From NCBI GenBank assembly GCA_965223665.1, contig OZ245011.1, positions 2,080,001 to 2,144,000 of the forward strand: a stretch of DNA of 64,000 bases, given 5' to 3'. The notes below the pieces were generated by a model, which saw only the letters and a list, made by a program, of their open reading frames with translations, did not search any database and was not told the DNA's origin. Source of the stretch: Nitrospinaceae bacterium. GTDB lineage: Bacteria > Nitrospinota > Nitrospinia > Nitrospinales > Nitrospinaceae. A program made the position numbers and the translations under genes. Positions 1-64,000 of this stretch are shown piece after piece (within the stretch, counting starts at the first letter, position 1; the number at the start of each line of letters is the position of its first letter).

Positions 1-214
1 AATGTTTTTTATATTTCCCTATAGGTTTTGAAGTCACTGTACTCTTACAGGTCGGACATTTAATGATATAAATAAGCAATCCAAATGTTAAAAAAACTAA
101 TAATGTTATATATGGATAGCCAACCTCCTTAAGTTCCCACCTTGCTATAAAATCCATTACAGGAAAAAACAGAATTACTAACAACCAATGCCTGGATCTT
201 AAAGAAAGTTTCAT
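1..214 (-). CDS. Partial small membrane protein with CxxC motif (runs off the left end)
   Basis: Manual translation from ATG 214: MKLSLRSRHWLLVILFFPVM...YITLLVFLTFGLLIYIIKCPTCKST; two hydrophobic segments; open to the edge. Confidence 0.55.
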   Translation of the reverse strand, partial: MKLSLRSRHWLLVILFFPVMDFIARWELKEVGYPYITLLVFLTFGLLIYIIKCPTCKSTVTSKPIGKYKKH

Positions 215-303
215 AATGAATCTATTTTATAATATTTTGATTGGGATTTTAACTAAGGACGGGCGTCAATGGATTTTATAACTTGAAGAAAACTATTGCT
301 ACT

Positions 304-642
304 TTAGGTCCACTTCTTGTTTTCAGCGGCGCGGACTAAATCTTTGACCAATATTTTTTTCTCCTGCGAACGTTTGCCGGTGCAGACGTTCCACAACCTC
401 GATAAAAAGGTGGTGACGTTGTATTCCTTCGGAAAAAAATATTTATTGAAATCAAAGTCCGACATGTCGACATTGAACTGCTCCGAAAACGTTTCTAAAA
501 TTTCAAACGCCTCGTCTCCTTCAATGCCCCAATCGTTCACAATATCCGATTCCGGCTTAATGGTGTCCAGTTCAACGGCAAATGCGATGGACAAAAATTT
601 AAAAACGTCATGCTCTACATTTTCTACCTGGATCTCGGACAT
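304..642 (-). CDS. DUF1493-like acyl-carrier-fold small protein
   Basis: 112 aa; DIVNDWGIEGDEAFEILETFSEQFNVDMSDFDFNKYF pattern typical of DUF1493. Confidence 0.65.
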   Translation of the reverse strand: MSEIQVENVEHDVFKFLSIAFAVELDTIKPESDIVNDWGIEGDEAFEILETFSEQFNVDMSDFDFNKYFFPKEYNVTTFLSRLWNVCTGKRSQEKKILVKDLVRAAENKKWT

Positions 643-951
643 AATTTAGCCTCGGTTTGGGGGGGTGCGCTTTGGATGATTTTGACACTACCAAAACATA
701 GTATACCAGTTTCCAGGACCCGCTTGGGAGTTAATTACACCCACGAAACAGCCTTTAAACTCGATGATTTATCACCGGCTAACGCTTTTGGGGCAAGTGA
801 ATTTCTGGAGTCCGATCCACTTAATTGCTCCAAGACTCTATAAAAATTATAAAAAGGTAAAATCCCCCCAGCCCCCTTCATAAAAAGAGCTTTGCATAAG
901 TAAGAATATTGAACAAAACATAATAAACTAAGAGAAGAACACCGATGCTCG

Positions 952-984
952 CCCTCTTTCCTAAAGAGGGTCGGGGTGATTCAC
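952..984 (+). repeat. REP/MITE-like palindromic repeat, copy 1
   Basis: CCCTCTTT-n-AAAGAGGG-nnGGGGTGATT core; also at 2520, 16264, 28234(-), 30019, 43853(-), and split at 38885-39075. Confidence 0.8.
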
Positions 985-1232
985 ATCCAGGGGTTTTAAA
1001 TAAGATAAAATCCCCCCAGCCCGCAGGCCAACGCCTGCCAGTAAAATTCATTCCCGATAATTTTTGGAGATAGCGGCGTCGACAGAAACTTTTCGAATAT
1101 TCCTGCTGCCTCCAATCGCTAGATTGGGAAAGGGGGAGCACATTCACATCCCAGAATATAATTTGTGTTTCTTTCAAAAATTCTCACTTCCTCAAGGAAT
1201 TTCAAAAAAGGGCACTTTTTGATTATTTTTTG

Positions 1233-1294
1233 TTGACAACATTTGGCTGGAAACATATACTTAGCACTACTAAGCATTTACTAAGGAGTACTTA
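1233..1294 (+). promoter_or_regulatory. sigma70 promoter with two candidate MarR operator palindromes
   Basis: TTGACA(1233)-N17-TATACT(1256); CTTAG-cacta-CTAAG 1260-1274 and TAAG-gagta-CTTA 1282-1294. Confidence 0.7.
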
Positions 1295-1296
1295 TA

Positions 1297-1965
1297 GTGA
1301 GCGATGCAAGCAAATCTTCTCAAGATCCCAATTCCACCTCCTGGAAAATCATTACCGGGTTGTCCAAGGTGTCCATTGCACTTAAGAGTCATTCCTGGAA
1401 GGAAGCCAACGAAAGCGGGTTGACGCCAACGCAGGGGCAGATTCTGGTGAACTTAAATCTATGGTCCGGCAAAGAGGACCCGAGTCTTTCGGAATTAGCG
1501 GAAGCGTTGGGGATCACTTTGGCCACTGCCAGCAGTTCCATGAATAGCCTGGTGGAAAAAAAGCTGGTTCGCAAAATCCGTTCTCCGGTGGATGGAAGGA
1601 TTGTCGTCGTTTCCCTGACCGCGAAAGGAAAAAAAGAAGCGGAGAATGCGGCAGGGTGGCCGGACTTCCTGACAGGAGCCCTGGATAAATTGTCTCCGAA
1701 TGAGCGGGTAATGTTTTTCCGCTGTCTTTTGAAAATCATCCGCTCGTTGCAGGACGAACACCAGATTCCTGTCAGCCGAATGTGTGTCACCTGCGCTTAT
1801 TTCAAACCGCACGTTCATAAAGATTTGAAACGGCCGCACCACTGCGGTTTCGTCAACTCTCCTTTTGGCGATGGTGAGTTGAGACTGGAATGCGGCGATC
1901 ATGAAAGTGCTTCCTCGGTAGAAAGCAATCGAATTTGGGAAATATTTTTTGCAGATAGAAAGTAA
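1297..1965 (+). CDS. MarR-family regulator with C-terminal Cys/His-rich putative metal/redox domain
   Basis: GLTPTQGQIL...LSELAEALGITLATAS...DGRIVVVSLTAKG wHTH; C-terminal CVTC...HHC...EC. Confidence 0.85.
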   Translation: MSDASKSSQDPNSTSWKIITGLSKVSIALKSHSWKEANESGLTPTQGQILVNLNLWSGKEDPSLSELAEALGITLATASSSMNSLVEKKLVRKIRSPVDGRIVVVSLTAKGKKEAENAAGWPDFLTGALDKLSPNERVMFFRCLLKIIRSLQDEHQIPVSRMCVTCAYFKPHVHKDLKRPHHCGFVNSPFGDGELRLECGDHESASSVESNRIWEIFFADRK

Positions 1966-2076
1966 ACTTTGGAATGTTCTTCATCGGTGATGATCTCCGA
2001 TGATGTGTTGTTCATATTCGTTGGACTTTTTTAACGAATTTTTTTATTACACTTTTAATAGAAAGGAAAATTTATT

Positions 2077-2310
2077 ATGACTCAGGCAATTTTTTATCAT
2101 GCAGGTTGTCCCGTGTGTGTCGAAGCAGAACAACGGTTTGTTTCAGCTTTGGATCCGGCAGAGTATAAGGTCGAAGAAGTGAATTTAGGAAGTGATAAAG
2201 GAAGAATTCCAGAAGCCGAGCAATCGGGCGTGACTTCCGTTCCTGCACTGGTGATTGGAGGAAAACCGTTTCACATCAATTTTGGAGCTTCGATCCAGGA
2301 CTTGAAATAA
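2077..2310 (+). CDS. Small thioredoxin/glutaredoxin-like protein
   Basis: HAGCPVC redox motif and GVTSVPALVI cis-Pro motif; SD upstream. Confidence 0.85.
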   Translation: MTQAIFYHAGCPVCVEAEQRFVSALDPAEYKVEEVNLGSDKGRIPEAEQSGVTSVPALVIGGKPFHINFGASIQDLK

Positions 2311-2519
2311 GATGGCCAACGCTTTGCAAACGTTGCCATCCCACCCACACATTGGGGGAGGTGCATGCCCTCCCTCTTCCAGTCCACAACTGAAGGAAAC
2401 TCACTCGCTGTGAGGGGCAATATTCATTTCCAATGATCGACAATTAGCGCCGAATCCGCAGAACCTTTTCCCAATTTTTATCTTCAGAAGAAAATATATA
2501 AATTGGAAGCGAATGTGCA

Positions 2520-2550
2520 CCCTCTTTTTAAAGAGGGCTGGGGTGATTGA
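2520..2550 (+). repeat. REP/MITE-like repeat copy
   Basis: CCCTCTTTTTAAAGAGGGCTGGGGTGATTGA. Confidence 0.8.
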
Positions 2551-2591
2551 CCTTCAGGGGTTTAATAAATGATAAATTCTAATTCCTTACT

Positions 2592-4445
2592 TTACTCTTC
2601 TTTCAAACCCAACCGGCACAGGCCATCGGCGGTGAACATGAAAGAACCAAATTGATTTCCCAACAAAATGGTATCCTCGTCCGCTTTTTCAATTGTATTA
2701 GGTAAAGCATAGTAATTTCCTACCTTGGTGGCAGACCACTTTCCTTTTACCCTCTTTATTTCATAAATCAAACCATGAAACATTCCATGCATAAAACCGG
2801 AGAATGCGTACAAACCAAAAGAGGTTTTAAAAATTCTTAAAACGGTATCAAATATAATTTTTTCTACTTTACCTTCATCACTTTTATAAACCAGGTAACC
2901 TCCCCATTCTCCCTTATCGGCACCCAGTATCCAACCAGTTGGAACTTTGTATCCAAATTCAGGTGGGAATGGCATCATTTCCGAGCGCACATAATCTTTA
3001 GAAAAGTCATATTGGTCCGGAAATTTCAATCGGTTCAATTCGTCCTGGAGGTCGCTCAGTATTTGCCAATTTTTATAAAATGATGAATCTTCAGGTTCAC
3101 CCATATACCACCCTTCTTTAGTTTTTTTTACGATGGGTTTTATTTTAAAAATAGAATCCACCGATTTATTACTGAGTTGTTTAAATTCTTCCTCTGCTTT
3201 TTCTACTAGTAGGCGATCGCGTTCCTCAGGAGGTAAATTGTAGGGATAAACTTTTTTAACGCTTACATTCTTACAATCTGGCATATCATTTCTTATTCTT
3301 TCTGCAACTTCATCATATCTATAATTTTTTATGAAAGACATTTCGTAATCAATAGAAGCACAATCCGAATTCACCTTTCCGTTTTCTACTTTACAATTCC
3401 TTCTCAATGCTTTTTCTTTTTCAGCCGCTTCTTCCATTTGTCTATAAGCCCAATAAAGTGGTCTTTCATCATTTTGCGGGTACAATCGGCACAGGCCGTT
3501 GGCGGTGAACAGGAAAGAAGCGTATTGATGGCCAATCAATAGAGCACCGGATTGAGTTTGTTCTACAATGTGGGGTCGCCAATATAAACTGGCCAACAGT
3601 TGGGTTTTCCAACCGTCGCCTTGTGGTTCTACCTTATGGATAAACCCATGGTTCGTGATGCTTCCCACATTTCCGGTCACTGCCAGGATTCCTTCCGGAG
3701 TTTTAACAACTTTTATCACGTTATCAATTAAAAGTTTCTGGATGTCACCCTTTCGGTTTTTAAATACCAGATACCCACGCCAGGCGCCACCGTCTAAACC
3801 GAGCAGCCAGCCATTCTTCACTTCAACCTGGATGGAAGGAGGAAACAGCATCATGTCAGACTTCTTAAAATCTTTAGCGAAAAGTTTTGCCTTAAGCGAT
3901 TTCTTTTGTTCAATGGTTTCTTTTAACAGTTCCACCACGGCCACATTTTTAAAAAAAGGTTTTCTTTGGATTCGAGGTTGGGAAAACTCCTCACTATCAA
4001 TAATCTCATCCAAATCGATCAGCCATCCTTTCGGTTCCTTCTTTTTAATTCTTCCTCCCAGCAAATGGGTGACCGGACGGTTTTGTAGTCTTGCCAATTC
4101 ATATTCAAATCTGGCAATCAGCTTGCGGTCTCTAATTTTAGGAGGAAACATGTAGGGCCACACATCGCCAGCTACCGGGTTGGTACAGGGAGGAATCTTC
4201 AACACCTTCTTCAGAACATCCACCCGAGACGTATGAGGAATTTTTACAAATTCCAATTGATGGGGTCCGCAATCCAAATCTTTGGTCTTTGCGGCACATA
4301 GTTCCAGATACCTGGGAACCATATCGGCTGCGGCGGCAAGCCCTGAGTTTGCCAATACCAAAAACCCTACAATGCAGGAACCGAACCAAATTCTAAACAT
4401 AAAGATTGCACTCAAAATTGAATAACGTTCTTCTTCTCTCTGCAT
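2592..4445 (-). CDS. Exported hypothetical protein made of two tandem ~290-aa homologous units
   Basis: Hydrophobic N-terminus; duplicated motifs GWLLGLDGGAWRGYLVF/GWILGADKGEWGGYLVY and FTANGLCRL/FTADGLCRL. Confidence 0.75.
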   Translation of the reverse strand: MQREEERYSILSAIFMFRIWFGSCIVGFLVLANSGLAAAADMVPRYLELCAAKTKDLDCGPHQLEFVKIPHTSRVDVLKKVLKIPPCTNPVAGDVWPYMFPPKIRDRKLIARFEYELARLQNRPVTHLLGGRIKKKEPKGWLIDLDEIIDSEEFSQPRIQRKPFFKNVAVVELLKETIEQKKSLKAKLFAKDFKKSDMMLFPPSIQVEVKNGWLLGLDGGAWRGYLVFKNRKGDIQKLLIDNVIKVVKTPEGILAVTGNVGSITNHGFIHKVEPQGDGWKTQLLASLYWRPHIVEQTQSGALLIGHQYASFLFTANGLCRLYPQNDERPLYWAYRQMEEAAEKEKALRRNCKVENGKVNSDCASIDYEMSFIKNYRYDEVAERIRNDMPDCKNVSVKKVYPYNLPPEERDRLLVEKAEEEFKQLSNKSVDSIFKIKPIVKKTKEGWYMGEPEDSSFYKNWQILSDLQDELNRLKFPDQYDFSKDYVRSEMMPFPPEFGYKVPTGWILGADKGEWGGYLVYKSDEGKVEKIIFDTVLRIFKTSFGLYAFSGFMHGMFHGLIYEIKRVKGKWSATKVGNYYALPNTIEKADEDTILLGNQFGSFMFTADGLCRLGLKEE

Positions 4446-4552
4446 AATTTCGACTCTAAAGGGAGAGATTCCTTATCTTAGCACAAACCCAAGCGCGGCT
4501 CACCTTTTAGAAAACTGGTTTTGGGTATTCGAAATTTTGGGGAGTTGAGTTT

Positions 4553-7500
4553 CTATCCGGTCTTAGGTTGGTTTCCAACATCCAGAAACAGGAGGGGAAT
4601 GTTGTAATCGTTTTGATAAATCCGGCAGCATTCTTCGAGAGCGACGAGGAATCCCTTGATGTTCCTGGGATACCCTTCCAGATCCTGCAACGATCCAACC
4701 CATTGGTTCCATTGCTCCGGTTGCCCCGGCAAGGAAGTTTTGATACTATACATCGCACCGAGATACTCCGCCATAGGATTAAATGTGAATCGCAAAAACT
4801 GAGTGTCTCCGGTGGTTCTTTGAGCCAATATTCCGTTGGCAATGAAGCGATCGATCATTTGCGCCGATTGTTCGAATCGTGGGTGATTGGTGAATTCCTG
4901 TTCGGTAACATCGCGCCGAAAATCCTTGGGAATGCAATTATCTCCCAAACTGCAATGGGCTAAAATTTGTGCGCCCTCGATTAACAGTTCTTCTGAAATT
5001 TCGCTCTCCGTGCCGTTGTCTTCCGGGTTGATACCGCGCAAGTATTCCAAAATGATTTCCGGAATGGATAACGGCAGCGTTTCAATCGCCTTCAAGCTGC
5101 CGGTGGACTGCACTCGCGAAATGGCATTTTCCAAATACCATTTTAAAAGTAGAGGCGTGACCGATAAACGTTCGCCGCCACTTTCCACCACTGTCAGCAC
5201 TCGTTCCGCCAGGTTGACCGTGGGGCGTCCTTTAAATTCACTATAAGAATCTTTGGAGCGTAAATAATCGCCTATAAATTTTACCACGCGGCCTTCATCC
5301 AGTATTTCCGGCCAGCAATACCGCACCGCGGTGCTGCCAAAATCCGGCATCAGCCGGGACGTCGTGATCAGGACATTGACCGGAACTCCTTTTTCAAAAA
5401 GTGAGGTGACATAACCCTGCGTGTCCTGGCTCCTCTCCGAAAGTGCATCAATGATGACCAGCAGGCGTTTCCTTTTTAGTAACGCTTCCACTAACCGCAG
5501 ATCAATAGTTTCAACACCTAACATTTCCTTCAGAATGTGACTTGTGGATTCCACCAGATCGTCCAGCTCACCTTCCAGCGCAACCGGGATAGAACGATGA
5601 GGCATCAGCCGTTCTTCGACTTTACTCGCAAAAGCCATTTGCGCCAGCCGGCTGACCAGCATGGTTTTTCCGGTTCCGCCTTCCCCGACAATAGAAACCA
5701 CACAACGCGCTCCCCTGAAGAGCGGTTGAAAGCTTTGCGGCTGGGGTTCCTTAAAGAGTTCACCGCCGACCGGATGGTCCAGTCGAACGGGAAGTTCCAT
5801 ATAGCCCTGGCTTTTTTTATAAAGGTCCGTCCGCTTTAACGCCGCTTCTAAAATATCTTTATGGAGGTCTATCCAAAGGTCCAGACAGTCCGGGAACTGA
5901 ATAAAGTCTTGATACACTCTTGACGGTAAATGGGCAAAGGCGCTATCACCCTCCTTTACGCTTTGTATCCATGATTTCCGCACACGCTCATGGTCTGAAA
6001 AGTAGGGCAGCGTGGTGATGGAAAATAATCCTCTCAAAATTCGTGGAGCATCCTTCTTTAAATATTGAAACCATCGGCCTCCGCCCAGATTGATAAAGAA
6101 AAGCGGATAAACATACAGCAACAGGTATAACATTCCAAAATACGCCGATAACAAACCGGCCACCCAAAGCACTTCTTTATATTGGTTATAAATTTCCACC
6201 CACCAGGGTTTATAAACATGAGGAAAGGGAATTTTTTGAACCGGCAAAGCGTGCTTCCAGGCCTCCATGGTGATTTGATAATAGAGGGTGGAATTTTTGT
6301 CCACATTGTATTTTTCGTCCTGCGGATTCCAAACAAATTGATAAACCCCCGGCGACCTCTCTACTAAAGGATATTTTTTCAAATCGATGGATTGAATTTC
6401 GGCGGTAGGCGATTCCTGTGAAAACTGGATGCCTGCAATTTTTAACTGATTGAAATCAACTTCCTTCGCTTCGACGGTAAACTGGATATTGATTTTGTTG
6501 AGTTGCTCCGCCAACCCGAAGGAATTGACGTAGGGAAAATCGGAAGGATTTTTCGATTTTGTTAAACTCAGGAAATCACCACCCAACCAAATCTGATTTC
6601 CCTTATGATACACCGTGTTGAACGTGACCCGGTTCTCTTCCCGCCAGGTAACCCCGCCATTGGTAGTGACCAAATACTTTTTTTGGTCAATCATGGCATC
6701 TTTGAACTTACCGCGGAAACCGGCTTTGACCTTTTCATTCACAGTCGCAAAACCGGTCAGTTCATTGAGAAAATACATATAGCGGACCGAGCGCCCGGAC
6801 CCAACCGGTTGCTCCTTCCAGGTCGCCCCGCCATCCACAGTAGTCAAAACGGCTTTACTGGTCGCAAGCACTCCATTTTTCTCGTTAAAAAATTTGGGAC
6901 CATAGATCAGTTCGTCCTCACCCATATTTTTCGCATCCCAGGTTTCCCCGGCATCTTTAGTGGAGTATAAATAAGCCGCCCGTTTCTTGTGATTGTACCC
7001 GGCCACCCAGCCGATTTTAGGATTCAGAAATTGAAGGTTCCACAAAGTGACATCAGGAAATATGAGTTGTTCTTCCCATGTGCGGCCGCCGTTTTTGGTT
7101 TGCAATATATTGCCGCCTCTTCCCTTTTGGCTATAGGCCGTGGCCCAACCGATTTGGGAATCGACAAAGTCGATGTCAAAAAATCGAGAGTCGTCAGGCG
7201 GCAGAGATTTTTCCCAGGTTAGGCCTCCGGTTTGTGTTCTAAAAATAAATCGGGATCCCCAAACCCATCCGATTTTTTCGTTAACAAACTGGATCGCGTC
7301 TATGGACTCTTCGGTATCCAGCGGCTGTTTCACCCAGGTTTTACCGCCATCTTTGGTGAAGATGAGCAGCCGCTTTCTTCCAAAGCGGCTGGAGACGGCC
7401 CATCCTTCTTGATCGTTTACAAATTGAACAGAAGACAAATCTCCATGCGGGGTGTCCATGATTTTGGCGACACTTTTACCGCCATCTTTGGTGGAAAACA

Positions 7501-8503
7501 GATCTCCGTTTCCGGAAAGAATCCCGTTTTGTTTATCGAAAAAGAACGCCTGCCGCACATATTCGTCGACATCCAGTTTTTGAGGTTTCCAGGTTTCTCC
7601 TCCGTTGGTGGTTTTGAATATAAATAATTGAAGTCCCTGGCCCTCTAAAGCGCCAATCATAAAACCGGATTGGCCATCAATAAATTGAATAGTATCGAAT
7701 GAAATCTTTTCATCAAAGGTTTGTCGTTTCCAGGTGGCGCCGCCATTCTCTGTGTACAGGTAACCTTCAAAGTAGTTGCCGATCACCCATCCGGTTTTAG
7801 CGTTGAGGAAATAAACATCTCCCAACCCCTGCTTCACACCGCTTCTTTGCTGTTTCCAGGTGGCGCCGCCGTCTTTGGTGTGAAAAATCTCACTTTCACT
7901 CACTGCCCAACCCTGGGTCTCGTCAATAAAGTGGATGTCGTTGAGTTCCTTTTTGGCTCCGACGTCTTGGCTGTTCCAGGTGGTCCCGCCGTCGGTGGTG
8001 GAAAGGATTCCCTTTCGGGTGAGAGCCCACCCGACTTCCTCATTTATAAAGTGTATTTTTTCGAGATAATTTCTTTTTTCAGAATAGATGGAATTCCAAG
8101 TTGCTCCTCCATCTGTGGTAGCATAAATCACCCCATCGTTACCCTGGTTGCCGGCCACCCAACCCAGCTTGTCATTTAAAAACTGCATGGACATAAAAAA
8201 GGAATCCTTAATCACTTTTTGATCTTTCCAGGAATTCCCTCCGTCTTCTGTCGTCAGGATAATGCTGTCTCCGTTTTCCTCACCAATGGCCCAACCGTTT
8301 TCAGAATCTAAAAAATAAAATTGTCGGAAGTACAGTCGGTCGACACTTTCCCATTCCCAGGTGAATGGAAGGTTGGCGGGGCGAGGAATTTTTTTGAGTT
8401 GGATTTCTTTGGCAATATCGCAACCGCTAAGTACACCCAATACAAGGAAGGTGGCTACGATTAAACTAAGACAAGGCTGGTATATTTTTGAGTAACGTTT
8501 CAC
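4553..8503 (-). CDS. Lipoprotein YCF48/BNR beta-propeller + TM helix + NACHT/STAND-like NTPase
   Basis: Likely GTG start 8503; lipobox VLSGC; many TxDGGxTW repeats; TM VLWVAGLLSAYFGMLYLLLYVYP; Walker A GEGGTGKT; Walker B LLVIIDALSE; RFTFNPMAEYL. Confidence 0.8.
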   Translation of the reverse strand: MKRYSKIYQPCLSLIVATFLVLGVLSGCDIAKEIQLKKIPRPANLPFTWEWESVDRLYFRQFYFLDSENGWAIGEENGDSIILTTEDGGNSWKDQKVIKDSFFMSMQFLNDKLGWVAGNQGNDGVIYATTDGGATWNSIYSEKRNYLEKIHFINEEVGWALTRKGILSTTDGGTTWNSQDVGAKKELNDIHFIDETQGWAVSESEIFHTKDGGATWKQQRSGVKQGLGDVYFLNAKTGWVIGNYFEGYLYTENGGATWKRQTFDEKISFDTIQFIDGQSGFMIGALEGQGLQLFIFKTTNGGETWKPQKLDVDEYVRQAFFFDKQNGILSGNGDLFSTKDGGKSVAKIMDTPHGDLSSVQFVNDQEGWAVSSRFGRKRLLIFTKDGGKTWVKQPLDTEESIDAIQFVNEKIGWVWGSRFIFRTQTGGLTWEKSLPPDDSRFFDIDFVDSQIGWATAYSQKGRGGNILQTKNGGRTWEEQLIFPDVTLWNLQFLNPKIGWVAGYNHKKRAAYLYSTKDAGETWDAKNMGEDELIYGPKFFNEKNGVLATSKAVLTTVDGGATWKEQPVGSGRSVRYMYFLNELTGFATVNEKVKAGFRGKFKDAMIDQKKYLVTTNGGVTWREENRVTFNTVYHKGNQIWLGGDFLSLTKSKNPSDFPYVNSFGLAEQLNKINIQFTVEAKEVDFNQLKIAGIQFSQESPTAEIQSIDLKKYPLVERSPGVYQFVWNPQDEKYNVDKNSTLYYQITMEAWKHALPVQKIPFPHVYKPWWVEIYNQYKEVLWVAGLLSAYFGMLYLLLYVYPLFFINLGGGRWFQYLKKDAPRILRGLFSITTLPYFSDHERVRKSWIQSVKEGDSAFAHLPSRVYQDFIQFPDCLDLWIDLHKDILEAALKRTDLYKKSQGYMELPVRLDHPVGGELFKEPQPQSFQPLFRGARCVVSIVGEGGTGKTMLVSRLAQMAFASKVEERLMPHRSIPVALEGELDDLVESTSHILKEMLGVETIDLRLVEALLKRKRLLVIIDALSERSQDTQGYVTSLFEKGVPVNVLITTSRLMPDFGSTAVRYCWPEILDEGRVVKFIGDYLRSKDSYSEFKGRPTVNLAERVLTVVESGGERLSVTPLLLKWYLENAISRVQSTGSLKAIETLPLSIPEIILEYLRGINPEDNGTESEISEELLIEGAQILAHCSLGDNCIPKDFRRDVTEQEFTNHPRFEQSAQMIDRFIANGILAQRTTGDTQFLRFTFNPMAEYLGAMYSIKTSLPGQPEQWNQWVGSLQDLEGYPRNIKGFLVALEECCRIYQNDYNIPLLFLDVGNQPKTG

Positions 8504-8992
8504 TTTAATCCCAGGGCGAGGCGTAGAAGGATAGCACTTTACACAACTCAGTTGAATTATATAGGTAAAATTGAAATTTTGGAACCAAAGGGATTGTATT
8601 TCCAACCCTAACTTGAAAAAAAATTCAGCTCTAAAATGAGGAAAGCCGCACACTTTCAATAAGTCCCCGGAGGCAAATCCCAAAACTGCCAGGCGTTTTG
8701 AGGCCGAAAACTGCAAATTTAAAAATTTGGTTTACAAAAATTTTCGAGAACCAAAAAAGTATTAAAGTAGATGATTCCTGGGTTTAAAAAAGACAATACC
8801 TCAGATGCGCTAGAAATTCCCTGATAAATAAGGCTGGTTTTGCTATATCCTTAAATTTCCTTCCGGCCTACCCCCCTAAAAATACCCCTCGATTTATTTA
8901 GGAATACCAATTTTATCGGAATAAGTCACTTGTTTTAGGGTAATGGTTATGTAAAATGTCTGAAAAAACACCACAAAAAAAGGAGATCAGAT

Positions 8993-9313
8993 ATGCAAAC
9001 TATTCGAGAAATACTGGAAGCAGTCCGGGATCTTTCTGAAGAAAACGCTATATTAAAACGAGAGAACCTGTTTCTGCAAGCCCAGGTGAGTTCCCTCAAA
9101 AAATTGGGTGTAATCCAGAAATCTCGTGAGAAAAGATTCACCGTTGAAAATTCCAAAGTTATTCAAATGCACCCGCTAAGAGATAACGGAAACGATAGAG
9201 TCAAAGATAACGAGGAAGCCTACATTAACACTCCAAACAATCAAAACAATTTTGCCACGATACAGGAAAAATCGAACCCTTGTCTAAAGGGTTTTCAAAA
9301 ATCAAAAGGTTGA
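8993..9313 (+). CDS. Hypothetical protein with N-terminal coiled coil
   Basis: AGGAG SD upstream; heptad-like IREILEAVRDLSEENAILKRENLFLQAQVSSLK. Confidence 0.5.
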   Translation: MQTIREILEAVRDLSEENAILKRENLFLQAQVSSLKKLGVIQKSREKRFTVENSKVIQMHPLRDNGNDRVKDNEEAYINTPNNQNNFATIQEKSNPCLKGFQKSKG

Positions 9314-9413
9314 CAGGCAATGCAATTTTTTTTAAAGAAAAGGTTGAAACGCAGCGACCCTCATTTAAGTTTCGAATATTGACATTATTAAAAACATATG
9401 CATAAATATTTTT

Positions 9414-9805
9414 ATGTTTATTAGGAGGAATCCATTTCAAACACACGCATTCATTTTCCTGCTGCCCTTCCCACATTGGTTTTGGCAAAGCCGCATTTGC
9501 ATAAAGAAAAGTTTTATGCGGATCGATGGTGTTTCAGCCATCAGGGAGAACGGGAGGTGTTACTCCCGGATTATAGTCGCGTCGATTGTGTGACTCAGGA
9601 TTATGTGATTGAAGTGGAGTTTGCCCGCAAGTGGGCGGAGGCGATAGGACAAGTGCTGTTTTATGGTGCCGAGAGCGGCCGAAAGAAAGGGATTGTGTTG
9701 ATTCTGGAACGTGCGAAGGACAAAAAATATTTAAGACGTTTAAAGACGGCACTGCGCCGCAACCACGTCTACATCAAAGTCTGGACCATCCATGAGTATT
9801 TATAA
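9414..9805 (+). CDS. Small PD-(D/E)XK-like protein with probable signal peptide broken by a 1-nt frameshift near 9465
   Basis: RVDC...IEVEFARKWAEAIGQ motif; adding one C to CCC 9465-9467 links ATG 9414 to the ORF, giving MFIRRNPFQTHAFIFLLPLPTLVLA-KPH. Confidence 0.6.
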
Positions 9806-9879
9806 GACAATCAAAATTTATTCAATCCAGAATTTCGTTTCAATTTTTTATTCTTTAATTTCTATTGAGAACCCTCAGT

Positions 9880-10164
9880 TTAAAAACAGTTGGGATACCA
9901 AATGCCTCGCCACGTGCAGGCGCCCATATTGGTCGTGATATTTTTATCTTTAATGGCGCTGGTGTCGTGGTCTTCGGAGATTTCGGTAACGGGAGGAAGT
10001 TTCTCATTTTTAAATATTTTATTTTGGATCAACTCCAGGGCGTCTTCTTTCGTAAACGCAGTGACCCCTACTCCTTTCGAAATGAACATGCTTTGCAGGG
10101 CATATTGTTTTCCTTCCAAATCAAATTGGATCCAAAACTTTTTGAGCAGTTTTTTGTCTATCAT
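9880..10164 (-). CDS. Small hypothetical protein, possibly immunity-like
   Basis: 94 aa; GVGVTAFTKEDAL...NMGACTWRGIWYP. Confidence 0.6.
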   Translation of the reverse strand: MIDKKLLKKFWIQFDLEGKQYALQSMFISKGVGVTAFTKEDALELIQNKIFKNEKLPPVTEISEDHDTSAIKDKNITTNMGACTWRGIWYPNCF

Positions 10165-10674
10165 CTTCTTCTTGATTTTAAGGTTGGCAGATTTGAAGAG
10201 GGCGCAAGCCGCCTCTTCCTGAGCATCGTGGTTTTTTTCCGGGGGTTCTTTTGTTCTTGCCGCTTTTCAAAAAAAATCTTCGGCCATTGGGAAGGTTCTT
10301 GTTATAACAGTATGCAGGTCAATTCCCGGAAAGTAAATCCCCTGCCCCGGACAAATGCGGAATTATTTCACCAGAATGGGGATCTACCAGATCCCATCGT
10401 CGCTAATTCATCCGATTTCAGTCCTCTTTTAAATTTTCCGCCCAACCCGATGAACTTTCATTGAAAAATAACCCCAAATTTTTCGCCAATGATCCCCCGA
10501 TCCGTATATTTTGAGCTTATATATAATATGGAAGATAGTCCTTACTAAATTTTCGTTTTAATTTCGTCCCATTAACAACTCAGTTCTAATTTCCTCGAAT
10601 TTATTCCCAAATTCCCTCAAAAAATCAACCTTTTTGAATTATTCCGGAGCCAAAGAATATTTGAAAAATGGGTA

Positions 10675-10782
10675 TTTACCTTTTTTGGTCTATATGATAA
10701 CATACTCTGGATGTGGTGTGTGTACCATGCCGGGTCACTGACCAAACCCCTCAGGTTGGGACCCGGCAAAACACGCGTTTTT
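10675..10782 (+). ncRNA. Candidate small RNA (promoter, hairpin, T-run)
   Basis: TTTACC-N17-TAACAT with TG extension; stem TGCCGGGTC...GACCCGGCA extended by GTGT/ACAC; TTTTT after. Confidence 0.35.
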
Positions 10783-10859
10783 AAACCTTTTCTTTTTAAC
10801 GCAATCCTACCCTTTCTTAAAAACATACCCTTTTTTAGTTAATTTTTCCAGCGCCAAAT

Positions 10860-11105
10860 TCAGCTCTCAGGATCTATCCGTATTTCAGACTTCCTGTTTT
10901 TTAAAGCCCAATAGACTCCCGAGTAAATTGCCAAAAGAATGATTAAAAATCCGACCGGTCCCGTTCCCCCAAAAAAAGCAATCGGGGCTGCCAGGGTGGA
11001 AAAGAAAAATATTTCAAAGAGAAAAAACTCAGACCATATTTTTTTGGATAAGTAATGACTCCTACACAAAATAGTGTATATTTTCAATAAAAAGGACTCT
11101 TTCAT
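10860..11105 (-). CDS. Small two-TM membrane protein
   Basis: 81 aa, two hydrophobic helices, ATG start. Confidence 0.5.
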   Translation of the reverse strand: MKESFLLKIYTILCRSHYLSKKIWSEFFLFEIFFFSTLAAPIAFFGGTGPVGFLIILLAIYSGVYWALKNRKSEIRIDPES

Positions 11106-11131
11106 TTTGAATCTGACCTTAGGAGGAAACC

Positions 11132-12367
11132 ATGGCGCTTTATGCTTTTGATGGAACGTGGAACGAAGATTCTGAAGACGAAGGCGGCGATACCAATGTC
11201 GTTAAGTTTCGTGAATTGTATATAGGACATTCGACTTACCTTTCCGGCGTGGGCACGCGGGGCGGCCGGTTGGGTAAAGTGTTTGGCGGGTTGTTTGGAT
11301 CCGGCGGGCGCACCCGTATTCGAGAAATGTCCGAAGCGCTGGCAGAAAACTGGAAACAAGGCGATCAGGATGTAGACATCATCGGGTTCAGTCGCGGTGC
11401 GGCCCTGGCCGTGCACTTTGCCAACAAGCTGGAGGAAGACGGAGTGGAACTGGATAAAGGCGAAACCATTAAACCTAAAGTGCGCTTCCTCGGGGTGTGG
11501 GACATTGTCGGTTCGTTTGGCCTCAGTTTTGACACCATCATCAACTTTCAAAAAATCAATCTTGGCTGGGATATCGACCGCATTGGAAATAACGTGAGCC
11601 AATGCTGCCATGCCATGGCTTTGGACGAACGTCGCGAAACATTCGACGTAACCCGTCTCGACCCGGAACATAAATTCCGCAATATTGAAGAACGCTGGTT
11701 CCGCGGAGTGCACAGTGACATCGGCGGCGGTAATCAAAATCCGCTGCGGTCCAACATTCCTCTGCAATGGATGCTGCAACATGCGCTGGATGCCGGAGTG
11801 CCAGTGGATATGGAAAAAGCCAAGCAGGATAAATATCGAAAAATCGATCCGGGGGCAAAAATCAGCGAGAATAAAGATGTCCAAATCGATCCGCGTCGTA
11901 AAGTGTTTGCTAACGATGACATCGACGCCAGCGCGCAGCCGCTGAAACTTGCGGTGGGTGTAGAACACACCTGCACCGTGTGGGCGGAGCTGAAGTATAA
12001 CTGGTCCGGAGTGGCGCTGGAAAAAGGCGGGAAGTATAAAGTGTCGACCGCACCGGGAGATAAGTGGGCCGACGATGAGATCATCCGCGGGCCGGAAGGC
12101 TGGGCCACGTTTGAACTGGATCCGGTGGATCGCGAATTTATAAAACTGTTTGAATCCCGGCGCCGGCATCCGCACGGCAACTGGATGGAACTGATCGGTT
12201 CTTATGGCGATGAAGACGACCACCTGATCCGACTCGGTGATGCCGAGCAGGGATGCGAGTTCGAAGCGAAGCACAATGCCGACCTCTACTTGTTCGCCAA
12301 CGATTTAAAAAAGAAGTACGACAACAACGGCGGCGATTTAAAAGTCACCATCACCCGCACCGCGTGA
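11132..12367 (+). CDS. DUF2235 (Tle1-like) alpha/beta hydrolase with C-terminal beta domain
   Basis: FDGTWN, GFSRGAA nucleophile elbow, LGVWDIV, HAMALDERR, WFRGVHSDIGGG; AGGAGG SD. Confidence 0.9.
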   Translation: MALYAFDGTWNEDSEDEGGDTNVVKFRELYIGHSTYLSGVGTRGGRLGKVFGGLFGSGGRTRIREMSEALAENWKQGDQDVDIIGFSRGAALAVHFANKLEEDGVELDKGETIKPKVRFLGVWDIVGSFGLSFDTIINFQKINLGWDIDRIGNNVSQCCHAMALDERRETFDVTRLDPEHKFRNIEERWFRGVHSDIGGGNQNPLRSNIPLQWMLQHALDAGVPVDMEKAKQDKYRKIDPGAKISENKDVQIDPRRKVFANDDIDASAQPLKLAVGVEHTCTVWAELKYNWSGVALEKGGKYKVSTAPGDKWADDEIIRGPEGWATFELDPVDREFIKLFESRRRHPHGNWMELIGSYGDEDDHLIRLGDAEQGCEFEAKHNADLYLFANDLKKKYDNNGGDLKVTITRTA

Positions 12368-12638
12368 CGCTGCCAGGCCCCGCCTGGCGGGAGAACTGAT
12401 TTTCGATGCGTGGATGTGTGTTCCGAACGCGTAAATATTTTCGAATAGGCGAATTGCCTCCAACCGCAGATTGGCGGTGACTGGCTGGCCGCCAGAGACC
12501 ACTCGCCGTGGAGGCAACTTTAATTTTCGATGATCCGCGACGAGCACCGAAGGCACCGGGCTCACCCACCTCCTCATCCCCAAAATTTTCAAAGCTGTTC
12601 ATTAAATTGTTAAATTAGGGTTAACCAAATGGATAGTT

Positions 12639-13118
12639 TTAATTTTTTTTAAAAGAAAGAATCCATATTACAATTTCTTTGTAAAAAAATATAACTCCAA
12701 GACAAGATAAAATAAAAAATATTAAATAAATAATTAACCCTACTTTCATTCTTGGTGTAACCTCAAAACTATGCCTTTCCGGAAAAGACTCCGCATCTAT
12801 AACTTTTAGCAGAAGAATATTTTTCTTGGAAAAATAGAAATGATACAAATATTTAAAAATTACCTGCAAGAAAGTTTTATATTCTGTATAAATATAGATC
12901 CTTAGGGTTTCTCCAGGTTTAATTTGGACTGTAACCACATCGGATTTATTGAATCTCATTTCCACACGAATTTCGTGTTCTCCAGGTTCAATCGACAAAC
13001 TCTTAGTTTCATTTTCTTTTAGAAGGAGAGCTTCCTTATCATCCACATAAACCTTCGTGGAACGAAATGGATCTATCCCCGTTTCTCTTCGAAAAATTAT
13101 TGAGCCTTTGTTTTCCAT
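12639..13118 (-). CDS. Membrane-anchored hypothetical protein (beta-sandwich + C-terminal TM)
   Basis: KVYVDD...SIEPGEHEIRV pattern; C-terminal hydrophobic helix; AT-rich. Confidence 0.6.
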   Translation of the reverse strand: MENKGSIIFRRETGIDPFRSTKVYVDDKEALLLKENETKSLSIEPGEHEIRVEMRFNKSDVVTVQIKPGETLRIYIYTEYKTFLQVIFKYLYHFYFSKKNILLLKVIDAESFPERHSFEVTPRMKVGLIIYLIFFILSCLGVIFFYKEIVIWILSFKKN

Positions 13119-13124
13119 AGAAAA

Positions 13125-13457
13125 TCAGGACATTTTTAAATAACAGTTAATCGTGCCTGAGATAGAGACCATCATAACAATGATCGACAATACAAGCTGA
13201 AAATAATAATCGAATTTCTTTCCAAACCATTTTTCTTTAAATGACAGGTTTTCATCAGAACAATCAAAAACCGAAGCTCGGTCCTTTTTGGTTTTAATGA
13301 AGTTATGAAGAAACAAACTAAAAAAAAGGAATTGCAAAGCAAAACACCCAATATCTCCCACAATTTCTCCTGTATTCTTTAATTTTTTATTGGAATAGCC
13401 TATTCCCTTTGGGTCTAAACCAAAGGGCATTTTTTTCAGAATTAAATTTTCATCCAA
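13125..13457 (-). CDS. Small two-TM hypothetical protein
   Basis: Two hydrophobic segments; AT-rich; 6 bp from the next gene. Confidence 0.5.
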   Translation of the reverse strand: MDENLILKKMPFGLDPKGIGYSNKKLKNTGEIVGDIGCFALQFLFFSLFLHNFIKTKKDRASVFDCSDENLSFKEKWFGKKFDYYFQLVLSIIVMMVSISGTINCYLKMS

Positions 13458-13565
13458 TTATAGCGTATCGAACCACGCGGAGGGAGAGGAGAAAATGGTT
13501 TTTTGATTTGTGACGAAAGGAAATAGGAGAATGGGGTAAGAAGTTTTCGATTGGCAGTGAGCAAG

Positions 13566-13620
13566 GAAATACGAAAATAACAGCGGCGACTTAAAAGTCA
13601 CTATCACTCGTACAGGTAAA
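13566..13620 (+). pseudogene. Diverged remnant of the DUF2235 3' end
   Basis: Encodes KYENNSGDLKVTITRTG versus KYDNNGGDLKVTITRTA in 11132-12367. Confidence 0.75.
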
Positions 13621-13686
13621 AACGTACCTCACTGGGACTGGGTATAAAAAATTCTCGGATTTTTTCCAAACAAGGTTGACGGAAGT

Positions 13687-14124
13687 TTATTTTATTTTTT
13701 CAAGCAATTCAGCGGCAATGAGCCAACCATCTACTCCGCGCCAGTTTTGAGAAAGTTCACTTGGTGTCCCTGGCATTATCATAACTCCCTCTCCCCCACC
13801 CCTAAGAACTTCATCGGAATCCACAAATCGAACTTCAGCAAAACGATTCACAAATTCTTTTTCATTATTTATACCGTCTTGGAGTGGACGAAGAGAACAA
13901 CCTCCACAATGACTTCCATCATTGTCACACTGCCGAGTTTTACAATATTTAAAAACATTTTTAAGATCATAAATGGAAATTTTTTCTGACAAAGAATTTA
14001 AAAATGAATCAATACCCTCGTGCTTACAATCCAACACAATATCAAAAACCGTAAGCTTAGTTCCTTCTAAGTGAGGGTTCTCATTAATTTGGTTATTCAC
14101 AATCACATATCGATATTCTGGCAT
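13687..14124 (-). CDS. Putative immunity protein with DUF433 (VapB45-like) N-terminus and Cys-rich region
   Basis: INENPHLEGTKLTVFDIV resembles the DUF433 GxPxIxGTRxxV motif; ATG overlaps the toxin stop (TAATG). Confidence 0.7.
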   Translation of the reverse strand: MPEYRYVIVNNQINENPHLEGTKLTVFDIVLDCKHEGIDSFLNSLSEKISIYDLKNVFKYCKTRQCDNDGSHCGGCSLRPLQDGINNEKEFVNRFAEVRFVDSDEVLRGGGEGVMIMPGTPSELSQNWRGVDGWLIAAELLEKIK

Positions 14125-15432
14125 TACAATCCACTCTTTAAAATACGTAAAATATCATCAAAGTTTCGAACCCTTGAATCTACCTGAATGGCATTATTTC
14201 CAAACCCCTGACCGATCTGACGTCCACGATCTCTAGTTAAAACCTTTGCACCAATTTTATTTGCAAGCTGATTAATTGCAGAATCTCCAACATCTTTTCC
14301 AAAAATTTCACTTACAGATCGAACATTAAATCCATTAACACGGAGTATATCAACTAAGCCTTTAGCCTCCAAGTTTGTATCAAGAATAATTGGGGTTCCT
14401 GAATCTGAAAAACCTGCTTTCTTTCTCAGAATCGCCCTAGTTGTATTGACTAACGACCCGAAATTTTTAGGATTTTTTCCAAATCCACTAATGAAATTAA
14501 AAATCTTTGAAAAAAAGTTCTTAATGGGATTTTTCCCAATACTAACCAAAACTCCAGCGATTCCTATTCCAACTTTCCCAATTGAGGCAAAATCATAAGG
14601 AGCAAACAGAGGATCTTCAAGACCCAATCCATCAAAAGCACCAGTATAAGAAGATTCGAATCCAAAAAAATGAACATTTTTATCCAAATTGAGACCTCCC
14701 AATAAATTTGGATTACTTGATTTTTCAGCAAAAGGATTTTTGAGATCAGCAAAATCAAGAACTTCGCCATATCGACTATAAACACCACCTTGAATTTCTC
14801 CTACAAACCCCTGTCCACCTCCATCCAGACCTCCACCTAAATCATAGGAGAACGGTTCATATTCAAAGTGCCGAGAGATATCGCTCAAATGCCGCTCCCT
14901 GGAATTACCGCCTAAATAACCCCCTCCAAAACTGTAATCAGGGAAACTTCCTGAGGGATCGGTATAAATAATGGGGTTGTTGCGGACATAGCTGTAGCGG
15001 TTCAAATCCTGTGGGTTGAACGGATCCGGCACAATGGAATCGGATTGAATAAATCGTCCTAAATTTGGATCATAGTAACGCGCCTCATAGAAATAGAGAT
15101 CGGTACTGTCGTCCAACTCCTTGCCGGTGAATTTGTAGCGGGAATTAAACGGCCCGTCATTATCGTTCACCTTGCCGTAAGGATAGTAAGAAACATCCTG
15201 GACATTGTTTCCATTGCTGTCGGTGACCACACTTGTAGAACTCAGGTGATCATCGTGAAAATACAACGGGTTCGTGCCGTTGGAGTTCATCTGCGCAATA
15301 CGAAAGCCACCGGCAAAAATAAAATTGATGCAATTTCCGTTCTCACAAACATGAAGTTGACCGATGTAAATGGTATCGACACCATTAACGGTTTTTTTCA
15401 CGCGACCGCCGTCCCCGTCGTACTCAAACTTG
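14124..15432 (-). pseudogene. Orphan 5'-truncated Rhs core + C-terminal PIN-like (DUF5615/Mut7-C type) toxin
   Basis: HDDHLSSTSVVTD, YYPYG, KFTGKELD, ARYYDPNLGRFIQSD, LNRYSYVRNNPIIYTDPSG; CT PIILDTNL...LRVNGFNVRSV...DSAI...VLTRDR; no start of its own. Confidence 0.85.
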
Positions 15433-16112
15433 GTGACATCGGCGGCGGTAATCAAAATCCGCTGCGGTCCAACATTCCTCTGCAATGGATGCTGCAACAT
15501 GCGCTCGATGCCGGAGTGCCAGTGGATATGGAAAAAGCCAAGCAGGATAAATATCGAAAAATCGATCCGGGGGCAAAGATCAGCGAGAATAAAGATGTCC
15601 AAATCGATCCGCGTCGTAAAGTGTTTGCTAACGATGACATCGACGCCAGCGCGCAGCCGCTGAAACTTGCGGTGGGTGTAGAACACACCTGCACCGTGTG
15701 GGCGGAGCTGAAGTACAACTGGTCCGGAGTGGCGCTGGAAAAAGGCGGGAAGTATAAAGTGTCGACCGCACCGGGAGATAAGTGGGCCGACGATGAGATC
15801 ATCCGCGGACCGGAAGGCTGGGCCACGTTTGAACTGGATCCGGTGGATCGCGAATTTATAAAACTGTTTGAATCCCGGCGCCGGCATCCGCACGGCAACT
15901 GGATGGAACTGATCGGTTCTTATGGCGATGAAGACGACCACCTGATCCGGCTCGGTGATGCCGAGCAGGGATGCGAGTTCGAAGCAGAGCACAATGCCGA
16001 CCTCTACTTGTTCGCCAACGATTTAAAAAAGAAGTACGCCAACAACAGCGGCGATTTAAAAGTTACCATCACCCGCACCGCGTGACGCTGCCAGGCCCCG
16101 CCTGGCGGGAGA
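15433..16112 (+). repeat. Near-identical ~680-bp duplicate of the DUF2235 3' half (11715-12394)
   Basis: Identical from GTGACATCGGCGGC through the stop and downstream palindrome with few substitutions; lacks the catalytic Ser region. Confidence 0.95.
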
Positions 16113-16263
16113 ATTGATTTGCGATGACTGGCTGGCCGCCATGGACCACTCGCCGTGGAGGCAACTTATATTTACGATTATCCTCAGTGGACGCAAAGTC
16201 CTCAGAAACTTTTTAAAAGTTACGACCTTCACAAAAAAATCTAAAAAGGAAAGTCGAAGCGCT

Positions 16264-16292
16264 CCCTCTTTTTAAAGAGGGCTGGGGTGATT
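16264..16292 (+). repeat. REP/MITE-like repeat copy
   Basis: CCCTCTTTTTAAAGAGGGCTGGGGTGATT. Confidence 0.8.
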
Positions 16293-16313
16293 TTCCTCTG
16301 TTTCTTGTAAAGC

Positions 16314-16775
16314 TCATAAAATATTTTTCATACTTAAAGGGAACATATTTAATATATTCCATAGACCAATTATTGAATTACCCGCTGGAGCCCAAATGAA
16401 TTGGCCGGTTCTTTTTAACTCGAGCAATGTGCATTTTGTTTTTATGTCTTCTGGAGGAGCTCCCGGAGGAAGATAAATCATCTTTCCCCCTGGAACATCC
16501 TCAATGTTCACCAACACCAGTTTTTTGTCGTAAAAAGAGGCCACGGCTCTAGTGCCCATAGCAGTCCATTTTTCTTCACTCTCCCAGAATATGATTACGG
16601 GATAAATATTTTCGGGTATCGTTTTAATAATTATGTTGGCCCGTTCAGTGGAAATATCAGAAAACTTAAAACATTGTTCTCCAAATATTTTATGCTTTCC
16701 AGCTTTCCAAAGAATTCGGTTACTGTACCACTCATCTTTTTTCTGAATTTCTTCCATATCTTCTTTCATATTCAA
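16314..16775 (-). CDS. Hypothetical protein, possible orphan immunity protein
   Basis: 153 aa, AT-rich, in a run with an Imm33-like gene. Confidence 0.6.
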   Translation of the reverse strand: MNMKEDMEEIQKKDEWYSNRILWKAGKHKIFGEQCFKFSDISTERANIIIKTIPENIYPVIIFWESEEKWTAMGTRAVASFYDKKLVLVNIEDVPGGKMIYLPPGAPPEDIKTKCTLLELKRTGQFIWAPAGNSIIGLWNILNMFPLSMKNIL

Positions 16776-16812
16776 ATCAATTTAATCTGCTTCATTTAAT
16801 CAAGTGGCAATA

Positions 16813-17103
16813 TCAAAGTTCTACTTCTTCCCAGGGGGAAGATTCGTCTTTGCGGACGATGGCCAGGTTGGCGGGGGTGTCGATATATTCCTCAAGTGTC
16901 GGTTCAATTTTTAAAACATCCTCCACCGAACACACTTTCGCGTTTTCCCAGTCTTCCTCGTCGGTCGAGTTACACAAAAATTGCCAGCCGCTGTCGTATT
17001 CCTCTTCCGGTTCATCGCGAACGGCTAACAGTATCGGTGATTTTCCTTCCGCAATATGCGAACACAACACCACTGCCAATTCTCGACCAATCTTCTCTTC
17101 CAC
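16813..17103 (-). CDS. DUF2185/Imm33-like immunity protein
   Basis: AVRDEPEEEYDSGWQFL motif; AGGAG SD before GTG. Confidence 0.75.
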   Translation of the reverse strand: MEEKIGRELAVVLCSHIAEGKSPILLAVRDEPEEEYDSGWQFLCNSTDEEDWENAKVCSVEDVLKIEPTLEEYIDTPANLAIVRKDESSPWEEVEL

Positions 17104-17120
17104 TATTTTCTCCTGAAAAG

Positions 17121-17975
17121 TTAATTGATATCACTCATTGTATTTTCAACCATTCTTCGAATTTCCCTATCAGCCAACAAGGGCTCTAATATACCCAACA
17201 ACTGTTCTTTTTTTGCATCAGGATTTAAGCGGGCTAAACGACCTAGGCAGGCTACAGTCACCATGCGAACCTCAATAGCCTCATGCTTTAACAAAGGTAA
17301 ACATTTTTCAAGAAGCCAGTCATAATCAGAAATAAAATGTACCGCTCCAATAATGGCATCGGTCATTCTAAAAATATCTTTTCCTTCAATAGCATGAGAG
17401 AATTCTTTTTTGCTTATTTCTTCTGGTTCCGTATATTTCACATCTATTAGTCCCAAAATTGAATGACCGGATTTAATGGCATCGATTCCCTCAGCCCAAT
17501 CCGATTCATCGTCCTCCTCAAACAATGGGATTTGACCAAGATAGGGAGTCACCGCATCCAGGTAAGCAACCACCACCTCTTTTTCTTTAGTCGGCCATGA
17601 TGAAAATTTTAATTTTTCTAAGTTTTCAAACAGATTCAATCCATACAAATCATTCTGAGACTCCGGTGGGGCTAGCACTTCCAGTATACGGGGAAGAAAA
17701 TATTTATATTTTTCAACTCCATAAAAATGGTCGAAAACTTCATGGAGAAGTATTCGAGCCATATCTGTGTTTATTTCAGCCACCGGAGTGGACTTTAAAT
17801 ATTCCATCTCCTTTTCGGTGTAACATACCGGACAAAAATCTATCCCTTTCCCATCATATATTGAGAATTGTTCGTACAGTTGAGCAATGGCGGATTTCAG
17901 CTCTGCGGGCCGCAGCTCCGGATTCTCCTTTCTCAAGTCTTTAGTTTGTTGCTTCTTAAAAAAATTGAAAACCAT
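17121..17975 (-). CDS. Two-domain hypothetical protein, C-terminal HEAT-like immunity-type helices
   Basis: N-terminal CPVC...YKYFLPRILE domain; C-terminal DWLLEKCLPLLKH...VRMVTVACLGRLAR. Confidence 0.6.
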   Translation of the reverse strand: MVFNFFKKQQTKDLRKENPELRPAELKSAIAQLYEQFSIYDGKGIDFCPVCYTEKEMEYLKSTPVAEINTDMARILLHEVFDHFYGVEKYKYFLPRILEVLAPPESQNDLYGLNLFENLEKLKFSSWPTKEKEVVVAYLDAVTPYLGQIPLFEEDDESDWAEGIDAIKSGHSILGLIDVKYTEPEEISKKEFSHAIEGKDIFRMTDAIIGAVHFISDYDWLLEKCLPLLKHEAIEVRMVTVACLGRLARLNPDAKKEQLLGILEPLLADREIRRMVENTMSDIN

Positions 17976-18198
17976 TTCATTGTCAGGTTGACGTTTTTAA
18001 TCGAGTTTCTATCATCCCCTGCCATTCTACTAAAAACTTTGTAAAGTGGGTGGGTATTTTGAATATTTTTTTAGCCAAAACAGGTTGGTTTTATGGGTGA
18101 GTCGAAGGTCAGATGAAGTTTTGATTATCCATCGAGTTTGTGCTAAAACTCTCAGACTGTGTTATTTCTCGAAATCATTTTATAGGATTTTCAATATC

Positions 18199-18882
18199 GT
18201 GCGTTACCGATTGTTAAAAAGTTTAATGTTGCTTTTGGGTATACTCCTTCTTCTTTCAGGATGCTCATCTGTTCCTGCTACTTTTAAAGAAATTTTGAAA
18301 AAGAAGCCCGCCCTTTCCCTGGGACTCAACGAAACCGCACATCCATTTCAACTTTACAAAATAAAAATGGATTTGTGGGAGCAACAACAGACCGGCCGGG
18401 CCAAACGGTTGTGCAGGGGAAATTCCTGCTCTAATAAACCGAGAATAAACTGGCTTGGAAATTTTGACGTCACGACCCAGAAAATCGCAAACTATTTTTA
18501 TGAGAAGTTTAAAGAATCCGGTTATCCCGTTCGAAAGACTATTATTAAAAAGGAAAGGCCTTCTAAAAAAATTATCGATCCCCAAAACTCTTTTGAAGAA
18601 GAAACGAAGAGGTTCCCCAATTTCCTGATCGGTGGGAAAATCGTTGAGTATAAACCCGCTTATAAAATGTCCGAGTTTTTTATTACCGAAGGCGCTTATT
18701 TAATAATCTTATGGCAAGTTTATTCCAAAGAAAAAAGGGAAGTGGTCTTTGAAGTTCTTACGATTGGGGCTACCGCAAATCCAGGAAGCATTTCTCAAGG
18801 GTTTAATTTTGCCTTACTGAATAATATAGACAATTTATTGGGTGATAAATCGTTTAATGAATTTATTAAAATCAAACATTGA
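18199..18882 (+). CDS. Lipoprotein, paralog of the next gene
   Basis: GTG 18199; lipobox LLSGC; shares FQL, FYE/D.F...GY and DxxFNEFIK with 18895-19617. Confidence 0.7.
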   Translation: MRYRLLKSLMLLLGILLLLSGCSSVPATFKEILKKKPALSLGLNETAHPFQLYKIKMDLWEQQQTGRAKRLCRGNSCSNKPRINWLGNFDVTTQKIANYFYEKFKESGYPVRKTIIKKERPSKKIIDPQNSFEEETKRFPNFLIGGKIVEYKPAYKMSEFFITEGAYLIILWQVYSKEKREVVFEVLTIGATANPGSISQGFNFALLNNIDNLLGDKSFNEFIKIKH

Positions 18883-18894
18883 TTAGACTCGAAT

Positions 18895-19617
18895 ATGAAG
18901 ATAACCACAACTCACTTTAAATTCACCCGGGTCGGTTCAAGATTTCCCGTCCTGATATTTTATATCACTGCATCGTTGACCCTGTTATTCGGTTGTTCCA
19001 CTCCGGCCAAACTGGAAACTCGTACCGTAGCAAAGGAAGAAATCCAGGAACCCATCAAGATGAAAAAAACCAAAACGTTTCAGCTTGGAGAGATAATACT
19101 TGGATTCGATCATGGAACTGTCATCGGAACCAAGAAATCGCTGTTATTAGGACTGGTGGGTTGTGTCGGTTCCGAGAAAATTAAATGGGAAGGTAAAACC
19201 ACAATCACTCAAGATAATTTTTATGCTATTTTTTACGACGAATTTCGCCGGGACGGTTACCAGGTTTTAGGCGACCCGCGTGAACTCTTTCCTCCCAAAA
19301 ATCCGGAAACTCCAGAGTTGGTCGTCGGCGTTAAAATTCTTAAGGCAAAACTTGATCATTGCTCCGACAACCAAAGTTTATATTCCAAAAGAGATGTGAC
19401 CTTAAAAATTCAATTTGAATTTTATTCCGTAAGTTTAGAAAAAGTAATGTTTGAAATTATTACGGAATCTTCCATTACAGGGTATGAGAACGGGACGGAA
19501 TTAGGGGCTTTCCTGGAAACCTTTCGCGGAAACGTGAAACAAATTATTCAGGATGAAAAGTTCAATGAGTTTATTAAATCAGGGTCTGAAACCCCGTCAC
19601 CCTTTATTAAAAGCTGA
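18895..19617 (+). CDS. Lipoprotein
   Basis: Lipobox LLFGC; paralogous to the upstream gene. Confidence 0.75.
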   Translation: MKITTTHFKFTRVGSRFPVLIFYITASLTLLFGCSTPAKLETRTVAKEEIQEPIKMKKTKTFQLGEIILGFDHGTVIGTKKSLLLGLVGCVGSEKIKWEGKTTITQDNFYAIFYDEFRRDGYQVLGDPRELFPPKNPETPELVVGVKILKAKLDHCSDNQSLYSKRDVTLKIQFEFYSVSLEKVMFEIITESSITGYENGTELGAFLETFRGNVKQIIQDEKFNEFIKSGSETPSPFIKS

Positions 19618-19914
19618 GAGGAGAATGAAAGGCCCGCTCCAACCAACACGTTCCATCAACCCGAATTTAAGCCAAATAAACTAAAGCTCAATTAACGTAC
19701 GCGTGGGTTCCTTATATAACAGGGACCTTCTTAAAAGAGACTGCTTTTTATAGGCCGGGGAATGCAACGGCGGAATCTCTGCGCTCACCTTCACCGCCCG
19801 TGTGTTTAAAATCGTTATTTTATATTTTGTTTTATTGGGTTTCGTATCCATTTTAATTCTAAAGCTCCATACGGTTTGACACATTTTTTTAAACGGCATT
19901 TTTCCAACATCCCT

Positions 19915-21360
19915 TTAATCTTTATTCGATACCACCACTTCATATTCCCCTTCGATGAGTGGACTGGGCAGTTTTCCCGCACCGAGGCTTTGCAAAAGTT
20001 GTAAAGGCTCGCAGGGAAACCGCACGCGCGTTTCCTTGTTCTCAATGACAGATTGGTGCACAGCCATTTCATAATTCAGAAGTGCGTATAACAAGGGATC
20101 GTTTAACGGTTTTTTATCCTGCATAAAGTCGTTGAAAGCCTGCGCTTCGTCGGAGGCAAAAAGATGCGGCACTGAATCCTTCCAAAAATATTCCATCAGA
20201 TTCAATAACGCTTTCTCTCCATACCGCAGCATAATGTAGCGACAGGAATACTTCAGACAGTCGATCAGTTTTCCCTTCTGCACGCTTGTGATCAATTTGC
20301 GATAGATCTTTAAACCCTCATCCTGTTTTAAACTTTCGGCAATGGGTTCCTGAGTCGGTTTGCCCAGCACCAATGCAGATAAGGTTTGTTCCCATTCAGC
20401 TTGTGTGGGTTCCATGGGTTCCTCCATATTCTCTCGGCTTAAAATGTTGCCACGGGTTTTAGACGTGAGACTTCGAATGGCTCTTCGGTTCCACATTTTT
20501 TTGATTTGTTTAAATTGGGTCACAATCGATTCCATCGAAATGTTATTCGCATAAATGTATTCGGGAAAAATTTCAAAGATCACCGCCTTCAGGTTAGGCA
20601 GTTGAGGAATGATTTCCAACGCCACCTCTTCCACTTCTTTCGGAATCAAATTGGAGTGCGCGTCCAGTAAGTAATCTTCAAACCGCTCGCCGCCGGCTAA
20701 ATGTATCTCCCACACTCTATCCAGGGGAATCGATTTCAAAACATCCCGAACTTTTTCGCGGCCGTTGACCTCGTTGCACCAAAGGTTATGCAGATCCAGC
20801 AGGATCCCGCAATCCGTTTCCTCGGCGATCCTTGCAAAGAACTCACCATCTTTCATTTCACCGGGCTGGGGTTTTAAATAATTCACACCCGTCTCAAACG
20901 CCACCGGAACCGGAAGCCGGTTTTGAAATTCACGAATATTTTTACAAGCCGTCTTTACGGTTTCCTTACTTTGAATCGGGGGTAACAAAAATCCCGTATG
21001 GTAATTTTCATCACCATAACTCACTTGATTAAAACTCAAATGTTCGCTGACCCATGGGGAGTTGAATGCCTGAATTGTTTCCAATAATGGCGGCAGTGAA
21101 AGAGCATCCGGCGGATGCGTTCCCCCAAAGGGAAACCCTACTCCGTGGATCAATTTGGGCAGTTTTATTTTTTGGAGAGTGGACACCGCCTGTGGGTCCA
21201 GAGAATATTTAACCGTTCCCTCCTTATTTTCTTTCAACCAAAAATTAGACGGTTCAATCTCTACCAAATCAATAAGCCCCTGCAGGGCCTCGACCACCCG
21301 ATCGAGGCCTGCAAAGTAGATCAATCCCACTCCTAATTCAGGTAGAGGTCGCACAGTCAC
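19915..21360 (-). CDS. DUF692 multinuclear non-heme iron enzyme (MNIO) with fused C-terminal partner region
   Basis: LIHGVG, WVSEHLSF, AFETG, GILLDLHNL, EIHLAGG, LLDAHS, FE motifs; 481 aa, longer than a lone DUF692 domain. Confidence 0.88.
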   Translation of the reverse strand: MTVRPLPELGVGLIYFAGLDRVVEALQGLIDLVEIEPSNFWLKENKEGTVKYSLDPQAVSTLQKIKLPKLIHGVGFPFGGTHPPDALSLPPLLETIQAFNSPWVSEHLSFNQVSYGDENYHTGFLLPPIQSKETVKTACKNIREFQNRLPVPVAFETGVNYLKPQPGEMKDGEFFARIAEETDCGILLDLHNLWCNEVNGREKVRDVLKSIPLDRVWEIHLAGGERFEDYLLDAHSNLIPKEVEEVALEIIPQLPNLKAVIFEIFPEYIYANNISMESIVTQFKQIKKMWNRRAIRSLTSKTRGNILSRENMEEPMEPTQAEWEQTLSALVLGKPTQEPIAESLKQDEGLKIYRKLITSVQKGKLIDCLKYSCRYIMLRYGEKALLNLMEYFWKDSVPHLFASDEAQAFNDFMQDKKPLNDPLLYALLNYEMAVHQSVIENKETRVRFPCEPLQLLQSLGAGKLPSPLIEGEYEVVVSNKD

Positions 21361-21362
21361 CT

Positions 21363-21584
21363 CTACTTGCCAAAGGGTGCATCAATTACGAATTGTCGCT
21401 CAATGTCGTAACGGATGTCCCATCCCGACGTACAACCTTCACAACCCAGACGCCCTAAAACGGTCTTTTGGATTTCATTGAATTGCTTCAAATTGTAATA
21501 GGATGAAGCGGGGATTTTAACTTCCACCACATTGTTCATTCGTGGTCCAAATCCGTGAGCATTGACTGTAATTTTTTCTGGCAT
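21363..21584 (-). CDS. Putative RiPP precursor (73 aa, LGRLGCEGCTSG)
   Basis: ATG 21584 with GGGAGGG SD; ends 2 bp before the DUF692 start; CxxC core. Confidence 0.7.
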   Translation of the reverse strand: MPEKITVNAHGFGPRMNNVVEVKIPASSYYNLKQFNEIQKTVLGRLGCEGCTSGWDIRYDIERQFVIDAPFGK

Positions 21585-22450
21585 AATGTTTCCCTCCCTT
21601 AAAAGGTAATTAATAAAAATTGGCAATCATTCATTCTTAAACAACCGCCAGGTTTGCCACAGCAAACTTGATGATCTCTCCTCTTCCCCCAGGAAGAGGC
21701 GGCATGGACTGGGGGTGTATCCGTCTATTTTTTAATGAGCCTGTCGGGCGATTGTGTTGAGGTCCACCCCGCTAACTCACGATTTCATTATAGTTTTCGA
21801 GGAAAAAGAAAATATCGTACAAACCATATTTCATTTGTCATAGTCACAATGACACACGAAAAGGCACAACTTTGAGGTCGGATTTTGAGGTGGGAAAGAT
21901 TTCGTAAGGCCGGCATTAAAAAAATTTATCTTTAGTTGACGACTTACGGAAAACAATTTATGAGAGCGAAATAAAGTTTTTGTAAAAAACCTTTAGCACA
22001 CATAGGATCGATGATTTAATTGGCAAGTCATCCGGATTAAAATCGCAGTAGATTTCAAGTGAGAGTCCTCATTCTTTTCCGGACTCGCAAACCTTCCATT
22101 TCCAAAGTATTGCTTTCAAACTAAAATTAGACCCTCACAGAGGGCGGTGAAACGGAAAAATTTCCCTCAAAAATTTCATAATTATTTGTCCAATTTTCTA
22201 AACAATTTGCTGTCAAAAACAGTGGAAAGTTTTATCTAAAAAAAGACTACAAATTTTCTCTAACTCTGCGAAAATCAATAGAATTCGCAACGACAAGCAA
22301 CATAACTTCTTTACAATCAACCACATAAAACAAAGCCTTAGTTTCTGAAGGCCAGAAGAACGACTCCAGCCTTCCTTCAAAATAGTTCGGATGGGGTAAC
22401 TTTTGGAAAAAATTTGACGGTTTTATCAAAATATTAAAAAGTTTTGTTCC

Positions 22451-22481
22451 TTGACAACCTGAAACCTTTATGGATTAATAT
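22451..22481 (+). promoter_or_regulatory. Candidate sigma70 promoter for the DNRLRE array
   Basis: TTGACA at 22451, then AT-rich ATTAATAT 17-19 nt downstream. Confidence 0.45.
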
Positions 22482-22556
22482 GCGCTAAGCCCATTTGGGG
22501 TATATCTTGAGGGGAGATTTTTAACTCATTTTACTTTTCCTGGGGAGGAAAACCAC

Positions 22557-23747
22557 ATGCAACGAACGCTCAGTTTAATCATCGGACTCATTCTACTTTT
22601 CACCACCGTTCCGGCTTTTGCCGTGACGGATGTCTTCACCAACCCGGAAGACAGTTATATAAGAATCACTTCTCGCACTGCAAATTATGGTTCAGAAAAT
22701 GTTCTTATCGCAGATGGGGTTGGGCTGGATCCCGACAACGGGAAACTCAATGAAGTTGCCTCCCTCATTCAATGGGATATTTCCTCTATTCCTCCGGGGG
22801 CAACAGTAACCGCAGCTAAAGTCACTTTAAATTTTACCGACTCCAGTTCCGGCCCCTATAATTTTCATTCGCAATTTTCTCCCTGGGCAGAGAGTACTGT
22901 TACCTGGAATGATTTTGATCCGGATACAAATATATTAGGAACTATTCCCCCTTCTACTTTTGGTATCACTTCCATTGAGTTAAATGCCAATGGGATTGCT
23001 GTGGTTCAAGGTTGGGTGGACGGTTCTTTTCCCAACAACGGTTTAGCGATTCGGACCGGCGGCACTAATAACGGAATTAATATGGATTCCAAAGAATCTG
23101 GTGGAACCATCCCAACATTAGAGGTGACTTATACAAATGATAACCCACCCACTGTCGAAAGCTTGCTTATAGAAATCAATAAGCTCAAAGGCTTATTGGC
23201 GGGTGCCAAACGAGAGGGGAATACTCTGGTCCTGGAGGGGATGAACCTGCAAATTATCAGTGGGTCGGGTGCTACCAATGGAAATCCCGATAGCCCCGCA
23301 AATACTGAACCAGAACAAACCGCCGTGAATGGCCTCGGAAATATAATTGTCGGATATAACGAATCCGTTTCATCTCGGCCTAAAAGTTATTCAGGTTCTC
23401 ACAATATTGTAGTGGGCAATGACCATAGTTTTTCCAGTTTCGGGGGACTGGTGGTAGGACGGAGCAATACCATTTCCGGGGTTTTTTCCAGTGTGAGTGG
23501 GGGGCAGAATGGCACAGCAAGCGGTAGATTTTCAAGCATAAGTGGGGGAGTTAGCAATATAGCCAGTGAATTCAATTCCAGCGTTTCTGGTGGACTTCAA
23601 AACCACGCAAGCGGAGCACATTCCAGTGTTAGCGGGGGATTATATGGAACTTCAAGCGGACTAGGTTCCAGCCTTAGTGGAGGAAACAGCCGGACCGCTT
23701 CCGGTAACAGTGACTGGGTCGCGGGAAGTTTGTTTGAGAGTTTTTAG
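22557..23747 (+). CDS. Secreted DNRLRE/CBM96-like + coiled coil + SxSGG-repeat protein, paralog 1
   Basis: Signal peptide ending AFA; EDSY...NYG...WDISSIP...VQGWVDG...NNG; 14-aa SVSGG repeats; ends DWVAGSLFESF. Confidence 0.85.
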   Translation: MQRTLSLIIGLILLFTTVPAFAVTDVFTNPEDSYIRITSRTANYGSENVLIADGVGLDPDNGKLNEVASLIQWDISSIPPGATVTAAKVTLNFTDSSSGPYNFHSQFSPWAESTVTWNDFDPDTNILGTIPPSTFGITSIELNANGIAVVQGWVDGSFPNNGLAIRTGGTNNGINMDSKESGGTIPTLEVTYTNDNPPTVESLLIEINKLKGLLAGAKREGNTLVLEGMNLQIISGSGATNGNPDSPANTEPEQTAVNGLGNIIVGYNESVSSRPKSYSGSHNIVVGNDHSFSSFGGLVVGRSNTISGVFSSVSGGQNGTASGRFSSISGGVSNIASEFNSSVSGGLQNHASGAHSSVSGGLYGTSSGLGSSLSGGNSRTASGNSDWVAGSLFESF

Positions 23748-23852
23748 TTAGGAATCAAAATATACTTAGAGGGGAGATTATTTAACTCATTTTATTTTTC
23801 CTGGGGAGGAAAACCGCATGAAGCAGTCACTTAGTTTTTTCATAGGAATCAT
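23711..23852 (+). repeat. 142-bp perfect direct repeat (second copy 25155-25296)
   Basis: Base-by-base identity from TGACTGGGTC to AGGAATCAT, spanning gene end, intergenic region and next gene start. Confidence 0.9.
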
Positions 23853-25191
23853 TCTACTTTTCACCACCGTTCCGGCTTTTGCCGTGACGGATGTCTTCAC
23901 CAACCCGGAAGACAGTTATGTGCGAGAAAGTTCTCCCGACACAAACTATGGATCCGAACCCGTTCTCATCGCCGATGGGGTTTCACAGGACCCGAACAAT
24001 GGAATTTATGGAGAGGTCGCGTCTCTCGTTCAGTGGGATATTTCCTCTATTCCCTCCGGTGCTACAGTAACTGGAGTTTCTATAACCTTCAACTTCTCCG
24101 ATGCCAGTTCAGGTCCCTACAATTTGCATGTGCAGAATACATCCTGGTCGGAAGGCTCTGTCACTTGGAATGAACTGGACTCGAGCGCAGGTATATTAGG
24201 AATCATTCCTCCTTTTTCATTTGGTGCGGTTTCAATACCTTTAAATACTGATGGAATTGCCTTAGTGCAAGGTTGGGTGGATGGATCTATTCCTAATAAT
24301 GGATTAGCCATTCGCACCAGCGGTACCAATAATGGAATAATGGCAAACTCCATGGAATCTGGCAACACTGGACCTGTGTTAAACGTGTCTTACAACACCA
24401 GTGATCAATCGCTGGAAGAACGAGTAGCGTATCTCGAAAACTTATTGGCTAATCTAACGCGAAATGGAGACGAGCTAATTTTGGAAGGGATGAATTTTCA
24501 TATCCGCAACGGACTTGGAGCCACTAATGGGAACCCATCTGATCCCGATAATGATTTCAATGAAACGGCTATCAATGGAAAAGGAAATTTGGTCATCGGT
24601 TACAACGAAGATATTCACCCTTATAACTTTTCTGGAGAACCTGCTTCGGATAAATCGGGTTCACATAATGTGATCATTGGCCACGGGCACAATTACAGCA
24701 GTTTCGGCGGATTAGTGGTCGGAAAAGACAACTGGATCAGCCGCCCATTTGCCAGCATCAGCGGAGGAAGAGAAAATGTTGCAAGTGGCAGATTATCCAG
24801 TGTCAGTGGAGGGTTTCGAAATACTGCAAGTGGAGATATATCCAGTGTCAGTGGTGGAACTAGAAATAATGCAAGTTCATTTGTCTCTAGTATCAGTGGC
24901 GGTGAGTTCAATATTGCTAGTGGTGTTGTGAGCAGTATTGGTGGAGGCTCTAAAAATATTGCAAACGGCTATAGTTCAAGTGTCACTGGTGGCGAGTCAA
25001 ACAATGCAAATGGCGATATGTCCAGTGTCACAGGTGGCGCGGGGAATAATGCAAACGGAAATAAATCTAGTGTCGGAGGTGGAGGCTCGAATAACGCCAG
25101 TGGCCTTGAATCCACAGTCAGTGGAGGCCATGCGCGAACTGCCCCAAATAGTAATGACTGGGTCGCGGGAAGTTTGTTTGAGAGTTTTTAG
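23818..25191 (+). CDS. DNRLRE/SxSGG-repeat protein, paralog 2
   Basis: Same architecture, about 9 repeats. Confidence 0.85.
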   Translation: MKQSLSFFIGIILLFTTVPAFAVTDVFTNPEDSYVRESSPDTNYGSEPVLIADGVSQDPNNGIYGEVASLVQWDISSIPSGATVTGVSITFNFSDASSGPYNLHVQNTSWSEGSVTWNELDSSAGILGIIPPFSFGAVSIPLNTDGIALVQGWVDGSIPNNGLAIRTSGTNNGIMANSMESGNTGPVLNVSYNTSDQSLEERVAYLENLLANLTRNGDELILEGMNFHIRNGLGATNGNPSDPDNDFNETAINGKGNLVIGYNEDIHPYNFSGEPASDKSGSHNVIIGHGHNYSSFGGLVVGKDNWISRPFASISGGRENVASGRLSSVSGGFRNTASGDISSVSGGTRNNASSFVSSISGGEFNIASGVVSSIGGGSKNIANGYSSSVTGGESNNANGDMSSVTGGAGNNANGNKSSVGGGGSNNASGLESTVSGGHARTAPNSNDWVAGSLFESF

Positions 25192-25261
25192 TTAGGAATC
25201 AAAATATACTTAGAGGGGAGATTATTTAACTCATTTTATTTTTCCTGGGGAGGAAAACCGC

Positions 25262-26542
25262 ATGAAGCAGTCACTTAGTTTTTTCATAGGAATCATCTTA
25301 TTTATTACCAGTGTCCCGGCAATTGCACAACAGTCTTTTGACATTCAGGAAGACAGCTATGTGCGCAGCACATCCCCCACCTCTAACTACGGAACCGATA
25401 CTGTTTTAATCTCAGATGGTGTGGCACCTGATCCTGACAATGGGAAATACGGAGAGGTGGTCATGCTCCTGAAATGGGACCTCTCAGTCATTGATTCAAG
25501 AGCTGAAGTTCATTTCGCTCGTTTATTCTTTAACTCACTGGATGCCAGCTCTGGTCCTTATTATGTTTATGCTCAAAACTCCCCATGGTCGGAGAACTCG
25601 GTCACTTGGGAAGACCTGGATCAGGGAGGGACAATCATTGGAACAATTCCAGCATTTACATTTAATTATGCATTGAATACATCCAATATCCTTTTGAATG
25701 ATGATGGAGTTGCCTTGGTGCAAGGTTGGGTGGATGGATCAATTCCCAATAATGGATTTATCATCCGCAGCAGCGGCACCAATAATGGAATTAAAATGGA
25801 TTCTAAAGAATCCAATGTAGCGCCGCCTAGACTATCGGTTGGCTATTCCGGAGAAACTACTTTATTGGAATTGAAAGCAAGAGTCATTGAGCTCGAAAAA
25901 CTATTGGCTGGAGTGACACGTAACAACAACAATATACATTTTTCCGGAGTCAATGTTCACATTGACAACGGACTCGGCGCTACCAATGGCAATCCCAACA
26001 ATCCTGAAAGCGACAGTACCACTGAGGTCAACGGACTGGGCAATTTGATTGTGGGTTATAACGAAGAGTTTCATAATCCTGCTTTAAATGATAAATCCGG
26101 TTCACATAATATTGTAGTGGGTCACGGGCACACTTACTCTGGTCTGGGTGGACTGGTAGTAGGAAAATACAATTTAATTACAGGCTTATACTCCAGTGTT
26201 GCTGGCGGAAGAGGAAACACAGCTAGAGGACTATTTTCAAGTGTGAGCGGAGGCAATGCCAACGTTGCAGAAGGCGATTTATCCAGTATTCTTGGAGGAG
26301 ATGATAACTATACTGTCGGGGCTTATTCCGCAATCAGTGGCGGCAGATATAATGAAGCTAGAGGGCCCTCTTCAACTGTAAGCGGAGGGACGCTTAATAC
26401 CGCAACGGGTGATAGCTCTTCTGTAAGCGGTGGTTCAAATAATAAAGCCAATGGGACCAAGTCCACTATTAGTGGAGGGGACAATCGAACTGCTTCTGGT
26501 TTATACGACTGGGCCGCAGGGAGTTTGTTTGAAGATAACTAA
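25262..26542 (+). CDS. DNRLRE/SxSGG-repeat protein, paralog 3
   Basis: Same architecture; ends DWAAGSLFEDN. Confidence 0.85.
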   Translation: MKQSLSFFIGIILFITSVPAIAQQSFDIQEDSYVRSTSPTSNYGTDTVLISDGVAPDPDNGKYGEVVMLLKWDLSVIDSRAEVHFARLFFNSLDASSGPYYVYAQNSPWSENSVTWEDLDQGGTIIGTIPAFTFNYALNTSNILLNDDGVALVQGWVDGSIPNNGFIIRSSGTNNGIKMDSKESNVAPPRLSVGYSGETTLLELKARVIELEKLLAGVTRNNNNIHFSGVNVHIDNGLGATNGNPNNPESDSTTEVNGLGNLIVGYNEEFHNPALNDKSGSHNIVVGHGHTYSGLGGLVVGKYNLITGLYSSVAGGRGNTARGLFSSVSGGNANVAEGDLSSILGGDDNYTVGAYSAISGGRYNEARGPSSTVSGGTLNTATGDSSSVSGGSNNKANGTKSTISGGDNRTASGLYDWAAGSLFEDN

Positions 26543-26690
26543 CTTTTTAAAAATACTGGCCAGGGTTTCTCGTGACCTACGTTAAATAAATGGGTATACA
26601 AACACACATCAACTGAAACTTTAGTTAGCCATCAATATTTTTTGAGGGGAGATTTTAAATCCATTTTATTTTCCTGGGGAGGAAAACCAC

Positions 26691-28013
26691 ATGCAACGAA
26701 CGCTCAGTTTTTTTATCGGACTCATCTTATTGTTCACCAGTGTTCCGGCCTTTGCCGTGACAGACGTCTTTACCAACCCGGAAGACAGCTATGTGCGAGA
26801 AAGTTCTCCCGACACAAACTATGGATCAGAACCTGTTCTTATCGCCGATGGAGTTTCACAGGATCCGGACAATGGTATTTATGGTGAAGTGATCACTCTG
26901 ATTCAATGGGATATTTCGTCCATTCCTGCGGACGCCACCGTGACCGCTGCATTTATAACTTTTAATTATACCAACGAAAGTTCCGGGGACTATGAATTTT
27001 ACTTACAAAATCAACCATGGTCTGAAAATTCTGTTACGTGGGAAGATTTAAATCCGGGGGCCATTCTTATGGGCACTATACCCGCGTATACCCTTGGCGA
27101 GGAATCCAGAGCATTTGATAGGGCTGGTATCCCTTTAATCCAAGGTTGGGTGGACGGGTCCATTCCAAACAATGGCATTATAATACGCACCTTTCGTAGC
27201 AATAACGGGATCGGTATGGAATCGAAAGAAGCTTCGGGATTCATTCCGACTTTGCACGTGGTTTACGACACAATTACTGAAACTTTGGAACAGCGCGTTG
27301 CCTACCTGGAACAACTATTGGCTGGAGTGACACGTAACAACAACAATATACATTTTTCCGGAGTCAATGTTCACATTGACAACGGACTCGGTGCGACAAA
27401 TGGCAATCCGGAAGAACCGGACAGTATCAATCCGGACGATACCTCCGTTAACGGGTTGGGTAATTTGATTGTCGGCTACAACGAACCATTCCCTTCATCT
27501 GAATTTAATGATAAAAGCGGATCTCACAATGTCATCATCGGTCATGGTCATAGTTATTCTAGTTTTGGAGGAACAACTGTCGGCCAGGATAACCGTATAT
27601 TAGCTCCATATACCAGTGTGACCGGTGGTATCCGCAATAGAGCCGGCGGAGAATATTCATCTGTGAGCGGAGGTAGCGGGAATTGGGCTTTGGCCAAAGG
27701 TTCAAGTATTAGCGGTGGATCTGACAACCTAATCCAGAACACCGGGGAATATGCAAGTATTAGCGGAGGTTCTTATCATGAAGCCACTGGAGAAAATTCC
27801 AGTATCAGTGGAGGCGTTTTAAATACCGCACACGGTGAAAATTCCAGTATCACCGGAGGCAGAAGTGGCATTACTCGTGGTTACAACTCCACTGTCAGCG
27901 GTGGCTTTGCTAATACTGCCAATGGAGATTATTCCACCGTCAGTGGGGGTCATGCCCGGTCAGTTGACGGAGAAAGTGACTGGGCCGCCGGAAGTTTGTT
28001 TGAAGATCATTAG
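26691..28013 (+). CDS. DNRLRE/SxSGG-repeat protein, paralog 4
   Basis: Same architecture; ends DWAAGSLFEDH. Confidence 0.85.
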   Translation: MQRTLSFFIGLILLFTSVPAFAVTDVFTNPEDSYVRESSPDTNYGSEPVLIADGVSQDPDNGIYGEVITLIQWDISSIPADATVTAAFITFNYTNESSGDYEFYLQNQPWSENSVTWEDLNPGAILMGTIPAYTLGEESRAFDRAGIPLIQGWVDGSIPNNGIIIRTFRSNNGIGMESKEASGFIPTLHVVYDTITETLEQRVAYLEQLLAGVTRNNNNIHFSGVNVHIDNGLGATNGNPEEPDSINPDDTSVNGLGNLIVGYNEPFPSSEFNDKSGSHNVIIGHGHSYSSFGGTTVGQDNRILAPYTSVTGGIRNRAGGEYSSVSGGSGNWALAKGSSISGGSDNLIQNTGEYASISGGSYHEATGENSSISGGVLNTAHGENSSITGGRSGITRGYNSTVSGGFANTANGDYSTVSGGHARSVDGESDWAAGSLFEDH

Positions 28014-28233
28014 CCCTTTTAAGCATCAGGCCTCGAGTGTTTCTCGGAGCCTGCGCTTGTGACAGGAACACGGACATGAACATCAACTGATTTTTTAGTT
28101 AAGTTTTCAGAGGAGACCTTTGCATAACAGTAAATTATTGAATGAACCGCAAAAGTTATGGAGCGGTGCCCTATGTATTCCCCCTTTGTGAAGGAGACCT
28201 TTGCGTAACCACAAAATTGGGAAATCCCTGAAT

Positions 28234-28266
28234 GTGAATCACCCCGACCCTCTTTAGGAAAGAGGG
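28234..28266 (-). repeat. REP/MITE-like repeat copy (inverted)
   Basis: GTGAATCACCCCGACCCTCTTTAGGAAAGAGGG is the reverse complement of copy 1. Confidence 0.8.
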
Positions 28267-28454
28267 CGAACATGGGTCTCCGTTTTTCTATTGGGTTTGT
28301 TTGTGAAATAGCCATTAGTTATGCAAAGATCTCTTTGTGAAGGGGGTTAGGGGGATTTTACCTCCAGAGGTTTTATGTTTTCTGACTTATGCAATGGTCG
28401 CGTTTCAGAGGGGAACTTTTTAACTCATTTTATTTTCCTGGGGAGGAAAACCGC

Positions 28455-29837
28455 ATGCCACGAACACTCAGCTTTTGTATCGGACTCATTTTACTATTCA
28501 CCAGTGTTCCGGCCTTTGCCGTAACACATTTTTTTACCAATCCGGACGACAGTTACGTTCGCCAAACATCACCCACCACCAACTATGGCTCTGAAAATGT
28601 TCTCATCGCCGACGGGGTTTCTCAGGATCCGAATAACGGAACCTATGGTGAGGTGGCAACAGTCATTCAGTGGAATGTTTCTACCATAATACCCTCCGAT
28701 GCGACTGTCACAGGCGTTTCGGTCATTTTAAATTTAACAGACTCCAGCACGGGTCCTTACAATATTTATTCCCAGAATAGTCCCTGGTCAGAAAATACGG
28801 TGGACTGGACTAGTTTTGATCCGGGATCACAAATACTGGGGACCATTCCTCCATCTACAATTGGTTTAGAAACGATTGTTTTGAATGCAGACGCAGTGGC
28901 CTTAGTGCAGAGTTGGGTCGACGGATCCAATTCAAATAGTGGGCTCGCTATTCGTACTGGCGGAACCAATAATGGAATTCAGATGAATTCCCATGAATCG
29001 GGCGGAACTCCCCCTACCCTGGAAGTGACTTATACCACCAGCAGTGAACCCACTCTGCAAAGTTTACAGGCTGAAATCAACAGGCTCAACGCTTTATTGG
29101 CTGGAGTGACTCGCAATAACAATAATATTCGTTTCAGTGGCGTGAATGTTCAAATTGATAACGGCCTCGGCGCAACCAACGGCAACCCCGAACAACCGGA
29201 TGAATCGGTTGATACTTTTGTAAATGGATTAGGTAATTTAATTGTAGGTTATAACGAGGAAATCAGACCTTATAGAGGTGATACTCCAGCATCTAATAAA
29301 AGCGGTTCGCATAACATCGTTGTAGGGCACGGCCATAATTATTCGAGTTACGGCGGATTAGTTGTGGGTAGAGATAGCATTATTTCAGGTCCCTATGCCA
29401 GTGTCAGCGGGGGCGCACAAAACATTGCCAGTGCACCCCTTTCCTCTGTCAGCGGGGGTTTTGTAAATGAAGCGAATGGAAATTCATCCAGTGTCAGCGG
29501 AGGCCATCAAAACATAGCCAATGAAGCAGGATCCAGCGTCAGTGGAGGCTCGGGTAACATTGCCGGTGGTCGTTGGTCCAGTGTTAGTGGGGGTTTTACG
29601 AACACTGCAAACGGTGGACTCTCCAGCGTCAGTGGCGGTCAATTCAATAATGCAAGTGGAGCTTTATCCAGCATAAGCGGAGGTCGTGAAAATACGGCCA
29701 GCGAATTTTTTTCAAGTGTGCAGGGAGGACGCCAAAACACTGCCAGCGGAAACACTTCGTCTATAAGTGGAGGAAACAATCGAACCGCCGCAGGCACTTA
29801 TGACTGGGCAGCGGGCAGTTTGTTTGAAGATAATTAA
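28455..29837 (+). CDS. DNRLRE/SxSGG-repeat protein, paralog 5
   Basis: Start moved to ATG 28455 after the shared GGGGAGGAAAA leader. Confidence 0.85.
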   Translation: MPRTLSFCIGLILLFTSVPAFAVTHFFTNPDDSYVRQTSPTTNYGSENVLIADGVSQDPNNGTYGEVATVIQWNVSTIIPSDATVTGVSVILNLTDSSTGPYNIYSQNSPWSENTVDWTSFDPGSQILGTIPPSTIGLETIVLNADAVALVQSWVDGSNSNSGLAIRTGGTNNGIQMNSHESGGTPPTLEVTYTTSSEPTLQSLQAEINRLNALLAGVTRNNNNIRFSGVNVQIDNGLGATNGNPEQPDESVDTFVNGLGNLIVGYNEEIRPYRGDTPASNKSGSHNIVVGHGHNYSSYGGLVVGRDSIISGPYASVSGGAQNIASAPLSSVSGGFVNEANGNSSSVSGGHQNIANEAGSSVSGGSGNIAGGRWSSVSGGFTNTANGGLSSVSGGQFNNASGALSSISGGRENTASEFFSSVQGGRQNTASGNTSSISGGNNRTAAGTYDWAAGSLFEDN

Positions 29838-30018
29838 TTCTATAAAACATGCCTTGAAAGGATTCGAGGTAATTCATGGTCAAGGCAACAGGGACGTTCT
29901 TTGGCCGTGAAACTGTTTTTATCATCTTAATTTTTAATCAAATTTTCAGAGGAGACCTTTGCATAACAGTAACTATGGAACAAAAAGCAATGGATATAAA
30001 AGAGGAAGCTGATGTTCG

Positions 30019-30051
30019 CCCTCTTTCTTAAAGAGGGTCGGGGTGATTCAC
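30019..30051 (+). repeat. REP/MITE-like repeat copy
   Basis: CCCTCTTTCTTAAAGAGGGTCGGGGTGATTCAC. Confidence 0.8.
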
Positions 30052-30146
30052 CGCCAGGGGTTTTATGTTTTCTGACTTATGCAATGGTCGCGTTTCAGAG
30101 GGGAGATTTTTTAACTCATTTTATTTTTCCTGGGGAGGAAACAAGC

Positions 30147-31415
30147 ATGAAGCCATCACTTAGTTTTTTCATTGGAATTATTTTTTTGTTTACCAGTTTC
30201 CCGGCTTTTGCCGTGACAGACGTCTTTACCAACCCGGAAGACAGTTACGTTCGCCAAACATCACCCGCCACTAACTATGGATCAGAACCTGTTCTCATCG
30301 CCGATGGAGTTTCACAGGATCCGGACAACGGGCTTTATGGAGAAATCGCAACAATGGTGAAATGGGATGTTTCTTCCATTCCTTCCGGCGTTACTATCAC
30401 TGGAGTGTCAGTTACTTTTAATTTTTCAGATGCCAGTTCGGCACCTTACCATTTTTACTCGCAAGATTCCGTTTGGTCCGAAGGTTCGGTGGATTGGAAT
30501 GATTTGAATTCCGGACCTGATATTTTAGGTTCGGTGCCGGCATTTACGTTTGGAAATGGAACTATTAATTTTAATGCCACAGGTGTGGCAATCGTACAGG
30601 GTTGGGTCGATGGCTCCCTACCTAACAACGGTTTCGCACTCCGTACCGGTGGAACTAATAATGGAATTATTATGGACTCTAAAGACTCCACCGGAACACC
30701 TCCTACCCTAAATGTGACTTATAACAACACCGGTCAAACACTGGCACAACGGGTCGCTTATCTGGAAAACCTTTTATCAAACGTTACGAAGGTGGGAAAC
30801 AATATTTATATTACAGGAGCCAACTTAAATATCCGAAACGGTCTTGGCACCACGAATGGTAACCCGAATGATCCTGATTCTACCACCTCCATTGCTGTGA
30901 ACGGACTGGGTAATCTGATTGTCGGTTATGACGAAATAATAGATCCCGAATTTCGTTCTTCTAATAAGTCCGGTTCTCATAATATTGTGATAGGCCATGG
31001 ACACAATTATTCCAGTGTCGGTGGTTTAATCGCTGGGATGGACAATGTGGTTTCTGGACCCTATTCTACCGTCTCTGCGGGATTACGTAATGAAGCCAGT
31101 GGTGAACAAGCCAGTGTCAGTGGCGGTGTAAGAAATTTAGCAAGAGGCAGACTTTCAAGTGTGAGTGGAGGATCTGTTAATGATGCCAGTGGTGTTTCTG
31201 CCAGCGTGAGTGGAGGGGAACAAAATGAAGCCGGAGGAGGCCATTCAAGTATTAGTGGTGGCTTTAGCAATACAACCAGTGGTGTTAACTCCAGTATTAC
31301 CGGTGGATTTGAAAATGAAGCTCAGGCAACCTACTCCACGGTGAGCGGGGGGTCCCTTAGAACAGCACCCGGAACTTATGACTGGGTCGCCGGGAGTTTG
31401 TTTGAGGATCAATAA
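30147..31415 (+). CDS. DNRLRE/SxSGG-repeat protein, paralog 6
   Basis: Start moved to ATG 30147 after the shared leader/SD. Confidence 0.85.
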   Translation: MKPSLSFFIGIIFLFTSFPAFAVTDVFTNPEDSYVRQTSPATNYGSEPVLIADGVSQDPDNGLYGEIATMVKWDVSSIPSGVTITGVSVTFNFSDASSAPYHFYSQDSVWSEGSVDWNDLNSGPDILGSVPAFTFGNGTINFNATGVAIVQGWVDGSLPNNGFALRTGGTNNGIIMDSKDSTGTPPTLNVTYNNTGQTLAQRVAYLENLLSNVTKVGNNIYITGANLNIRNGLGTTNGNPNDPDSTTSIAVNGLGNLIVGYDEIIDPEFRSSNKSGSHNIVIGHGHNYSSVGGLIAGMDNVVSGPYSTVSAGLRNEASGEQASVSGGVRNLARGRLSSVSGGSVNDASGVSASVSGGEQNEAGGGHSSISGGFSNTTSGVNSSITGGFENEAQATYSTVSGGSLRTAPGTYDWVAGSLFEDQ

Positions 31416-31899
31416 TACTTTAATAAACAGTTTCGTTCCGGGTGGTTCCACCACCCGGTTGCGGAAGCGGAGGCCGTTGGCATTTCCTACCCATCGGCCC
31501 AAAATCTGCAATTTTTAATATAACAAACATGATCCTTTCCGATATTTTCTTTTGAGTAATCTCAATCCTAGTTTGTCTAAAAACAACTATATTTTTATCT
31601 GAAAAATAATTATAAACCAAGACTCCTTTCCGAAAAGCTGCTGAAAACCCTTCTTCTTCAGTCCATACTCGCCACCTGTTTCACCCCCCTTTTGAACCAT
31701 TACATTCATGACCGGTTAGAATTCCATTTGATTTTTTCGAGCTAAGGATATTTCCGGTTGCTCACCGAATGTGACAAGTTTCGTCACTTGACAGACCTGA
31801 TTCGGTATGAGTAAATACGGGTCCACTTCATTGAATACATTCAGGTTTCAAACCGTTGACCCTATATTTTTTTATATTTATTTTCCAAGGAGGAATAGC

Positions 31900-33183
31900 A
31901 TGAAACGAGTGTTTAGTTTATCGATGGGATTGGTAATACTGTTGACGAGTGTATCTGCATTTGCGGTGACGGATACATTTTTAACTACCAACGATAGTGA
32001 ATTGAGAGACACTTCTCCCACGCGAAATTATGGGAGCAATCCACTTTTTTTTGCCGATGGGGTGAACCAGGACGGAGACGCCAACGGAGTCTATGGAGAA
32101 GTCGTTGCTATCGTAAAATGGGATATTTCCTCCATCCCCGCCAACGCCACCGTGACGGGAGCTTCAATTACCTTTAAATATGCAGACGCCAGTTCGGGTC
32201 CCTATTATTTCTATTCACAAAATTCGCCCTGGACCGAAAGTACGGTTACCTGGAATGATATGGATCAAGGCCCGGTCATTTTGGGCTCTGTCGCTCCCTT
32301 CACCTTTGGAGTCGGGACCAGTGTGCTCAATGCAGACGGAATCGCCCTGGTACAAAGTTGGGTCGATGGTTCGGTTAATAATAATGGAATTTTAATTCGT
32401 AATAGTGATAACAATAACGGTATTTCCATGGAAGCTCACAATCAGGGAGGAATGGCCGGTTCCTTGGAAGTCACTTATACTGTAGATGATCAACCGACCC
32501 TGGAAAGCCTGCAGGCGGAAATCAACCGGCTCAATAATATTTTGGCCGGAGTGAAGCGCATTAACGACGACATTTTCTTTGATGGAGTGAATGTTTATAT
32601 TCGAAATGGTCTGGGTGCCACTAATGGAAATCCGGACGATCCCATTAATGGTGCACCTGGAATTGCTCAGGTAAATGGACTTGGAAATTTAATTGTGGGA
32701 TATAACCTGGAAAATGATGTCATTCCCTCCGATAGATCTGGTTCTCATAATATTGTTTTGGGAGACGCTCACAGTTATACCAACTACGGAGGGATGGTTA
32801 CTGGATTTCGAAATCTTGTATCCGCTCCAAATGCTATGGTTATTGGAGGAGTAAACAATATTGCCGATGGACATCATTCATTTATCGGGGGTGGAACCAG
32901 CAACAAAACAATGGGCGGTTATTCAAACATTTCCGGGGGTTCTGGAAATACAGCAAATGGAGATATGGCAAGCATTTCAGGCGGATCCGGCAATCAGGCC
33001 AATGGCAACACCTCTTTTATTGGTGGAGGCAGCCAAAATACAACCAATGGATTTAATTCTAATGTAACAGGAGGACGAAGAAACATCGCTGACGGTAACT
33101 ACTCAACTGTCAGTGGCGGGGCGGACCGAACCGCCGCAGGCGAGGATGACTGGGTTGCCGGGAGTTTGTTTGAAGATTTTTAG
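31900..33183 (+). CDS. DNRLRE/SxSGG-repeat protein, paralog 7 (more divergent)
   Basis: ATG 31900 with AGGAGG SD; ends DWVAGSLFEDF. Confidence 0.85.
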   Translation: MKRVFSLSMGLVILLTSVSAFAVTDTFLTTNDSELRDTSPTRNYGSNPLFFADGVNQDGDANGVYGEVVAIVKWDISSIPANATVTGASITFKYADASSGPYYFYSQNSPWTESTVTWNDMDQGPVILGSVAPFTFGVGTSVLNADGIALVQSWVDGSVNNNGILIRNSDNNNGISMEAHNQGGMAGSLEVTYTVDDQPTLESLQAEINRLNNILAGVKRINDDIFFDGVNVYIRNGLGATNGNPDDPINGAPGIAQVNGLGNLIVGYNLENDVIPSDRSGSHNIVLGDAHSYTNYGGMVTGFRNLVSAPNAMVIGGVNNIADGHHSFIGGGTSNKTMGGYSNISGGSGNTANGDMASISGGSGNQANGNTSFIGGGSQNTTNGFNSNVTGGRRNIADGNYSTVSGGADRTAAGEDDWVAGSLFEDF

Positions 33184-33283
33184 TGTCTTAAATAGATATA
33201 CCACAGACTTAAGAAAATTCTCCGAGTCTGCTGGCTATAAAAAAAGTCTTCGAGAATGAAATGCTGAGTCCAGCGTCACGCTG

Positions 33284-33303
33284 GTTTGTTTGAAGATAAT
33301 TAG
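33284..33303 (+). pseudogene. Relic 3' end of an additional array paralog
   Basis: GTTTGTTTGAAGATAATTAG encodes LFEDN-stop, nearly identical to the end of paralog 5. Confidence 0.55.
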
Positions 33304-33316
33304 TTTCCCATAACAT

Positions 33317-33340
33317 AGACCCCGGTTGCCGCCGGGGTCT
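33317..33340. terminator. Hairpin between convergent genes
   Basis: AGACCCCGG-ttgccg-CCGGGGTCT. Confidence 0.65.
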
Positions 33341-33386
33341 GGTTTCAATTTGTACCGATTGTTGTTGAGATACCCGGTAGAAACAA

Positions 33387-35234
33387 TCAACTCTGGCAGT
33401 GGGTGTCTTTAAACTTGGTTAAGTCTTTTTTCAGGGAAAATTGTTTTTTAATCTTTTCGGCTTCCGTTAGAATTTTGCATCCTTGTTCTGAGGATGAATG
33501 ATCAAAAAGATGAATGGAGTACAGGAGTAACATATTCATCAGGTAATTCTTATAGGGTTCGGGATTGGTTTTAATTTCAGTTCGCAGAAGCCCTAAGGTT
33601 TCATCATAGGTTTTATTGACGGCGTCCACCCTATCTAACTTCTCGTAAACCTCTAACATGGCGGTTAAGGTCGTTATGACTTTCGAGGTAAACACCGTCG
33701 GGTTAATTTCCTTCAACTGTTTAAAAATACTTAAGGCTTCCTGATAGTTTTCAACAGCAGGTTCCAGTTTTCCCTGCTCCTGATAAAGAAGACTTAAAGT
33801 TGTTAATGTGCTGGCCAGATAATTGCCGAAAGCCGGGAAGTTTTTCTCGGCCAGGTTTCTATAAATTTCCAGGGACTGTTTATAATACGCTACACTCTTT
33901 TCATATTGTTTCAAGACCTGGTGAAGCAATCCCAGGTTTCTTAACGTGGACGCATACTCCAATCCATACGCCCGGTTCCTCTCGTAGAATTCTTCATAAA
34001 TTTCCAGCGCCTGGTTAAACTTCTTTGCGGCCAGCTCATTTTTTTTATTCTCAATATAAAGGTGCCCCAGGATATTGTTGATCTGACCGCGATTGGCCGA
34101 AGAAATCAATTTATTCTCTACCTCTTCGTTTTCTTTCAAGGCTTGTTTTAATTTTTTTTCTGACGCTTCAAACTGCTTATCATCCTGAAAAGTAATACCT
34201 AAATCCACCAGGGAAGCAACGACAAAAGGTTGAAACTTTTTCTTGTTTTTTGTGACTAGAAACTGTCGCAACTTTAGCGATTGCTCGAACTGAGGTTTTG
34301 CTTCCTCTATTTTTTTTTCTGCACGGTAGAGCTTCCCCAAATTTTCAAGCGTGTTCGAAATAATTCGCTTTTTTTCGATTCCATTGATTTGGAGTTTCTT
34401 TTTTATTTCTAATGCCGCGAGTAAATGGGACTCCGCTTTTTTGAACCGATTGGTATCCCGGTAAACCATGGCAATATTGTTCAAGGCTTTCGCTAGAGGA
34501 TAATTGTAATCTTCAGGTTTAGATTTGGCCCGGTTGCGGTAAGTGAACAACACTTGCTCATAGTTTTCTTCTGCTTTTTTATACTGTTTTTGCTGATAGT
34601 AAACCTTCGCTAAAGAAAACACATAATCCAGCTTGTCGGGATCTAAATTACTGGCCTTTTTATATTCGGTGAGGGCCCGCAAGGGGTTGAACTCCAGCTC
34701 GTGCATTAACCCTCGCGAATAATAAATAGAAGCCAGCTTTTTTTCTTCTTTCAATGCAAGTTCATCTAATATGTGCCGTGCTTTTTTAAATTCTCCCGCT
34801 TCCAGAAACTGGCGGGCTTTCTCCGCCATAGCATCGGACATTCCGGAAATTTGCAATTGATTATTCAGGGAATCAAATTTTTCTTTCCATTTATTGGCTT
34901 CTTCAATTTTTTTCTCCAGGGAAGAAAACTGCTCTTTTAATATTTTATTGAGCTGAACTAAAGCTTTGGGAGGCAACCCGGAGCAGTCGATATTCACATC
35001 GCCTTTGACTTCATTAATAATGGGACTACAGTCCCCATAAGTGGTCTGAGATTGGCTGGCAACTTTTTCAGGGAAATGAAATTGTAGAATTACGAAAAAA
35101 CCAAGCAGCAGGGCACGCGCGAGCGAAAAACCATAGCATTGCCCTGAATGTTTAAGGGCAGGCTCACCAGGTTCAGGAAAATCAATAAACCTTTTAAACT
35201 TTAATCTAATACTTCCCATCCTGCACTCATTCAA
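33387..35234 (-). CDS. Exported/anchored TPR protein with N-terminal motif A, coiled coil and TPR array
   Basis: Hydrophobic ALLLGFFVILQF, then TYGDCSPIINEVKGDVN, then AKALNNIA/ASTLRNLG-type TPRs; exact start uncertain. Confidence 0.8.
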   Translation of the reverse strand: MNECRMGSIRLKFKRFIDFPEPGEPALKHSGQCYGFSLARALLLGFFVILQFHFPEKVASQSQTTYGDCSPIINEVKGDVNIDCSGLPPKALVQLNKILKEQFSSLEKKIEEANKWKEKFDSLNNQLQISGMSDAMAEKARQFLEAGEFKKARHILDELALKEEKKLASIYYSRGLMHELEFNPLRALTEYKKASNLDPDKLDYVFSLAKVYYQQKQYKKAEENYEQVLFTYRNRAKSKPEDYNYPLAKALNNIAMVYRDTNRFKKAESHLLAALEIKKKLQINGIEKKRIISNTLENLGKLYRAEKKIEEAKPQFEQSLKLRQFLVTKNKKKFQPFVVASLVDLGITFQDDKQFEASEKKLKQALKENEEVENKLISSANRGQINNILGHLYIENKKNELAAKKFNQALEIYEEFYERNRAYGLEYASTLRNLGLLHQVLKQYEKSVAYYKQSLEIYRNLAEKNFPAFGNYLASTLTTLSLLYQEQGKLEPAVENYQEALSIFKQLKEINPTVFTSKVITTLTAMLEVYEKLDRVDAVNKTYDETLGLLRTEIKTNPEPYKNYLMNMLLLYSIHLFDHSSSEQGCKILTEAEKIKKQFSLKKDLTKFKDTHCQS

Positions 35235-35284
35235 TCAATAATGAGTTTTTTAACGAAACCAATAGGAGAAAGAGTTTTTTTGGG

Positions 35285-35665
35285 TTAATCTTTTGAGTTT
35301 CCGGAGTTCACACTAAAATTAACATCTCCTCCCACCCCTTCAATAATCGGGCTGCTGTCACCATGCGTTTCCTTATTATTGGTTGGGCTGGACACCGGGT
35401 TATTCCCAGCCGGCACACTTCCCGAGTCAGCTGGAGTGGCATTTTGAGTATTGGACGGTTGGGATTTTGCCGCTTCTTTCTGATAAGACAAAGTCATCCC
35501 GCCAAGCAATGCCAGCAACGCCATAAAGTATGCTGCTTTTGGCACCCATCCGGAGCCGCCCGTTTTAACTATCTTGGGCAAAAATATAAAAACCAAAAAC
35601 AGGGCGAACCCCACCAAACCTAAAGGATTGGTAACTATGTCAATCCATTTATCGATACTGGCCAA
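35285..35665 (-). CDS. Two-TM small protein with C-terminal motif A
   Basis: AAGGAG SD, TTG start; TMs PLGLVGFALFLVFIFL and AAYFMALLALLGGMTL; S/P/N/T linker; THGDSSPIIEGVGGDVN. Confidence 0.8.
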   Translation of the reverse strand: MASIDKWIDIVTNPLGLVGFALFLVFIFLPKIVKTGGSGWVPKAAYFMALLALLGGMTLSYQKEAAKSQPSNTQNATPADSGSVPAGNNPVSSPTNNKETHGDSSPIIEGVGGDVNFSVNSGNSKD

Positions 35666-35741
35666 GAGATATCTCCTTAAAAGATTCTAATAACTTTAAT
35701 ATTGGTCCTTCAGTCAAAAATTACAATGTTATCTCCCACAC

Positions 35742-37265
35742 TTAATAAAGAAACTTTATACCCGCAGTCGCAATATTTTCCTTAAAATCAACAATCGGAA
35801 AATTTGAAATACTATCAATGTGCTTGTAGCTGATTATAAATTCGAAATAGGTGAACATGTATCTGGACCAGCTGACATCAAAGATATGGCGCTTGTCCAG
35901 ACGATCGGTACCTATAAGAGGCGTAATATTTTTATAGTCACGAATGAAATACGAATAACCAAACTCCAGTTTGCCCTTGAAACAAGTGGGCACCTTTCCT
36001 GCGGTGATAAACTTATGGCCCACAAAATCGAACCGGGGCCCTTCGGTATTTTCTATGACCAGTTCGTATCCCACTTTAAAAGAAGCTTTACCATTATTAA
36101 AGTTTACGCTCTGCGAAATTCCTAACGAATATCTCACCCCGTCTCTGATTTGGTTTATATCACGTAAAAAGTTTTTCAACTGTGTGAGAAAATACAGGTT
36201 CAAATAAAAACTGGGATTGGATAAATCCACCCCCAGTAAATTGAGGTCGGATTTTAAATTGCCTACTTCCCTTCCACCGCTCAGCAGGAAACCATTGGTC
36301 TGAAGGAAACCCGATCCGCCTAAAAAGTTATAATAATAAAGATAATCCAACCCAAAATCGTATTTCCCCGCCTTAAAGTTATTGGAGAAAGTGATCGCGT
36401 GGGTTTGCAAATTAAATTCATTCTCGTCCACGTAGATACTCTGGAAAAAGTTATACTCCACCTCGGAGGAATACTTTCGTTTATCCACAATTCGAACCCC
36501 GCCACCGGCTTCAAAAATAAAAGCGACGTCAGACGCTTGCGATACCAAATCCTGTTCTGAACTGATTAAATTGTCATCGTACTGAACGCTGGAACCTGCT
36601 TCGAACCACCATCTTTTTTTCTTGCGCTTGCCGGTGTGCATGTTCTGAAGATAATCATTTGCCTGTTTCGAAATATCCGATTGAGAATCTAATTGAATGG
36701 CATCGCTGAAACTGACTTTCGCCTGCGCCAGATCTCCGTTTCTAAAATGAAAAATTCCCAGATAGTATAGATAGGGTTGGGTAAACCGGTTGTCCAATTG
36801 CGAGGCTTCCTTTAAGAAAACCATCGCCTGTTGGGAGTCGTCGAGTTTTTTTAAAGTCACCCCTTTATAAAACAAGGCAGAAGCATCTTGAGGATGGTTT
36901 TTTAAATAGAGATCAAATTCTTTCAAAGCGTTTTCAAAATGTTGCGCCTGGTAATTTACCAGGCCCTTTTGAAAACTTAAATCTGAAAGAGACTCATCCA
37001 AAGATTGGGCTTTTTCGTAAGCCTCAATCGCAGCATCATACTTTTTTTGGGATTTGTAGACTTGCCCCAGATAAAAATAGGCGAAGGCATTTTGGGGTTC
37101 TGCTTTAATGATTTGATTGAATATCGCTTCTGCTTCGTTGTATTTCTTATTTTTAAAATATTCAATTCCCTTTTGGAAATCAGGGGCAGAGGGTTCTCCA
37201 TAAGAAATGACTGGAGCCAGTAATATGAGGACCGCTATCTGAATCAATAGCCAGTATTTTTTCAT
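35742..37265 (-). CDS. TPR + C-terminal outer-membrane beta-barrel (Slam/DUF560-like architecture)
   Basis: Signal peptide, TPRs, YDDN motif, alternating beta strands, aromatic C-terminus IKFLY. Confidence 0.75.
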   Translation of the reverse strand: MKKYWLLIQIAVLILLAPVISYGEPSAPDFQKGIEYFKNKKYNEAEAIFNQIIKAEPQNAFAYFYLGQVYKSQKKYDAAIEAYEKAQSLDESLSDLSFQKGLVNYQAQHFENALKEFDLYLKNHPQDASALFYKGVTLKKLDDSQQAMVFLKEASQLDNRFTQPYLYYLGIFHFRNGDLAQAKVSFSDAIQLDSQSDISKQANDYLQNMHTGKRKKKRWWFEAGSSVQYDDNLISSEQDLVSQASDVAFIFEAGGGVRIVDKRKYSSEVEYNFFQSIYVDENEFNLQTHAITFSNNFKAGKYDFGLDYLYYYNFLGGSGFLQTNGFLLSGGREVGNLKSDLNLLGVDLSNPSFYLNLYFLTQLKNFLRDINQIRDGVRYSLGISQSVNFNNGKASFKVGYELVIENTEGPRFDFVGHKFITAGKVPTCFKGKLEFGYSYFIRDYKNITPLIGTDRLDKRHIFDVSWSRYMFTYFEFIISYKHIDSISNFPIVDFKENIATAGIKFLY

Positions 37266-37374
37266 TCCCTATCCTGTAGTTTTCTATCAAAACAAGGAAC
37301 AGGCTTTAAATGCAATTTAATGAAAACTTGAGTTCAAATATTTAAAGCGAGCTGAACCACCTGCGGAAAACAAA

Positions 37375-37785
37375 TTATCTTGCCACCCCTCCACTCCCTG
37401 CAGGTTTGATAGAATCAAAAATATCTTGTCGAATCTGGAGCTTGATATCATTTACAATTTCATTCTTCACATCATCCCGAATACTTTTTTTGATATCATC
37501 CTTGACCGATTCTTTAATGTCCTGATTAATGAGTTCAGGATTTCCCGGTCTGTCTTTTTTTAGAGGTTCTACTTTCTTAATTTCCTCCGGTGCTTGACTG
37601 AACAGCTCAAAGTCTTTTTTTCGAATCGTGTTTCCGGATGATTTGGATATCAACCCATCGTTGGTTTCCAAAAACGAGATATAGTTTTCCGAAGGATTCC
37701 AAACAGGATCGCTTTCTAAAGCAAAGCCGTTTTCAGAGATTCCGAATCCGATAGTACTTATGATGAGCAAAGCGACTATAGGCAT
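37375..37785 (-). CDS. Small secreted protein with periodic charged repeats, paralog B
   Basis: Signal-like N-terminus; IKESVKDD-IKKSIRDD-VKNEIVND-IKLQIRQD. Confidence 0.7.
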   Translation of the reverse strand: MPIVALLIISTIGFGISENGFALESDPVWNPSENYISFLETNDGLISKSSGNTIRKKDFELFSQAPEEIKKVEPLKKDRPGNPELINQDIKESVKDDIKKSIRDDVKNEIVNDIKLQIRQDIFDSIKPAGSGGVAR

Positions 37786-37898
37786 TTTCCTCTCTCCTTA
37801 TATTTCAATTTAAAATTCTTTAAGCCTGTGCGCCAATTTTCTTTATAGAAATGCCTAAACCCACAAAGGACCTACTCTAAAAATACGGATCAGGAGGA

Positions 37899-38318
37899 TT
37901 AGTTTGTTGAAGGGAGCCCATTACCTCCACCTCCTGAAGGTCTTATTGAATCAAAAATATCCTGGCGAATCTGGTTTTTTAAATCCTTGGCAATATCATC
38001 CTTAATATCTTCACGAATGTTTTTCCGGACATCCTCTTTAACCGAATCTTTGATGTCTCGATTGATGGACTCAAGATGACCCGGTCTCTCCTTTTTTAAG
38101 GATTCAATTTTCTTTACTTCCTCAGGAGCCTGACTGAATAACTCAAAGTCATTATTCCGTTTATACATCTGGGAGAATTTGGAAATCGACACCTGATTGG
38201 GCTCTAAAAGCATAATAAAGTTTTCCGAAAACTGGATTCTATTATCCTCTAAAGCAAAGCTATTCTCAGAGAAGCCTAACCCGATAGTACTTATGAACAG
38301 CAAAGCAACTACAGGCAT
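37899..38318 (-). CDS. Small secreted protein with periodic charged repeats, paralog A
   Basis: Start moved to MPVVALL (AGGAG SD) by analogy with paralog B; shared FELFSQAPEE and IRQDIFDSI. Confidence 0.7.
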   Translation of the reverse strand: MPVVALLFISTIGLGFSENSFALEDNRIQFSENFIMLLEPNQVSISKFSQMYKRNNDFELFSQAPEEVKKIESLKKERPGHLESINRDIKDSVKEDVRKNIREDIKDDIAKDLKNQIRQDIFDSIRPSGGGGNGLPSTN

Positions 38319-38480
38319 TTCTACTCTCCTATAAATTTTATGGGAAATTCGATGCACTTATTCGGAATCTTAGCTCAATTAGATCAATGCTGTCAACTAT
38401 TTCGGGCTGAATCCTGAACGCAAAACGTGAGCCGGAAAAATTAAAAACAGACTCGGGATCTATGCGAAAAAAGTAGTTTT

Positions 38481-38771
38481 TTAACGACTGCTCGGCGGGG
38501 TTTCCACAAACGGGATTCGAATGTCATGCTCCATCAATACATTTTTATAATGGTTGAGTCGTTCCCGAAGTGCATTTCTCAGTTGGTTCATTTCCCTTAA
38601 AGCTTCATCCGTCTGGTTGTGTTTCAATGCAGTAAAAACTTCATCGGCCATTCGGCATAATTGATATAAATCGTCTCCCTGAATCAAACTGCCGGGAAAT
38701 TTCCGCCCCGGAGATTTAATGACAGAAAAATTAGGCTCTGTAGAATAGATTTCAACGGTTTCTTTGCGCAT
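38481..38771 (-). CDS. DUF6959-like small protein
   Basis: VEIYS...VIKSPGRKFPGSLIQGD motif. Confidence 0.6.
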   Translation of the reverse strand: MRKETVEIYSTEPNFSVIKSPGRKFPGSLIQGDDLYQLCRMADEVFTALKHNQTDEALREMNQLRNALRERLNHYKNVLMEHDIRIPFVETPPSSR

Positions 38772-38884
38772 ATTTTCGTTTCCAATTTAAAAGAAAAGTT
38801 TAATTGAGAAAACTAACCCATATTTTAACGAGGGCTTGGGATAAAAGTCGACAACGAAATCAAAACAAAGTTCTTGAAAAAGGA

Positions 38885-39075
38885 TCGATGCGCTCCCTCT
38901 TTCCCAATCTGGCGATTGGAGGCAACTCACTGGCCATGTGGGGCAAACGGGATTTTCGAAAATTTCCGGAGATATAGGATTCTAAGAAACCTAACGAAAA
39001 TAAATGTTACCCGCAGGCGTTAGCCTGCTGAGTGCAGCGTCACGCTGCGGGTGGGGTGATTCACCTTCAGGGATT
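38885..39075 (+). repeat. Composite repeat: REP-like core interrupted by further palindromes; inverted homolog at ~1005-1145
   Basis: ATGCGCTCCCTCTTTCCCAATCTGGCGATTGGAGGCAAC closely matches the reverse complement of ~1105-1143; ends GGGGTGATTCACC. Confidence 0.7.
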
Positions 39076-39280
39076 TTAATTTGGTGGCGCATCACCAACT
39101 CCTTTTATTAGGTAGATTCTGTTAAAAATAAAAACCCCAATCGGCTCTTCTTATAAAGCATAATTGCCTTGCATCGGAAAAGCGAAAATAGTAGGGTTAA
39201 GGTATAATTCCGATCACTAACCCGAAAACTGGTTTTTATGTAAAACTTTTCTGCATTTAAATATTTTAAGGAGAGGAATC

Positions 39281-39868
39281 ATGCCATATCATCGAACGAT
39301 TTTATGTTTATTGAGCTCTACCTTACTCGCCACACCTCACGCCGTCGCCGATAACCTGGACCAGGCACAAAAAGCTCTTAATATGATTCAGGAATCCGCT
39401 ATTAAAATGTGCGGAGAAACTTCCACCAAACACACATCGTCTTCTTTAGAACTAAGCGGTAAATCGAAAGCCGAATTAAAAAACCTGATCAGTAAATTGA
39501 TGGGGTTGAAAATCCAGGGAGCCGCCAAATACCAAACCTCAGAATCCGAAGGCGTGCTGCAAAAAGACTTAGCCGGTGAACTCAAGGATACTCGCAATTG
39601 CAGACGCGATCTGTTTCAATCCCTGCAAAAGAAGTTAGTGCCCGACTTGTCTTCCCAATCAGGTAGTAACGGGAATGTCAACGTAGGAGGCAATCAAACC
39701 GGGGATATTAAAGGCAATACCGGAAACATTCGTATCGGCGATTCCTTCGGAGGCGATAAAATCGAAGGCGACAAAATTGTGAAAGAAACACATATCAGCG
39801 GCAATCAGGTCAACCACATTGAAACCAACACCGGCACCATCAACATCGGTGGCATTCCAGACAAATGA
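39281..39868 (+). CDS. Secreted two-Cys domain protein with C-terminal motifs C and B
   Basis: AAGGAGAGG SD; signal ending AVA; GNQTGDIKGNTGNIRIGDSFGGDKIEGDKI then ISGNQVNHIETNTGTINIG. Confidence 0.85.
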   Translation: MPYHRTILCLLSSTLLATPHAVADNLDQAQKALNMIQESAIKMCGETSTKHTSSSLELSGKSKAELKNLISKLMGLKIQGAAKYQTSESEGVLQKDLAGELKDTRNCRRDLFQSLQKKLVPDLSSQSGSNGNVNVGGNQTGDIKGNTGNIRIGDSFGGDKIEGDKIVKETHISGNQVNHIETNTGTINIGGIPDK

Positions 39869-41442
39869 AAAAATCACGGATTGTTTCCTTATATACAAGC
39901 CTGTTCTTCATTAGCCAATGGTTTGGCGGAGTTGCTCCCGTTTTTGCCGTGGAAAATGTCACTCCGGAGAAAAACGAAACTCGGAGTATTTCCGGGAATC
40001 AGGTGAATGTGATTGAAACCAATAAAGGCACCGTTAATATTGGCATTACCCTGGAACAACATCATGCGTACTTGAAAAAACGGGAAAAGGAAATCCGGGC
40101 GGAGTTAGCTCAGGAACGAGGACAGGACAAACAACGCATTCAGGATTTAGAGTTGGAGTTAAAGGGAATTCAGGCGAAGCAGGCCAACCTGGAACAGTCC
40201 TACAAAGAGCGGATTAAACAACTGCAAGCCACCAATAAAGACCTGCAAAAATTCAAAGACCAGTTTTCACCAGAACAAATGGAAAAAGCAGAGGAAGCCT
40301 TAGCCAAAGGTGACTCAACAGAAGCTGAAAAATTATTAAAAGCCGTCACAGAGAACAAAAATAAACTATCGGTGGTCGAAGAGTTGGCATTGGCCCATTA
40401 CCGCTTGGGAAAGATCGCTTATGATGACGTGAAGTACCGTGAAGCCCTGAAAAACTACGAACGCGCCGCACAACTCGCTCCGGAAAGCGGATTATATTTG
40501 AATGAAACTGGAATCCTATACGACACCCTGGGCAACTACGACAAATCCATTGAATATTATCAAAAAGCATTAGAGGTATTGAAAAGTACTTTGGGTGAAG
40601 ATCACCCGAGTGTCGCTACAAGCTGGAACAACCTGGGAGCGGTTTGGCGGGTCAAAGGTAACTATAACAAAGCCATTGAGTATTTTGAGAAATCTTTGGC
40701 AAGCGATCTCAAAACCTTTGGTGAAGACCACCCCAGTGTAGCAATTGGTTGGAACAATATTGCAGATACCTGGCACGCTCAAGGTAACTACGACAAAGCG
40801 ATTAAGTATTTTGAAAAAGCCACCAAAAGTTTAAGTAAATATTATGGTAAGGCTCATCACCAAGTCGCCACCGGTTGGAACAACCTGGGTGAGGTTTGGC
40901 GGAAAAAGGGTGATAACGATAAGGCTTTGAAATTTTTCAAGAAAGCGTTGGCCAGCGATCTAAAAACTTTTGGTGAAAACCATCCCAAAATTGCATATAG
41001 CTGGAACAATCTGGGTGCAGTTTGGCGCGGAAAAGGAAACTTAGAAAAGGCGATTGAATATTTTAATAAAGCATTAACTATTGATATAAATACTTTTGGA
41101 GAAAATCATCCCAATGTTGCACGCGAATGGAACAACCTGGGTCTGACTTATTATTATAAAGGAGACTACGACAAAGCCATTGAGTATTATGAAAAAGCCC
41201 TGGCAAGCGATCTTAAAACCTTTGGCCAAGACCATCCAAGTATCGCCAACATTTGGAACAATCTTGGACAAGCTTGGAATAAAAAAGGTAACAACAACAA
41301 AACTATTTTCTATTATGAAAAAGCGTTGGTGGTTTTAAAGAAATTGTTTGGCAATGATCACTCCAATGTGAAAGTGGTGGAGGACAACATCGCCTTCTCC
41401 CTTGAGCAAATGGAGAAGAAAAATCAATCCACCTCAAAATAA
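39865..41442 (+). CDS. Exported TPR protein with N-terminal motif B, coiled coil and 42-aa TPRs
   Basis: ATGA overlap with the upstream gene; signal ending VFA; ISGNQVNVIETNKGTVNIG; HPxVAxxWNNLG repeats. Confidence 0.88.
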   Translation: MKKSRIVSLYTSLFFISQWFGGVAPVFAVENVTPEKNETRSISGNQVNVIETNKGTVNIGITLEQHHAYLKKREKEIRAELAQERGQDKQRIQDLELELKGIQAKQANLEQSYKERIKQLQATNKDLQKFKDQFSPEQMEKAEEALAKGDSTEAEKLLKAVTENKNKLSVVEELALAHYRLGKIAYDDVKYREALKNYERAAQLAPESGLYLNETGILYDTLGNYDKSIEYYQKALEVLKSTLGEDHPSVATSWNNLGAVWRVKGNYNKAIEYFEKSLASDLKTFGEDHPSVAIGWNNIADTWHAQGNYDKAIKYFEKATKSLSKYYGKAHHQVATGWNNLGEVWRKKGDNDKALKFFKKALASDLKTFGENHPKIAYSWNNLGAVWRGKGNLEKAIEYFNKALTIDINTFGENHPNVAREWNNLGLTYYYKGDYDKAIEYYEKALASDLKTFGQDHPSIANIWNNLGQAWNKKGNNNKTIFYYEKALVVLKKLFGNDHSNVKVVEDNIAFSLEQMEKKNQSTSK

Positions 41443-41450
41443 TTTTTACC

Positions 41451-43175
41451 ATGAACAGAAACCTCATTAAAAAACCAATCATTTTTTCCATAGCTATAGG
41501 CATGGGGTTCGCCATCATCGGGTGGGGATTGCCCATTCCGGTTCACGCTGAAGATAAAGTCAGCCAAGCGGGAAATCAGGCGGGAAATATTTCCGGAACT
41601 CAGGGTGATGTACATGTCGGAGATAACGTCACCGGCGATAAGGTGATGGGAGATAAAATTGGTATCACTCTCGCCGAGCATAAAGCGGAATTGGAAAAGG
41701 AAGTCCAAAAAGTAAAACAACAATTGGAGGCCGAATTTCAAAAAGGAAAACAAAGCGATCAAAAAGAAATTGGATACTTAAAGAGAATTCTGGTTCTCAC
41801 TGAAGGCCGCCTGCAAGATGTCAAAAACGATCTGGAAAAAACCAAAAAACTACTGGCGGAAACTAAAGAAGCCCTGGCGAAACAACCTTCCATACCTAGG
41901 GAACAACTGGCCGAAGCACAGACAAGCTTGAATGAAGGGAAAACCGAAAAAGCCGAAGCGCTGTTTCAACAAACCCTGGATCAAAGCGCCGATACTATCG
42001 AACAAGCTGCCGAAGCCGCATATCAGATTGGACGGTTAGCGGAAAACAAAATCGATTACCGCAAAGCTCTAGAATATTACGAACGCGCCGCACAACTGGA
42101 GCCAGAGAGTGGGAAATATTTAATTGCATTCGGATTTCTATACCGTGCTCTAGGAAACTATAACAAGGCCATTACCTATTATGAAAAAGCTTTAACTAAC
42201 GATCTAAAGATATTTGGTGCAAATCATCCCAACGTGGCCACCGATTGGAATAACCTGGGAGCGGCCTGGAAAGACAAAGGCAACTACGACAAAGCTATTG
42301 AGTATTTTGAGAAGGCAGTGGAAAGCTGGAAAAATTCCTTTGGAATCGAACATACAAATGTCGCCACTGGGTGGAACAACTTAGGATCAGCTTGGCAAAA
42401 CAAAGGTAATCTTAAACGAGCCATTGAGTTTTATGAGATGGCCTTGTCCAGCGATCTCAAAACTTTTGGCGAGAAACATTCAAATGTTGCTCGCGATTGG
42501 AACAATCTGGGAACAGCTTGGGATAGCAAGGCTAACTACGACAAAGCCATTGAATATTACAAGAAAGCAGTCGATAACTGGAAAAATTCCTTAGGAATTG
42601 AACATCCTTTAGTAGCCACAGGTTGGAACAACCTAGGATTGGCCTATGATAATAAAGGCCATTACGACAAAGCTATTGATTACTATGAAAAAGCCCTGGC
42701 CAGCAATCTCAAAACTTTAGGAGAAAATCATCCAGATGTTGCTACCCGCTGGAACAACCTAGGATTAGCCTGGAGCAATAAAGGCCACTATGACAAAGCC
42801 ATTGAATATTATGAGAAAGCAGTAGATAGCTGGGAAAATTCCTTAGGATTTAAACATTCTTTAGTTGCCACCGGTTGGAGCAATCTGGGAGGAGCTTGGT
42901 TTAGAAAAGGGAATTACGACAAAGCCCTGTTGTATTTAGAAAAAGCATTAGCCAGTGATTTAAATAATTTTGGACAGGACGATCTCAAAGTCGCCATTCG
43001 CTGGAATAACCTGGGAAAGATCTGGAATAGCAAGGGAAATTATGACAAATCCATTACCTATTATGAAAAAGCATTACCAGTTTTTAAAAAAATTTTAGGC
43101 AAGGATCACCCGAATGTGAAAACAGTGGAAAGAAACATCGTTTTCGCGCAAGAACAAAAATCAAAAAATAGATAA
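41451..43175 (+). CDS. Exported TPR protein with N-terminal motif C, coiled coil and 42-aa TPRs
   Basis: Signal ending VHA; GNQAGNISGTQGDVHVGDNVTGDKVMGDKI; same TPR type. Confidence 0.88.
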   Translation: MNRNLIKKPIIFSIAIGMGFAIIGWGLPIPVHAEDKVSQAGNQAGNISGTQGDVHVGDNVTGDKVMGDKIGITLAEHKAELEKEVQKVKQQLEAEFQKGKQSDQKEIGYLKRILVLTEGRLQDVKNDLEKTKKLLAETKEALAKQPSIPREQLAEAQTSLNEGKTEKAEALFQQTLDQSADTIEQAAEAAYQIGRLAENKIDYRKALEYYERAAQLEPESGKYLIAFGFLYRALGNYNKAITYYEKALTNDLKIFGANHPNVATDWNNLGAAWKDKGNYDKAIEYFEKAVESWKNSFGIEHTNVATGWNNLGSAWQNKGNLKRAIEFYEMALSSDLKTFGEKHSNVARDWNNLGTAWDSKANYDKAIEYYKKAVDNWKNSLGIEHPLVATGWNNLGLAYDNKGHYDKAIDYYEKALASNLKTLGENHPDVATRWNNLGLAWSNKGHYDKAIEYYEKAVDSWENSLGFKHSLVATGWSNLGGAWFRKGNYDKALLYLEKALASDLNNFGQDDLKVAIRWNNLGKIWNSKGNYDKSITYYEKALPVFKKILGKDHPNVKTVERNIVFAQEQKSKNR

Positions 43176-43269
43176 CCAAATAATCCATGCCTTCTTTAGC
43201 TGTCCATAGGACATCTATTAAAGACAAACGGTTTCCAAAAGTTTAACTGCCACCCTTGTTACCGGAATT

Positions 43270-43722
43270 CTAATCTAAATATTCCTGGTATTTGTCCTGC
43301 TCCCTCGGGAGAGCCATGGCGAGGATGGGGAATGGCGGCATGTCTCGGTTACGGCAAATCCAGTAACTGATGCCATACGAAAGGACATAACCTAAAGCGA
43401 TTCCATATCCTAAAAATCCGATGGCGACGGAAAAGGAACCGGTCGGTCCTAAACGGTGCGCCATGAAAATGGAAAACAGGCAGAGTCCAACGGCAAAAGT
43501 GCTTCCGAGAAACCATCCGGCAAAGGCATACTCTTTGGGAATTCTTTTTTTCCAGATGGGATAGATCGAGGCGAGGATGATCATGTCCGCCATCATCGGT
43601 TCAGAAAACAGAAAGTTGCCGATCCGGTCGACGATCACCGCGGCCAAATGGTTGGCCAGAATGATCACGCCAATTTGTAATGCCAGTCTTAATAAAAATC
43701 CTTTTAATTTTTTCATTTCCAA
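43270..43722 (-). CDS. Multi-TM hypothetical protein, paralog of 47861-48280
   Basis: Shared LQIG, PIW, GWxxGS, GxTGSF, LG(F/Y)GI, SYxxCR. Confidence 0.7.
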   Translation of the reverse strand: MEMKKLKGFLLRLALQIGVIILANHLAAVIVDRIGNFLFSEPMMADMIILASIYPIWKKRIPKEYAFAGWFLGSTFAVGLCLFSIFMAHRLGPTGSFSVAIGFLGYGIALGYVLSYGISYWICRNRDMPPFPILAMALPREQDKYQEYLD

Positions 43723-43852
43723 TCCCTGGAAGCAGCGTGACGCTGTGGCCCCCGGCCACTGGGAGCATTCATCTTCAATGTGTTTCTTGCTAACCGGACG
43801 CTCAAAAACTTCTCAAATACTTTTCTTTTCGTATAGCCTAAAACCCCTGAAG

Positions 43853-43885
43853 GTCAATCACCCCAGCCCTCTTTAGGAAAGAGGG
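43853..43885 (-). repeat. REP/MITE-like repeat copy (inverted)
   Basis: GTCAATCACCCCAGCCCTCTTTAGGAAAGAGGG. Confidence 0.8.
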
Positions 43886-44264
43886 GGCACATCGGTCATC
43901 TTTCTAAATTTATTGTAATTTGTTTCATAGTTACTATTAAGTAAAGCTCTCTTTAAAAGGTCTTTACCTTAGGCCAAATGGGCGTGCAAGTCAACGGTTC
44001 GAGCGAAATCAAAACCCTTGGTTTTGGCCCAATTGTTTTTATGCGAAATATTATTAAAATCGGCGACAGGATACCAGTTCAAAAAAGGCGAGTTAAATTT
44101 TCAGGATTTTCACAGGAAATATCCACTTCCCGATAGAAATCGCTTCCGCAAAATCTATTCGGGAAATTCTATTCCAATAAATGCGTTGGGAGGCAGTCCT
44201 CTTATCCGGATTCACCTCCCCGTTCGCTTATTTCAAAATCTGTAAGCCCGGTTCAGAGCTTGAG

Positions 44265-44825
44265 CTATTTGCTTTTAGACCGCTTTTTAAACCTTTTCTT
44301 CTTTTTATGCACATCTGCTTTTACTTTAGAGTTCGATGGTTTCTTTTTGTTCACAGATGAATTAGATTTTACAGATTTATGTTTACGCGGACTTCCTGTC
44401 ACCCCTCTCTTGAACTTATCCCAGAATCCCGCAGTTTGAACTCGCGAAACGATAGCCGCAGTTTCCATCGGCGAAGCGTAGGCTTCAGTGACCAAACTGA
44501 ACGAAGATTGTTGAGGTGCCGCTTCATCCATATTGGGCGGTGGAGCCAGATTGCTGGCATTAATCCAGGAGACAAAAAGAGCCGGTCCGTAAATGCCCAG
44601 TTGAAATATTTTGACTCGGCTTTTTTCTGTGTCATGGAGAAAAGCGATGATTCCACCAATAATACAGAGTACAAATCCCCTGACGCCATAACCCAGCGCA
44701 ACGGCTCCGTCTAAATCCGTCGAAAGATTATTAAAATCGTACGAAACCAGGTTCATCAGGGTGGGAACAAACCCACCCACCATGCCTATCATAATTCTGT
44801 CTTTATCATCGTCGCTGAATTGCAT
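44265..44825 (-). CDS. Three-TM membrane protein with basic tail
   Basis: GAGGAG SD; GMVGGFVPTL, GGIIAFL, FQLGIYGPALF; Lys-rich C-terminus. Confidence 0.7.
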   Translation of the reverse strand: MQFSDDDKDRIMIGMVGGFVPTLMNLVSYDFNNLSTDLDGAVALGYGVRGFVLCIIGGIIAFLHDTEKSRVKIFQLGIYGPALFVSWINASNLAPPPNMDEAAPQQSSFSLVTEAYASPMETAAIVSRVQTAGFWDKFKRGVTGSPRKHKSVKSNSSVNKKKPSNSKVKADVHKKKKRFKKRSKSK

Positions 44826-44898
44826 AACGTTTCTCCTCTTTTAATTGCTTTGTTTCAAGAAAAACAAGTTTGACTTCATATAAGGAAATACCCTTACA

Positions 44899-45969
44899 CT
44901 AATGGTCTTCAAATAAAGTACCGGCCCGCCAGTCGTCCCTTCCCGTAGCACTGGCACCCCTGCCTCCACTGATGCTGGAGGAGAATCCACTCGCTGTGTT
45001 TTCTTTGCCTCCGGTGATTGTGGCATAGGGACCTGAAATCACATTTTGTTGGCCGACTACAATACCGCCATAGCTGGAATAATTGTTTCCGTTACCCAGG
45101 ATTAAGTTGTGAGAGCCGGATTTATCGGGTTCAGGTGTTGGATCCATGGCATGTCGACCCCAAACAATATCTTCTCCGTAACCTACAATCAGGTTACCCA
45201 ATCCATTGACGGCAGGATTAGGGTCACAGAGTTCAATAAAAGAGGACCGACAATCAGGATCGCCATTCGTTGCTCCCAGGCCGTTCTCAACATGAATATT
45301 GACTCCTGTGAAATGGATGTCATTGCCATCACGTGTCACACCCGCCAATATAGCTTTCAGTTCATCAACTTCAGCCCGCAATTCTTCGATAGTCATCGAA
45401 CTGCTAGAATAAGTCACCTCCAATCTTGGGATCCTTGTCAAAGATTCTCGAGAATTCATATCAATACCATTGGAGGTTCCTGCGGTGCGAATGGTGATGC
45501 CGTTATTGACAAATCCACCGTCAATCCAGCCTTGCACCATATTCACACCATGTTCATTTAAATTAATCGTGATTTTCCCTAAGCTAAATGCAGGAATGAC
45601 TCCACGCACTAAAGCAGAGCCGGACAAATCACTCCAGTCCACCCTATCTTCATTCCATGGGGTGTTCTGTCGAATAATGTTATAAGCACCACTACTCGAA
45701 TCAAACAAATTCAAGGTAATGGACGCAGCGGTCACAATAGCGTCGGAAGGAATTGATGAAACATCCCATTTAATTAAAGCGGCGACTTCTCCACCGGATC
45801 CATCATTTCCATCTGCCAGCAAAAAATTTTCGTTCCCAAAATTACTATTGGGATCAGACTCACTGATATAACTGTCCTCCACGGCAAAGAATTGATCCGT
45901 CACCGCAAACGAATTGCCAGCTACAAACAGAAGAGTTAAAAATACCCACAAAGCCATTACCTTTTTCAT
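44899..45969 (-). CDS. DNRLRE/SxSGG-repeat protein, paralog 9 (about 2 repeats)
   Basis: ATG 45969 with GGAGG SD; ends DWRAGTLFEDH. Confidence 0.85.
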   Translation of the reverse strand: MKKVMALWVFLTLLFVAGNSFAVTDQFFAVEDSYISESDPNSNFGNENFLLADGNDGSGGEVAALIKWDVSSIPSDAIVTAASITLNLFDSSSGAYNIIRQNTPWNEDRVDWSDLSGSALVRGVIPAFSLGKITINLNEHGVNMVQGWIDGGFVNNGITIRTAGTSNGIDMNSRESLTRIPRLEVTYSSSSMTIEELRAEVDELKAILAGVTRDGNDIHFTGVNIHVENGLGATNGDPDCRSSFIELCDPNPAVNGLGNLIVGYGEDIVWGRHAMDPTPEPDKSGSHNLILGNGNNYSSYGGIVVGQQNVISGPYATITGGKENTASGFSSSISGGRGASATGRDDWRAGTLFEDH

Positions 45970-46218
45970 GATCAGTCCCTCCACTTTGATGTTTTAATAC
46001 CAATAGGAAGATAATTAATTCTTCAATTAAAATATACGGTTTAGATGGATAACTTAATATCGTTGGACCTATATTTTTGCTGTCCTATTTTGTTTTACAT
46101 AAGTGAGGCGCAGAAAGGGTAGAAGAGGAATTTGTGGAAGTTATGTATTAATGGTTAAACCGTGGGATGATCTTACCGGAGATCTTGGAAAAACTAATTT
46201 TCCGGTGGAGGCAAAGCG

Positions 46219-46243
46219 CCCGGCCCTGCATAGCAAGGCCGGG
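46219..46243 (-). terminator. Hairpin downstream of paralog 8
   Basis: CCCGGCC-ctgcatagcaa-GGCCGGG. Confidence 0.55.
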
Positions 46244-46261
46244 TTGAATGAGTGATAAAAT

Positions 46262-47548
46262 TTAATTATCTTGAAACAAAGCACCAGCGACCCAGTCATG
46301 GTTTCCTAAAGCTGTTCGACCTAAGCCACCGCTGACATTGGACATTTGACCATTGGCGGTGTTATTTTGGCCTCCACTAACACTGGAGTAAGCTGCATTT
46401 GCTGAGTTACCTAAGCCGCCACTGATGCTTGTGTAATTTGAATAAGCGGAGTTGCGTAAACCACCACTGACATTAGACCAATTTCCATTTGCAAAATTGT
46501 CACGACCACCACTGACGCTATTGGCCAGCGCTCCGCTGGCTCTATTATTTTCTCCCCCATTGATACTTGAGTGGTTTCCACTGACCATGTTATCTCTGCC
46601 GCCACTGACACTGGAATAGCGACCCGATATCGCATTATCTTGGCCTACCACTAATCCACCAAAACTGGCATAGTTAAGCCCATGGCCGACCACAATATTA
46701 TGTGAACCGGATTTATCTGATATCACAGGTTGGCCATAGCCATCGAAAGGATCAATTTTTTCATCATAACCGACAATCAAATTGCCCAGCCCGTTGACAG
46801 TTCCGGTGGTGCTATCCGGGTCTTCCATATTGCCATTGGTAGCACCCAGGCCGTTTACGATTTTCAAATTCATTCCTTCAAACTGAAGCGTCGTCCCATT
46901 TCGGGTGACTCCTGATAAAAGGTCTTCCAAAAACGCCACGCGTTCGAGCAGATTTTGAACGACGGTGTCATAGGTCACTTCCAAAGTGGGGGGCGGTCCT
47001 GCCGATTCCTTAGAATCCATCATGATGCCGTTGTTGGTACCACCGGTTCGAATGATCAACCCGTTATTGGGAATGGAACCATCCACCCAACCCTGCACCA
47101 AAGCGACGCCGCTGGCATGTAAAACATGGGTCCCTAAACCAAACGTTAAAGGAGGCACGGTACCTAATAAGGTTCCTCCCTGATTAAGATCATTCCAGGT
47201 CACGGAGCCTTCGGTCCAGGCCGTGTCTTGTGAATAGATATTGTAAGTTCCCGAACTGGCGTCGGTATAATTGAAGGTCACCGAAACGCTGGTCACGGTT
47301 GAACCGGCTGGGATTGAAGACACGTCCCACTGAACCAACGTGACGACTTCCCCGAATCTACCGTTATCCGGATCTTGCGAAACTCCGTCGGCAAGGAGTT
47401 CCATTTCGGCTCCATAGTTCATAGTGGGAGAAGTGCTTCTCACATAACTGTCTTCAGGATTGGTGAACGTATCGGTCACCGCCAACGACGGTGTGCTGAT
47501 GCATAACGCCCACAATAAAAACATAGATAACGTTTTTACGAATTTCAT
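46262..47548 (-). CDS. DNRLRE/SxSGG-repeat protein, paralog 8
   Basis: Same architecture; ends DWVAGALFQDN. Confidence 0.85.
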   Translation of the reverse strand: MKFVKTLSMFLLWALCISTPSLAVTDTFTNPEDSYVRSTSPTMNYGAEMELLADGVSQDPDNGRFGEVVTLVQWDVSSIPAGSTVTSVSVTFNYTDASSGTYNIYSQDTAWTEGSVTWNDLNQGGTLLGTVPPLTFGLGTHVLHASGVALVQGWVDGSIPNNGLIIRTGGTNNGIMMDSKESAGPPPTLEVTYDTVVQNLLERVAFLEDLLSGVTRNGTTLQFEGMNLKIVNGLGATNGNMEDPDSTTGTVNGLGNLIVGYDEKIDPFDGYGQPVISDKSGSHNIVVGHGLNYASFGGLVVGQDNAISGRYSSVSGGRDNMVSGNHSSINGGENNRASGALANSVSGGRDNFANGNWSNVSGGLRNSAYSNYTSISGGLGNSANAAYSSVSGGQNNTANGQMSNVSGGLGRTALGNHDWVAGALFQDN

Positions 47549-47860
47549 GATCTCTCCTCCTCAAAACTCAGGTTTAAGATTTTCCGAACCGCCCATTTTT
47601 TGGTAGATGCCTAATCTGACATAGCCTAAATTGGTTGTCAACGGAAGAGAGCCATAAAACCTCTTATTTCTACCGGGTCAGTTTTGAGTATAAATAAATT
47701 TTGCTCGACAACGATTGTGCGAACTGGAAAGAAACCATCAGGTGGGTAGGAAAAGCATTGTTAAAGGTGCTTTTACCAATTTTGAAGAATCGGTTTTTAA
47801 TGAAAAGGTGTTTGCGGGGAGAATTGCCGAAGGTGGGGTGCATCGTCTCGGGAGAGGATT

Positions 47861-48280
47861 TTAATGTTTTTTTATTTCATCAGGTAATACGGAATACACA
47901 GAGGGGAGTGTGGATAGATTGGGCTGAGTTTTTCGGCGGCATACCAGATAGCTGACCCACAGAGGTAAAAGGAAACCCAAAAGAATTCCAAATCCCAAAA
48001 GTCCCATAGCCAAATTAAAGGAGCCGGTTTTTCCCAAACTGAACGCATAAATCCTTGAACCAAGAAAAACGACCAAGCCAACGGAACTTCCAAAAAGCCA
48101 ACCCAGGAATCGATTTCCTGTAGAAACATTCTTCATCCAGATGGGGAATAGAGAGCCAATGACGACGATATAAACCAGGGTCGGTCCGGAGAAACGAAAA
48201 TCACCGAGGTTGGTACTGACCAGGGCGGCGATTCCAATCGCAATTGCCGTCGCTCCAATTTGCAGTAACAAATTAATCAT
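47861..48280 (-). CDS. Multi-TM hypothetical protein
   Basis: Paralog of 43270-43722. Confidence 0.7.
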   Translation of the reverse strand: MINLLLQIGATAIAIGIAALVSTNLGDFRFSGPTLVYIVVIGSLFPIWMKNVSTGNRFLGWLFGSSVGLVVFLGSRIYAFSLGKTGSFNLAMGLLGFGILLGFLLPLWVSYLVCRRKTQPNLSTLPSVYSVLPDEIKKH

Positions 48281-48694
48281 TCTTTTCTCTCGAGTGTTTC
48301 TTAACTGTTTGCGAGAACAAACCCTTGGGATTCGCCTCGTTAAAATGGATTGGGCATAAATTAACCCAAAAAGGGTAACTTGTCAATAGAAGGATCCTAC
48401 ATTTATCACTCAACGGATGTCTTCAGGGAATGGGGATTTATGGTGAGTCTGGGTAAATAAAATAACTCCAATAAAATTAATTATTTAGCAAACATCGTCC
48501 GTTCCAAAAAATAAACTGAAGGAAAAGTGGCTGTCACTTTTCATCCTCCACCCCTCCTGCCAGTGGTTTTAGAACCGGGAATCTGGTATTCCATGATCCG
48601 AAACCCCCAGGGGAGTTATATCCTTTAAAGGTTTTGAGCGGATATTTTTTTAAACAAACTCGAGAGGAATTTATAATAGGGGAAAGCCAAACCG

Positions 48695-49438
48695 CTAAAG
48701 TTCCGTGGTTTCATTTTGTCCCGGCGTCGAGGAGGGTGCAGATAAAGAGGGGATGGAATTCGGCAAATCTTTGTCCAGTACCATAATGAAACTAACGATC
48801 GCTGCAAAAAATAATCCACACACCATGGCCAGGTAAGTCGTCCAATTGTAGTCGGGTAGAGGGAGAGTTCCACTATTATATAGAGATTGCGTCAATAGAG
48901 AGGTGACAAAATAAAAGCCTCCTCCCCCAACACTTGAAAAAGCCCAGGCATTCCATTTTTTTTTAAGACTCATTTCATCGGCCCAGACGGGATTGATGGA
49001 AGCAATGACCAGGATGGCGGCGATCACAATTATGTTTTTCCAGGCAAATTGACCGGATTCTCCCACCAGGGGAGTTGCTAAATAAAAGCCCATCATTAAA
49101 ACGGCCATTTGCAATAAATATTTCAGGGCAAAAGCATCCATCATTAGAATGAACGGATTCTCAATCGGCTTGGAGTAAATCAAGATGGATTTAATTAAAA
49201 ATGACACTAAAGCATACAACCCCGTAACCAAGGGGACCCAATAACCTAATTCCAGGTCGGCCAGACTCTCCAATTTGGATTCCCAAACCAAGAGCCCGAT
49301 CCCCCAGAGACTTCCCAAAAACATTGCAATCTTCCGGGACATTGCTAAAAACCCTGTGGCAACGCAACCGAAAATGGCCAGAATGTTAAAAGTAAAATCG
49401 AAGGCAAAGCCAATGTTCTCTCCAAGAGAAACTCCCAT
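48695..49438 (-). CDS. Polytopic membrane protein
   Basis: About 7 hydrophobic segments; GGGAG SD. Confidence 0.7.
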   Translation of the reverse strand: MGVSLGENIGFAFDFTFNILAIFGCVATGFLAMSRKIAMFLGSLWGIGLLVWESKLESLADLELGYWVPLVTGLYALVSFLIKSILIYSKPIENPFILMMDAFALKYLLQMAVLMMGFYLATPLVGESGQFAWKNIIVIAAILVIASINPVWADEMSLKKKWNAWAFSSVGGGGFYFVTSLLTQSLYNSGTLPLPDYNWTTYLAMVCGLFFAAIVSFIMVLDKDLPNSIPSLSAPSSTPGQNETTEL

Positions 49439-49989
49439 CGTTCAATTTCTCCCTTCGGCTTTAAAAACTTGGGTCGGATACTGTTTCATTTTCGCTTTCA
49501 TAATGTCAGAATTTTTAATATCAAATCGCGAAGTCTGCGCTGAGGTTTGATGACTGGAATGCAATTTCAACTTACTTTCTATTCTACCAAAGTCGCCAGG
49601 GATTAGATATGCGAGATATACAAAAGCTTCTACTTAAGGGGTGGGCTTCATTCAAACACACATGAAGGAGGTTTTGTGGTCTTCTCTTATAAAAATACCT
49701 GAGCCTTTAGCGAAAATATTCTCAATTCCATCCTGCAAAAAACAAAAAACTCTCAAAAAAAAATAGTGGGCACTCTCCTTCCAAAGCCGCTCGCTGGAAG
49801 TCTTTTTGAGGTAAAACAACACACATTAATTAAGTAATAGCTTCCTTCTTTTAGGTGAAATAAAGAAAAAAAGATTATCAGAGAAACTTTTTTCCAAAGT
49901 TTGTTCTATAAAAAATATTGTTTTAGAGTACAATACTCGCAGACAAAGATGAGAGACAAACCTTAGACTTTTCATCCAAAAAAGGGGCA

Positions 49990-51603
49990 ATGGATAAACG
50001 AATCGAGGGTTTAATTACCAATGCCAAAATGTTGGCATCTACCGGATCCTACCAGGAAGCGATTTCTGTATTCAATCAGGCTATAGAAATTGATCCTACT
50101 AACATCGCCCTTTGGGTCAGCAAAGGCAACACCTTAATCAAAGCGGCCTTATACGAAGAAGCGCTCATTGTTTTCGAAACGATCTTCGTATTGAACCCAA
50201 ATTTCCATCTTCTCTGGAATCCATATCAAAATGAGTTTGTCGAATCTCTTATAGGTATCGATCCTAATGTATCTATTCACTTTCACGAAATAAAAGCCGA
50301 ATCCCTGACTTTAGACAGCTTATTGGAGCTGGTGATCATCAACAAGGTCAAGGAGGACTCGGAAGAAAGTGAGAACGAAGAATCTTCTCCTCCACCGGAA
50401 GACACAAAGGACACACCTGAAGAAAGTGACGACTTGCCAATAATTCCCAAGGAAGATCCTTCCGTTCCCCCTCTATATGTCAACGTCACTAAAGGACCGG
50501 GAAATAAAATAGGCGGCGACAAATTAATGGATGATAAGGTAGGCGAAGATAAGCTGGCCGATGAAAAAAAATTCAGTGGCAATAAACGACCCATCATCAC
50601 TGAAACCGATTCCGACATGAACTACAAAGTCGTTCGCACTTTTTTTGCCACCGATCGCAACCGTACCGAGAAGGACTCACCCAAAGACATGTTTGGGACG
50701 GAACGGTCCAGTCTCACCTACGGCGTGTGCGATGTCAGCATTCCCCGCAATCATACCATCGGAGAGTTGGAGTCACCTTCCATTTTACGGCTGGAGTTTC
50801 GCGAGGATCCGGAAAAACATGTGGTGTTACTAAAAACGGAGGTTAAAGAAAAGGAAGGGTTCTTTGGAGAAATTGCTCAATGCATTCAGGAAGGTAAAAC
50901 CAAAAATGCCTTTCTGTTTGTGCATGGTTACAATGTAACGTTTGAAGATGCCGCAAGAAGAACCGGGCAAATGGCTGCCGACCTCGATTTCGATGGCGCG
51001 CCGGTGTTTTACAGTTGGCCGTCACAGGGGAACTTTCCGTCCTATCTTATCGATTCACAAAACATCGAGTGGGCACAAACCAATCTAAAAAACTTTTTGC
51101 TGGAGTTTTTTGCGGACTCTACCGCTGACAATATTTATCTCATCGCCCACAGTATGGGCAACCGCGGGTTGACACGGGCCTTGATTGCGCTGCTTAAAGA
51201 AAAGCCGGAGTACAAGGAAAAATTAAAGGAAGTGATCCTGACCGCACCGGACATCGACGCCGATGTGTTCAAGCGGGATATTGCCCCCGCGCTTAGCCAA
51301 TCGGGAAAACCCATCACGCTTTACGCCTCTTCCAAGGACAAAGCGTTGATCGCCTCCAAAAAAGTCAACGGCCACCCCCGCGCCGGGGACTCAGGTGAAG
51401 GATTGTTGATCCTTCCCGGAATGGAAACCATCGATGCCACCGGGGTCGATACCGGTTTCCTCAAACACTCCTATTTCGCCGAGAGAAAATCCGTTTTGTC
51501 AGACATTTATTATATTGTCCAAAAAGGAATCCGCGCCGACGACCGCTTCGGCCTCGAACGCAAAGACACCCCCACCGGCCCCTACTGGGAATTTAGAGTT
51601 TGA
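49990..51603 (+). CDS. TPR + acidic/GDK-repeat linker + DUF900-like alpha/beta hydrolase
   Basis: N-terminal TPRs; FFATDR, FVHGYN, YSWPS, IAHSMG, APDID, HSY motifs. Confidence 0.85.
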   Translation: MDKRIEGLITNAKMLASTGSYQEAISVFNQAIEIDPTNIALWVSKGNTLIKAALYEEALIVFETIFVLNPNFHLLWNPYQNEFVESLIGIDPNVSIHFHEIKAESLTLDSLLELVIINKVKEDSEESENEESSPPPEDTKDTPEESDDLPIIPKEDPSVPPLYVNVTKGPGNKIGGDKLMDDKVGEDKLADEKKFSGNKRPIITETDSDMNYKVVRTFFATDRNRTEKDSPKDMFGTERSSLTYGVCDVSIPRNHTIGELESPSILRLEFREDPEKHVVLLKTEVKEKEGFFGEIAQCIQEGKTKNAFLFVHGYNVTFEDAARRTGQMAADLDFDGAPVFYSWPSQGNFPSYLIDSQNIEWAQTNLKNFLLEFFADSTADNIYLIAHSMGNRGLTRALIALLKEKPEYKEKLKEVILTAPDIDADVFKRDIAPALSQSGKPITLYASSKDKALIASKKVNGHPRAGDSGEGLLILPGMETIDATGVDTGFLKHSYFAERKSVLSDIYYIVQKGIRADDRFGLERKDTPTGPYWEFRV

Positions 51604-51610
51604 GATTAAG

Positions 51611-51985
51611 CTAAGATTCTTTTTTGAGGATTTGGAGGATTTGGTCCCACTGTTTGCGAAACTCGGCATCAAGGCGTGCATGTTCGTTGTCCAGGTGACG
51701 CTGTTGAAAAAATTCCACCTGATTTTTGAGCGCAGCCATTTTTTCCGAATTCTTCTGCACAATCTCAGAATTCTTGCGGGTCAATTCCTGCAACGTTCGC
51801 ACCTGCTCTTTCACACCGCTGATAATGACCTGCGACGTGATCAGTGTCGACCCGCCCCAACCCACTAATCCCAAAAATGCAATTGTAAGAATTTCTCCAA
51901 TCTTTCGACTGCTGATTCCGCCACCGTTACCATTTGGTGCAGCAACTCCACGATCACATGATACATCATTGATCCTGTCTCCCAT
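51611..51985 (-). CDS. Small TM + coiled-coil protein downstream of the tail fibre
   Basis: GGAG upstream; ILTIAFLGLVGWGG then heptads. Confidence 0.6.
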   Translation of the reverse strand: MGDRINDVSCDRGVAAPNGNGGGISSRKIGEILTIAFLGLVGWGGSTLITSQVIISGVKEQVRTLQELTRKNSEIVQKNSEKMAALKNQVEFFQQRHLDNEHARLDAEFRKQWDQILQILKKES

Positions 51986-52081
51986 GAACCATCCTACTCC
52001 CAGTTAAAAATGATTCGCTATGATTCGAGAATCTTTTCCTGTTTTAACTTCCAGCATGGTTCGAGATTCCTTCCTTCTCCG

Positions 52082-55021
52082 TTAAGAAACTATCGCTCTA
52101 TCTTGAACGCGCAACCAATTCGTCCCATCACTGAATGCTACGGTTGCTCCACCCGTTTCATCCGAAACATAAATAAGCCCCGAAGTGGTAGAGGCTGAAG
52201 GTAATGTGGCCACGGTATACTCGGGCAAATCGACATACTGCGAGGAGTAAGAGGTTCCTATTATTCCTCGATCGGTTACCCGTCGCCAATTGGTCCCGTC
52301 GCTGAATGCCACAGTTGCCCCTCCGACATCGTCAGAAACATGGATATAACGTCCAGCTGTTTTGGACATCGCATTCGCGCTGGATACTGTATGAACCGGC
52401 ATGGTTAGGTATTGATCCTGATTGGGTTCATTAATGACAGGAACTGTTTTTCGGCCTCCATCAGTTTGAGAAAAGGCAATGGCTCCCTTACCACCATCGG
52501 CGTCATCGAGAAACCAGCACATGCCCTCCATTAGAGATGCCCACGGAAGGACCGAATCTGTAGTGGTTTCATCATTATGGGTTCTGGTTTTCCAAAATAA
52601 ATGAGTTAAACCATAAAACGTTCGTCTTGCCTCGGTATTGGATTCATTTGTGATTCCCAGCCCATTGCCCCAATGAAGTTTTCCGCGGTTAGAATCCACC
52701 GAACCTTCATTATGTCGCATCCCAAAAATACCTACATTTGCGCAAGTTTGAAAATCGACATAACAACTGCTGTCTTCTGCAACGTAACCATAAATCATGT
52801 TATTAATATTAACCTGGTTTGATTCCGGGCCGAATTTACTTTTTATATAAATCCCTGTATCACGGGTGAATGCATAATTGATATCTTCGTCTCCTGAAAC
52901 GGTAATAACCGTTTCGGGTGTAATGCTTCCGGAAACCACCGTAAAGTTACAGGAACCCGATCCAACACTGGTCAATTGAACTCTGACATTCGCGTTCAAA
53001 CCCAAATTAATTGTAAGGTGATCGCCCACTCCCAATTGAGTTGTGTCAAAGTCGGCTCCATTGGAATCAATGCTGGAAGCATTTACATCCACAGAAGTGG
53101 GTTCAGCTAAAAACAAAGGATTGGCCGGTGAGGACCCTGAGATAATACCTTCCGTCATGTGGTCGGCAGAATACCCAATGATTTGAAGAGTGTCGGCCTG
53201 ATGAACCACAATCCCTAAATGGCCCCATCGACTGGTGCAACCAATTAACCGGTGCCGGGTCGAACCTTTGTGCCGGCTGGGATCGGTGCTTCCCCAACTT
53301 GGATCATAAAAGAAAAATCCAACAGCAACCTCAATGGTTTTCACGTTTTCAATGTAATCCCAATAACTTCCCTCGGTGGTTCCCGCGACCACTACACCCA
53401 CGCTGGCATTAACAACCAGGATGTCTCTCAGAGTGTTGTGCACTCCATAGCTTGTAGAATTTTCACCGGATACTGTTAAGCTGTTCCAGGCTATGGTTTC
53501 ATTAGCCGCTACATTTGCTACCGTGAGGGTTCTACGATCTGAAGAAAGAGCCGTCGAAACATAAGCGAGATCATTCGTTCCACCAGCAGTCCCGGAAATA
53601 TCGTAAGTGTCTCCAATTTCTCCTAACCAATAACTTCCGGAAGGCAGGGTGATAGTATTTGCCGTGCTGTCAAAAGTGACATTCGGGTTTTGCCCCGGAG
53701 TAATCGCGGCGGGCCAGAAATCTCCATTGGTTTGAAGGCTGGGAGGAACCAGACCCACACCAATCATATTTTTTGCATAATCCCGTCGATCGGTTTCCAT
53801 ATCAATCCCAATTCCCTGAACCGTCGTCTGGGCGGTGTTGATCCGAATCATCATCATATCCGAGGTCGGGTCTTTGGGTTTTAATATCGTATTGTGTTCT
53901 CCACCTCCCACAATACGAACAAATTTACTGGTGACTTGGGCAATGGTTTCAAAATTCATTTCATCTACATGAATCCCAACCTTTAAGATAGTACCGTTTG
54001 CATCCGGCCACTTATCGATCCAGGTCACCCCATCCAGATAATAGGTTCCGGGTGGTATGTAAACCACGCCGCCGGTTAACATACAGTCATTGATCGCCTG
54101 CTGAATTCCAACTGTAGCATCATGTGCTGGGTTATTAATTTGGACATTATAGGGAGCTTCCGTCACGTTATAGAACTGAGCGCCCAAACTTCCACCGCCT
54201 CCCCCGCCGCTGGCGTTGATGGTGATGTCGTCCGCATTATTATCGATGGTGACGTTACTCCCTCCGATGATGCTTTTAATCGGCGTGTCCGATCCGACTT
54301 TGGACTTCACCAGCCCGGCACCTGACCCGCTATTGGAGTTTGTGTTGATCTCAGCGGTCGTATTGACCGTCACCTCGCTGGTGTCGTCACTGACGTTGAT
54401 CAGGTTACCGCCCTGAATGGTTTTCATCTCAAAATCGACACCCGATTTTTGTTTAAAGACCTGACCCGTTCCGGTTCCCACATTGGACATGGTGTTTTGC
54501 TCTCCCACCTCAACATCACTCGCCACAGCAGGATCTCCGTTCGAATCAAACATGAGAAACTTATCCGCACGCAGCGTTTTTGTCGGAAGCTCGGTATTGG
54601 AACTTCCATCGGACACCGGTATCGTGACGGAACGTCCTGCTTTTTCAAAAGCGCGTCGTGCCAGTTGTGTGTTTTTGTCCAATGCGTTTTCGACGACCTG
54701 CGGATTGAAACCGCCACCGATGGTCAGGTCTTCCTGCTGAGTGAACGGCGGTTGATAAATGAGGTTCAACTTTTCGCCGCTGGGTAAAGGCGATCCTATG
54801 ACGGGATAGGTGAGAGTGCCTCCGGGATTCTGATCCTGGTCGGGATTCAACGTCAGCGAAAAATCCGAATCCAGCACTAACGTGTCATCATCGATACCCG
54901 CCGCGTTGGTATGAATGACCTGCGCTTTGGTTTTATCGACAATTTTTGTGGTGATGGGCCAGGACGTGGTAACCCCGTTGCCTAAAAAAGGACCGTCCTT
55001 AATATTCTCATTGGTGATCAT
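52082..55021 (-). CDS. Podophage-type tail fibre/tailspike (T7 gp17-like anchor, pectate-lyase-like beta-helix, duplicated C-terminal module)
   Basis: ATG 55021 with GGAG SD; GNGVTTSWP...FNPQVVENALDK; DATVGIQQAIND...VVYIPPGTY; two VSDxxGGATVAFSDGTNW units. Confidence 0.85.
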   Translation of the reverse strand: MITNENIKDGPFLGNGVTTSWPITTKIVDKTKAQVIHTNAAGIDDDTLVLDSDFSLTLNPDQDQNPGGTLTYPVIGSPLPSGEKLNLIYQPPFTQQEDLTIGGGFNPQVVENALDKNTQLARRAFEKAGRSVTIPVSDGSSNTELPTKTLRADKFLMFDSNGDPAVASDVEVGEQNTMSNVGTGTGQVFKQKSGVDFEMKTIQGGNLINVSDDTSEVTVNTTAEINTNSNSGSGAGLVKSKVGSDTPIKSIIGGSNVTIDNNADDITINASGGGGGGSLGAQFYNVTEAPYNVQINNPAHDATVGIQQAINDCMLTGGVVYIPPGTYYLDGVTWIDKWPDANGTILKVGIHVDEMNFETIAQVTSKFVRIVGGGEHNTILKPKDPTSDMMMIRINTAQTTVQGIGIDMETDRRDYAKNMIGVGLVPPSLQTNGDFWPAAITPGQNPNVTFDSTANTITLPSGSYWLGEIGDTYDISGTAGGTNDLAYVSTALSSDRRTLTVANVAANETIAWNSLTVSGENSTSYGVHNTLRDILVVNASVGVVVAGTTEGSYWDYIENVKTIEVAVGFFFYDPSWGSTDPSRHKGSTRHRLIGCTSRWGHLGIVVHQADTLQIIGYSADHMTEGIISGSSPANPLFLAEPTSVDVNASSIDSNGADFDTTQLGVGDHLTINLGLNANVRVQLTSVGSGSCNFTVVSGSITPETVITVSGDEDINYAFTRDTGIYIKSKFGPESNQVNINNMIYGYVAEDSSCYVDFQTCANVGIFGMRHNEGSVDSNRGKLHWGNGLGITNESNTEARRTFYGLTHLFWKTRTHNDETTTDSVLPWASLMEGMCWFLDDADGGKGAIAFSQTDGGRKTVPVINEPNQDQYLTMPVHTVSSANAMSKTAGRYIHVSDDVGGATVAFSDGTNWRRVTDRGIIGTSYSSQYVDLPEYTVATLPSASTTSGLIYVSDETGGATVAFSDGTNWLRVQDRAIVS

Positions 55022-55028
55022 GTTCGAC

Positions 55029-55164
55029 TCCACAAACAAAAAAGCCCCGCTGCCACAGGTCCCTCCTGTGGAGCCGGGCGTCGCGTTTGCGGTGGTCCCA
55101 ACCAAGGCAATTATTTAGTTTTCATTCCTTATTATTATACCAAGTCCGGCCCCATTCGTCTGCA
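55029..55164 (-). promoter_or_regulatory. Conserved promoter + structured leader/terminator, copy 1
   Basis: TGGTATAAT extended -10; GGGACCACCGC..GCGACGCCCGGCT-hairpin-CAGCGGGGCTTTTTT; homologous to 63220-63353. Confidence 0.75.
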
Positions 55165-55262
55165 TAAATATTGTTCCACACTCAATTTTTCCAACCTGCG
55201 ATTGGGAGAGGAGAAACACATCAACTATCCTTTCACATATAATTTTGATACAATCGGTAGTT

Positions 55263-55742
55263 ATGAAACGAATCTTGTTTACATTGTTAATGGCTGTGGT
55301 TCTGTGGGGTGGGATTGCGGTGGAAGGTGTTCTGGCCGCGGATCGGAATTATATGGTGGAAAATTGCGAGCGGTCGGTCGCCTGGCCGGAGATATTACGG
55401 ATTATCCGTTGGCACGCTCCTGAGCTCAAAGAATTCATTGAAAAAAATGTCAAGCCGACGCAAGAGAATCCTAAACTCACTGAAGAGGATCATAAGCAAG
55501 TCGAACAATTTGACAAAAACATTCAGTGGTACGTCTCCGAGTGCATTCTCTTGATGAAAGAGATCAATGTTTTGGTGAAAGCCGTGCATGATATAGACCC
55601 CGAGGAAACTTTTATAATTGGTTTTAACATTAAAAGGTCTTTAGTAATGTTAGATATTCCCTTTATTTACCATTACAATAAGAAATATGATTTCGTATTT
55701 TCCGTTAATTTTGCGCCGTTAACACCGGATAAAACTTTCTAA
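55263..55742 (+). CDS. Secreted hypothetical protein opposite to the tail cluster
   Basis: ATG 55263; signal MKRILFTLLMAVVLWGGIAVEGVLA; two Cys. Confidence 0.7.
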   Translation: MKRILFTLLMAVVLWGGIAVEGVLAADRNYMVENCERSVAWPEILRIIRWHAPELKEFIEKNVKPTQENPKLTEEDHKQVEQFDKNIQWYVSECILLMKEINVLVKAVHDIDPEETFIIGFNIKRSLVMLDIPFIYHYNKKYDFVFSVNFAPLTPDKTF

Positions 55743-58700
55743 CAAAAACCATAACTTCTTTGGGCAAATATTTAATTACTTCAACAAAATGATCTTCTAA
55801 ACCCATTTTGTTATTATTAAATGCCGCTTTCCTTTGAGCTTTTTCAATTGCTTCTGGTTTAGAAACATAAGCAGCTAGAGCAAATAACAACGGATTCTTT
55901 GTGTCCTTGAACTGTGGCATTATATTTTTAAACAACCACCACATCCCAGCCTGAATGTTGGTTTCCTGATCCGTCAGGATTTTTTCCGGAGTCCAACCCA
56001 GTTTTTTATTCTCCTCATTCTCCGCAATCAACTTAGCGGTGGCCCGTGTAATTCCCATCGGGCCCATCCGCTTTGCTTCCGGTTTATCATTCGGATCGGT
56101 TGGGAACCCATTCTTCACCATGATGTTCATCACCTGCGCCATCTGATCGGTAGACATCGACACCGACTCCTGAAACCGCTCGGCAATTTGTAACACACTC
56201 GCCTGCCGCGCCTGCTCCGTCGAAAAGTCCAAAGGCGTCGCCTCGGCTATTTGCCCCGATTCAGTTCTCTGCTGATCCTGCCGCTTGCGCCGGATCAACG
56301 CATCGATCAATCGTTCCATATGAGGCTGAATCTTTTTATTAAACTTTTTCACGAGTCCTTCTTTATTTTTTTCCAACTCCTCCAGAGAAAATTCAGCATC
56401 CACCCGTTCGAGCACCCGAGTCACATTCTCCGGTTTGACGCCCGGCGCATACAGCATGGAATCCCCAATCTGATAATCCATCGCCAACCGCGGATTATTT
56501 TTCCACAGTTCCCGCATGTCTTCTGCATTGAGTCGTGTGAGTCCTGCAGCAAAACTATTTGAGGAAGCTTGTTCCACTTTGGGGTTTTGAATCGATTCTT
56601 GATCCGCCAGCATTTCCTCATTAAAACCCTTATGAATTTTTTCTCGGACTTTCTCGTTATAAAACCCGGGTTCTCTTAAATTTTTATAGATAAGTTCATG
56701 ATTCGCTTGCGCATTTTTATGCGACCCCGGTCGGCGCATGTTGACCAGCACCTCTGCCATTTGAGTCCACCCCGGGTCCTTTCCGGTTTCCCTTAAGATT
56801 TTACCGATAATGTCGAATGTCGTTTGCGGTAACCCGATCAGTTGATCTAAAGTAATTGTATAGAATTTGGATGCATCTTCATCTTTCTTAGTCGGATTAT
56901 GCAACGCCGTGGGAAGCCCAACCAAAACATAAATTTCTTTCGGATCTTTCCCTTCCAGATCATCCGCCGAAACCCATTTGCCTCGGTAATGGAGCTTATC
57001 TTTCATCCGACCTCGGATCAGGGAGTTTTCTATTTTCGGACTCGGTGTGGTTCCCTTGAACAATTTAAATTTCAGGATATCTTTGTTATATGCCGATACC
57101 ATGGTATTCAGACTTTTATCATTTATTTTGAGGTTTTCATTTTTCCTGAGAGCTTTAAACTTTTCCAGGTTTTGTAATTGAGCTTCCTCCAGGGGCGGCG
57201 TGTCTAAAGGAACCACGATGCCGGGACCGGAGGAAGAAGAGGAAGAGGAAACAGAGGGACGTTTTCGAGGATCCGGTGTTTGAGCGGCCAGGATACTTCT
57301 GTCCCACAATATCTCCCGTTGGGGCGTGTTTGCTTTAACTCCAATATCGGCAATTTCTTCGCCAGTTAACCTTCTTCCCAACTCCTTTTCCTTTTTCATG
57401 ATATCTTCAATGACCGCAAACACATAGAAATCCTGGTAATCCGCTTCAATCTCTTCCGACTTTATCTGCTGCAAAATGGTAGACACTTCCTCTTTTTCTT
57501 GTTCATACGAGGCACGGAGTTCGTCGATATTAGGAACCTCTTCTGTCTTTGATAGTTTTTCTGCTTTATAAAGGTCGTTGGCCGCTTTTCCAAAACGTGA
57601 TAAAAAAGTGACAATGGAAGGAGGGGCCCCGCGTTCCTCTAAATGGAAATTCGTGTTGGCCAGCCTTTCAAAGCCCAAAGGGTTGGAGGAAACCGCTCCT
57701 CTCAGAAGATCCGCCCAACTTTTGCTGCGATTAAGTTCGATTAAACCGCCGGTGAGGTCTTCTTCCGACGGTTCCCTCGAAGCAAATGGGGAAAACGAAC
57801 CATCGTCCACCGTTAATTTAAATTGACCTTCCTGAGAAGATTCCTCCCCAAACCGATAGCCCGCTCTATCCTCCCATCTTTGGATTAACAATTCCTGTGT
57901 TTTACTGTCCAGAGCCAGCCATTGATCCAGTTTGGTAATTTCCGGTAATGGCACTGGAGTTTCCCCCTTATCAATGAATTGCCGGATATAAACAGAATTT
58001 TCATATTGCGTTTCCATTTTTTTCAGGGTTTCTTCTCGATCTTTATAGGCCATAAAACTTTGCGCCGCTTGCCGTATGTTAGTATTCGGCTCATCGGTCA
58101 ATGCCCGAATTTGCAAATCTTTCGGCAACGAAAAAATCTCGTTGGCCAACGCCTCCCCCGCTTCCAATTCATATTGTCGTTCGATCCTTGCTTCTAATAC
58201 CGCAGTGTCCGTTTCCCCAAACTCCTTTTGATGTGTCGTGAAATACTCCCGTGCCTCCCTGGCATGGCCGGTCTTTAACAGACGATCGATCACCGTCAGG
58301 TTCACCGTACTTAACACATGCTGCCATTCCCGGTTTTCACGTTCCTCCGTCCAACCGAGCAGTCCGGCAAAATGTTCCACCGACAAAAACTCATCGTTTC
58401 AATCTGCTCCTCACCCAACCGGGCCACCAGGGGAGCTACCGCTTCCGATCCCTTACCGGGAATGACTGTGGGATTGCTCTTTAAGTTATCTAAAATTTTC
58501 TGAAACTTTTCTTGGGCCGAGAAACTATATTCATTGTTACTGTCCGGAAAGACTTTTAAAATCATCGGATCGGTTTTTCGTCGCAACTTGAGCGAATCCA
58601 GTCGCGGCATTTTCAGGTGCTGTTCCATAATATTGCGGAGGGTGATGGGTTGATCCATTTCCCGCAATTGTTTTCCGAAATGCCAGAGGCGCGGGCCATG

Positions 58701-58837
58701 AGACTTCCTTCCTGTTTTAAACTTTCTACCGTTTCGTTTTCTGTGTTGGCTTTCAGGGTGGATTCATCCACCGGATTGTCCTGCGATAGCTTGGCACTGT
58801 TTTGACCGGTTTGTTGTTTTCTTATTTTTATTCCCAT
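55705..58837 (-). CDS. Large internal-virion/ejection-like protein with degenerate SLT domain, split by two 1-nt frameshifts
   Basis: ORFs 58837-58613, 58667-58311 and 58386-55705 join when one base is added to runs 58671-58674 and 58397-58399; C-terminal NIQAG/ALAAY SLT-like motifs. Confidence 0.65.
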
Positions 58838-59139
58838 AAGGTTTCAGTTCTCAATTGGTTTTTGGTTTGAAAATATGAAGAGATTGGGAGTTTTCTTCCC
58901 TGAAGAATGGTGTAAAATCCGATTGGATCCCTTATTTTTTTGCTGGAGGTCAATTACCCCGGCCCGGCCCCTGGCCGGCGGAACCATAATATTCGGGACT
59001 CTCTTTTTACCGGAAAAATTTCCCGTTTCAAATGGCCTATATATATAATGAACAAACTCGTGATTTTTTTCTGGTTTAGCGGCAAATTGAGTCGTTTTCT
59101 GCCTCTTTCCGACGCCAAATTCGGGTAAAAAATCGAGTT

Positions 59140-59631
59140 TTAAGCTGATTTTTCCAGGAAGAGATGCTCTGCACCAGAAGCTGGGATTTCTTTTGTGGTT
59201 ATATACCCCTTCGTGGCGTACCCCAGTTTCTCGTAAATTCCCAGGGTACGCTTCGCTTCCACTTCGGTACTGATTCCCAATGTGATGACGCGTGCCCCGT
59301 TGTCTTCGGCCCACTGTTCAAATACTTTGATCAGTCGAACGCCCAGCGATCCGCCGCGGTGCTCCGGCACAACGTACACTGCCAAATCGGAGGCCATCAA
59401 ATCGTATCCGAAATAATGTTCGGTTATAAAACCAATCATCATCCCCACCGCTTCACCTTCCTTTTCAGCAATAAAGATACTGCCGGAGGGAATCAAAGCT
59501 TCTCCCAACTGTCTGCACTTGTCCTCACTGAAATCCATCATGCGAAAACGCGGACTTTCCTGATGCATGCGTTTGCCCATTTCCATGAGCATCGGAATGT
59601 CGTCCAACGTCGCCTGCCGTATATTAGCCAC
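59140..59631 (-). CDS. GNAT acetyltransferase at the podophage tail-module position
   Basis: GTG 59631 overlaps the upstream stop; IRQATLDDIP, YVVPEHRGGSLGVRLI, YEKLGY. Confidence 0.85.
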   Translation of the reverse strand: MANIRQATLDDIPMLMEMGKRMHQESPRFRMMDFSEDKCRQLGEALIPSGSIFIAEKEGEAVGMMIGFITEHYFGYDLMASDLAVYVVPEHRGGSLGVRLIKVFEQWAEDNGARVITLGISTEVEAKRTLGIYEKLGYATKGYITTKEIPASGAEHLFLEKSA

Positions 59632-62404
59632 CGAGTTGTACCTCCAAAGCCATTGATAAAATTGTGGTCGGCACCGGGTCGCGTTGGCGAATGAACGTTT
59701 GCCCCGCGCGATTCCATCCCGGGGTGAGCGCCACTTCAATTTCACTGGTAATCATTTCCGTGGGAAAGCCGTAAGGTTCGGTGGTTCGCTGAATGTAAGG
59801 AGACAGGTGATCGAAGTCCGGCCCCACTAAAAGTCCACGACTGTCTTTCACACGAAAGTACGCATGCGTGACCGATTTCATAAACCCCTGACCAAACGCT
59901 TCGATTTGCATCGCCATCGGCAACGTCACCAGATCTGCTTCAATAGGCAGTCCCACATGCACACGGCCACCGGGTAAATTAAACTGTACCTCACCGTCCG
60001 TCACCACTTCCTGCGAATCGACGCGACCGTCAGAAAAAATCGATACCGTTTGCCCCTCTAAATGATGCAGGTTGTTCACTTTCGATATCTTCTTTCGCAC
60101 CACGCCACCTTCTTCGTAAACATTGTATCCGGTTCCATCCACATCTTCCGGAGTGGTCACCGGCGTTTGCAGTTCAAAGCTGTTCGCATCTGAGTTGTTG
60201 ATCTTAAAGGTATGTCCGTTGAGTTCAGTCATTCCTTCAACATTGGCGATGATCACTTCGTCCCCGTCATTGAATCCATGACTGTTGGCGGTGATCACTA
60301 TGGGATTAGCCTTTGTGGCACCGCTGATGGGTTTGGGATCATCGTAAGTCAACCCGCTGTCCACAAAGAATGCGTCTTCCACTTCGTAAAATCGTCGCGA
60401 ATGCAACCGCTCGATGTAACGACGCTCGACACCGTTAATGGTACGTTTCACCAGACAGTACAACATGTTCTCGCCATTGTTCTCAGGAACTACGGCGGTC
60501 GACTCGAATGCACCTTCTAAAGTGTCGTGGCGGTGCCAGCCGAGAATGATCGGCTGTTGGTCCGGCAAGTAAGTACAGCCCAACAACTTGCCATCGGACC
60601 GCACACACCATACGGTCGAATTGGGATAACGCGAGTAATCCCAATCGAGAACCTTAAACCCGTCGATCAAATGCGGCGCGACCAGTGAAATGTCATCCGG
60701 TTTATACTTGTCCCGTTCAAAGGAGAAGTTAAACGTGTGCACATGATTCCCCTTGTCGGCAATGAACAAAGTGGAATCCCCTACCACCAATGGACGCACG
60801 TCGGCACTGCCAATGTGACTTTGCACCTTGATATTGACGGTGGTGGGAGTGAGCGCGTCTGAGTTTCCAGTGGAAAGTCGCCACTCGTTATTATTGGTGA
60901 AGACCATGAGATCGTTGAGTGAGACCAGGTGACGCACGCTGTTGTGTTGGCGAGATTTCAAACGCACCGTAATCGCGTTGTCGTCCTGCGAAGGAATCGA
61001 TTTGGTTAAATTGGATTCGGTTCCCGAGCGCGTCATCCAGATTGCCTGAGGTAAATCATTGGATGAAGCCAAACAACGGCGCTGGTCGTGATACGCTACG
61101 GTTCCCGGGTAATGGTTCGCCGCATAAAAGGGATCCGGATCAAACGGCGGCGTTTGCAAAACATCCGGTGTGATATTGTCATCAACAAATTCTAAATCGG
61201 AGGTTTGTCCGATGTACCCGTACAAACCTTTTTCCAGTTTGTAAACATTGTAACGGATAGCATTAGTTACCGGCTCCCAACCAATGGTATTATTAGCGCC
61301 ACTTTTTGATAAATCGTTTATGCAAACAGCTTCGCTGACAAATCCTCCAGATACATAGTTGGTGAAATTGGAAGAATCAGTTCCCGACAACTCAAAGGTA
61401 TCAGTATTCGGATTCAAAACGTCGTAAAATTGCCCGTTAATCCCTGAGGTCCCATTCAGTCCTGTCATTCCCTCTACTTCAGTAATTCGAATACGATCAC
61501 CATTGGAGAAAGTATGACCAACTGCTGTAACTAATAAGGGACTACTTCCACTTTTAGTAATGGTTCCGATTGCAATTCCTCTTGCAGGTAGGGATTCCTC
61601 CTGAATATCCTCGTCGATTGCTGTGACCTGATAATCGTAATCAATACTATCTCCTCCACCGGCCCCAACATCTGCAACCGAAGCGACGGTGATTGGTGGC
61701 TCAATCGATGGCTTCCAATCGATGATATTGAATGCCCAGTTGGTGGCGCCCATGCGGCGCAGTTCCCGGGGAGCGTAGGATTTATGAGTGATGGTGACTA
61801 CGTCAGCGCTTTGTTCGAATTTGAGTTGAAATAAATCCGCGGCAGGGTAAGGCGTGGCTAAGGTATACACACAAGCCGAGGTTCCCCCCGAAGTGTAGGG
61901 AGTATAACTCAGGCCATTAATATTGTTGCCTTGTAGATCGGTGAGTTCAAACGTATCGGTGAGTGGATTTTTGATTTTAAAGAACCGGCCGTTGAGTTCA
62001 GTCATTCCACCGACCCCGTTAATAAACACTTCATCGCCTGCCGCATAACCATGCCCGGTAACCGTAACCATTACCGGGTCGGCATTGGTGGCGGCGGTAA
62101 TATTTTGAGCCGTTTCCAATATCGTTGCGCCTTCGGTATGAACGCGCATGTAAAAATCGCCGAACTCCAGAATGTACGCCTGATCTGTATTAAAGATAAA
62201 CGGCAACAAACGCACAGGATTGGGGCCGCCGTCTTTCGCTTCTTTTATAAACTCGAACCCCGAGCGGTTCTCGGCAGGACCGGAAGGTCGTGTGATAAAG
62301 TTTCGACACCTCTCAACTCCAATCTGAAAGTGATGGAGATCGATGCGGCCAAACATTTCAGGAGCCACTTCGGCTCCGCCAAACGAACGTTGATGCGTAC
62401 GCAT
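59624..62404 (-). CDS. Phage tail tubular protein B / nozzle (T7 gp12-like) with three repeated inserted domains
   Basis: QRSFGGAEVAP, RLLPFIF, YILEFGDFYMR, YPGTVAYHDQR, GWHRH, VDSG, VHVGLP; three GH...GD...GMTxLNG inserts. Confidence 0.88.
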   Translation of the reverse strand: MRTHQRSFGGAEVAPEMFGRIDLHHFQIGVERCRNFITRPSGPAENRSGFEFIKEAKDGGPNPVRLLPFIFNTDQAYILEFGDFYMRVHTEGATILETAQNITAATNADPVMVTVTGHGYAAGDEVFINGVGGMTELNGRFFKIKNPLTDTFELTDLQGNNINGLSYTPYTSGGTSACVYTLATPYPAADLFQLKFEQSADVVTITHKSYAPRELRRMGATNWAFNIIDWKPSIEPPITVASVADVGAGGGDSIDYDYQVTAIDEDIQEESLPARGIAIGTITKSGSSPLLVTAVGHTFSNGDRIRITEVEGMTGLNGTSGINGQFYDVLNPNTDTFELSGTDSSNFTNYVSGGFVSEAVCINDLSKSGANNTIGWEPVTNAIRYNVYKLEKGLYGYIGQTSDLEFVDDNITPDVLQTPPFDPDPFYAANHYPGTVAYHDQRRCLASSNDLPQAIWMTRSGTESNLTKSIPSQDDNAITVRLKSRQHNSVRHLVSLNDLMVFTNNNEWRLSTGNSDALTPTTVNIKVQSHIGSADVRPLVVGDSTLFIADKGNHVHTFNFSFERDKYKPDDISLVAPHLIDGFKVLDWDYSRYPNSTVWCVRSDGKLLGCTYLPDQQPIILGWHRHDTLEGAFESTAVVPENNGENMLYCLVKRTINGVERRYIERLHSRRFYEVEDAFFVDSGLTYDDPKPISGATKANPIVITANSHGFNDGDEVIIANVEGMTELNGHTFKINNSDANSFELQTPVTTPEDVDGTGYNVYEEGGVVRKKISKVNNLHHLEGQTVSIFSDGRVDSQEVVTDGEVQFNLPGGRVHVGLPIEADLVTLPMAMQIEAFGQGFMKSVTHAYFRVKDSRGLLVGPDFDHLSPYIQRTTEPYGFPTEMITSEIEVALTPGWNRAGQTFIRQRDPVPTTILSMALEVQLGG

Positions 62405-62405
62405 G

Positions 62406-63023
62406 TCAAGACCTCCTTGCTAACATCGACGGCGGCATATAGTTTTTCAATCGCTGCTCCGGTTGGCGTGTCGCCTGTTGCGAGTTCGCGTCTTCCATGA
62501 TCGCTTTTGGCAAAGCCACCGCTTCGTAACGTTCCAGCGCCATCTGCGCGATCTGCGGTTTGCGGGTGATGGGTCCCGAAAGATACGATGCCAACAACCA
62601 GGATAATGCGGTGACAAACTTCGGACGGAATACTGTGGTGTCTTCGACCAAAGAGGTGAACGTCAGTACCGCCTGGTAGGCGTCGGTTAAAATGACGCGG
62701 CCGTGAATGTCGTCTCCTGCTTCTTTCCATGGGATGGGAATCTCGTTTCCAACTTCATTGACCTCGATTCCTTTAATGTAAAGGTTAGGAATTTTATACC
62801 GGAACAACCAACCGGAGGGCGGGTCGCCGACATCGGCCAACGCCAAAGTGCGCTCGGCGAATCCCCAATGATGCGCCTCCAGCAATTCTTTCAGAGCAAT
62901 CGGGTAAAACCGTGCACAATGTGCCGCTTGGGAGGTTCCGTCGGGAGGACTGATTCCCGTCACCTCGGCCTTATCGCCAAAATGACCTAACGCTAAATTA
63001 CAAATATCCACAACTGAAGGCAT
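62406..63023 (-). CDS. Phage tail tubular protein A / head-tail adaptor (T7 gp11-like)
   Basis: SVVDICNLALGHFG, LLEAHHWGFA, FVTALSWLLASYL; AAGGA SD. Confidence 0.85.
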   Translation of the reverse strand: MPSVVDICNLALGHFGDKAEVTGISPPDGTSQAAHCARFYPIALKELLEAHHWGFAERTLALADVGDPPSGWLFRYKIPNLYIKGIEVNEVGNEIPIPWKEAGDDIHGRVILTDAYQAVLTFTSLVEDTTVFRPKFVTALSWLLASYLSGPITRKPQIAQMALERYEAVALPKAIMEDANSQQATRQPEQRLKNYMPPSMLARRS

Positions 63024-63219
63024 AATGGGGTTCCTTTATGAAAAGTGTCTCTTTAACAATGCGAGAGTTCAGATTTTATACGGATACTTCCCGTTGGATG
63101 GATCAATGTTTTCATTCACAGGAAGTGGATGCCTGCTTTTGATTCAAGGGTCGTGGACTGTTTTGTGGTGGGTGAATTAAAAGGATGGATATGCTCTATT
63201 TCTGGAAAATCATTCCAAA

Positions 63220-63353
63220 TCCACACACAAAAAAGCCCCGCTGCCGTAGATAACTTCTACAGAGCCGGGCGTCGCATTGCGGTGGTCCCAGAGAAACCAG
63301 AAATTAGTTTCCATTCCTAATTATTATACCAAGTCAGAACGCATTCGTCTGCA
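63220..63353 (-). promoter_or_regulatory. Conserved promoter + structured leader/terminator, copy 2
   Basis: Same layout as copy 1 with compensatory changes in the inner hairpin. Confidence 0.75.
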
Positions 63354-63372
63354 AAAAAATTTTAATCACTAA

Positions 63373-64000
63373 TTATTTTTTTTGCGGGACGGCCTGGTAT
63401 TCCAGAATATATTTCTTGGCAGTGCGACGGTCGAGTTGAGTGTGTTTGGCGACTTCTTCATAAGTACCGAAGCGATTGTAGATTAAAGTGCAGTAATATC
63501 CCAAAAGGTCATTCGCACTAATAGACTTGCTTTTTATTTTATCGATGAGTTCCTCTTCCAGGGTTCCCGCGCTTCGGACCCAATCTCCTTGATAAGTTTT
63601 TGTGAGCAAAACACGCCGGACCGCCTGCTCCAGTTCACGAACGTTACCGGGCCAGGGATAGTCAGACGCAATTTCGTTTTGCAGGGTCTGCAAAACCATG
63701 TCTGCTAATGCTTCGTTCTCGTTCCCTGTGATTCGCGTGATCAGTGAAACCACCAACTGATCCAGTTCGTCCGGCAACTCCTGAATCCGCTGCCGAAGCG
63801 TGGGCAGAACGATAACATCCGAGCACAACCTGTAGAAAAAATCATCCCGGAAGTCACCCCTCTTTCTTAAGGTCTCCATGGAATGATGCGTCGCGGCGAT
63901 CACTCTTCCTTTAAAATTTTTCTGAAAGTGACCTCCTACCGGAGAAAATATTCTTTCCTCTAAAACTTTGAGCAGTTTGATTTGAATGGGAATGCTGACA
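63373..64000 (-). CDS. sigma54-dependent enhancer-binding protein, C-terminal part
   Basis: IQIKLLKVLEER, RVIAATH, FRDDFFYRL, YPWPGNVRELEQ, C-terminal HTH; continues past the right end. Confidence 0.9.
   Translation of the reverse strand, partial: VSIPIQIKLLKVLEERIFSPVGGHFQKNFKGRVIAATHHSMETLRKRGDFRDDFFYRLCSDVIVLPTLRQRIQELPDELDQLVVSLITRITGNENEALADMVLQTLQNEIASDYPWPGNVRELEQAVRRVLLTKTYQGDWVRSAGTLEEELIDKIKSKSISANDLLGYYCTLIYNRFGTYEEVAKHTQLDRRTAKKYILEYQAVPQKK

Follow-up and report, generated by a model that had tools for sequence, protein, structure and literature searches.

Organization of the locus and the motif shared by its three genes

The window, a 64,000-nucleotide stretch of the genome of a Nitrospinaceae bacterium (a marine nitrite-oxidiser lineage), contains three closely spaced genes on the plus strand, ORF1 (39281..39868; 195 aa), ORF2 (39865..41442; 525 aa) and ORF3 (41451..43175; 574 aa), all lying where an earlier sequence-only reading had placed them. 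A Shine-Dalgarno sequence, AAGGAG, is found 7 nt 5' of ORF1, the ORF1 stop and ORF2 start overlap as ATGA, and 8 nt separate the ORF2 stop from the ORF3 start. The surrounding region is rich in paralog expansions of CBM96 proteins, TPR_12 proteins and small membrane proteins. The operon was not found in 40 related genomes searched with ORF1 as the query, which matched only its own genome and, in the N-terminal domain only, one genome of the same genus.

ORF1 begins with a predicted signal peptide (aa 1-23, expected cleavage AVA|D), followed by a conserved helical domain (about aa 24-120) and a motif-bearing tail. Neither Pfam, NCBIfam nor PADLOC gives a match to the protein, and fold searches with the N-terminal domain return only generic helical bundles, with no meaningful match and no recognisable effector fold. 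AlphaFold2 models this domain as helices, with a block at pLDDT 85-90 for residues 61-100 (79-89 up to residue 120), and predicts the tail (residues 127-195, pLDDT <50) to be disordered in the monomer. The domain is common to nine homologs (P0002-P0010), in which C44 and C107 are nearly invariant and which otherwise have unrelated C-terminal domains and unrelated genomic contexts; a signal-peptide-like start is present in six of them, and three are truncated.

The tail contains two copies of a short G/N-rich unit. R1 (39683..39739, aa 135-153, VGGNQTGDIKGNTGNIRIG) corresponds to the first half of what had earlier been called motif C, and R2 (39794..39850, aa 172-190, ISGNQVNHIETNTGTINIG) is motif B; between them lies an 18-residue linker of the GDK type (39740..39793, aa 154-171, DSFGGDKIEGDKIVKETH), which matches the GDKVMGDKI stretch 3' of the ORF3 unit. 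R1 and R2 are identical at 10/19 positions, a score reached by none of 20000 fixed-register shuffles, and are diverged pseudorepeats of one 19-residue unit, so that motifs B and C are themselves related. There are thus two repeats on ORF1 and one on each TPR protein, the layout of HET-s and BASS.

In ORF2 a signal-peptide-like segment (aa 1-28, VFA|VE) precedes the unit (aa 42-60; 39988-40044), a helical domain (about aa 61-170) and TPR_12 repeats that run to the end of the protein. ORF3 has the same order: a signal-peptide-like segment (aa 1-33, VHA|ED), an R1-type unit (aa 39-57; 41565-41621) continued by a GDK stretch to aa 70 (to 41660), a helical domain (about aa 71-190) and then TPR_12 repeats. 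Both proteins continue after the unit with GITLxxH, as had been noted, and Pfam finds only TPR families in them and an NTPase in none of the three proteins, in agreement with the original description. That description also had a coiled coil preceding the TPRs; the TPRs are borne out by the TPR_12 matches, but for ORF2 the coiled coil gives way in the AlphaFold2 model (38 sequences; pLDDT 83, pTM 0.74) to a set of shorter helices (63-83, 89-128, 136-147 and 152-163, pLDDT >90). Ahead of these helices the model places a beta-hairpin, 48-52/55-59, at lower confidence (pLDDT 54-67).

The motif matches claimed in the sequence-only reading are real. Motif B is identical between ORF1 and ORF2 at 16/19 residues (40/57 in DNA), and motif C between ORF1 and ORF3 at 16/30 residues without gaps (54/90 in DNA). 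When the TPR N-termini were shuffled with their composition preserved and scored without gaps by BLOSUM62, the motif B score of 81 (shuffle mean 26.8, sd 4.8, max 56) and the motif C score of 98 over 34 residues (mean 28.8, sd 5.1, max 57) were each reached by 0/5000 shuffles. By Nei-Gojobori-type counting, pS is 0.78 for motif B and 0.75 for motif C, with pN at 0.16 and 0.30, respectively; since synonymous sites are saturated, the match has been kept at the protein level, under selection, and does not reflect recent gene conversion, which upholds the earlier view that conservation acts on the peptide. The three genes accordingly show one feature of BASS pairs, a shared terminal motif in adjacent, collinear and closely spaced genes.

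Recurrence in this genome and in the wider family

Motif B occurs in only three proteins of the genome (20,490 ORFs), and motif A, a variant from a paralogous locus, in two adjacent ones. With motif C as the query, ORF1 and five further proteins score at E 4e-4 or better, and all the weaker matches fall within the motif-bearing family as well. We compared the N-termini of 29 TPR_12-like ORFs with their neighbours within 7 kb and obtained motif-only matches for ORF2-ORF1, ORF3-ORF1, 1896134-1895626, a membrane hub with a TPR protein, 2058743-2057052, an exported-type caspase (Peptidase_C14 at 5.8e-19) with a TPR protein, and 1685339-1683329, a cytoplasmic NACHT protein (1.8e-11) with a TPR protein. 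A further pair lies within the window on the minus strand, where a 126-aa protein (35285..35665), whose two hydrophobic helices flank a K-rich loop and whose C-terminus bears motif D (35318-35398), is encoded beside a 615-aa protein (33387..35234). The latter starts with a hydrophobic segment and has its motif D (34992-35072) between two Cys; a helical region and TPR_12 repeats (Pfam 1.7e-39) are also present. The two copies agree at 13/27 positions, with a score of 63 (shuffle mean 20.2, sd 3.6, max 38) that was reached by 0/2000 shuffles; the positive loop suggests that the termini of the 126-aa protein are outside. The paired motifs that had been predicted for neighbouring genes therefore do recur at several further loci of the same genome, where the variants A, B, C and D each pair with an adjacent gene and caspase, NACHT, iSTAND-MoxR-vWA and TPR components bear the motif. 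In the sister genome, one cytoplasmic motif pair was seen by eye.

The pairing is not strictly confined to the operon. The units of ORF2 and ORF3 match best (17/19 and 20/30) those of 1895626, a paralogous single-helix membrane protein with three units located 224 kb from the operon, and match ORF1 less well (16/19 and 16/30), so partner specificity within the operon is not evident. A unit is closest to that of its neighbour in the NACHT-TPR pair (84% identity, the best non-self match) and for motif A, but not in ORF2 and ORF3, for which 1895626 is the best non-self match. R1 is identical at 8/19 positions to the ORF3 unit and at 13/19 to each of the units of the caspase and of 1842269.

Beyond these loci, the helical-domain profile defines a large unnamed family, with 412 representatives at E 1e-3 or better (1e-40 to 1e-49 for the paralogs), whose members, as judged from their sequences, mostly consist of a membrane helix or signal peptide, a beta segment, the helical domain and TPR_12 repeats. 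A hydrophobic segment is present in 88/126 representatives with an evaluable N-terminus, and a beta-prone spacer of about 28 residues (median 27-29) connects it to the helical domain. ORF2 and ORF3 belong to this family by the profile and by their own beta segment of that length, ending ..NIG|ITLE... Some members have an N-terminal TIR domain, and the family may comprise membrane-anchored TPR proteins, some of them fused to TIR, that sense across the membrane.

The expectation that the motif pairing would recur in homologs beyond this lineage was not borne out: a motif-sharing neighbour was found at 0/12 evaluable loci in other taxa (0/8 evaluable of 23 and 0/4 analysed of 7), and the members in Proteobacteria are stand-alone genes without such a neighbour. 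Copying of the unit onto partner proteins is seen only in this Nitrospinaceae lineage, and the beta segment may therefore serve mainly for self-association.

Predicted export and the interpretation of the shared units

Signal peptides, judged here by hydropathy and by eye, had been claimed for all three proteins, and signal-peptide-like N-termini are indeed present on each. In ten members of the motif-bearing family the N-terminus includes a hydrophobic segment (Kyte-Doolittle 2.07 or more); in eleven it has none (<1.5). All seven motif-bearing forms of the exported type (ORF1, ORF2, ORF3, 2058743, 2057052, 1842269 and 1896134) have a small residue at -1 and -3, usually with P or G 4-6 residues upstream (by eye). 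In relatives with clear signal peptides (P0047, P0122, P0130 and P0097), a Cys pair brackets the beta segment, a hint of a defined fold rather than open-ended templating. From these N-termini we predict that ORF1-3 are exported and that the small ORF1 is periplasmic.

Our tentative preference, held with some doubt, is that the units couple these proteins homotypically outside the cytoplasm and without an NTPase, on the same logic as BASS/HET-s and effector-associated adaptor domains. The three proteins would be exported through Sec-type signal peptides, whose cleavage would expose one 19-residue G/N-rich beta unit near the new N-terminus of ORF2 and ORF3, directly before the helical domain and TPR_12 array, and the disordered tail of ORF1 would offer R1 (ORF3-like) and R2 (ORF2-like). 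Like units would associate by stacking of beta-hairpins or beta-arches; oligomerisation of a TPR protein, for example on ligand binding, would cluster its units, which could then recruit or template the matching unit of ORF1, so that either TPR protein would be coupled to the ORF1 helical domain, as in the two-input, one-output switch suggested earlier. At the paralogous loci the same wiring would give exported TPR proteins small membrane proteins or an exported caspase-like protease as partners, which suggests a function in envelope-level conflict or defence. Against this reading weigh the better match of the ORF2 and ORF3 units to 1895626, the missing motif-sharing neighbours in other taxa, the failure to find the operon in relatives, the Cys-bracketed hairpins, the in-frame alternative starts described below, and an ORF1 domain with no recognisable effector fold whose homologs occur in unrelated contexts. 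We consider unlikely a stronger version, a prion-like immune switch in the periplasm. On sensing threats at the envelope, exported TPR proteins would oligomerise, and their 19-residue N-terminal units would assemble into a beta-solenoid seed, which would convert the matching units on small partners. The output would be the clustering of membrane helices into pores, activation of the exported caspase or engagement of the ORF1 helical domain, and signals from several sensors would converge on the multi-unit proteins, ORF1 with its two units and 1895626 with its three.

An alternative is constitutive docking rather than signalling: ORF1, the 126-aa protein and 1895626 would be anchors or scaffolds that permanently tether TPR proteins of the signal-peptide type by beta-sheet augmentation, dividing between two proteins what is widely found in a single chain (membrane helix, beta segment, helical domain, TPRs). 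In the wider family the beta segment does stand about 28 residues past the membrane helix of the same chain, a cleavable-looking signal peptide stands in for that anchor in this genome at just those loci where the unit is also borne by a small membrane or periplasmic neighbour, membrane helices are the sole domain of 2/4 exported-type partners, and the Cys-bracketed hairpins again suggest a defined fold. Docking leaves unexplained, however, the several different units on ORF1 and 1895626, the same kind of unit on a caspase and a NACHT NTPase and the predicted disorder of the partner tail, and the two-plus-one repeat layout is that given for templating systems in the parts of the literature consulted; we regard docking as doubtful, though deserving of serious attention. 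We think it improbable that the proteins are cytoplasmic or membrane-inserting, an ordinary BASS-like pair whose hydrophobic segments are latent membrane-insertion helices (as in HeLo, Bell and Bab) or are skipped through internal starts. Close paralogs with helical domains 52-65% identical do lack the hydrophobic segment and start directly at the motif, in-frame alternative starts lie just past the segments (GTG at ORF2 codon 29, TTG at ORF3 codon 27), and the charge bias of early segments in the family is ambiguous (31 N-in, 26 C-in, 11 ties). No well-spaced Shine-Dalgarno sequence was seen for either alternative start, however, and the ATGA overlap fixes the start of ORF2 ahead of its hydrophobic segment; 7/7 exported-type members (by eye) have a positive n-region and an AxA-like site, conserved Cys pairs and signal-peptide-like starts are found in unrelated metagenomic homologs of the ORF1 domain, and relatives with internal helices are N-in in 15 cases against 3 C-in, which puts the TPRs outside.

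That the units do not interact at all, and are relics of shuffled domains or partial duplications in the fast-evolving paralogs of a variable genomic island, seems to us very improbable. The CBM96, TPR_12 and small-membrane-protein expansions, the lineage-specific operon and the partial grouping of units by protein class instead of by locus would fit such an origin; against it stand the conservation of the peptide despite saturated synonymous sites, the pairing of every variant with an adjacent gene, and the fact that otherwise unrelated proteins have the unit alone in common, always in a terminal position.

Comparison with known signalling systems

To our knowledge, all motif-templated signalling described so far (HET-s/NWD2, RHIM, BASS, Bab/Agp) is intracellular, and most such systems act downstream of NTPase receptors. 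Should the export predicted from the N-termini hold, such wiring would be at work in the Nitrospinaceae periplasm, where TPR proteins would be linked with membrane proteins, with a caspase-like protease and with a novel helical domain; the concept of amyloid and adaptor signalling would then extend to a new compartment, and four or more natural motif pairs would be available for comparing specificity and cross-talk. A prion-like switch, if true, would be the first case of amyloid signalling that is extracytoplasmic and lacks an NTPase, and docking would itself be a new modular way to assemble envelope protein complexes. We found no description in the literature of an extracytoplasmic version of motif-coupled amyloid-type signalling, which accords with the earlier remark that the arrangement was not recognised as described.

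There is some likeness to curli, in which CsgB templates CsgA at the cell surface: curli are extracytoplasmic, as the present system is predicted to be, with an anchored protein and a partner bearing strand-turn-strand repeats of about 20 residues rich in G/N/Q. Motif A reads QxGxGNxA, which we take to be curlin-like. The partners here are TPR proteins with one unit, however, and not fibre subunits. Curlin_rpt (PF07012) has no match in the ORF1 tail or the ORF2 and ORF3 N-termini at E up to 10, and none genome-wide at E 0.01 or better; its match in the paralog 1896134 is sub-threshold (E 0.098, 13.1 bits against a cut-off of 20.7). The csgEFG genes are absent from the locus, CsgG-like matches occurring only at C1:1648891-1653706, about 470 kb away.

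The effector-associated and Death-like adaptor modules (EADs) of Kaur et al. (2020) resemble the units in that, in the portions of that paper available, small modules are shared between a core protein and stand-alone, neighbour-encoded partners, with homotypic contacts as the proposed link; some EADs are described there as alpha-helical and comparable to Death-like domains, whereas the unit here is a 19-residue beta-prone peptide, and the passages on the periplasm in those portions concern other components.

There is a close parallel with the BASS and HRAM motifs, as far as the available parts of the sources describe them: one short, beta-prone, G/N-rich motif is borne by a small helical protein at its C-terminus and by a repeat receptor at its N-terminus, the receptors have TPR repeats, and the two genes are adjacent and collinear, with an overlap or hardly any gap. 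The two pseudorepeats of ORF1 and the single N-terminal copy on each of ORF2 and ORF3 reproduce the two-repeat effector and one-repeat receptor that the accessible text of Dyrka et al. (2020, preprint) gives for HET-s and BASS1/6, so the analogy originally drawn holds at the level of layout. Bab/Agp (BASS11), in the sections available of Ibarlosa et al. (2024, preprint), indicates that a receptor described without an NTPase domain, Agp, can work, and Bab has a predicted N-terminal hydrophobic helix, a point in favour of the cytoplasmic alternative. There are also differences. The BASS/HRAM systems of these partly available sources are cytoplasmic and their motifs are reported from filamentous Actinobacteria and Cyanobacteria, whereas ORF1-3 have signal-peptide-like N-termini and a Nitrospinaceae host. 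A BASS receptor is an NLR-like STAND NTPase (NB-ARC or NACHT), whereas Pfam finds TPR families only in ORF2 and ORF3, although a NACHT protein does occur in the paralogous cytoplasmic pair; and the ORF1 domain is not recognisably Bell or HeLo in Pfam, NCBIfam and PADLOC searches and general fold searches. Unlike a BASS effector, ORF1 alone matches two different receptors through two diverged repeats.

The operon and its shared repeat unit

The small two-motif protein ORF1 (39281-39868, plus strand, 195 aa) is preceded by an AAGGAG Shine-Dalgarno sequence, and its TGA stop overlaps, as ATGA, the start codon of the first of the two adjacent TPR proteins, ORF2 (39865-41442, plus strand, 525 aa); the second, ORF3 (41451-43175, plus strand, 574 aa), starts 8 nt past the stop of ORF2. 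Given this overlap and spacing, the three genes, whose coordinates agree exactly with those of the sequence-only reading, look like one operon, and no RNA sequencing runs were listed as containing the locus. The motif matches of that reading also hold, with motif B shared by ORF1 and ORF2 (16/19 identical residues, 40/57 identical nucleotides) and motif C by ORF1 and ORF3 (16/30 and 54/90). When ungapped scores were compared with those of composition-preserving shuffles of the mature N-termini of the TPR proteins, motif B scored 81 (shuffles: mean 26.8, sd 4.8, maximum 56) and motif C scored 98 (mean 28.8, sd 5.1, maximum 57), with 0/5000 shuffles reaching the score in either case. Synonymous divergence is saturated (pS = 0.78 for motif B and 0.75 for motif C) and non-synonymous divergence low (pN = 0.16 and 0.30, respectively), so the match has been kept at the protein level, as had been argued from the differing codons, and does not reflect recent gene conversion.

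ORF1 carries two 19-residue units, R1 (VGGNQTGDIKGNTGNIRIG, residues 135-153) and R2 (ISGNQVNHIETNTGTINIG, residues 172-190), separated by a linker of 18 residues (DSFGGDKIEGDKIVKETH). R1 and R2 are identical at 10/19 positions, a score reached by 0/20000 fixed-register shuffles, and judging from their sequences motifs B and C are one repeated unit, diverged in ORF1, with the pattern xxGNQxxxIxxNxGx[IV]x[IV]G. A single R2-type unit immediately precedes GITLEQH in ORF2, and ORF3 has a single R1-type unit, then a GDK stretch and GITLAEH; ORF1 therefore holds two pseudorepeats against one in each receptor. This two-plus-one arrangement is the one given for HET-s and BASS1/6 in the preprint on bacterial amyloid signalling motifs, BASS (Dyrka et al. 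2020).

Domains, predicted structures and compartment

ORF1 has no Pfam match and nothing specific in NCBIfam or PADLOC, its conserved module being the first 120 residues. Nine relatives (E 2e-17 to 6e-8) came out of a database search, with a common segment of ~95 residues in which C44 and C107 are nearly invariant; six begin with a signal-peptide-like sequence and the remaining three are truncated, and the C-terminal parts of the nine are mutually unrelated. A metagenome scan added 26 loci with an ORF1-type domain, and the 13 of these that were inspected have a signal peptide, the ORF1-type domain and a variable C-terminal domain, in that order and in unrelated gene contexts, with no TPR neighbour of the domain seen by eye. 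The ORF1 query matches 2/41 genomes, its own counted, and the same-genus match covers the N-terminal domain only. AlphaFold2 predicts this domain as helices (block pLDDT 85-90 for residues 61-100 and 79-89 to residue 120) and the tail, residues 127-195, as disordered (pLDDT below 50). Fold searches with the N-terminal domain returned generic helical bundles only (best Foldseek E 0.9), the best VIA match, a VANGL2 segment at Z 8.7, lying in the common range for such bundles, and the ESM Atlas gave no usable match for ORF1.

ORF2 and ORF3 match only TPR families in Pfam (TPR_12 at 1e-86 and 1e-74, respectively), and NCBIfam and PADLOC add nothing specific. The AlphaFold2 model of ORF2 residues 1-220, built from a 38-sequence alignment (pLDDT 83, pTM 0.74), has a beta-hairpin within the motif (48-52/55-59, pLDDT 54-67), then helices at 63-83, 89-128, 136-147 and 152-163 and then TPR repeats; the region previously described as a coiled coil is thus modelled as several shorter helices and may be a helical domain, not a single long coil. 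A fold search with the same residues found TPR folds only. Complex prediction, run without controls, for ORF1 125-195 with ORF2 29-100 and ORF3 34-110 gave a score of 0.02 (mark 0.34), which counts neither for nor against association.

Of the helical-TPR family members in this genome, ten start with a hydrophobic segment (Kyte-Doolittle >=2.07) and 11 have none (<1.5). Seven motif-bearing proteins of the exported type have, by eye, a positive n-region, a hydrophobic core and an AxA-like site (AVA-D, VFA-V, VHA-E, AFA-Q, VNA-Q, ALA-D and GHA-E, hyphens marking the predicted cuts), and the motif starts <=15 residues from each site; paralogs with 52-65% identical helical domains are without the hydrophobic segment and have the motif at their start. 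Cys pairs flank the beta segment in the signal-peptide-bearing relatives P0047, P0122, P0130 and P0097, and lipobox-bearing TPR_12 paralogs are encoded at C1:2048238-2054762; together with the Cys pair of ORF1 these lend indirect support, fitting an oxidising compartment or at least exported TPR_12 proteins. From such N-termini we infer that the motif-bearing proteins with signal-peptide-like starts are exported.

Recurrence in the genome and beyond

A second motif pair is present in the window. A 126-aa protein (35285-35665, minus strand) combines a pair of hydrophobic helices with a C-terminal motif, THGDSSPIIEGVGGDVN, that matches at 13/27 positions the Cys-bracketed N-terminal motif, TYGDCSPIINEVKGDVNIDC, of a 615-aa TPR_12 protein encoded by the adjacent gene (33387-35234, minus strand); the score of 63 was reached by 0/2000 shuffles (mean 20.2, sd 3.6, maximum 38). 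This pair, at 33387-35665, is independent of the ORF1-3 operon, and a query with the N-terminus of the 615-aa protein had no match in the sister genome. Over all six-frame ORFs of the genome (20,490 in 4.35 Mb), phmmer finds about 20 members of the helical-TPR family, to which blastp-short matches of the motif segments are almost confined: motif B is present in three proteins, motif A in two adjacent ones, and at E <=4e-4 the motif C query finds five further proteins, or six counting ORF1.

Comparison of the N-termini of 29 TPR_12-like ORFs with their neighbours within 7 kb gave motif-only matches in five pairs. Two are those of ORF2 and ORF3 with ORF1. In another, named by ORF starts in the same contig, 1896134 (signal peptide, TPR) is paired with 1895626, a protein of 162 aa and a single membrane helix at the hub locus (G000:C1:1895626-1897561; L002:4627-6562). 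This hub bears three different units, of A (motif A), R1 (motif C) and R2 (motif B) type, and the adjoining TPR protein bears two of A type. Genome-wide, ORF2 and ORF3 find their best matches in the R2 (17/19) and R1 (20/30) units of the hub, respectively, both exceeding those of ORF1. The caspase locus (G000:C1:2057052-2060854; L001:10053-13855) pairs 2057052, an exported-type caspase with a signal peptide, motif C, a helical region and Peptidase_C14 (5.8e-19; also a sub-threshold NCBIfam 'caspase_w_EACC1' match), with 2058743, which overlaps it by 4 nt and has a signal peptide, motif C, the family's helical domain and TPR repeats. The remaining pair, 1685339 (TPR) and 1683329 (NACHT, 1.8e-11), is cytoplasmic, as is a pair seen by eye in a sister Nitrospinaceae genome, in which the TPR protein P0011 goes with a protein of 184 aa. 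PADLOC gave generic TPR, caspase and TIR models only.

Several other features of the gene neighbourhoods were observed. On either side of the motif-TPR locus are paralog arrays of secreted CBM96 proteins whose C-termini carry SGG/N-rich repeats, at 28389-33183 (Pfam-tested) and 44899-47548, with ORFs of similar length at 22557-28013; Pfam assigns CBM96 in five window proteins, the remaining array members being judged by eye. Proteins similar in N-terminal sequence adjoin the hub locus, and G000:C1:1898184-1900957 and 1735932-1737416 are listed with the arrays. Downstream of ORF3, two CBM96 genes are flanked by paralogous small multi-pass membrane proteins of 150 and 139 aa (43270-43722 and 47861-48280, minus strand), for which no family match was found. 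The stretch 35742-38357 (minus strand) encodes a 507-aa protein with a signal peptide, TPR repeats and a weak TPR_Slam match (E 0.0014); its C-terminal region ends in ..IKFLY, and it may be an outer-membrane barrel. Adjoining it are two small secreted paralogs whose C-termini are D-[IV]-K-rich and repeated. A 537-aa protein (49990-51603), weakly matched by the GDK motif queries, has TPR at its N-terminus together with an acidic linker, a GDK-like stretch (KIGGDKLMDDKVGEDKL) and an alpha/beta hydrolase domain of DUF900 (1.2e-44). Elsewhere, G000:C1:1727436-1733799 (L006) encodes an apparent ternary system of an iSTAND protein with GDIVGGDKIGGDKVAGDKV repeats at its start, a MoxR-type AAA protein and a 1381-aa TPR protein.

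Among 1.84 billion proteins, a profile built on the helical domain of ORF3 type matched 412 representatives at E <=1e-3, 85 of them at <=1e-10. In 151 proteins whose N-termini were surveyed (150 listed plus P0012), a hydrophobic segment lies upstream of the helical domain in 88, within the first 40 residues in 68 and internally in 20; 38 have none, and 25 lack an N-terminal region that could be assessed. The spacer (median 27-29 residues) is typically G/N/T/V-rich and ends ..NIG-ITLEQYE. Several family proteins have an N-terminal TIR domain ahead of the membrane helix, PADLOC TIR-like models matching three of the four proteins tested, and the charge bias of the internal helices (N-in 15 vs 3) would place the TPR outside. 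The order TIR, one membrane helix, ~28-aa beta segment, helical domain and TPR_12 is a widespread proteobacterial architecture of stand-alone genes (P0012, P0021, P0028, P0033 and P0039; loci L027-L029, L031 and L046), and with TIR and repeats on opposite sides of the membrane these proteins resemble a Toll-like receptor. Among 23 proteobacterial loci, none of the eight evaluable by anchor pattern has a motif-sharing neighbour above control (best neighbour scores 25-33 vs control maxima of 37-70), nor does any of the four analysed among seven loci of signal-peptide-type relatives. Family genes in other taxa are stand-alone, and the paired co-occurrence expected of homologs is thus borne out by further pairs in the same genome and fails at these loci.

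The beta unit as a proposed adaptor and its known analogues

The most economical reading is that of an association element copied onto partners, and hence an adaptor. The beta unit would serve the helical-TPR chassis for homotypic association and, in the Nitrospinaceae lineage, would have been copied onto membrane proteins, the caspase, the NACHT protein and ORF1; self-associating and so copied, it would therefore act between TPR proteins and their partners. Three features favour a BASS/HET-s-like mechanism for these units: their two-plus-one layout, the predicted disorder of the tail, and partners that are small membrane proteins or a protease. Caution is called for because relatives have Cys-bracketed hairpins, because two of the partners have only membrane helices, because partner genes are absent in other taxa and because the hub outmatches ORF1 for both ORF2 and ORF3, and a constitutive docking role of the motif-sharing proteins is a serious rival.

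As an adaptor the beta unit would resemble BASS motifs, for which such a role is proposed in the BASS preprint and in the Bab/Agp preprint (Ibarlosa et al. 2024), and effector-associated domains, for which it is proposed by Kaur et al. (2020). The nearest extracytoplasmic analogue is curli, and motif A of the hub locus has a weak, sub-threshold Curlin_rpt match; a curli reading was rejected, curli being excluded as a family. In the literature, taken apart from the BASS supplementary tables, we found no description of periplasmic or secreted amyloid signalling or of signal-peptide-bearing motif pairs: term searches found no periplasmic or secreted motif pairs in PMC12261475 and no 'periplasm' in PMC13506858, and PMC10907252 predicts periplasmic sensors of conflict systems and describes no motif pairs. 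The wiring logic of motif coupling is already known; new here are the compartment that is predicted for it, hubs with several units and the helical domain of ORF1.

Follow-up and report, generated by a model that had tools for sequence, protein, structure and literature searches.

Near one end of a 64,000-nt stretch of a Nitrospinaceae chromosome (the window; positions below are those of the window unless given as C1, the contig coordinate), genes for a short phage tail lie next to a bacterial regulator, with no capsid gene beside them. What is such a cluster: an apparatus that works without a head, one part of a particle, or a prophage in decay? The first-pass annotation, made from the sequence alone, proposed a head-less domesticated short-tail apparatus or one part of a dispersed particle like a gene transfer agent (GTA), and kept a decaying remnant as a caveat. 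Its observation was partly confirmed, and its interpretation was partly supported. The window contains one end (the tail-tube, ejection and fibre genes) of a phage-derived locus of ~62 kb, which extends past the window edge (C1:2131611-2193227, or window 51611 to ~113227). Comparisons were made with a sister species, G001, a metagenome bin labelled Nitrospinaceae that is the sole other genome of the genus in the collection.

Tail-tube, fibre and terminal genes

The gene set first described (adaptor, nozzle, GNAT acetyltransferase, large ejection-type protein, fibre and small membrane gene) was recovered by profile matches, and all of these genes lie on the minus strand. The adaptor (62406-63023; 205 aa, tail tubular protein A type) matched phrog_394 (E = 1e-39, residues 1-191 of 205) and shared 41.5% identity across 212 aa with bbp14 of the Bordetella phage BPP-1. 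The full-length nozzle (59624-62404; 926 aa, tail tubular protein B type) matched phrog_376 (E = 7.8e-196) over profile positions 6-711 of 712, contains three E1_FCCH stretches and is ~41% identical to BPP-1 bbp13. It is present in a single copy in the genome, and the nearest of its 2457 homologues are 51-55% identical and lie on contigs of at most 50 kb. The GNAT gene (59140-59745) matched PF00583 (4.2e-12), PF13508 (6.1e-11) and phrog_1249 (1.2e-35), and its true start is probably near the nozzle stop codon. The GC3 values of adaptor (0.59), nozzle (0.53) and GNAT (0.56) resemble those of portal (0.61), terminase (0.59) and capsid (0.57).

A gap of 349 bp separates the adaptor from a sigma-54 activator, as first described (~350 bp), and the adaptor/activator junction was spanned by independently built contigs from three of four public runs of one sample. 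The claim that the long ORFs have promoters of their own was not borne out by a promoter scan, which returned 12 sigma-70-like sites compared to 17.3 +/- 4.7 in shuffled sequences.

The tail fibre or spike (52082-55105, minus strand; 1007 aa) matched phrog_1640 (6.1e-10) and phrog_5510 (5.6e-9), both over residues 38-160. Residues 31-160 matched a solved tailspike anchor (Dpo31/Dpo36; 1.4e-11), and the N-terminus is 38% identical to that of BPP-1 bbp9. Against the G001 fibre, codons 1-130 were 100% identical at a dS of 0.25, and identity past codon 391 was ~22%. This comparison indicated that the N-terminal anchor domain of the fibre is conserved and its distal part variable. The last gene, which closes the phage-derived locus (51611-51985, minus strand), is an ORF of 124 aa in which a coiled-coil-like tail comes after a single hydrophobic stretch. 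Its family matches were weak and below threshold; its G001 orthologue is 83% identical, with a dN/dS of 0.14.

Head and packaging genes beyond the window

It is true that no portal, terminase or capsid gene lies inside the window, but the apparent absence of a head arises because the window stops at 64000 and the head genes start 21 kb further on. When the genome was searched for portal, large terminase and capsid genes, the description of the cluster as head-less failed: portal, capsid, protease, Bbp16 and large terminase were located at C1:2164350-2182214, on the same strand and 21-38 kb past the adaptor. The portal matched PF12236 (4.3e-152) and the capsid PF20911 (6.4e-130). Proteins of BPP-1 and of phage MW202640, used as tblastn queries, matched portal (47% identity, E = 8e-165), capsid (44%), protease, bbp15, bbp12 and terminase at C1:2164470-2181653, and the head-gene assignments were upheld by Pfam and PHROGs. 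The bbp12-like internal protein is encoded by an intact ORF of 175 aa. By homology, the head module belongs to the same BPP-1-type lineage as the tail genes. The whole BPP-1-type structural set (large terminase, portal, protease, capsid, Bbp16, bbp12-like protein, adaptor, nozzle and fibre) is present in single copies on one strand, and each structural gene considered essential occurs once and at full length. The locus is a single interrupted one rather than a dispersed one. Non-phage genes occupy 11.5 kb amid the structural genes.

The nearest relatives are BPP-1 (Rauchvirus) and marine and freshwater podophages (MW202640, Pelagibacter and Vibrio phages), with protein identities of 31-47%. 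Shared with the BPP-1 type are portal PF12236, capsid PF20911, Bbp16, Bbp19, adaptor phrog_394, nozzle phrog_376 with FCCH inserts, the bbp12-like internal protein, a transglycosylase-bearing ejection protein, a bbp9-like fibre N-terminus and a GNAT. The GNAT follows the nozzle in the locus, whereas in BPP-1-type phages it lies between terminase and portal. Unlike BPP-1, the locus has no homologues of integrase, repressor, polymerase, primase, helicase, DGR or endolysin; its adaptor and nozzle lie outside the bbp15-bbp12 interval; its ejection genes are multiplied; 12 imm genes (described below) and 11.5 kb of cargo are inserted; and it measures ~62 kb versus 33-46 kb for BPP-1-type phages.

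None of 27 replication, lysogeny, lysis and DGR queries from BPP-1 and MW202640 matched the locus, and neither a small terminase nor a lysis cassette was recognised in it. No integrase was recognised in the locus, the nearest PF00589 match being 41 kb off at 2234267; no tRNA was found in the window or in three loci covering C1:2143001-2203000, and no attachment-site candidate was found. About 12 conserved ORFs lack a known function, including a 705-aa ORF and seven small ones upstream of the terminase side; those submitted to PADLOC and NCBIfam had no match. The dN/dS values of these ~12 ORFs are 0.02-0.22, and the ORFs could hide replication or control genes. Homologues of the 705-aa protein resemble variable receptor-binding proteins and not replication proteins.

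Selection on the head genes in a sister species

In G001 the gene order of the locus is the same, flanks included, and the rearranged architecture is common to both genomes. Between them, dN/dS was 0.002 for portal (dS 0.35), 0.037 for capsid (dS 0.56), 0.044 for terminase (dS 0.44), 0.02 for Bbp16 and 0.062 for the bbp12-like protein, and 0.002-0.09 across the head genes; the yardstick gene rpoB gave 0.022 at a dS of 0.70. Protein identity was 99.8% for portal, 96% for capsid and 95% for terminase, with the ORFs open in both genomes. These results indicated strong purifying selection on the head genes, whose synonymous divergence is close to that of the host. Because their dS (0.35-0.56) is somewhat below that of rpoB, later exchange between the lineages may have occurred. 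A 16-kb contig of G001 also carries part of the locus in another, divergent copy. The portal was found in none of the 19 other genomes of the family.

The adaptor and nozzle were not found in the G001 bin, either by protein or by family search, and the conservation observed between the two genomes therefore does not cover the tail tube.

Ejection proteins and imm genes

The large protein described as SLT-bearing is an ejection-type (internal virion) protein of 893 aa (55705-58386, minus strand). The ORF itself has no Pfam SLT match; its last ~120 aa are nevertheless homologous to paralogues that pass the Pfam SLT model (33% identity to an SLT-positive 300-aa paralogue, E = 3e-14). An AlphaFold model of the last 160 aa (pLDDT 85.5) was closest to the lytic transglycosylases MltF, MltE and Slt70 (TM 0.6-0.66, E no better than 0.011), and the C-terminal domain is called lytic-transglycosylase-like on these grounds. 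The protein has no Glu in the alignment column where small paralogues carry the E of an ES/ET motif, and this Glu is missing from most large ejection proteins. The ORF corresponds to residues 217-1111 of a 1111-aa G001 paralogue (40% identity), and in this alignment it is 5'-truncated relative to its paralogues. Ahead of it, 58326-58676 (minus strand) encodes a fragment from the middle of another ejection-protein paralogue (tblastn, 56% identity over 117 aa), which aligns to residues 764-873 of a 1151-aa G001 protein in a frame different from that of the 893-aa ORF and is probably a recombination scar. Another ejection gene has two in-frame stops here and is intact in G001.

On the opposite strand, a gene overlooked by the first-pass annotation, imm1 (55245-55742), shares 38 nt with the end of the 893-aa ORF. 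It encodes a secreted protein of ~160 aa with a signal peptide and two invariant Cys, and a TGATACAAT-type box lies ~10 nt ahead of its ATG. The family numbers 12 paralogues, imm1 included, which are confined to the plus strand of C1:2135245-2187145 and have a mature length of ~135 aa and a conserved Cys pair. Only six clusters of the family occur among 1.84 billion representatives, and by this search the family is genus-restricted; it is new in this analysis. The AlphaFold model is helical (pLDDT 81.7), and no sequence or fold likeness to any solved structure was detected. The G001 orthologues have dN/dS values of 0.15-0.26.

Convergent overlaps of 38-44 nt between imm genes and the ends of transglycosylase-type ORFs were found for 8 of the 12 genes here and 8 of 11 on the G001 main contig. 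In proteins of ~300 aa, the N-terminal ~115 aa are nearly invariant and the SLT domains are variable. Some full genes are followed downstream by separate C-terminal fragments of 80 and 159 aa in this genome and of 226 aa in G001, each accompanied by an imm gene, and one ~300-aa gene is split into 147 + 90 aa. Domain identity tracks the identity of the imm partner (Mantel r 0.81, reached in 0 of 5000 permutations), a co-variation between neighbours that linkage alone predicts.

The layout is effector/immunity-like by analogy, and imm1 is a candidate for inhibiting, or giving immunity against, the transglycosylase-like domain on which it converges. In this reading the ejection proteins, like the ~300-aa proteins, have variable lytic-transglycosylase-type ends, and a convergent imm gene partners each of them. 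The putative role of an imm protein would be to bind and block its cognate transglycosylase-type domain in the periplasm, which would serve self-protection or keep out related particles, in the way that T4 Spackle acts against gp5. Spackle is a periplasmic protein that binds and inhibits the gp5 tail lysozyme in superinfection exclusion (PMC7677548). Like Spackle, the imm proteins are small, carry a signal peptide, and are encoded in the same element as a virion-borne cell-wall-cutting domain and adjoining it; unlike Spackle, they form a family of 12 paralogues that have diverged, with a variable domain as the partner of each, and their binding is putative. The cassettes, with one small gene per domain and displaced C-terminal fragments that each have a small gene of their own, also resemble polymorphic toxin/immunity loci (CDI, Rhs and T6SS effectors). 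Such loci have a constant N-terminal part, variable C-terminal domains and orphan modules, and the small cognate gene follows the domain on the same strand. Here, in contrast, the imm genes are convergent and overlap the domain 3' end by 38 nt, the domain is transglycosylase-type with several copies lacking the ES/ET-column Glu, and the putative carrier is a phage-derived particle. The absence of this Glu from most large ejection proteins weakens a purely enzyme-inhibitor reading.

A genome-specific segment

A segment of 19.4 kb that includes the adaptor, nozzle, GNAT, sigma-54 activator and a biosynthetic operon has no counterpart in G001. Its edges (~C1:2135222 and 2154618) immediately precede the starts of imm1 and imm2, and the imm 5' ends have identical runs of 25-31 bases in common. 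Since the edges fall at these conserved 5' ends, the difference from G001 was taken as recombination between imm repeats, which would have led either to the loss of the segment from G001 or to an exchange here.

The first-pass annotation called the sigma-54 activator a host gene; that it is a resident host gene controlling the cluster was not supported. The activator (3' part from 63373 to beyond 64000, minus strand; the entire protein has 498 aa and matches PF00158 at 8.5e-42) is not a phage gene but cargo of the genome-specific segment. Neither it nor the adjacent operon has an orthologue in the four nearest relatives searched, in which the activator had paralogue-level matches only (~42%). 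The sole good sigma-54 promoter-like motif (C1:2145247) lies 56 nt upstream of a divergent desaturase operon, and none was found upstream of the adaptor.

Discussion

We lean toward the reading, drawn from gene content and divergence, that the locus is a long-kept, replication-less podophage-derived element that possibly still makes particles. A head-less short-tail apparatus that works like a tailocin, the main idea of the first-pass annotation, is scarcely credible: it was suggested by the lack of a head gene within the window, yet head and packaging genes that match the tail in phage type and strand lie 21-38 kb off, the tail tube of a podophage is built onto the portal once the head is filled, and the adaptor-nozzle block was not found in the sister species. 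An active temperate or chronic phage, with replication, lysogeny and integration genes too divergent to recognise, is also very improbable. The conserved function-less ORFs under purifying selection would accommodate it, as would the near-complete lack of sampled phages from this bacterial phylum, with no close relative in the viral and metagenome collections scanned. However, BPP-1-type genomes in the phage collection (33-46 kb) are too small to package a structural region of ~62 kb, 11.5 kb of non-phage genes interrupt it, and no integrase within 41 kb, tRNA or attachment-site candidate accompanies it; the 705-aa homologues look like receptor-binding proteins, and synteny with host-like dS favours vertical descent.

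Plain decay, in which one or several BPP-1-type prophages left a remnant that assembles nothing and whose ORFs are open through chance or recent arrival, is unlikely, although the decay caveat stands in part. The adaptor-nozzle-GNAT block was found only in this genome, the 893-aa gene is truncated with a paralogue fragment ahead of it, one ejection gene has two stops, a ~300-aa gene is broken, C-terminal fragments are orphaned, a foreign 11.5-kb block sits amid the structural genes, and small terminase and lysis genes were not recognised. The strong purifying selection on the head genes does not fit this account: the identities of portal, capsid and terminase at a dS of 0.35-0.56 are not expected from neutral drift, the head ORFs are open in both genomes, each essential structural gene occurs once at full length, and breakage is confined to redundant cassette copies. 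Somewhat less doubtful, and compatible with either reading of the whole locus, is a separate acquisition of the tail block, in which adaptor, nozzle, GNAT, the truncated 893-aa gene and imm1 would have arrived with the activator and operon by imm-repeat recombination in an ancestral element without tail-tube genes. A single 19.4-kb indel accounts for the difference from G001, the cargo has no orthologue in four relatives, the adaptor and nozzle are at the canonical bbp15-bbp12 place in neither genome, and the 893-aa gene is cut at the inner side of the segment. Yet the fibre anchor, a domain that by analogy with T7-type phages would dock on adaptor and nozzle, is fully conserved in G001, a finding not easily reconciled with an ancestor that lacked a tail tube. 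The GC3 of adaptor and nozzle also matches that of the head genes, tail-tube and head genes are about equally far from BPP-1 (40-47% identity), and no collection searched held a close donor.

GTAs are described as domesticated, caudovirus-derived entities (PMC9662315, PMC11841831), and no mention of podoviruses was found in the text proper of two reviews. The proposal of a GTA-like or domesticated element holds insofar as no life-cycle genes were recognised, the locus is syntenic in the sister species and the head genes are constrained at host-like dS; its dispersed form does not hold. Like the RcGTA-type viriforms, this is a phage-derived locus of structural genes only, in the same chromosomal place in related species and with head genes under purifying selection. 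Unlike them, it has a tail of the short type, its conservation comes from two genomes only, tail tube excepted, and any packaging of host DNA, regulation or particle release would be putative. To our knowledge, the GTAs with known genes are long-tailed. In the reading that we favour, a podophage-derived element would have been inherited vertically as an already defective phage and kept by selection, and most likely it would still build capsids or particles, in the manner of GTAs or other defective-phage particles.

Tail genes at one end of a larger phage-derived locus

The gene content given by the first-pass annotation for the cluster at window positions 51611-63023 (adaptor, nozzle, GNAT, large protein, fibre and small membrane gene) was confirmed, but a plus-strand gene at 55245-55742 had been overlooked. 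The adaptor (62406-63023, minus strand) is of the tail tubular A type (phrog_394, 1e-39), and the nozzle (59624-62404, minus strand), which contains three E1_FCCH stretches, is of the tail tubular B type (phrog_376, 7.8e-196, profile positions 6-711 of 712). The GNAT acetyltransferase gene (59140-59745, minus strand) is followed by about 750 bp with no credible gene, and then by the 893-aa ORF of an ejection-type protein (55705-58386, minus strand) and the fibre gene (52082-55105, minus strand), whose product matched phage fibre families and a solved tailspike anchor domain at its N-terminus. Last in transcription order is a minus-strand gene for a 124-aa protein with one hydrophobic stretch. 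By tblastn, the adaptor and nozzle were 40-42% identical to bbp14 and bbp13 of phage BPP-1. The nozzle matched one place only in the whole genome and 230 of 50,697 phage records, every one at less than 60% identity (BPP-1 at about 41%). Promoters had been credited to the long ORFs, but a consensus scan returned 12 promoter-like sites, fewer than in shuffled sequence (17.3 +/- 4.7). A gap of 349 bp separates the adaptor from a sigma-54 activator gene upstream. Independently built contigs from three of four public runs (one sample) crossed this junction, which is therefore not a chimera confined to this assembly record.

Genes of BPP-1 and of MW202640 were translated and searched against the whole genome with tblastn. 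A head and packaging module was found beyond the window (C1:2080001-2144000), at a distance of 21-38 kb from the adaptor and in the orientation of the tail genes. The portal (C1:2167917-2169563, minus strand; 47% identity, E 8e-165; PF12236, 4.3e-152), capsid (C1:2165648-2166652, minus strand; 44% identity; PF20911, 6.4e-130), protease (PF21190, 4.5e-13), Bbp16 and large terminase (C1:2180661-2181653, minus strand; 32% identity over 341 aa to that of MW202640) lie within C1:2165201-2182214 and are of the same lineage as the tail genes. The terminase was recovered through tblastn, a PF03237 terminase family search of the genome having given no match. The bbp15 and bbp16 homologues, like the protease, are on the strand of the tail genes, and a bbp12-like internal protein matched at C1:2164470-2164745 (minus strand) within an intact 175-aa ORF. 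Assignments in the head region also include PF25181 and phrog_458 (2e-38). Each head-region homologue was matched at a single genome place. The tail genes are therefore one end of a single locus, about C1:2131611-2193227. The earlier description of a head-less cluster no longer applies, and the locus does not fit a tailocin or other head-less phage-tail machine. Modules absent at a window edge need a whole-genome check before a cluster is called head-less. Judged by sequence, the nearest phages are BPP-1-type (Rauchvirus-like) podophages, whose structural module of adaptor, nozzle, portal, capsid, protease, Bbp16 and terminase is also present in the locus. The small contigs C2-C6 of the same genome (7.7-37 kb, GC 0.35-0.44) carry tyrosine-recombinase matches on C3, C4 and C6; tblastn found no homologue of the head or tail genes on any of the five.

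Life-cycle genes and unassigned ORFs

A complete temperate BPP-1-type phage has an integrase, a repressor, replication genes, a DGR and a tRNA attachment site, whereas none of these was found in the locus. None of 27 further BPP-1 and MW202640 proteins matched the locus by tblastn; these included reverse transcriptase, Avd, small terminase, primase, methylase, Cro, cI, exonuclease, SSB, polymerase, helicase, integrase, lysis genes and others. The mtd query had no match in the whole genome, the nearest PF00589 tyrosine-recombinase match lies 41 kb past the right end of the locus, and no tRNA was found in the window or in three loci covering C1:2143001-2203000. Chromosomal structural genes without recognised self-replication or integration genes are a feature shared with GTAs and viriforms.

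The locus is about 62 kb long, compared to 33-46 kb for related phage genomes, an indirect hint that a particle might be unable to package its own locus, as is the case for GTAs, which take up random host DNA. About 12 of its conserved ORFs had no family in Pfam, PHROGs, NCBIfam or PADLOC. One of these encodes a 705-aa protein with no Pfam, PHROGs, PDB or NCBIfam match and weak viral leads only in the atlas (best score 0.83); its database relatives are very variable in length, and some carry lectin-type domains, a feature of receptor-binding proteins. PADLOC matched 3 of 23 locus proteins, namely the small membrane protein (LeoC model, E 4.6e-4), a methyltransferase (mad2 model) and the sigma-54 activator (RtcR/PspF-type models). 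These were taken as generic or weak domain matches, and a known defence system was rejected. An Rfam search covering 60 kb of the locus gave no family.

The locus in a sister species

The only other genome of the genus in the collection, a metagenome bin of a sister species (G001), contains a syntenic copy of the locus, both flanks included, apart from a 19.4-kb segment. Among relatives, the portal was found in G001 (99.8% protein identity) and in the distant genome G028 (24%). The nozzle, among 40 relatives, was found solely in G028, at 36% identity and in a different phage. No close relative of the nozzle was present in the genome-contig or viral-contig collections; for the portal, close relatives numbered none among viral contigs, one 46%-identical fragment among metagenome contigs, and G001 only among genome contigs.

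Selection between the two genomes was assessed as dN/dS by the Nei-Gojobori method. Values were 0.002 for the portal (dS 0.35), 0.037 for the capsid (dS 0.56), 0.044 for the terminase (dS 0.44), 0.02 for Bbp16 (dS 0.87), 0.093 for the protease (dS 0.36), 0.062 for the bbp12-like protein (dS 0.45) and 0.074 for the 705-aa ORF (dS 0.63); host rpoB gave 0.022 (dS 0.70), and flanking genes had dS of 0.5-1.1. The first 130 codons of the fibre encode an identical protein in both genomes at a dS of 0.25, and the distal two-thirds are only about 22% identical. The pattern expected from vertical inheritance under purifying selection, as in GTAs, was seen for head, internal-protein and fibre-anchor genes in two of two genus genomes; the adaptor and nozzle were not found in the second. 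Both genomes also share an odd gene order, in which the bbp12-like gene and a gene for a protein of about 1000-1100 aa come after bbp15 and cassette arrays lie on both sides of the terminase; this order is therefore older than the split of the two. The combined pattern of selection and synteny points to an already defective element that was vertically inherited and kept by selection. The locus does not look like a recent, strain-specific prophage.

A 15978-bp contig of G001, C9, holds a second, partial, divergent and rearranged copy of the locus, with the portal end, two SLT/imm cassettes, TPR genes and further cassettes. It is nearer to the source genome (93% nucleotide identity) than the main G001 copy is (90%), and probably represents a second strain in the bin.

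Genomic neighbourhood

Paralogous TPR gene sets (38-51% protein identity) flank the locus in inverted orientation, at window 39865-43175 (plus strand) and C1:2193871-2198474 (minus strand), and the same arrangement is present in G001. A gene encoding TPR and a DUF900 alpha/beta-hydrolase (PF05990, 1.2e-44; window 49990-51603, plus strand) adjoins the locus, and its G001 counterpart consists only of short fragments of the N-terminal region (154- and 75-aa ORFs). The window falls inside a block of about 880 kb (C1 about 1.40-2.28 Mb) with GC of 0.39-0.47, mostly 0.42-0.46 in 20-kb windows; most of the remaining chromosome is at about 0.35-0.38 and the genome mean is 0.382. Nine paralogous proteins of 361-482 aa with an N-terminal CBM96 are encoded at window 22557-33183 (plus strand) and 44899-47548 (minus strand), seven in tandem and two further on, and several occur in G001. 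The window also encodes a protein with a T6SS Tle1-like phospholipase catalytic domain (11132-12367, plus strand; PF09994, 4.6e-39) and an MbnB/TglH/ChrH-type RiPP precursor-modifying enzyme (19915-21360, minus strand; PF05114, 1.4e-42).

Paired imm and transglycosylase-type genes

The overlooked plus-strand gene is imm1, one of 12 plus-strand paralogues (35-82% protein identity) confined to C1:2135245-2187145. The imm proteins are about 160 aa long, with an N-terminal hydrophobic leader ending A-A-D/N and two invariant Cys. A TGnTATAAT-like box precedes the ATG of each gene by about 10 nt, which suggests leaderless and constitutive promoters, and imm orthologues are under purifying selection (dN/dS 0.15-0.26). 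A confident model was helical with a C-terminal hairpin. Foldseek gave no match to this fold at E <= 0.001, and VIA-align gave a best Z of 5.9 to generic helical chains; by profile, the nearest solved structures were unrelated chains, with a best E of 0.57. Searched against 1.84 billion representatives, a family profile recovered just 6 clusters, each with E below 1e-55. Insertion-sequence copies were rejected as an explanation of the approximately 160-aa ORFs because protein identity is only 35-82% and signal peptides are present.

Eight of the 12 imm genes converge on the end of a minus-strand transglycosylase-type ORF, with an overlap of 38-44 nt that is exactly 38 in seven cases; on the main G001 contig, 8 of 11 likewise converge and overlap. 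A bidirectional terminator at the 38-nt overlap was considered and dropped, as no stable hairpin was found (z-scores -0.71 to +0.74, five cases). The partners comprise ejection proteins (893, 1105 and 571 aa), C-terminal fragments (80 and 159 aa) and three proteins of about 300 aa with Pfam SLT domains. Across eight paralogues of the approximately 300-aa proteins, the first 115 or so residues are almost invariant and the SLT part varies; the N-terminal part was found in the source genome and G001 only (11 of 11 matches). Identity of the domain correlated with that of the partner imm protein (Mantel r 0.81, 0 of 5000 permutations), a result that linkage alone would also yield. With an invariant head joined to varying ends, a single small exported protein for each end, and displaced fragments, the layout resembles that of polymorphic effector/immunity loci.

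T4 Spackle is described as a periplasmic inhibitor of the virion lysozyme gp5 (PMC7677548), and imm likewise is a predicted exported small protein encoded beside a hydrolase-type domain. Spackle is the nearest mechanistic precedent for imm. The profile and fold searches described above gave no clear resemblance between the two. Each imm protein may bind its cognate transglycosylase-type domain in the periplasm, and such binding would lead to self-protection or to exclusion of related particles.

The first-pass annotation described the 893-aa protein as SLT-bearing. Family membership held through a paralogue and through fold, and the protein had no direct Pfam match of its own. At its end, it shares 33% identity (E 3e-14) with a paralogue that matched PF01464 (1.2e-11), and a model of its last 160 residues (pLDDT 85.5) best resembled MltF/MltE/Slt70 (TM 0.6-0.66, probability 1.0, E 0.011 or weaker). 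The protein can be regarded as SLT-bearing only through transitive homology and predicted fold. The ES motif of SLT lytic transglycosylases supplies the catalytic Glu. In the aligned column the small approximately 300-aa paralogues have ES or ET, and no Glu is found in the 893-aa protein or in those of 1105, 1111, 1151 and 490 aa, in an alignment of just 20-28% identity whose column assignment could be off. The 893-aa gene is 5'-truncated: its product corresponds to a full-length paralogue only from residue 217 to residue 1111. Just upstream lies a fragment from the middle of another paralogue.

Other cassette genes have also decayed. One approximately 300-aa gene is split into 147 and 90 aa, and the ejection gene at C1:2175009-2178302 (minus strand) is read as ORFs of 319, 189 and 571 aa in one frame, separated only by TAA and TAG, where G001 has a single open 1151-aa ORF. 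The first 300 or so residues of these two counterparts are 67-89% alike and the remainder is about 25% identical, which suggests module exchange. Breakdown is restricted to redundant copies; the single-copy structural genes are open and full length.

Cargo between the tail and head genes

From the adaptor towards the head genes lie the sigma-54 activator (minus strand), a divergent operon (C1:2145303-2154615, plus strand), a pair of imm genes separated by a C-terminal gene fragment, and the 1105-aa and 1112-aa genes for internal proteins. The operon encodes a desaturase, a PEP-synthase/PigC-like enzyme (two ORFs), a methyltransferase, an acyltransferase and a thioester-reductase/kinase protein. 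Scored against TGGCAC-N5-TTGCA, the sole good sigma-54 promoter-like motif was TGGCACAGTCTTTGCC at C1:2145247 (plus strand; one mismatch), which precedes the desaturase gene (2145303) by 56 nt, and there was none upstream of the adaptor. This placement suggests that the adjacent activator drives the divergent biosynthetic operon. Orthologues of the activator and reductase were absent from the four nearest relatives searched, and together with the motif at the operon this indicates that the activator is part of an inserted cargo block and not a native host gene that regulates the tail genes.

A unit of about 477 nt is repeated in about 2.6 tandem copies between the 1105-aa and 1112-aa genes (C1:2159753-2161009). 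The array has no conserved ORF, bears five copies of a 55-nt plus-strand element (TTGACA, 17-nt spacer, TATAnT), and also occurs in G001 at 72-80% identity. Possibly it gives rise to a series of small antisense transcripts.

Origin of the tail block

The segment by which the two genomes differ spans 19.4 kb, about C1:2135222-2154618, and protein and family searches of G001 found no adaptor, nozzle, GNAT, activator or cargo operon. One edge falls a short way 5' of the imm1 start and the other a short way 5' of the imm2 start, and the 5' ends of these genes are nearly identical over short runs. The simplest mechanisms would be recombination between these imm repeats, with deletion in G001 or exchange in the source genome. 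We lean modestly towards an old tail tube that was lost in G001: the fibre anchor is perfectly conserved there, the GC3 of the adaptor and nozzle resembles that of the head genes, and the two proteins are equally distant from BPP-1. The alternative, somewhat less probable in our judgement, is that the tail block arrived later in the source genome, and it is favoured by the foreign cargo within the same segment, the truncated 893-aa gene at the inner side of the segment and the non-canonical position of the block. Since G001 is a bin that holds a second, divergent partial copy, absence of the block there is weak evidence. For the locus taken as a whole, the proposal of domestication gains real support, but for the tail block itself it does not yet.

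Implications

The cassette system is the most original part of the locus. Its arrays of paired variable transglycosylase-type domains and secreted approximately 160-aa proteins are genus-restricted and have no described counterpart. No such locus appeared by title or abstract among the matches listed for Nitrospina prophages, and a literature search on domesticated Podoviridae tailocins found nothing related. A speculative reading, to which we assign a rather small chance, is that the Nitrospinaceae genus carries a podovirus-type GTA-like particle with interchangeable ejected cell-wall-cutting effectors and matching periplasmic immunity proteins. In such a particle, each effector would consist of a constant loading domain and a variable transglycosylase-type end, and the immunity proteins would protect the producer or exclude related particles. 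If true, a domesticated phage capsid and tail would be the platform of an effector/immunity arms race, and the orphan modules would parallel those of CDI or Rhs loci.

To our knowledge, the principle of a virion hydrolase opposed by a periplasmic inhibitor has been shown once, for T4 Spackle, and the arrays offer a testable case of co-diversification between the two. The gene-defined domesticated phage-derived particles that we know of are all long-tailed, and we know of no phage biology for nitrite-oxidising marine bacteria. If functional, the element would add a short-tailed member to these domesticated particles, and one that occurs in nitrite-oxidising marine bacteria.

Follow-up and report, generated by a model that had tools for sequence, protein, structure and literature searches.

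A two-module promoter and terminator cassette ahead of virion genes in a Nitrospinaceae prophage, a candidate factor-dependent antitermination gate

A repeated cassette in a prophage of the poorly studied phylum Nitrospinota may act as an antitermination gate on virion genes that depends on a putative trans-acting factor. Judging from sequence, we put the probability of this reading at roughly 0.45. The host is a nitrite-oxidising marine bacterium, and a literature search found no paper centred on the prophages of this phylum. The window (the whole stretch of DNA analysed, 64 kb) holds two paralogous elements on the minus strand, copies A and B, of ~135 bp each, which consist of two separable modules, a promoter module and an RNA module referred to here as the gate. 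The original prediction had placed a structured leader with a terminator-like hairpin between a promoter and a gene. This layout holds, with the hairpin having the features of a canonical intrinsic terminator, and because the unit is made of two separable modules the prediction needs widening. The positions of the features are collected in Table 1.

Table 1. Features of copies A and B and of the genes behind them; positions are those of the window
Feature	Positions	Strand	Details
Copy A, predicted promoter module	55134..55190	-	A/T-rich stretch; -35-like CAGACG 55157-55162; 17-nt spacer; TG-extended -10 TGGTATAAT 55134-55142
Copy A, initially transcribed region AATAAGGAATGAAAACTAAAT and variable linker	55100..55133	-	AATAAGGAATGAAAACTAAAT kept in all six promoter copies
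Copy A, 5' box GGGACCACCGCAAACGCGACGCCCGG	55074..55099	-	Contains 3-bp hairpin CGC-AAAC-GCG; last 5-6 nt are the start of the terminator stem
Copy A, predicted intrinsic terminator	55038..55079	-	Interrupted 17-bp stem 55044-55079, 5-nt loop, U6 55038-55043
Copy A, Shine-Dalgarno and ATG of the tail-fibre gene	55019..55031	-	GGAG 55028-55031, ATG 55019-55021; 16 nt past the U-tract
Tail fibre/tailspike gene (979 aa), behind copy A	52082..55021	-	PHROG tail-fibre N-terminal domain; tblastn to Carin1 gp31 N-terminus
Copy B, predicted promoter module	63323..63385	-	A/T run; CAGACG 63346-63351; TGGTATAAT 63323-63331
Copy B, initially transcribed region AATTAGGAATGGAAACTAATT and variable linker	63290..63322	-	From the alignment
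Copy B, 5' box GGGACCACCGCAATGCGACGCCCGG	63265..63289	-	1 nt shorter in the small loop
Copy B, predicted intrinsic terminator	63229..63270	-	Stem 63235-63270, U6 63229-63234; upper stem CUGUAGA/UCUACGG covaries with copy A
Copy B, ATG at the usual cassette distance	63196..63213	-	5-codon ORF only, then ~190 nt of non-coding spacer up to the connector gene
Connector/tail tubular A-like and nozzle/tubular B-like genes, behind copy B	59624..63023	-	62406-63023 and 59624-62404; phrog_394, phrog_376; tblastn to Carin1 connector and nozzle

In a search of the 4.35-Mb genome, copies A and B matched each other with 80% identity across 136 nt (E 3.6e-27); the same search returned 13 matches at E<=10, ten of them with E>=0.15. 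All parts that had been listed for the elements (promoter, box, hairpin, and U-run) are present on the minus strand in both copies. The flanks are nearly invariant, as was noted initially. Differences between A and B concentrate in the linker and the upper part of the stem, where about half of the positions have changed, and hardly any fall in the promoter, the box, or the terminator foot. The three compensatory pairs and one wobble claimed for the inner stem were exactly reproduced. From A to B, an A-U pair becomes G-C, C-G becomes U-A, and G-C becomes A-U by two-sided changes, while C-G becomes U-G by a one-sided change. The copy A arms involved are CCACAGG (55065-55071) and CCTGTGG (55053-55059), separated by a 5-nt loop. 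Such a 7-bp hairpin does exist, but it is merely the top of an interrupted terminator stem of 15-17 bp, which in copy A reads GCCC.GCU.CCACAGG / CCUGUGG.AGC.GGGC.

The promoter module probably represents a strong host-type sigma-70 promoter, in which an A/T-rich stretch precedes CAGACG and a TG-extended TATAAT and the first ~25 transcribed nucleotides are conserved as well. It occurs three times in the genome (copies A, B, and C), and an alignment of six copies is conserved from about -50 to +25, the transcribed AATAAGGWATRAAAACTAAWT included. Transcription of copy A would start near 55126-55128, as estimated from the distance to the -10 element. A simple promoter scan missed copy A because CAGACG scores only 3/6; in the same kind of scan, copy C was the top match of its region (10/12 with TG), and no other promoter was visible for the downstream virion genes.

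The gene directly upstream of copy B encodes a sigma-54 activator with a GAFTGA motif, and the copy B promoter module begins 21 nt past its stop codon. This activator was considered as a regulator of the A and B promoters and rejected; it serves a divergent lipid operon with a perfect sigma-54 promoter.

The RNA module of ~65 nt combines an invariant 26-nt box, a long GC-rich predicted intrinsic terminator, and U6, and is followed ~20 nt on by a Shine-Dalgarno sequence and an ATG. It has three genome copies (A, B, and D), in which the box follows the consensus GGGACCACCG-Y-AAMC-R-CGAYGCCCGG and is identical among paralogues at 25-26 of its 26 positions, as against about half of the positions changed in the linker and upper stem, which points to selection acting on the box. 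The 65-nt core of copy A has a folding energy of -30.6 kcal/mol (z -2.7). In the terminator fold, 90.3% of the alignment cells pair, compared with 33-50% for slid partners. Changes on both sides are seen in five pairs, and the observed covariation score was reached in none of 500 shuffles, although just two genomes supplied the four distinct gate sequences, whose relatedness inflates shuffle statistics. The small hairpin of the box also shows a change of C-G to U-A in gate D.

In models of the nascent leaders, the box forms a hairpin of -8 to -12 kcal/mol in all five copies, using GCCC(G) of the terminator arm and thereby sequestering the initial 4-5 nt of that stem. The full terminator is predicted to be 7-15 kcal/mol more stable than this alternative fold, so that the terminator would be the default. 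The antiterminator proposed originally, a pairing of CCGC with GCGG, fails as an explanation: it amounts to 4 bp only, and a better alternative is offered by (U)GGG pairing with CCC(G) around the 3-bp hairpin. The antiterminator helix is 100% pairable and invariant, with zero covariation, and because of this invariance the alignment speaks neither for nor against it.

The whole 64-kb window gave no Rfam match at the gathering score, and relaxed scans of both copies produced chance-level matches only (E 2-10, well below gathering); the elements thus belong to no family known to Rfam. Among the roles initially listed for the leader (attenuator, antitermination site, riboswitch-like leader, or sRNA), a riboswitch is unlikely, since the conserved part is just 26 nt long.

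Alternatively, the hairpin could serve as an RNase III/E site or stabilise the 5' end, and the U-run could act as a ribosomal protein S1 enhancer, the cassette boosting translation of virion proteins by acting on RNA processing and stability, with termination of minor importance. The hairpin and the U-run do lie at a fixed short distance from the Shine-Dalgarno sequence and ATG in A and D, and the box of A and B has a second possible pairing partner just past the U-run, beside the Shine-Dalgarno sequence. This outer helix is not kept in gate D, in copy B the real gene starts ~190 nt further on, and a GC-rich stem running directly into U6 constitutes a canonical intrinsic terminator, which RNA polymerase cannot disregard, all of which makes such a function very improbable.

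With a covariance model based on copies A and B and on the orthologue from a second genome (G001), gate D was detected in the genome of the window (G000:C1:2166655-2166738(-), E 1e-5), as was its G001 orthologue (E 7e-5). Gate D lies directly before the major capsid gene, 26 nt ahead of the capsid ATG, inside the operon that promoter C would drive. It is evidently an insertion; among 27 related viral loci, not one has a hairpin with a T-run in the 200 nt ahead of the capsid gene. Immediately upstream of gate D, a 44-residue orphan protein is encoded, which is identical in the sister species despite five synonymous changes and a change of the stop codon from TAG to TAA.

The two modules are thus also found apart: copy C, which is located beyond the 64-kb window and heads the head genes, has kept its promoter over a decayed leader, and gate D is a gate that has no promoter. 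The promoter-only copy C and the leader-only copy D represent a natural dissection that marks which parts are under selection. All further copies found by the genome search lie within the same phage-like region, and the suggestion that copies might precede head genes was borne out, as gate D stands before the major capsid gene and promoter C at the start of the head module. Co-regulation of tail genes, the role originally proposed, is consistent with copy A heading the fibre gene and copy B the connector and nozzle genes, but the arrangement is not restricted to tail genes.

According to the mechanism proposed here, RNA polymerase would halt at the gate by default. The terminated product of A and B would be a leader RNA of ~90 nt, and at D the transcripts of the head operon would end just ahead of the capsid gene. 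A trans-acting factor recognising the box would then allow the virion genes to be read, either by stabilising the box hairpin, which sequesters the first nucleotides of the terminator stem, or by nucleating an antitermination complex at the box; capsid, tail hub, and fibre would thereby be released together. Since a plain attenuator would be counter-productive ahead of the gene for the most abundant virion protein, we infer that read-through is regulated. Four runs contain this stretch of DNA, and none of them is recorded as RNA.

The terminated RNA might itself be the product, in which case A and B would produce an sRNA of ~90 nt, D would yield an RNA derived from the 3' end of the scaffold transcript, and downstream expression would be incidental read-through. 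A strong promoter, an AU-rich 5' part, a structured 3' part, and U6 make up the usual anatomy of a bacterial sRNA, and leader A is fully conserved between both species. This explanation seems remote, given that every copy is followed ~20 nt on by a ribosome site and start codon, that the virion genes behind the gates show no other promoter, and that complementarity to potential targets within the prophage does not exceed chance (the best match is 12 nt in the small-terminase coding sequence, with ~0.2 expected by chance).

Candidates for the factor were sought among known antitermination families, and none was recognised. Neither Q-family domain (PF06530, PF03589) has a match in G000, while E. 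coli controls were positive. CAT_RBD (PF03123) likewise has no match in G000, its control being positive in 4 of 14 genomes. No second NusG-family gene of the RfaH/LoaP type was found, PF02357 matching a single NusG (C1:2737829-2738140) far from the element. The ANTAR domain (PF03861) gave no matches, and its control likewise matched nowhere; ANTAR-type antitermination uses two hexaloop hairpins, in contrast to the loops of 3-5 nt in the gates. It is conceivable, if very doubtful, that the 44-residue orphan inserted with gate D is the RNA-binding factor for the 26-nt box. Expressed from the terminator-free promoter C along with the portal and scaffold proteins, it would open D, B, and A and so act as a feed-forward timer in which portal and scaffold come before capsid, tail hub, and fibre, a self-contained and previously undescribed circuit.

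Processive antitermination of the lambda Q type would locate the decisive event at the promoter instead: a factor would load onto polymerase at the near-identical promoters (the -35 flank and the first 25 transcribed nucleotides), all downstream terminators would be ignored, and the box would reflect shared ancestry. The conservation of the six promoter copies, a terminator within ~90 nt of the start, as in lambda pR'-tR', and the location of gate D in the promoter C operon are in accord with this scheme. It is rendered improbable by the lack of Q-family domains in the genome and by the identity of the gene upstream of B, which is the sigma-54 activator and not Q; moreover, it leaves unexplained why the box is invariant at each terminator while the leader of promoter C has decayed.

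Of 120 genomes of the phylum, two carry both modules, and these two belong to one Nitrospinaceae genus; the modules are absent from 28 related viral contigs (0 covariance-model matches) and from the Cobetia phage Carin1, of which the prophage is a podovirus-type relative. Between the species, leader A has no changes in ~130 nt (from the -10 to the ATG) versus ~6% in adjacent coding DNA. The element in G001 is without the connector and nozzle genes, and so at least that copy may be defective, its conservation perhaps reflecting recency and not function. In the genome of the window, the prophage is rearranged, with connector and nozzle displaced behind internal virion genes and a 12-kb lipid operon in between; the N-terminus of the fibre matches phrog_1640 and phrog_5510.

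Cassettes at the module boundaries of a rearranged prophage call to mind the PeSL (promoter-early stem-loops) of T4-type phages. The cassette would then be constitutive, a mobile regulatory linker of promoter and stem-loop whose hairpin is a fixed partial terminator insulating modules and tuning expression, whose repeats serve as recombination sites for module shuffling, and which requires no dedicated factor. The layout fits the published description (an AT-rich stretch, a sigma-70 promoter, a terminating stem-loop, and a Shine-Dalgarno sequence with ATG at the 3' end, ~100 bp in all; PMC2839356), and copy B would also block read-through from the sigma-54 activator gene. Against this stand the position of the terminator downstream of its own promoter, where it would stop the cassette's own transcripts too, and the expectation that, with a fixed terminator ahead of it, the capsid gene would be represented by less mRNA than the scaffold. 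A plain terminator needs no invariant 26-nt box, and the breakpoints of the rearrangement between G000 and G001 fall in paralogous SLT-protein genes, not in the cassettes. We regard this explanation as unlikely, yet it has to be taken more seriously than the other alternatives. Were the cassette only a fixed attenuator or insulator, it would amount to a PeSL-like cassette of the ordinary kind, found in a new group of phages.

If a factor-dependent gate is the correct reading, a phage dependent on host RNA polymerase would have a compact means of releasing capsid and tail genes together, with one short box fused to each terminator instead of one antiterminator acting at one promoter, and a clearly defined 26-nt RNA motif would be added to the small set of phage antitermination signals. 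As the parts are host-type signals, the proposal is testable in standard systems such as E. coli reporters and in vitro transcription.

The lambdoid late switch consists of the promoter pR', the short 6S leader, the terminator tR', and the antiterminator Q. The Nitrospinaceae arrangement resembles it in having a putative strong host-type promoter with a predicted intrinsic terminator within ~90-200 nt ahead of virion genes. The lambdoid switch has a Q-binding element and a -10-like pause signal in its initially transcribed region; in the cassettes, the first ~25 transcribed nucleotides are conserved in six copies. The Nitrospinaceae arrangement differs in that there are three promoters and three terminators, one of them internal before the capsid gene, in that each terminator bears its own invariant box, in that a Q gene is missing both from the genome and from the positions upstream of the promoters, and in that the phage is a podovirus-type Carin1 relative and not lambdoid. 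In the RAT systems (LicT-SacY-BglG), a short imperfect hairpin extends into the 5' arm of a terminator that is the more stable of the two, and a bound protein prevents termination. The modelled box hairpin, an imperfect hairpin of ~26-29 nt that overlaps the terminator 5' arm, would be alike in design, which does not imply membership; unlike RAT, it serves phage virion genes and not sugar operons, in a genome with no CAT_RBD protein. The lambda nut sites (boxA and a boxB hairpin with N) and the HK022 put RNAs let RNA polymerase run through terminators, act processively over kilobases, and are not fused to a terminator. They share with the gates the character of short conserved RNA elements, more than one per phage genome, just downstream of promoters, whereas the gate box is fused to its terminator, with no N-like protein identified and no Rfam match. 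PeSL occur in large numbers in hyperplastic regions, where they flank ORFans and drive early genes, the stem-loop being mostly within or upstream of the promoter (PMC2839356). Compared with PeSL, the present elements are similar as repeated ~100-bp cassettes at module boundaries and distinct in having three copies before core virion genes, a hairpin downstream of the promoter, an invariant box, and modules that also occur apart. The gate cassette is best read as a candidate new version of the known promoter-terminator late cassettes exemplified by lambda pR'-tR' and PeSL.

Both elements of the original prediction, A and B, are present on the minus strand at the predicted positions, they align over ~135 nt with 80% identity, and every part attributed to them (promoter, leader, hairpin) could be located by coordinates in both. 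When copy A was used as a BLAST query against the whole 4.35-Mb genome, copy B was retrieved with an E value of 3.6e-27. Read 5′ to 3′ along the minus strand, each copy consists of an A/T-rich stretch, a promoter made of CAGACG, a 17-nt spacer, and a TG-extended −10 element (TGGTATAAT), about 25 conserved initially transcribed nucleotides (AATAAGGAATGAAAACTAAAT), a variable linker of ~14 nt, a box GGGACCACCGC-AA(A)C/U-GCGACGCCCGG containing a 3-bp hairpin, and a GC-rich interrupted stem of 15–17 bp followed by U6; then come GU(U/G)UGUGGA and an ATG located 16–19 nt past the U-run. The 26-nt box, the terminator, and U6 are referred to below as a gate. The differences between A and B are distributed unevenly: the promoter, the box, and the hairpin foot are nearly invariant, and about half of the positions are changed in the linker and the stem top. 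The 7-bp hairpin described earlier does exist, but only as the top of the longer interrupted stem; of its pairs, three indeed show compensatory changes on both sides between the copies, and a fourth is altered on one side only and stays paired as G–U. The proposed Rfam check gave no family at the gathering score, and relaxed scans returned chance matches only.

In copy A, the ATG past the U-run is the start of the tail-fibre gene; in copy B, it opens five codons only, and the connector gene begins ~190 nt further on, behind a spacer in which neither a convincing ORF nor a structure was found. A leader peptide was rejected: starting from the ATG within the transcribed region, the reading frame runs for 4 codons in A and for 34 in B, and C, a third promoter copy, lacks this ATG. 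If terminated at the U-run, the leader RNA would be ~90 nt long.

The supposed linkage of the cassette to tail genes holds in part: A precedes the fibre gene and B the connector and nozzle genes, but copy C heads the head module, and a third gate, D, precedes the major capsid gene. Copy D was revealed by the covariance-model search of the genome that had been suggested earlier, the model (R1) being built from gates A, B, and the orthologue of A in a sister species of the same Nitrospinaceae genus. D has no promoter and is placed between the scaffold gene, followed by a 44-codon ORF, and the major capsid gene, with its U6 ending 20 nt ahead of the capsid ATG. Behind the C-type promoter copies of the sister species, R1 matches are weak (E 0.014 and 0.033), and the leader there reads as decayed, with the box and the 3′ arm gone. 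Thus, C is a promoter without an intact leader and D a gate without a promoter, so that each genome bears three promoters and two or three gates, which occur together only at A and B.

Coordinates of the cassette copies and of neighbouring features (C1, contig of the source genome G000; C13, contig of the sister genome G001)
Feature	Coordinates	Strand	Remark
Copy A	window 55029-55164	minus	
Copy B	window 63220-63353	minus	
Promoter copy C	C1:2172648-2172701	minus	first gene of the head module lies ~470 nt downstream
Leader D	C1:2166655-2166738		R1 match E 1e-5; sister orthologue E 7e-5
44-residue ORF	L015:2755-2889 = G000:C1:2166755-2166889	minus	between scaffold and gate D, in inserted segment
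Sigma-54 activator and divergent operon	G000:C1:2143373-2155148 (window 63373-64000 and beyond)		operon ~10 kb
Terminase gene	C1:2180742-2182097		tblastn, Carin1 terminase query
~160-aa/SLT pairs	window 55245-55742 and 55705-58386	plus and minus	further copies G000:C1:2154666-2188037
GNAT acetyltransferase gene	window 59140-59745		
Nozzle gene	window 59624-62404	minus	
Seven tandem ORFs	window 22557-33183	plus	396-482 aa
Sister element	C13 ~2726433-2750040		compared with G000:C1:2134188-2172894

Exact matches to the box number three in the source genome and two in the sister genome, and the remaining 118 genomes of the phylum have none; the promoter core occurs three times in each of the two and in none of the rest of the phylum's genomes. 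Two patterns, for the box and the promoter core, had no match in IMG/VR viral contigs, and a viral-contig search with the connector protein found no viral relatives. The pattern GGGACCACCGC-N25-50-AGCGGGGCTTTT gave three loci in metagenome contigs, all due to chance (e.g., gene ends with ordinary terminators), and two in genome contigs, one a chance match and the other the sister genome itself. R1 matches in four other genomes of the family (E 0.2–0.5) and a 32-nt BLAST match in the genome G019 were also taken as chance.

The paired structure of the gate is conserved beyond A and B. In an alignment of five sequences from two genomes, forming four distinct rows, 90.3% of the cells of the terminator and the small hairpin pair, compared with 33–50% when the 3′ partner is slid by 1–3 columns; some of the "unpaired" cells are artefactual because MAFFT misaligns the longer upper stem of D, which forms a 16–20-bp stem when folded alone. 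Five pairs are changed on both sides, and the observed covariation score was reached by none of 500 shuffles. A C–G pair of the small box hairpin becomes U–A in D, and the G·G mismatch of A and B is G–C in D. Leader A is identical in the two species from the −10 element to the ATG (~130 nt); the promoter spacer carries four changes, and the first 110 nt of the fibre gene differ by ~6%. Around D, the intergenic region has changed in its flanks, in the small loop, and in the upper stem, which is completed by an inserted base, but neither in the box stem nor in the terminator foot.

An alternative fold has also been found. When the RNA of any copy is folded without the 3′ arm, (U/C)GGG and CCC(G) form a helix that encloses the small hairpin (−8 to −12 kcal/mol), taking up the first 4–5 nt of the terminator arm; the complete terminator beats the forced alternative by 7–15 kcal/mol. 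Since this helix is pairable in every sequence but invariant, covariation neither supports nor contradicts it.

Gate D is an insertion. A stable hairpin with a following T-run in the 200 nt before the capsid gene was seen in none of 27 related viral loci (the 28th has no upstream DNA and was left out), while D scores −27.3 kcal/mol in the same test; R1 had no match in any of the 28 loci, and no comparable repeat was found in Cobetia phage Carin1. In two distant relatives from IMG/VR (L073 and L075), a ~100-nt spacer precedes the capsid gene, and GCCTCC...GGAGGC could, by eye, pair across the Shine–Dalgarno sequence, which would place another kind of device, one acting on translation, in this position. 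The 44-residue ORF starts with an ATG overlapping the stop codon of the scaffold gene, and its product is identical in the sister species despite five synonymous codon changes and a TAG-to-TAA stop change. No Pfam or PHROG family and no homologue were found for it, and its Atlas scores are below 0.8. A single-sequence AlphaFold2 model (pLDDT 76.5) consists of a helix and a β-hairpin and gave nothing at E ≤ 0.001 in a Foldseek search of the PDB.

A GC-rich stem abutting six uridines is a canonical intrinsic termination signal. RNA polymerase would have to get past it to express the virion genes, since it follows the promoter in A and B and immediately precedes the capsid gene in D. If a factor binds the box, it might stabilise the small hairpin, in the way of RAT/LicT-type systems, or nucleate an antitermination complex as a nut site does. 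A fixed PeSL-like attenuator or insulator, resembling the promoter-early stem-loops of T4-type phages, is unlikely though worth keeping in mind: with a constant leak before the capsid gene, scaffold message would presumably outnumber capsid message, the opposite of what a capsid requires, and the invariant box overlaps each terminator. These two points make regulated read-through, i.e., a conditional gate, the most economical reading; its probability is put at 0.45. Promoter use, termination, and read-through are all deduced from sequence, and the comparison covers four distinct gate sequences in two genomes. A version of regulated read-through in which the factor is loaded at the promoter, as with Q, is improbable. 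Searches of the source genome for the Q and CAT_RBD families and for a second NusG were negative, and no candidate for the factor emerged; ANTAR gave no matches, the control search being equally without a match. It is quite improbable that the terminated leader is itself the product, as an sRNA, because the best box complement is 12 nt within the small-terminase coding sequence, with ~0.2 expected by chance; ten-mers from the AU-rich 5′ part occur too often to be informative. A processing or translation element has equally poor prospects, and other readings, a riboswitch among them, share the very small remainder.

A and B are parts of a prophage of the podovirus type. Followed along the minus strand in order of descending coordinates, it comprises the small and large terminase, arrays of paralogous genes, and promoter copy C; portal, scaffold, major capsid, cement, and internal virion proteins; the sigma-54 activator with a divergent lipid-synthesis operon; copy B, connector, nozzle, GNAT acetyltransferase, and an 893-aa protein; and finally copy A with the fibre. 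The nearest named phage by capsid protein is Carin1 (65% identity), and tblastn with its proteins found the terminase, portal, scaffold, capsid, cement, connector, nozzle, and fibre N-terminus in the source genome. The Pfam terminase models PF03237 and PF03354 had no match; the idea of a domesticated, terminase-less particle was dropped because the Carin1 query found the gene.

Several features of this region deserve mention in their own right. Three stretches of the nozzle, a tail tubular B-like protein, match Pfam E1_FCCH (E 7.7e-34), the FCCH domain of the ubiquitin-activating enzyme, and the GNAT gene follows the nozzle inside the tail unit. Twelve paralogous ~160-aa proteins are encoded on the plus strand, each with a signal peptide and two conserved cysteines. 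Most form convergent pairs, with overlapping 3′ ends, with members of an 11-member minus-strand family. The Pfam SLT (lytic transglycosylase) model matches several proteins of this family, and BLAST shows the same C-terminal region in most of the rest. The array looks like murein hydrolases with putative cognate periplasmic inhibitor or immunity proteins. Elsewhere, seven head-to-tail ORFs look like another paralogue array, judging by their similar lengths.

The genome has rpoN, and the gene next to copy B encodes a true sigma-54 activator with the GAFTGA motif. It was rejected as a regulator of the A and B promoters, which lack GG-N10-GC; since a perfect sigma-54 promoter, TTGGCACAGTCTTTGCC, precedes the divergent lipid operon, the activator is a neighbour of the cassette rather than its regulator. 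The operon encodes a fatty-acid desaturase, a CarS-like protein, a PPDK-N/PEP-utiliser, a methyltransferase, an acyltransferase, and a reductase. The block interrupts the prophage structural genes and is missing from the sister element, where ~21 kb are absent altogether: small genes, GNAT, nozzle, connector, copy B, the activator, the lipid operon, and one SLT-family gene. The deleted stretch lies between two SLT-family paralogues, and a search of the whole sister genome with the connector query used found no homologue; part of the head region is present a second time on a 16-kb contig (C9). The sister element may be defective.

Among known systems, the cassette resembles in design the lambdoid pR′–tR′ switch and the PeSL cassettes of T4-type phages (PMC2839356), and the arrangement of its alternative fold resembles that of RAT-type antiterminators. 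At the same time, each of them has a defining feature that the cassette lacks, and it is therefore filed as a variant promoter–leader–terminator late cassette, a member of none of the three.
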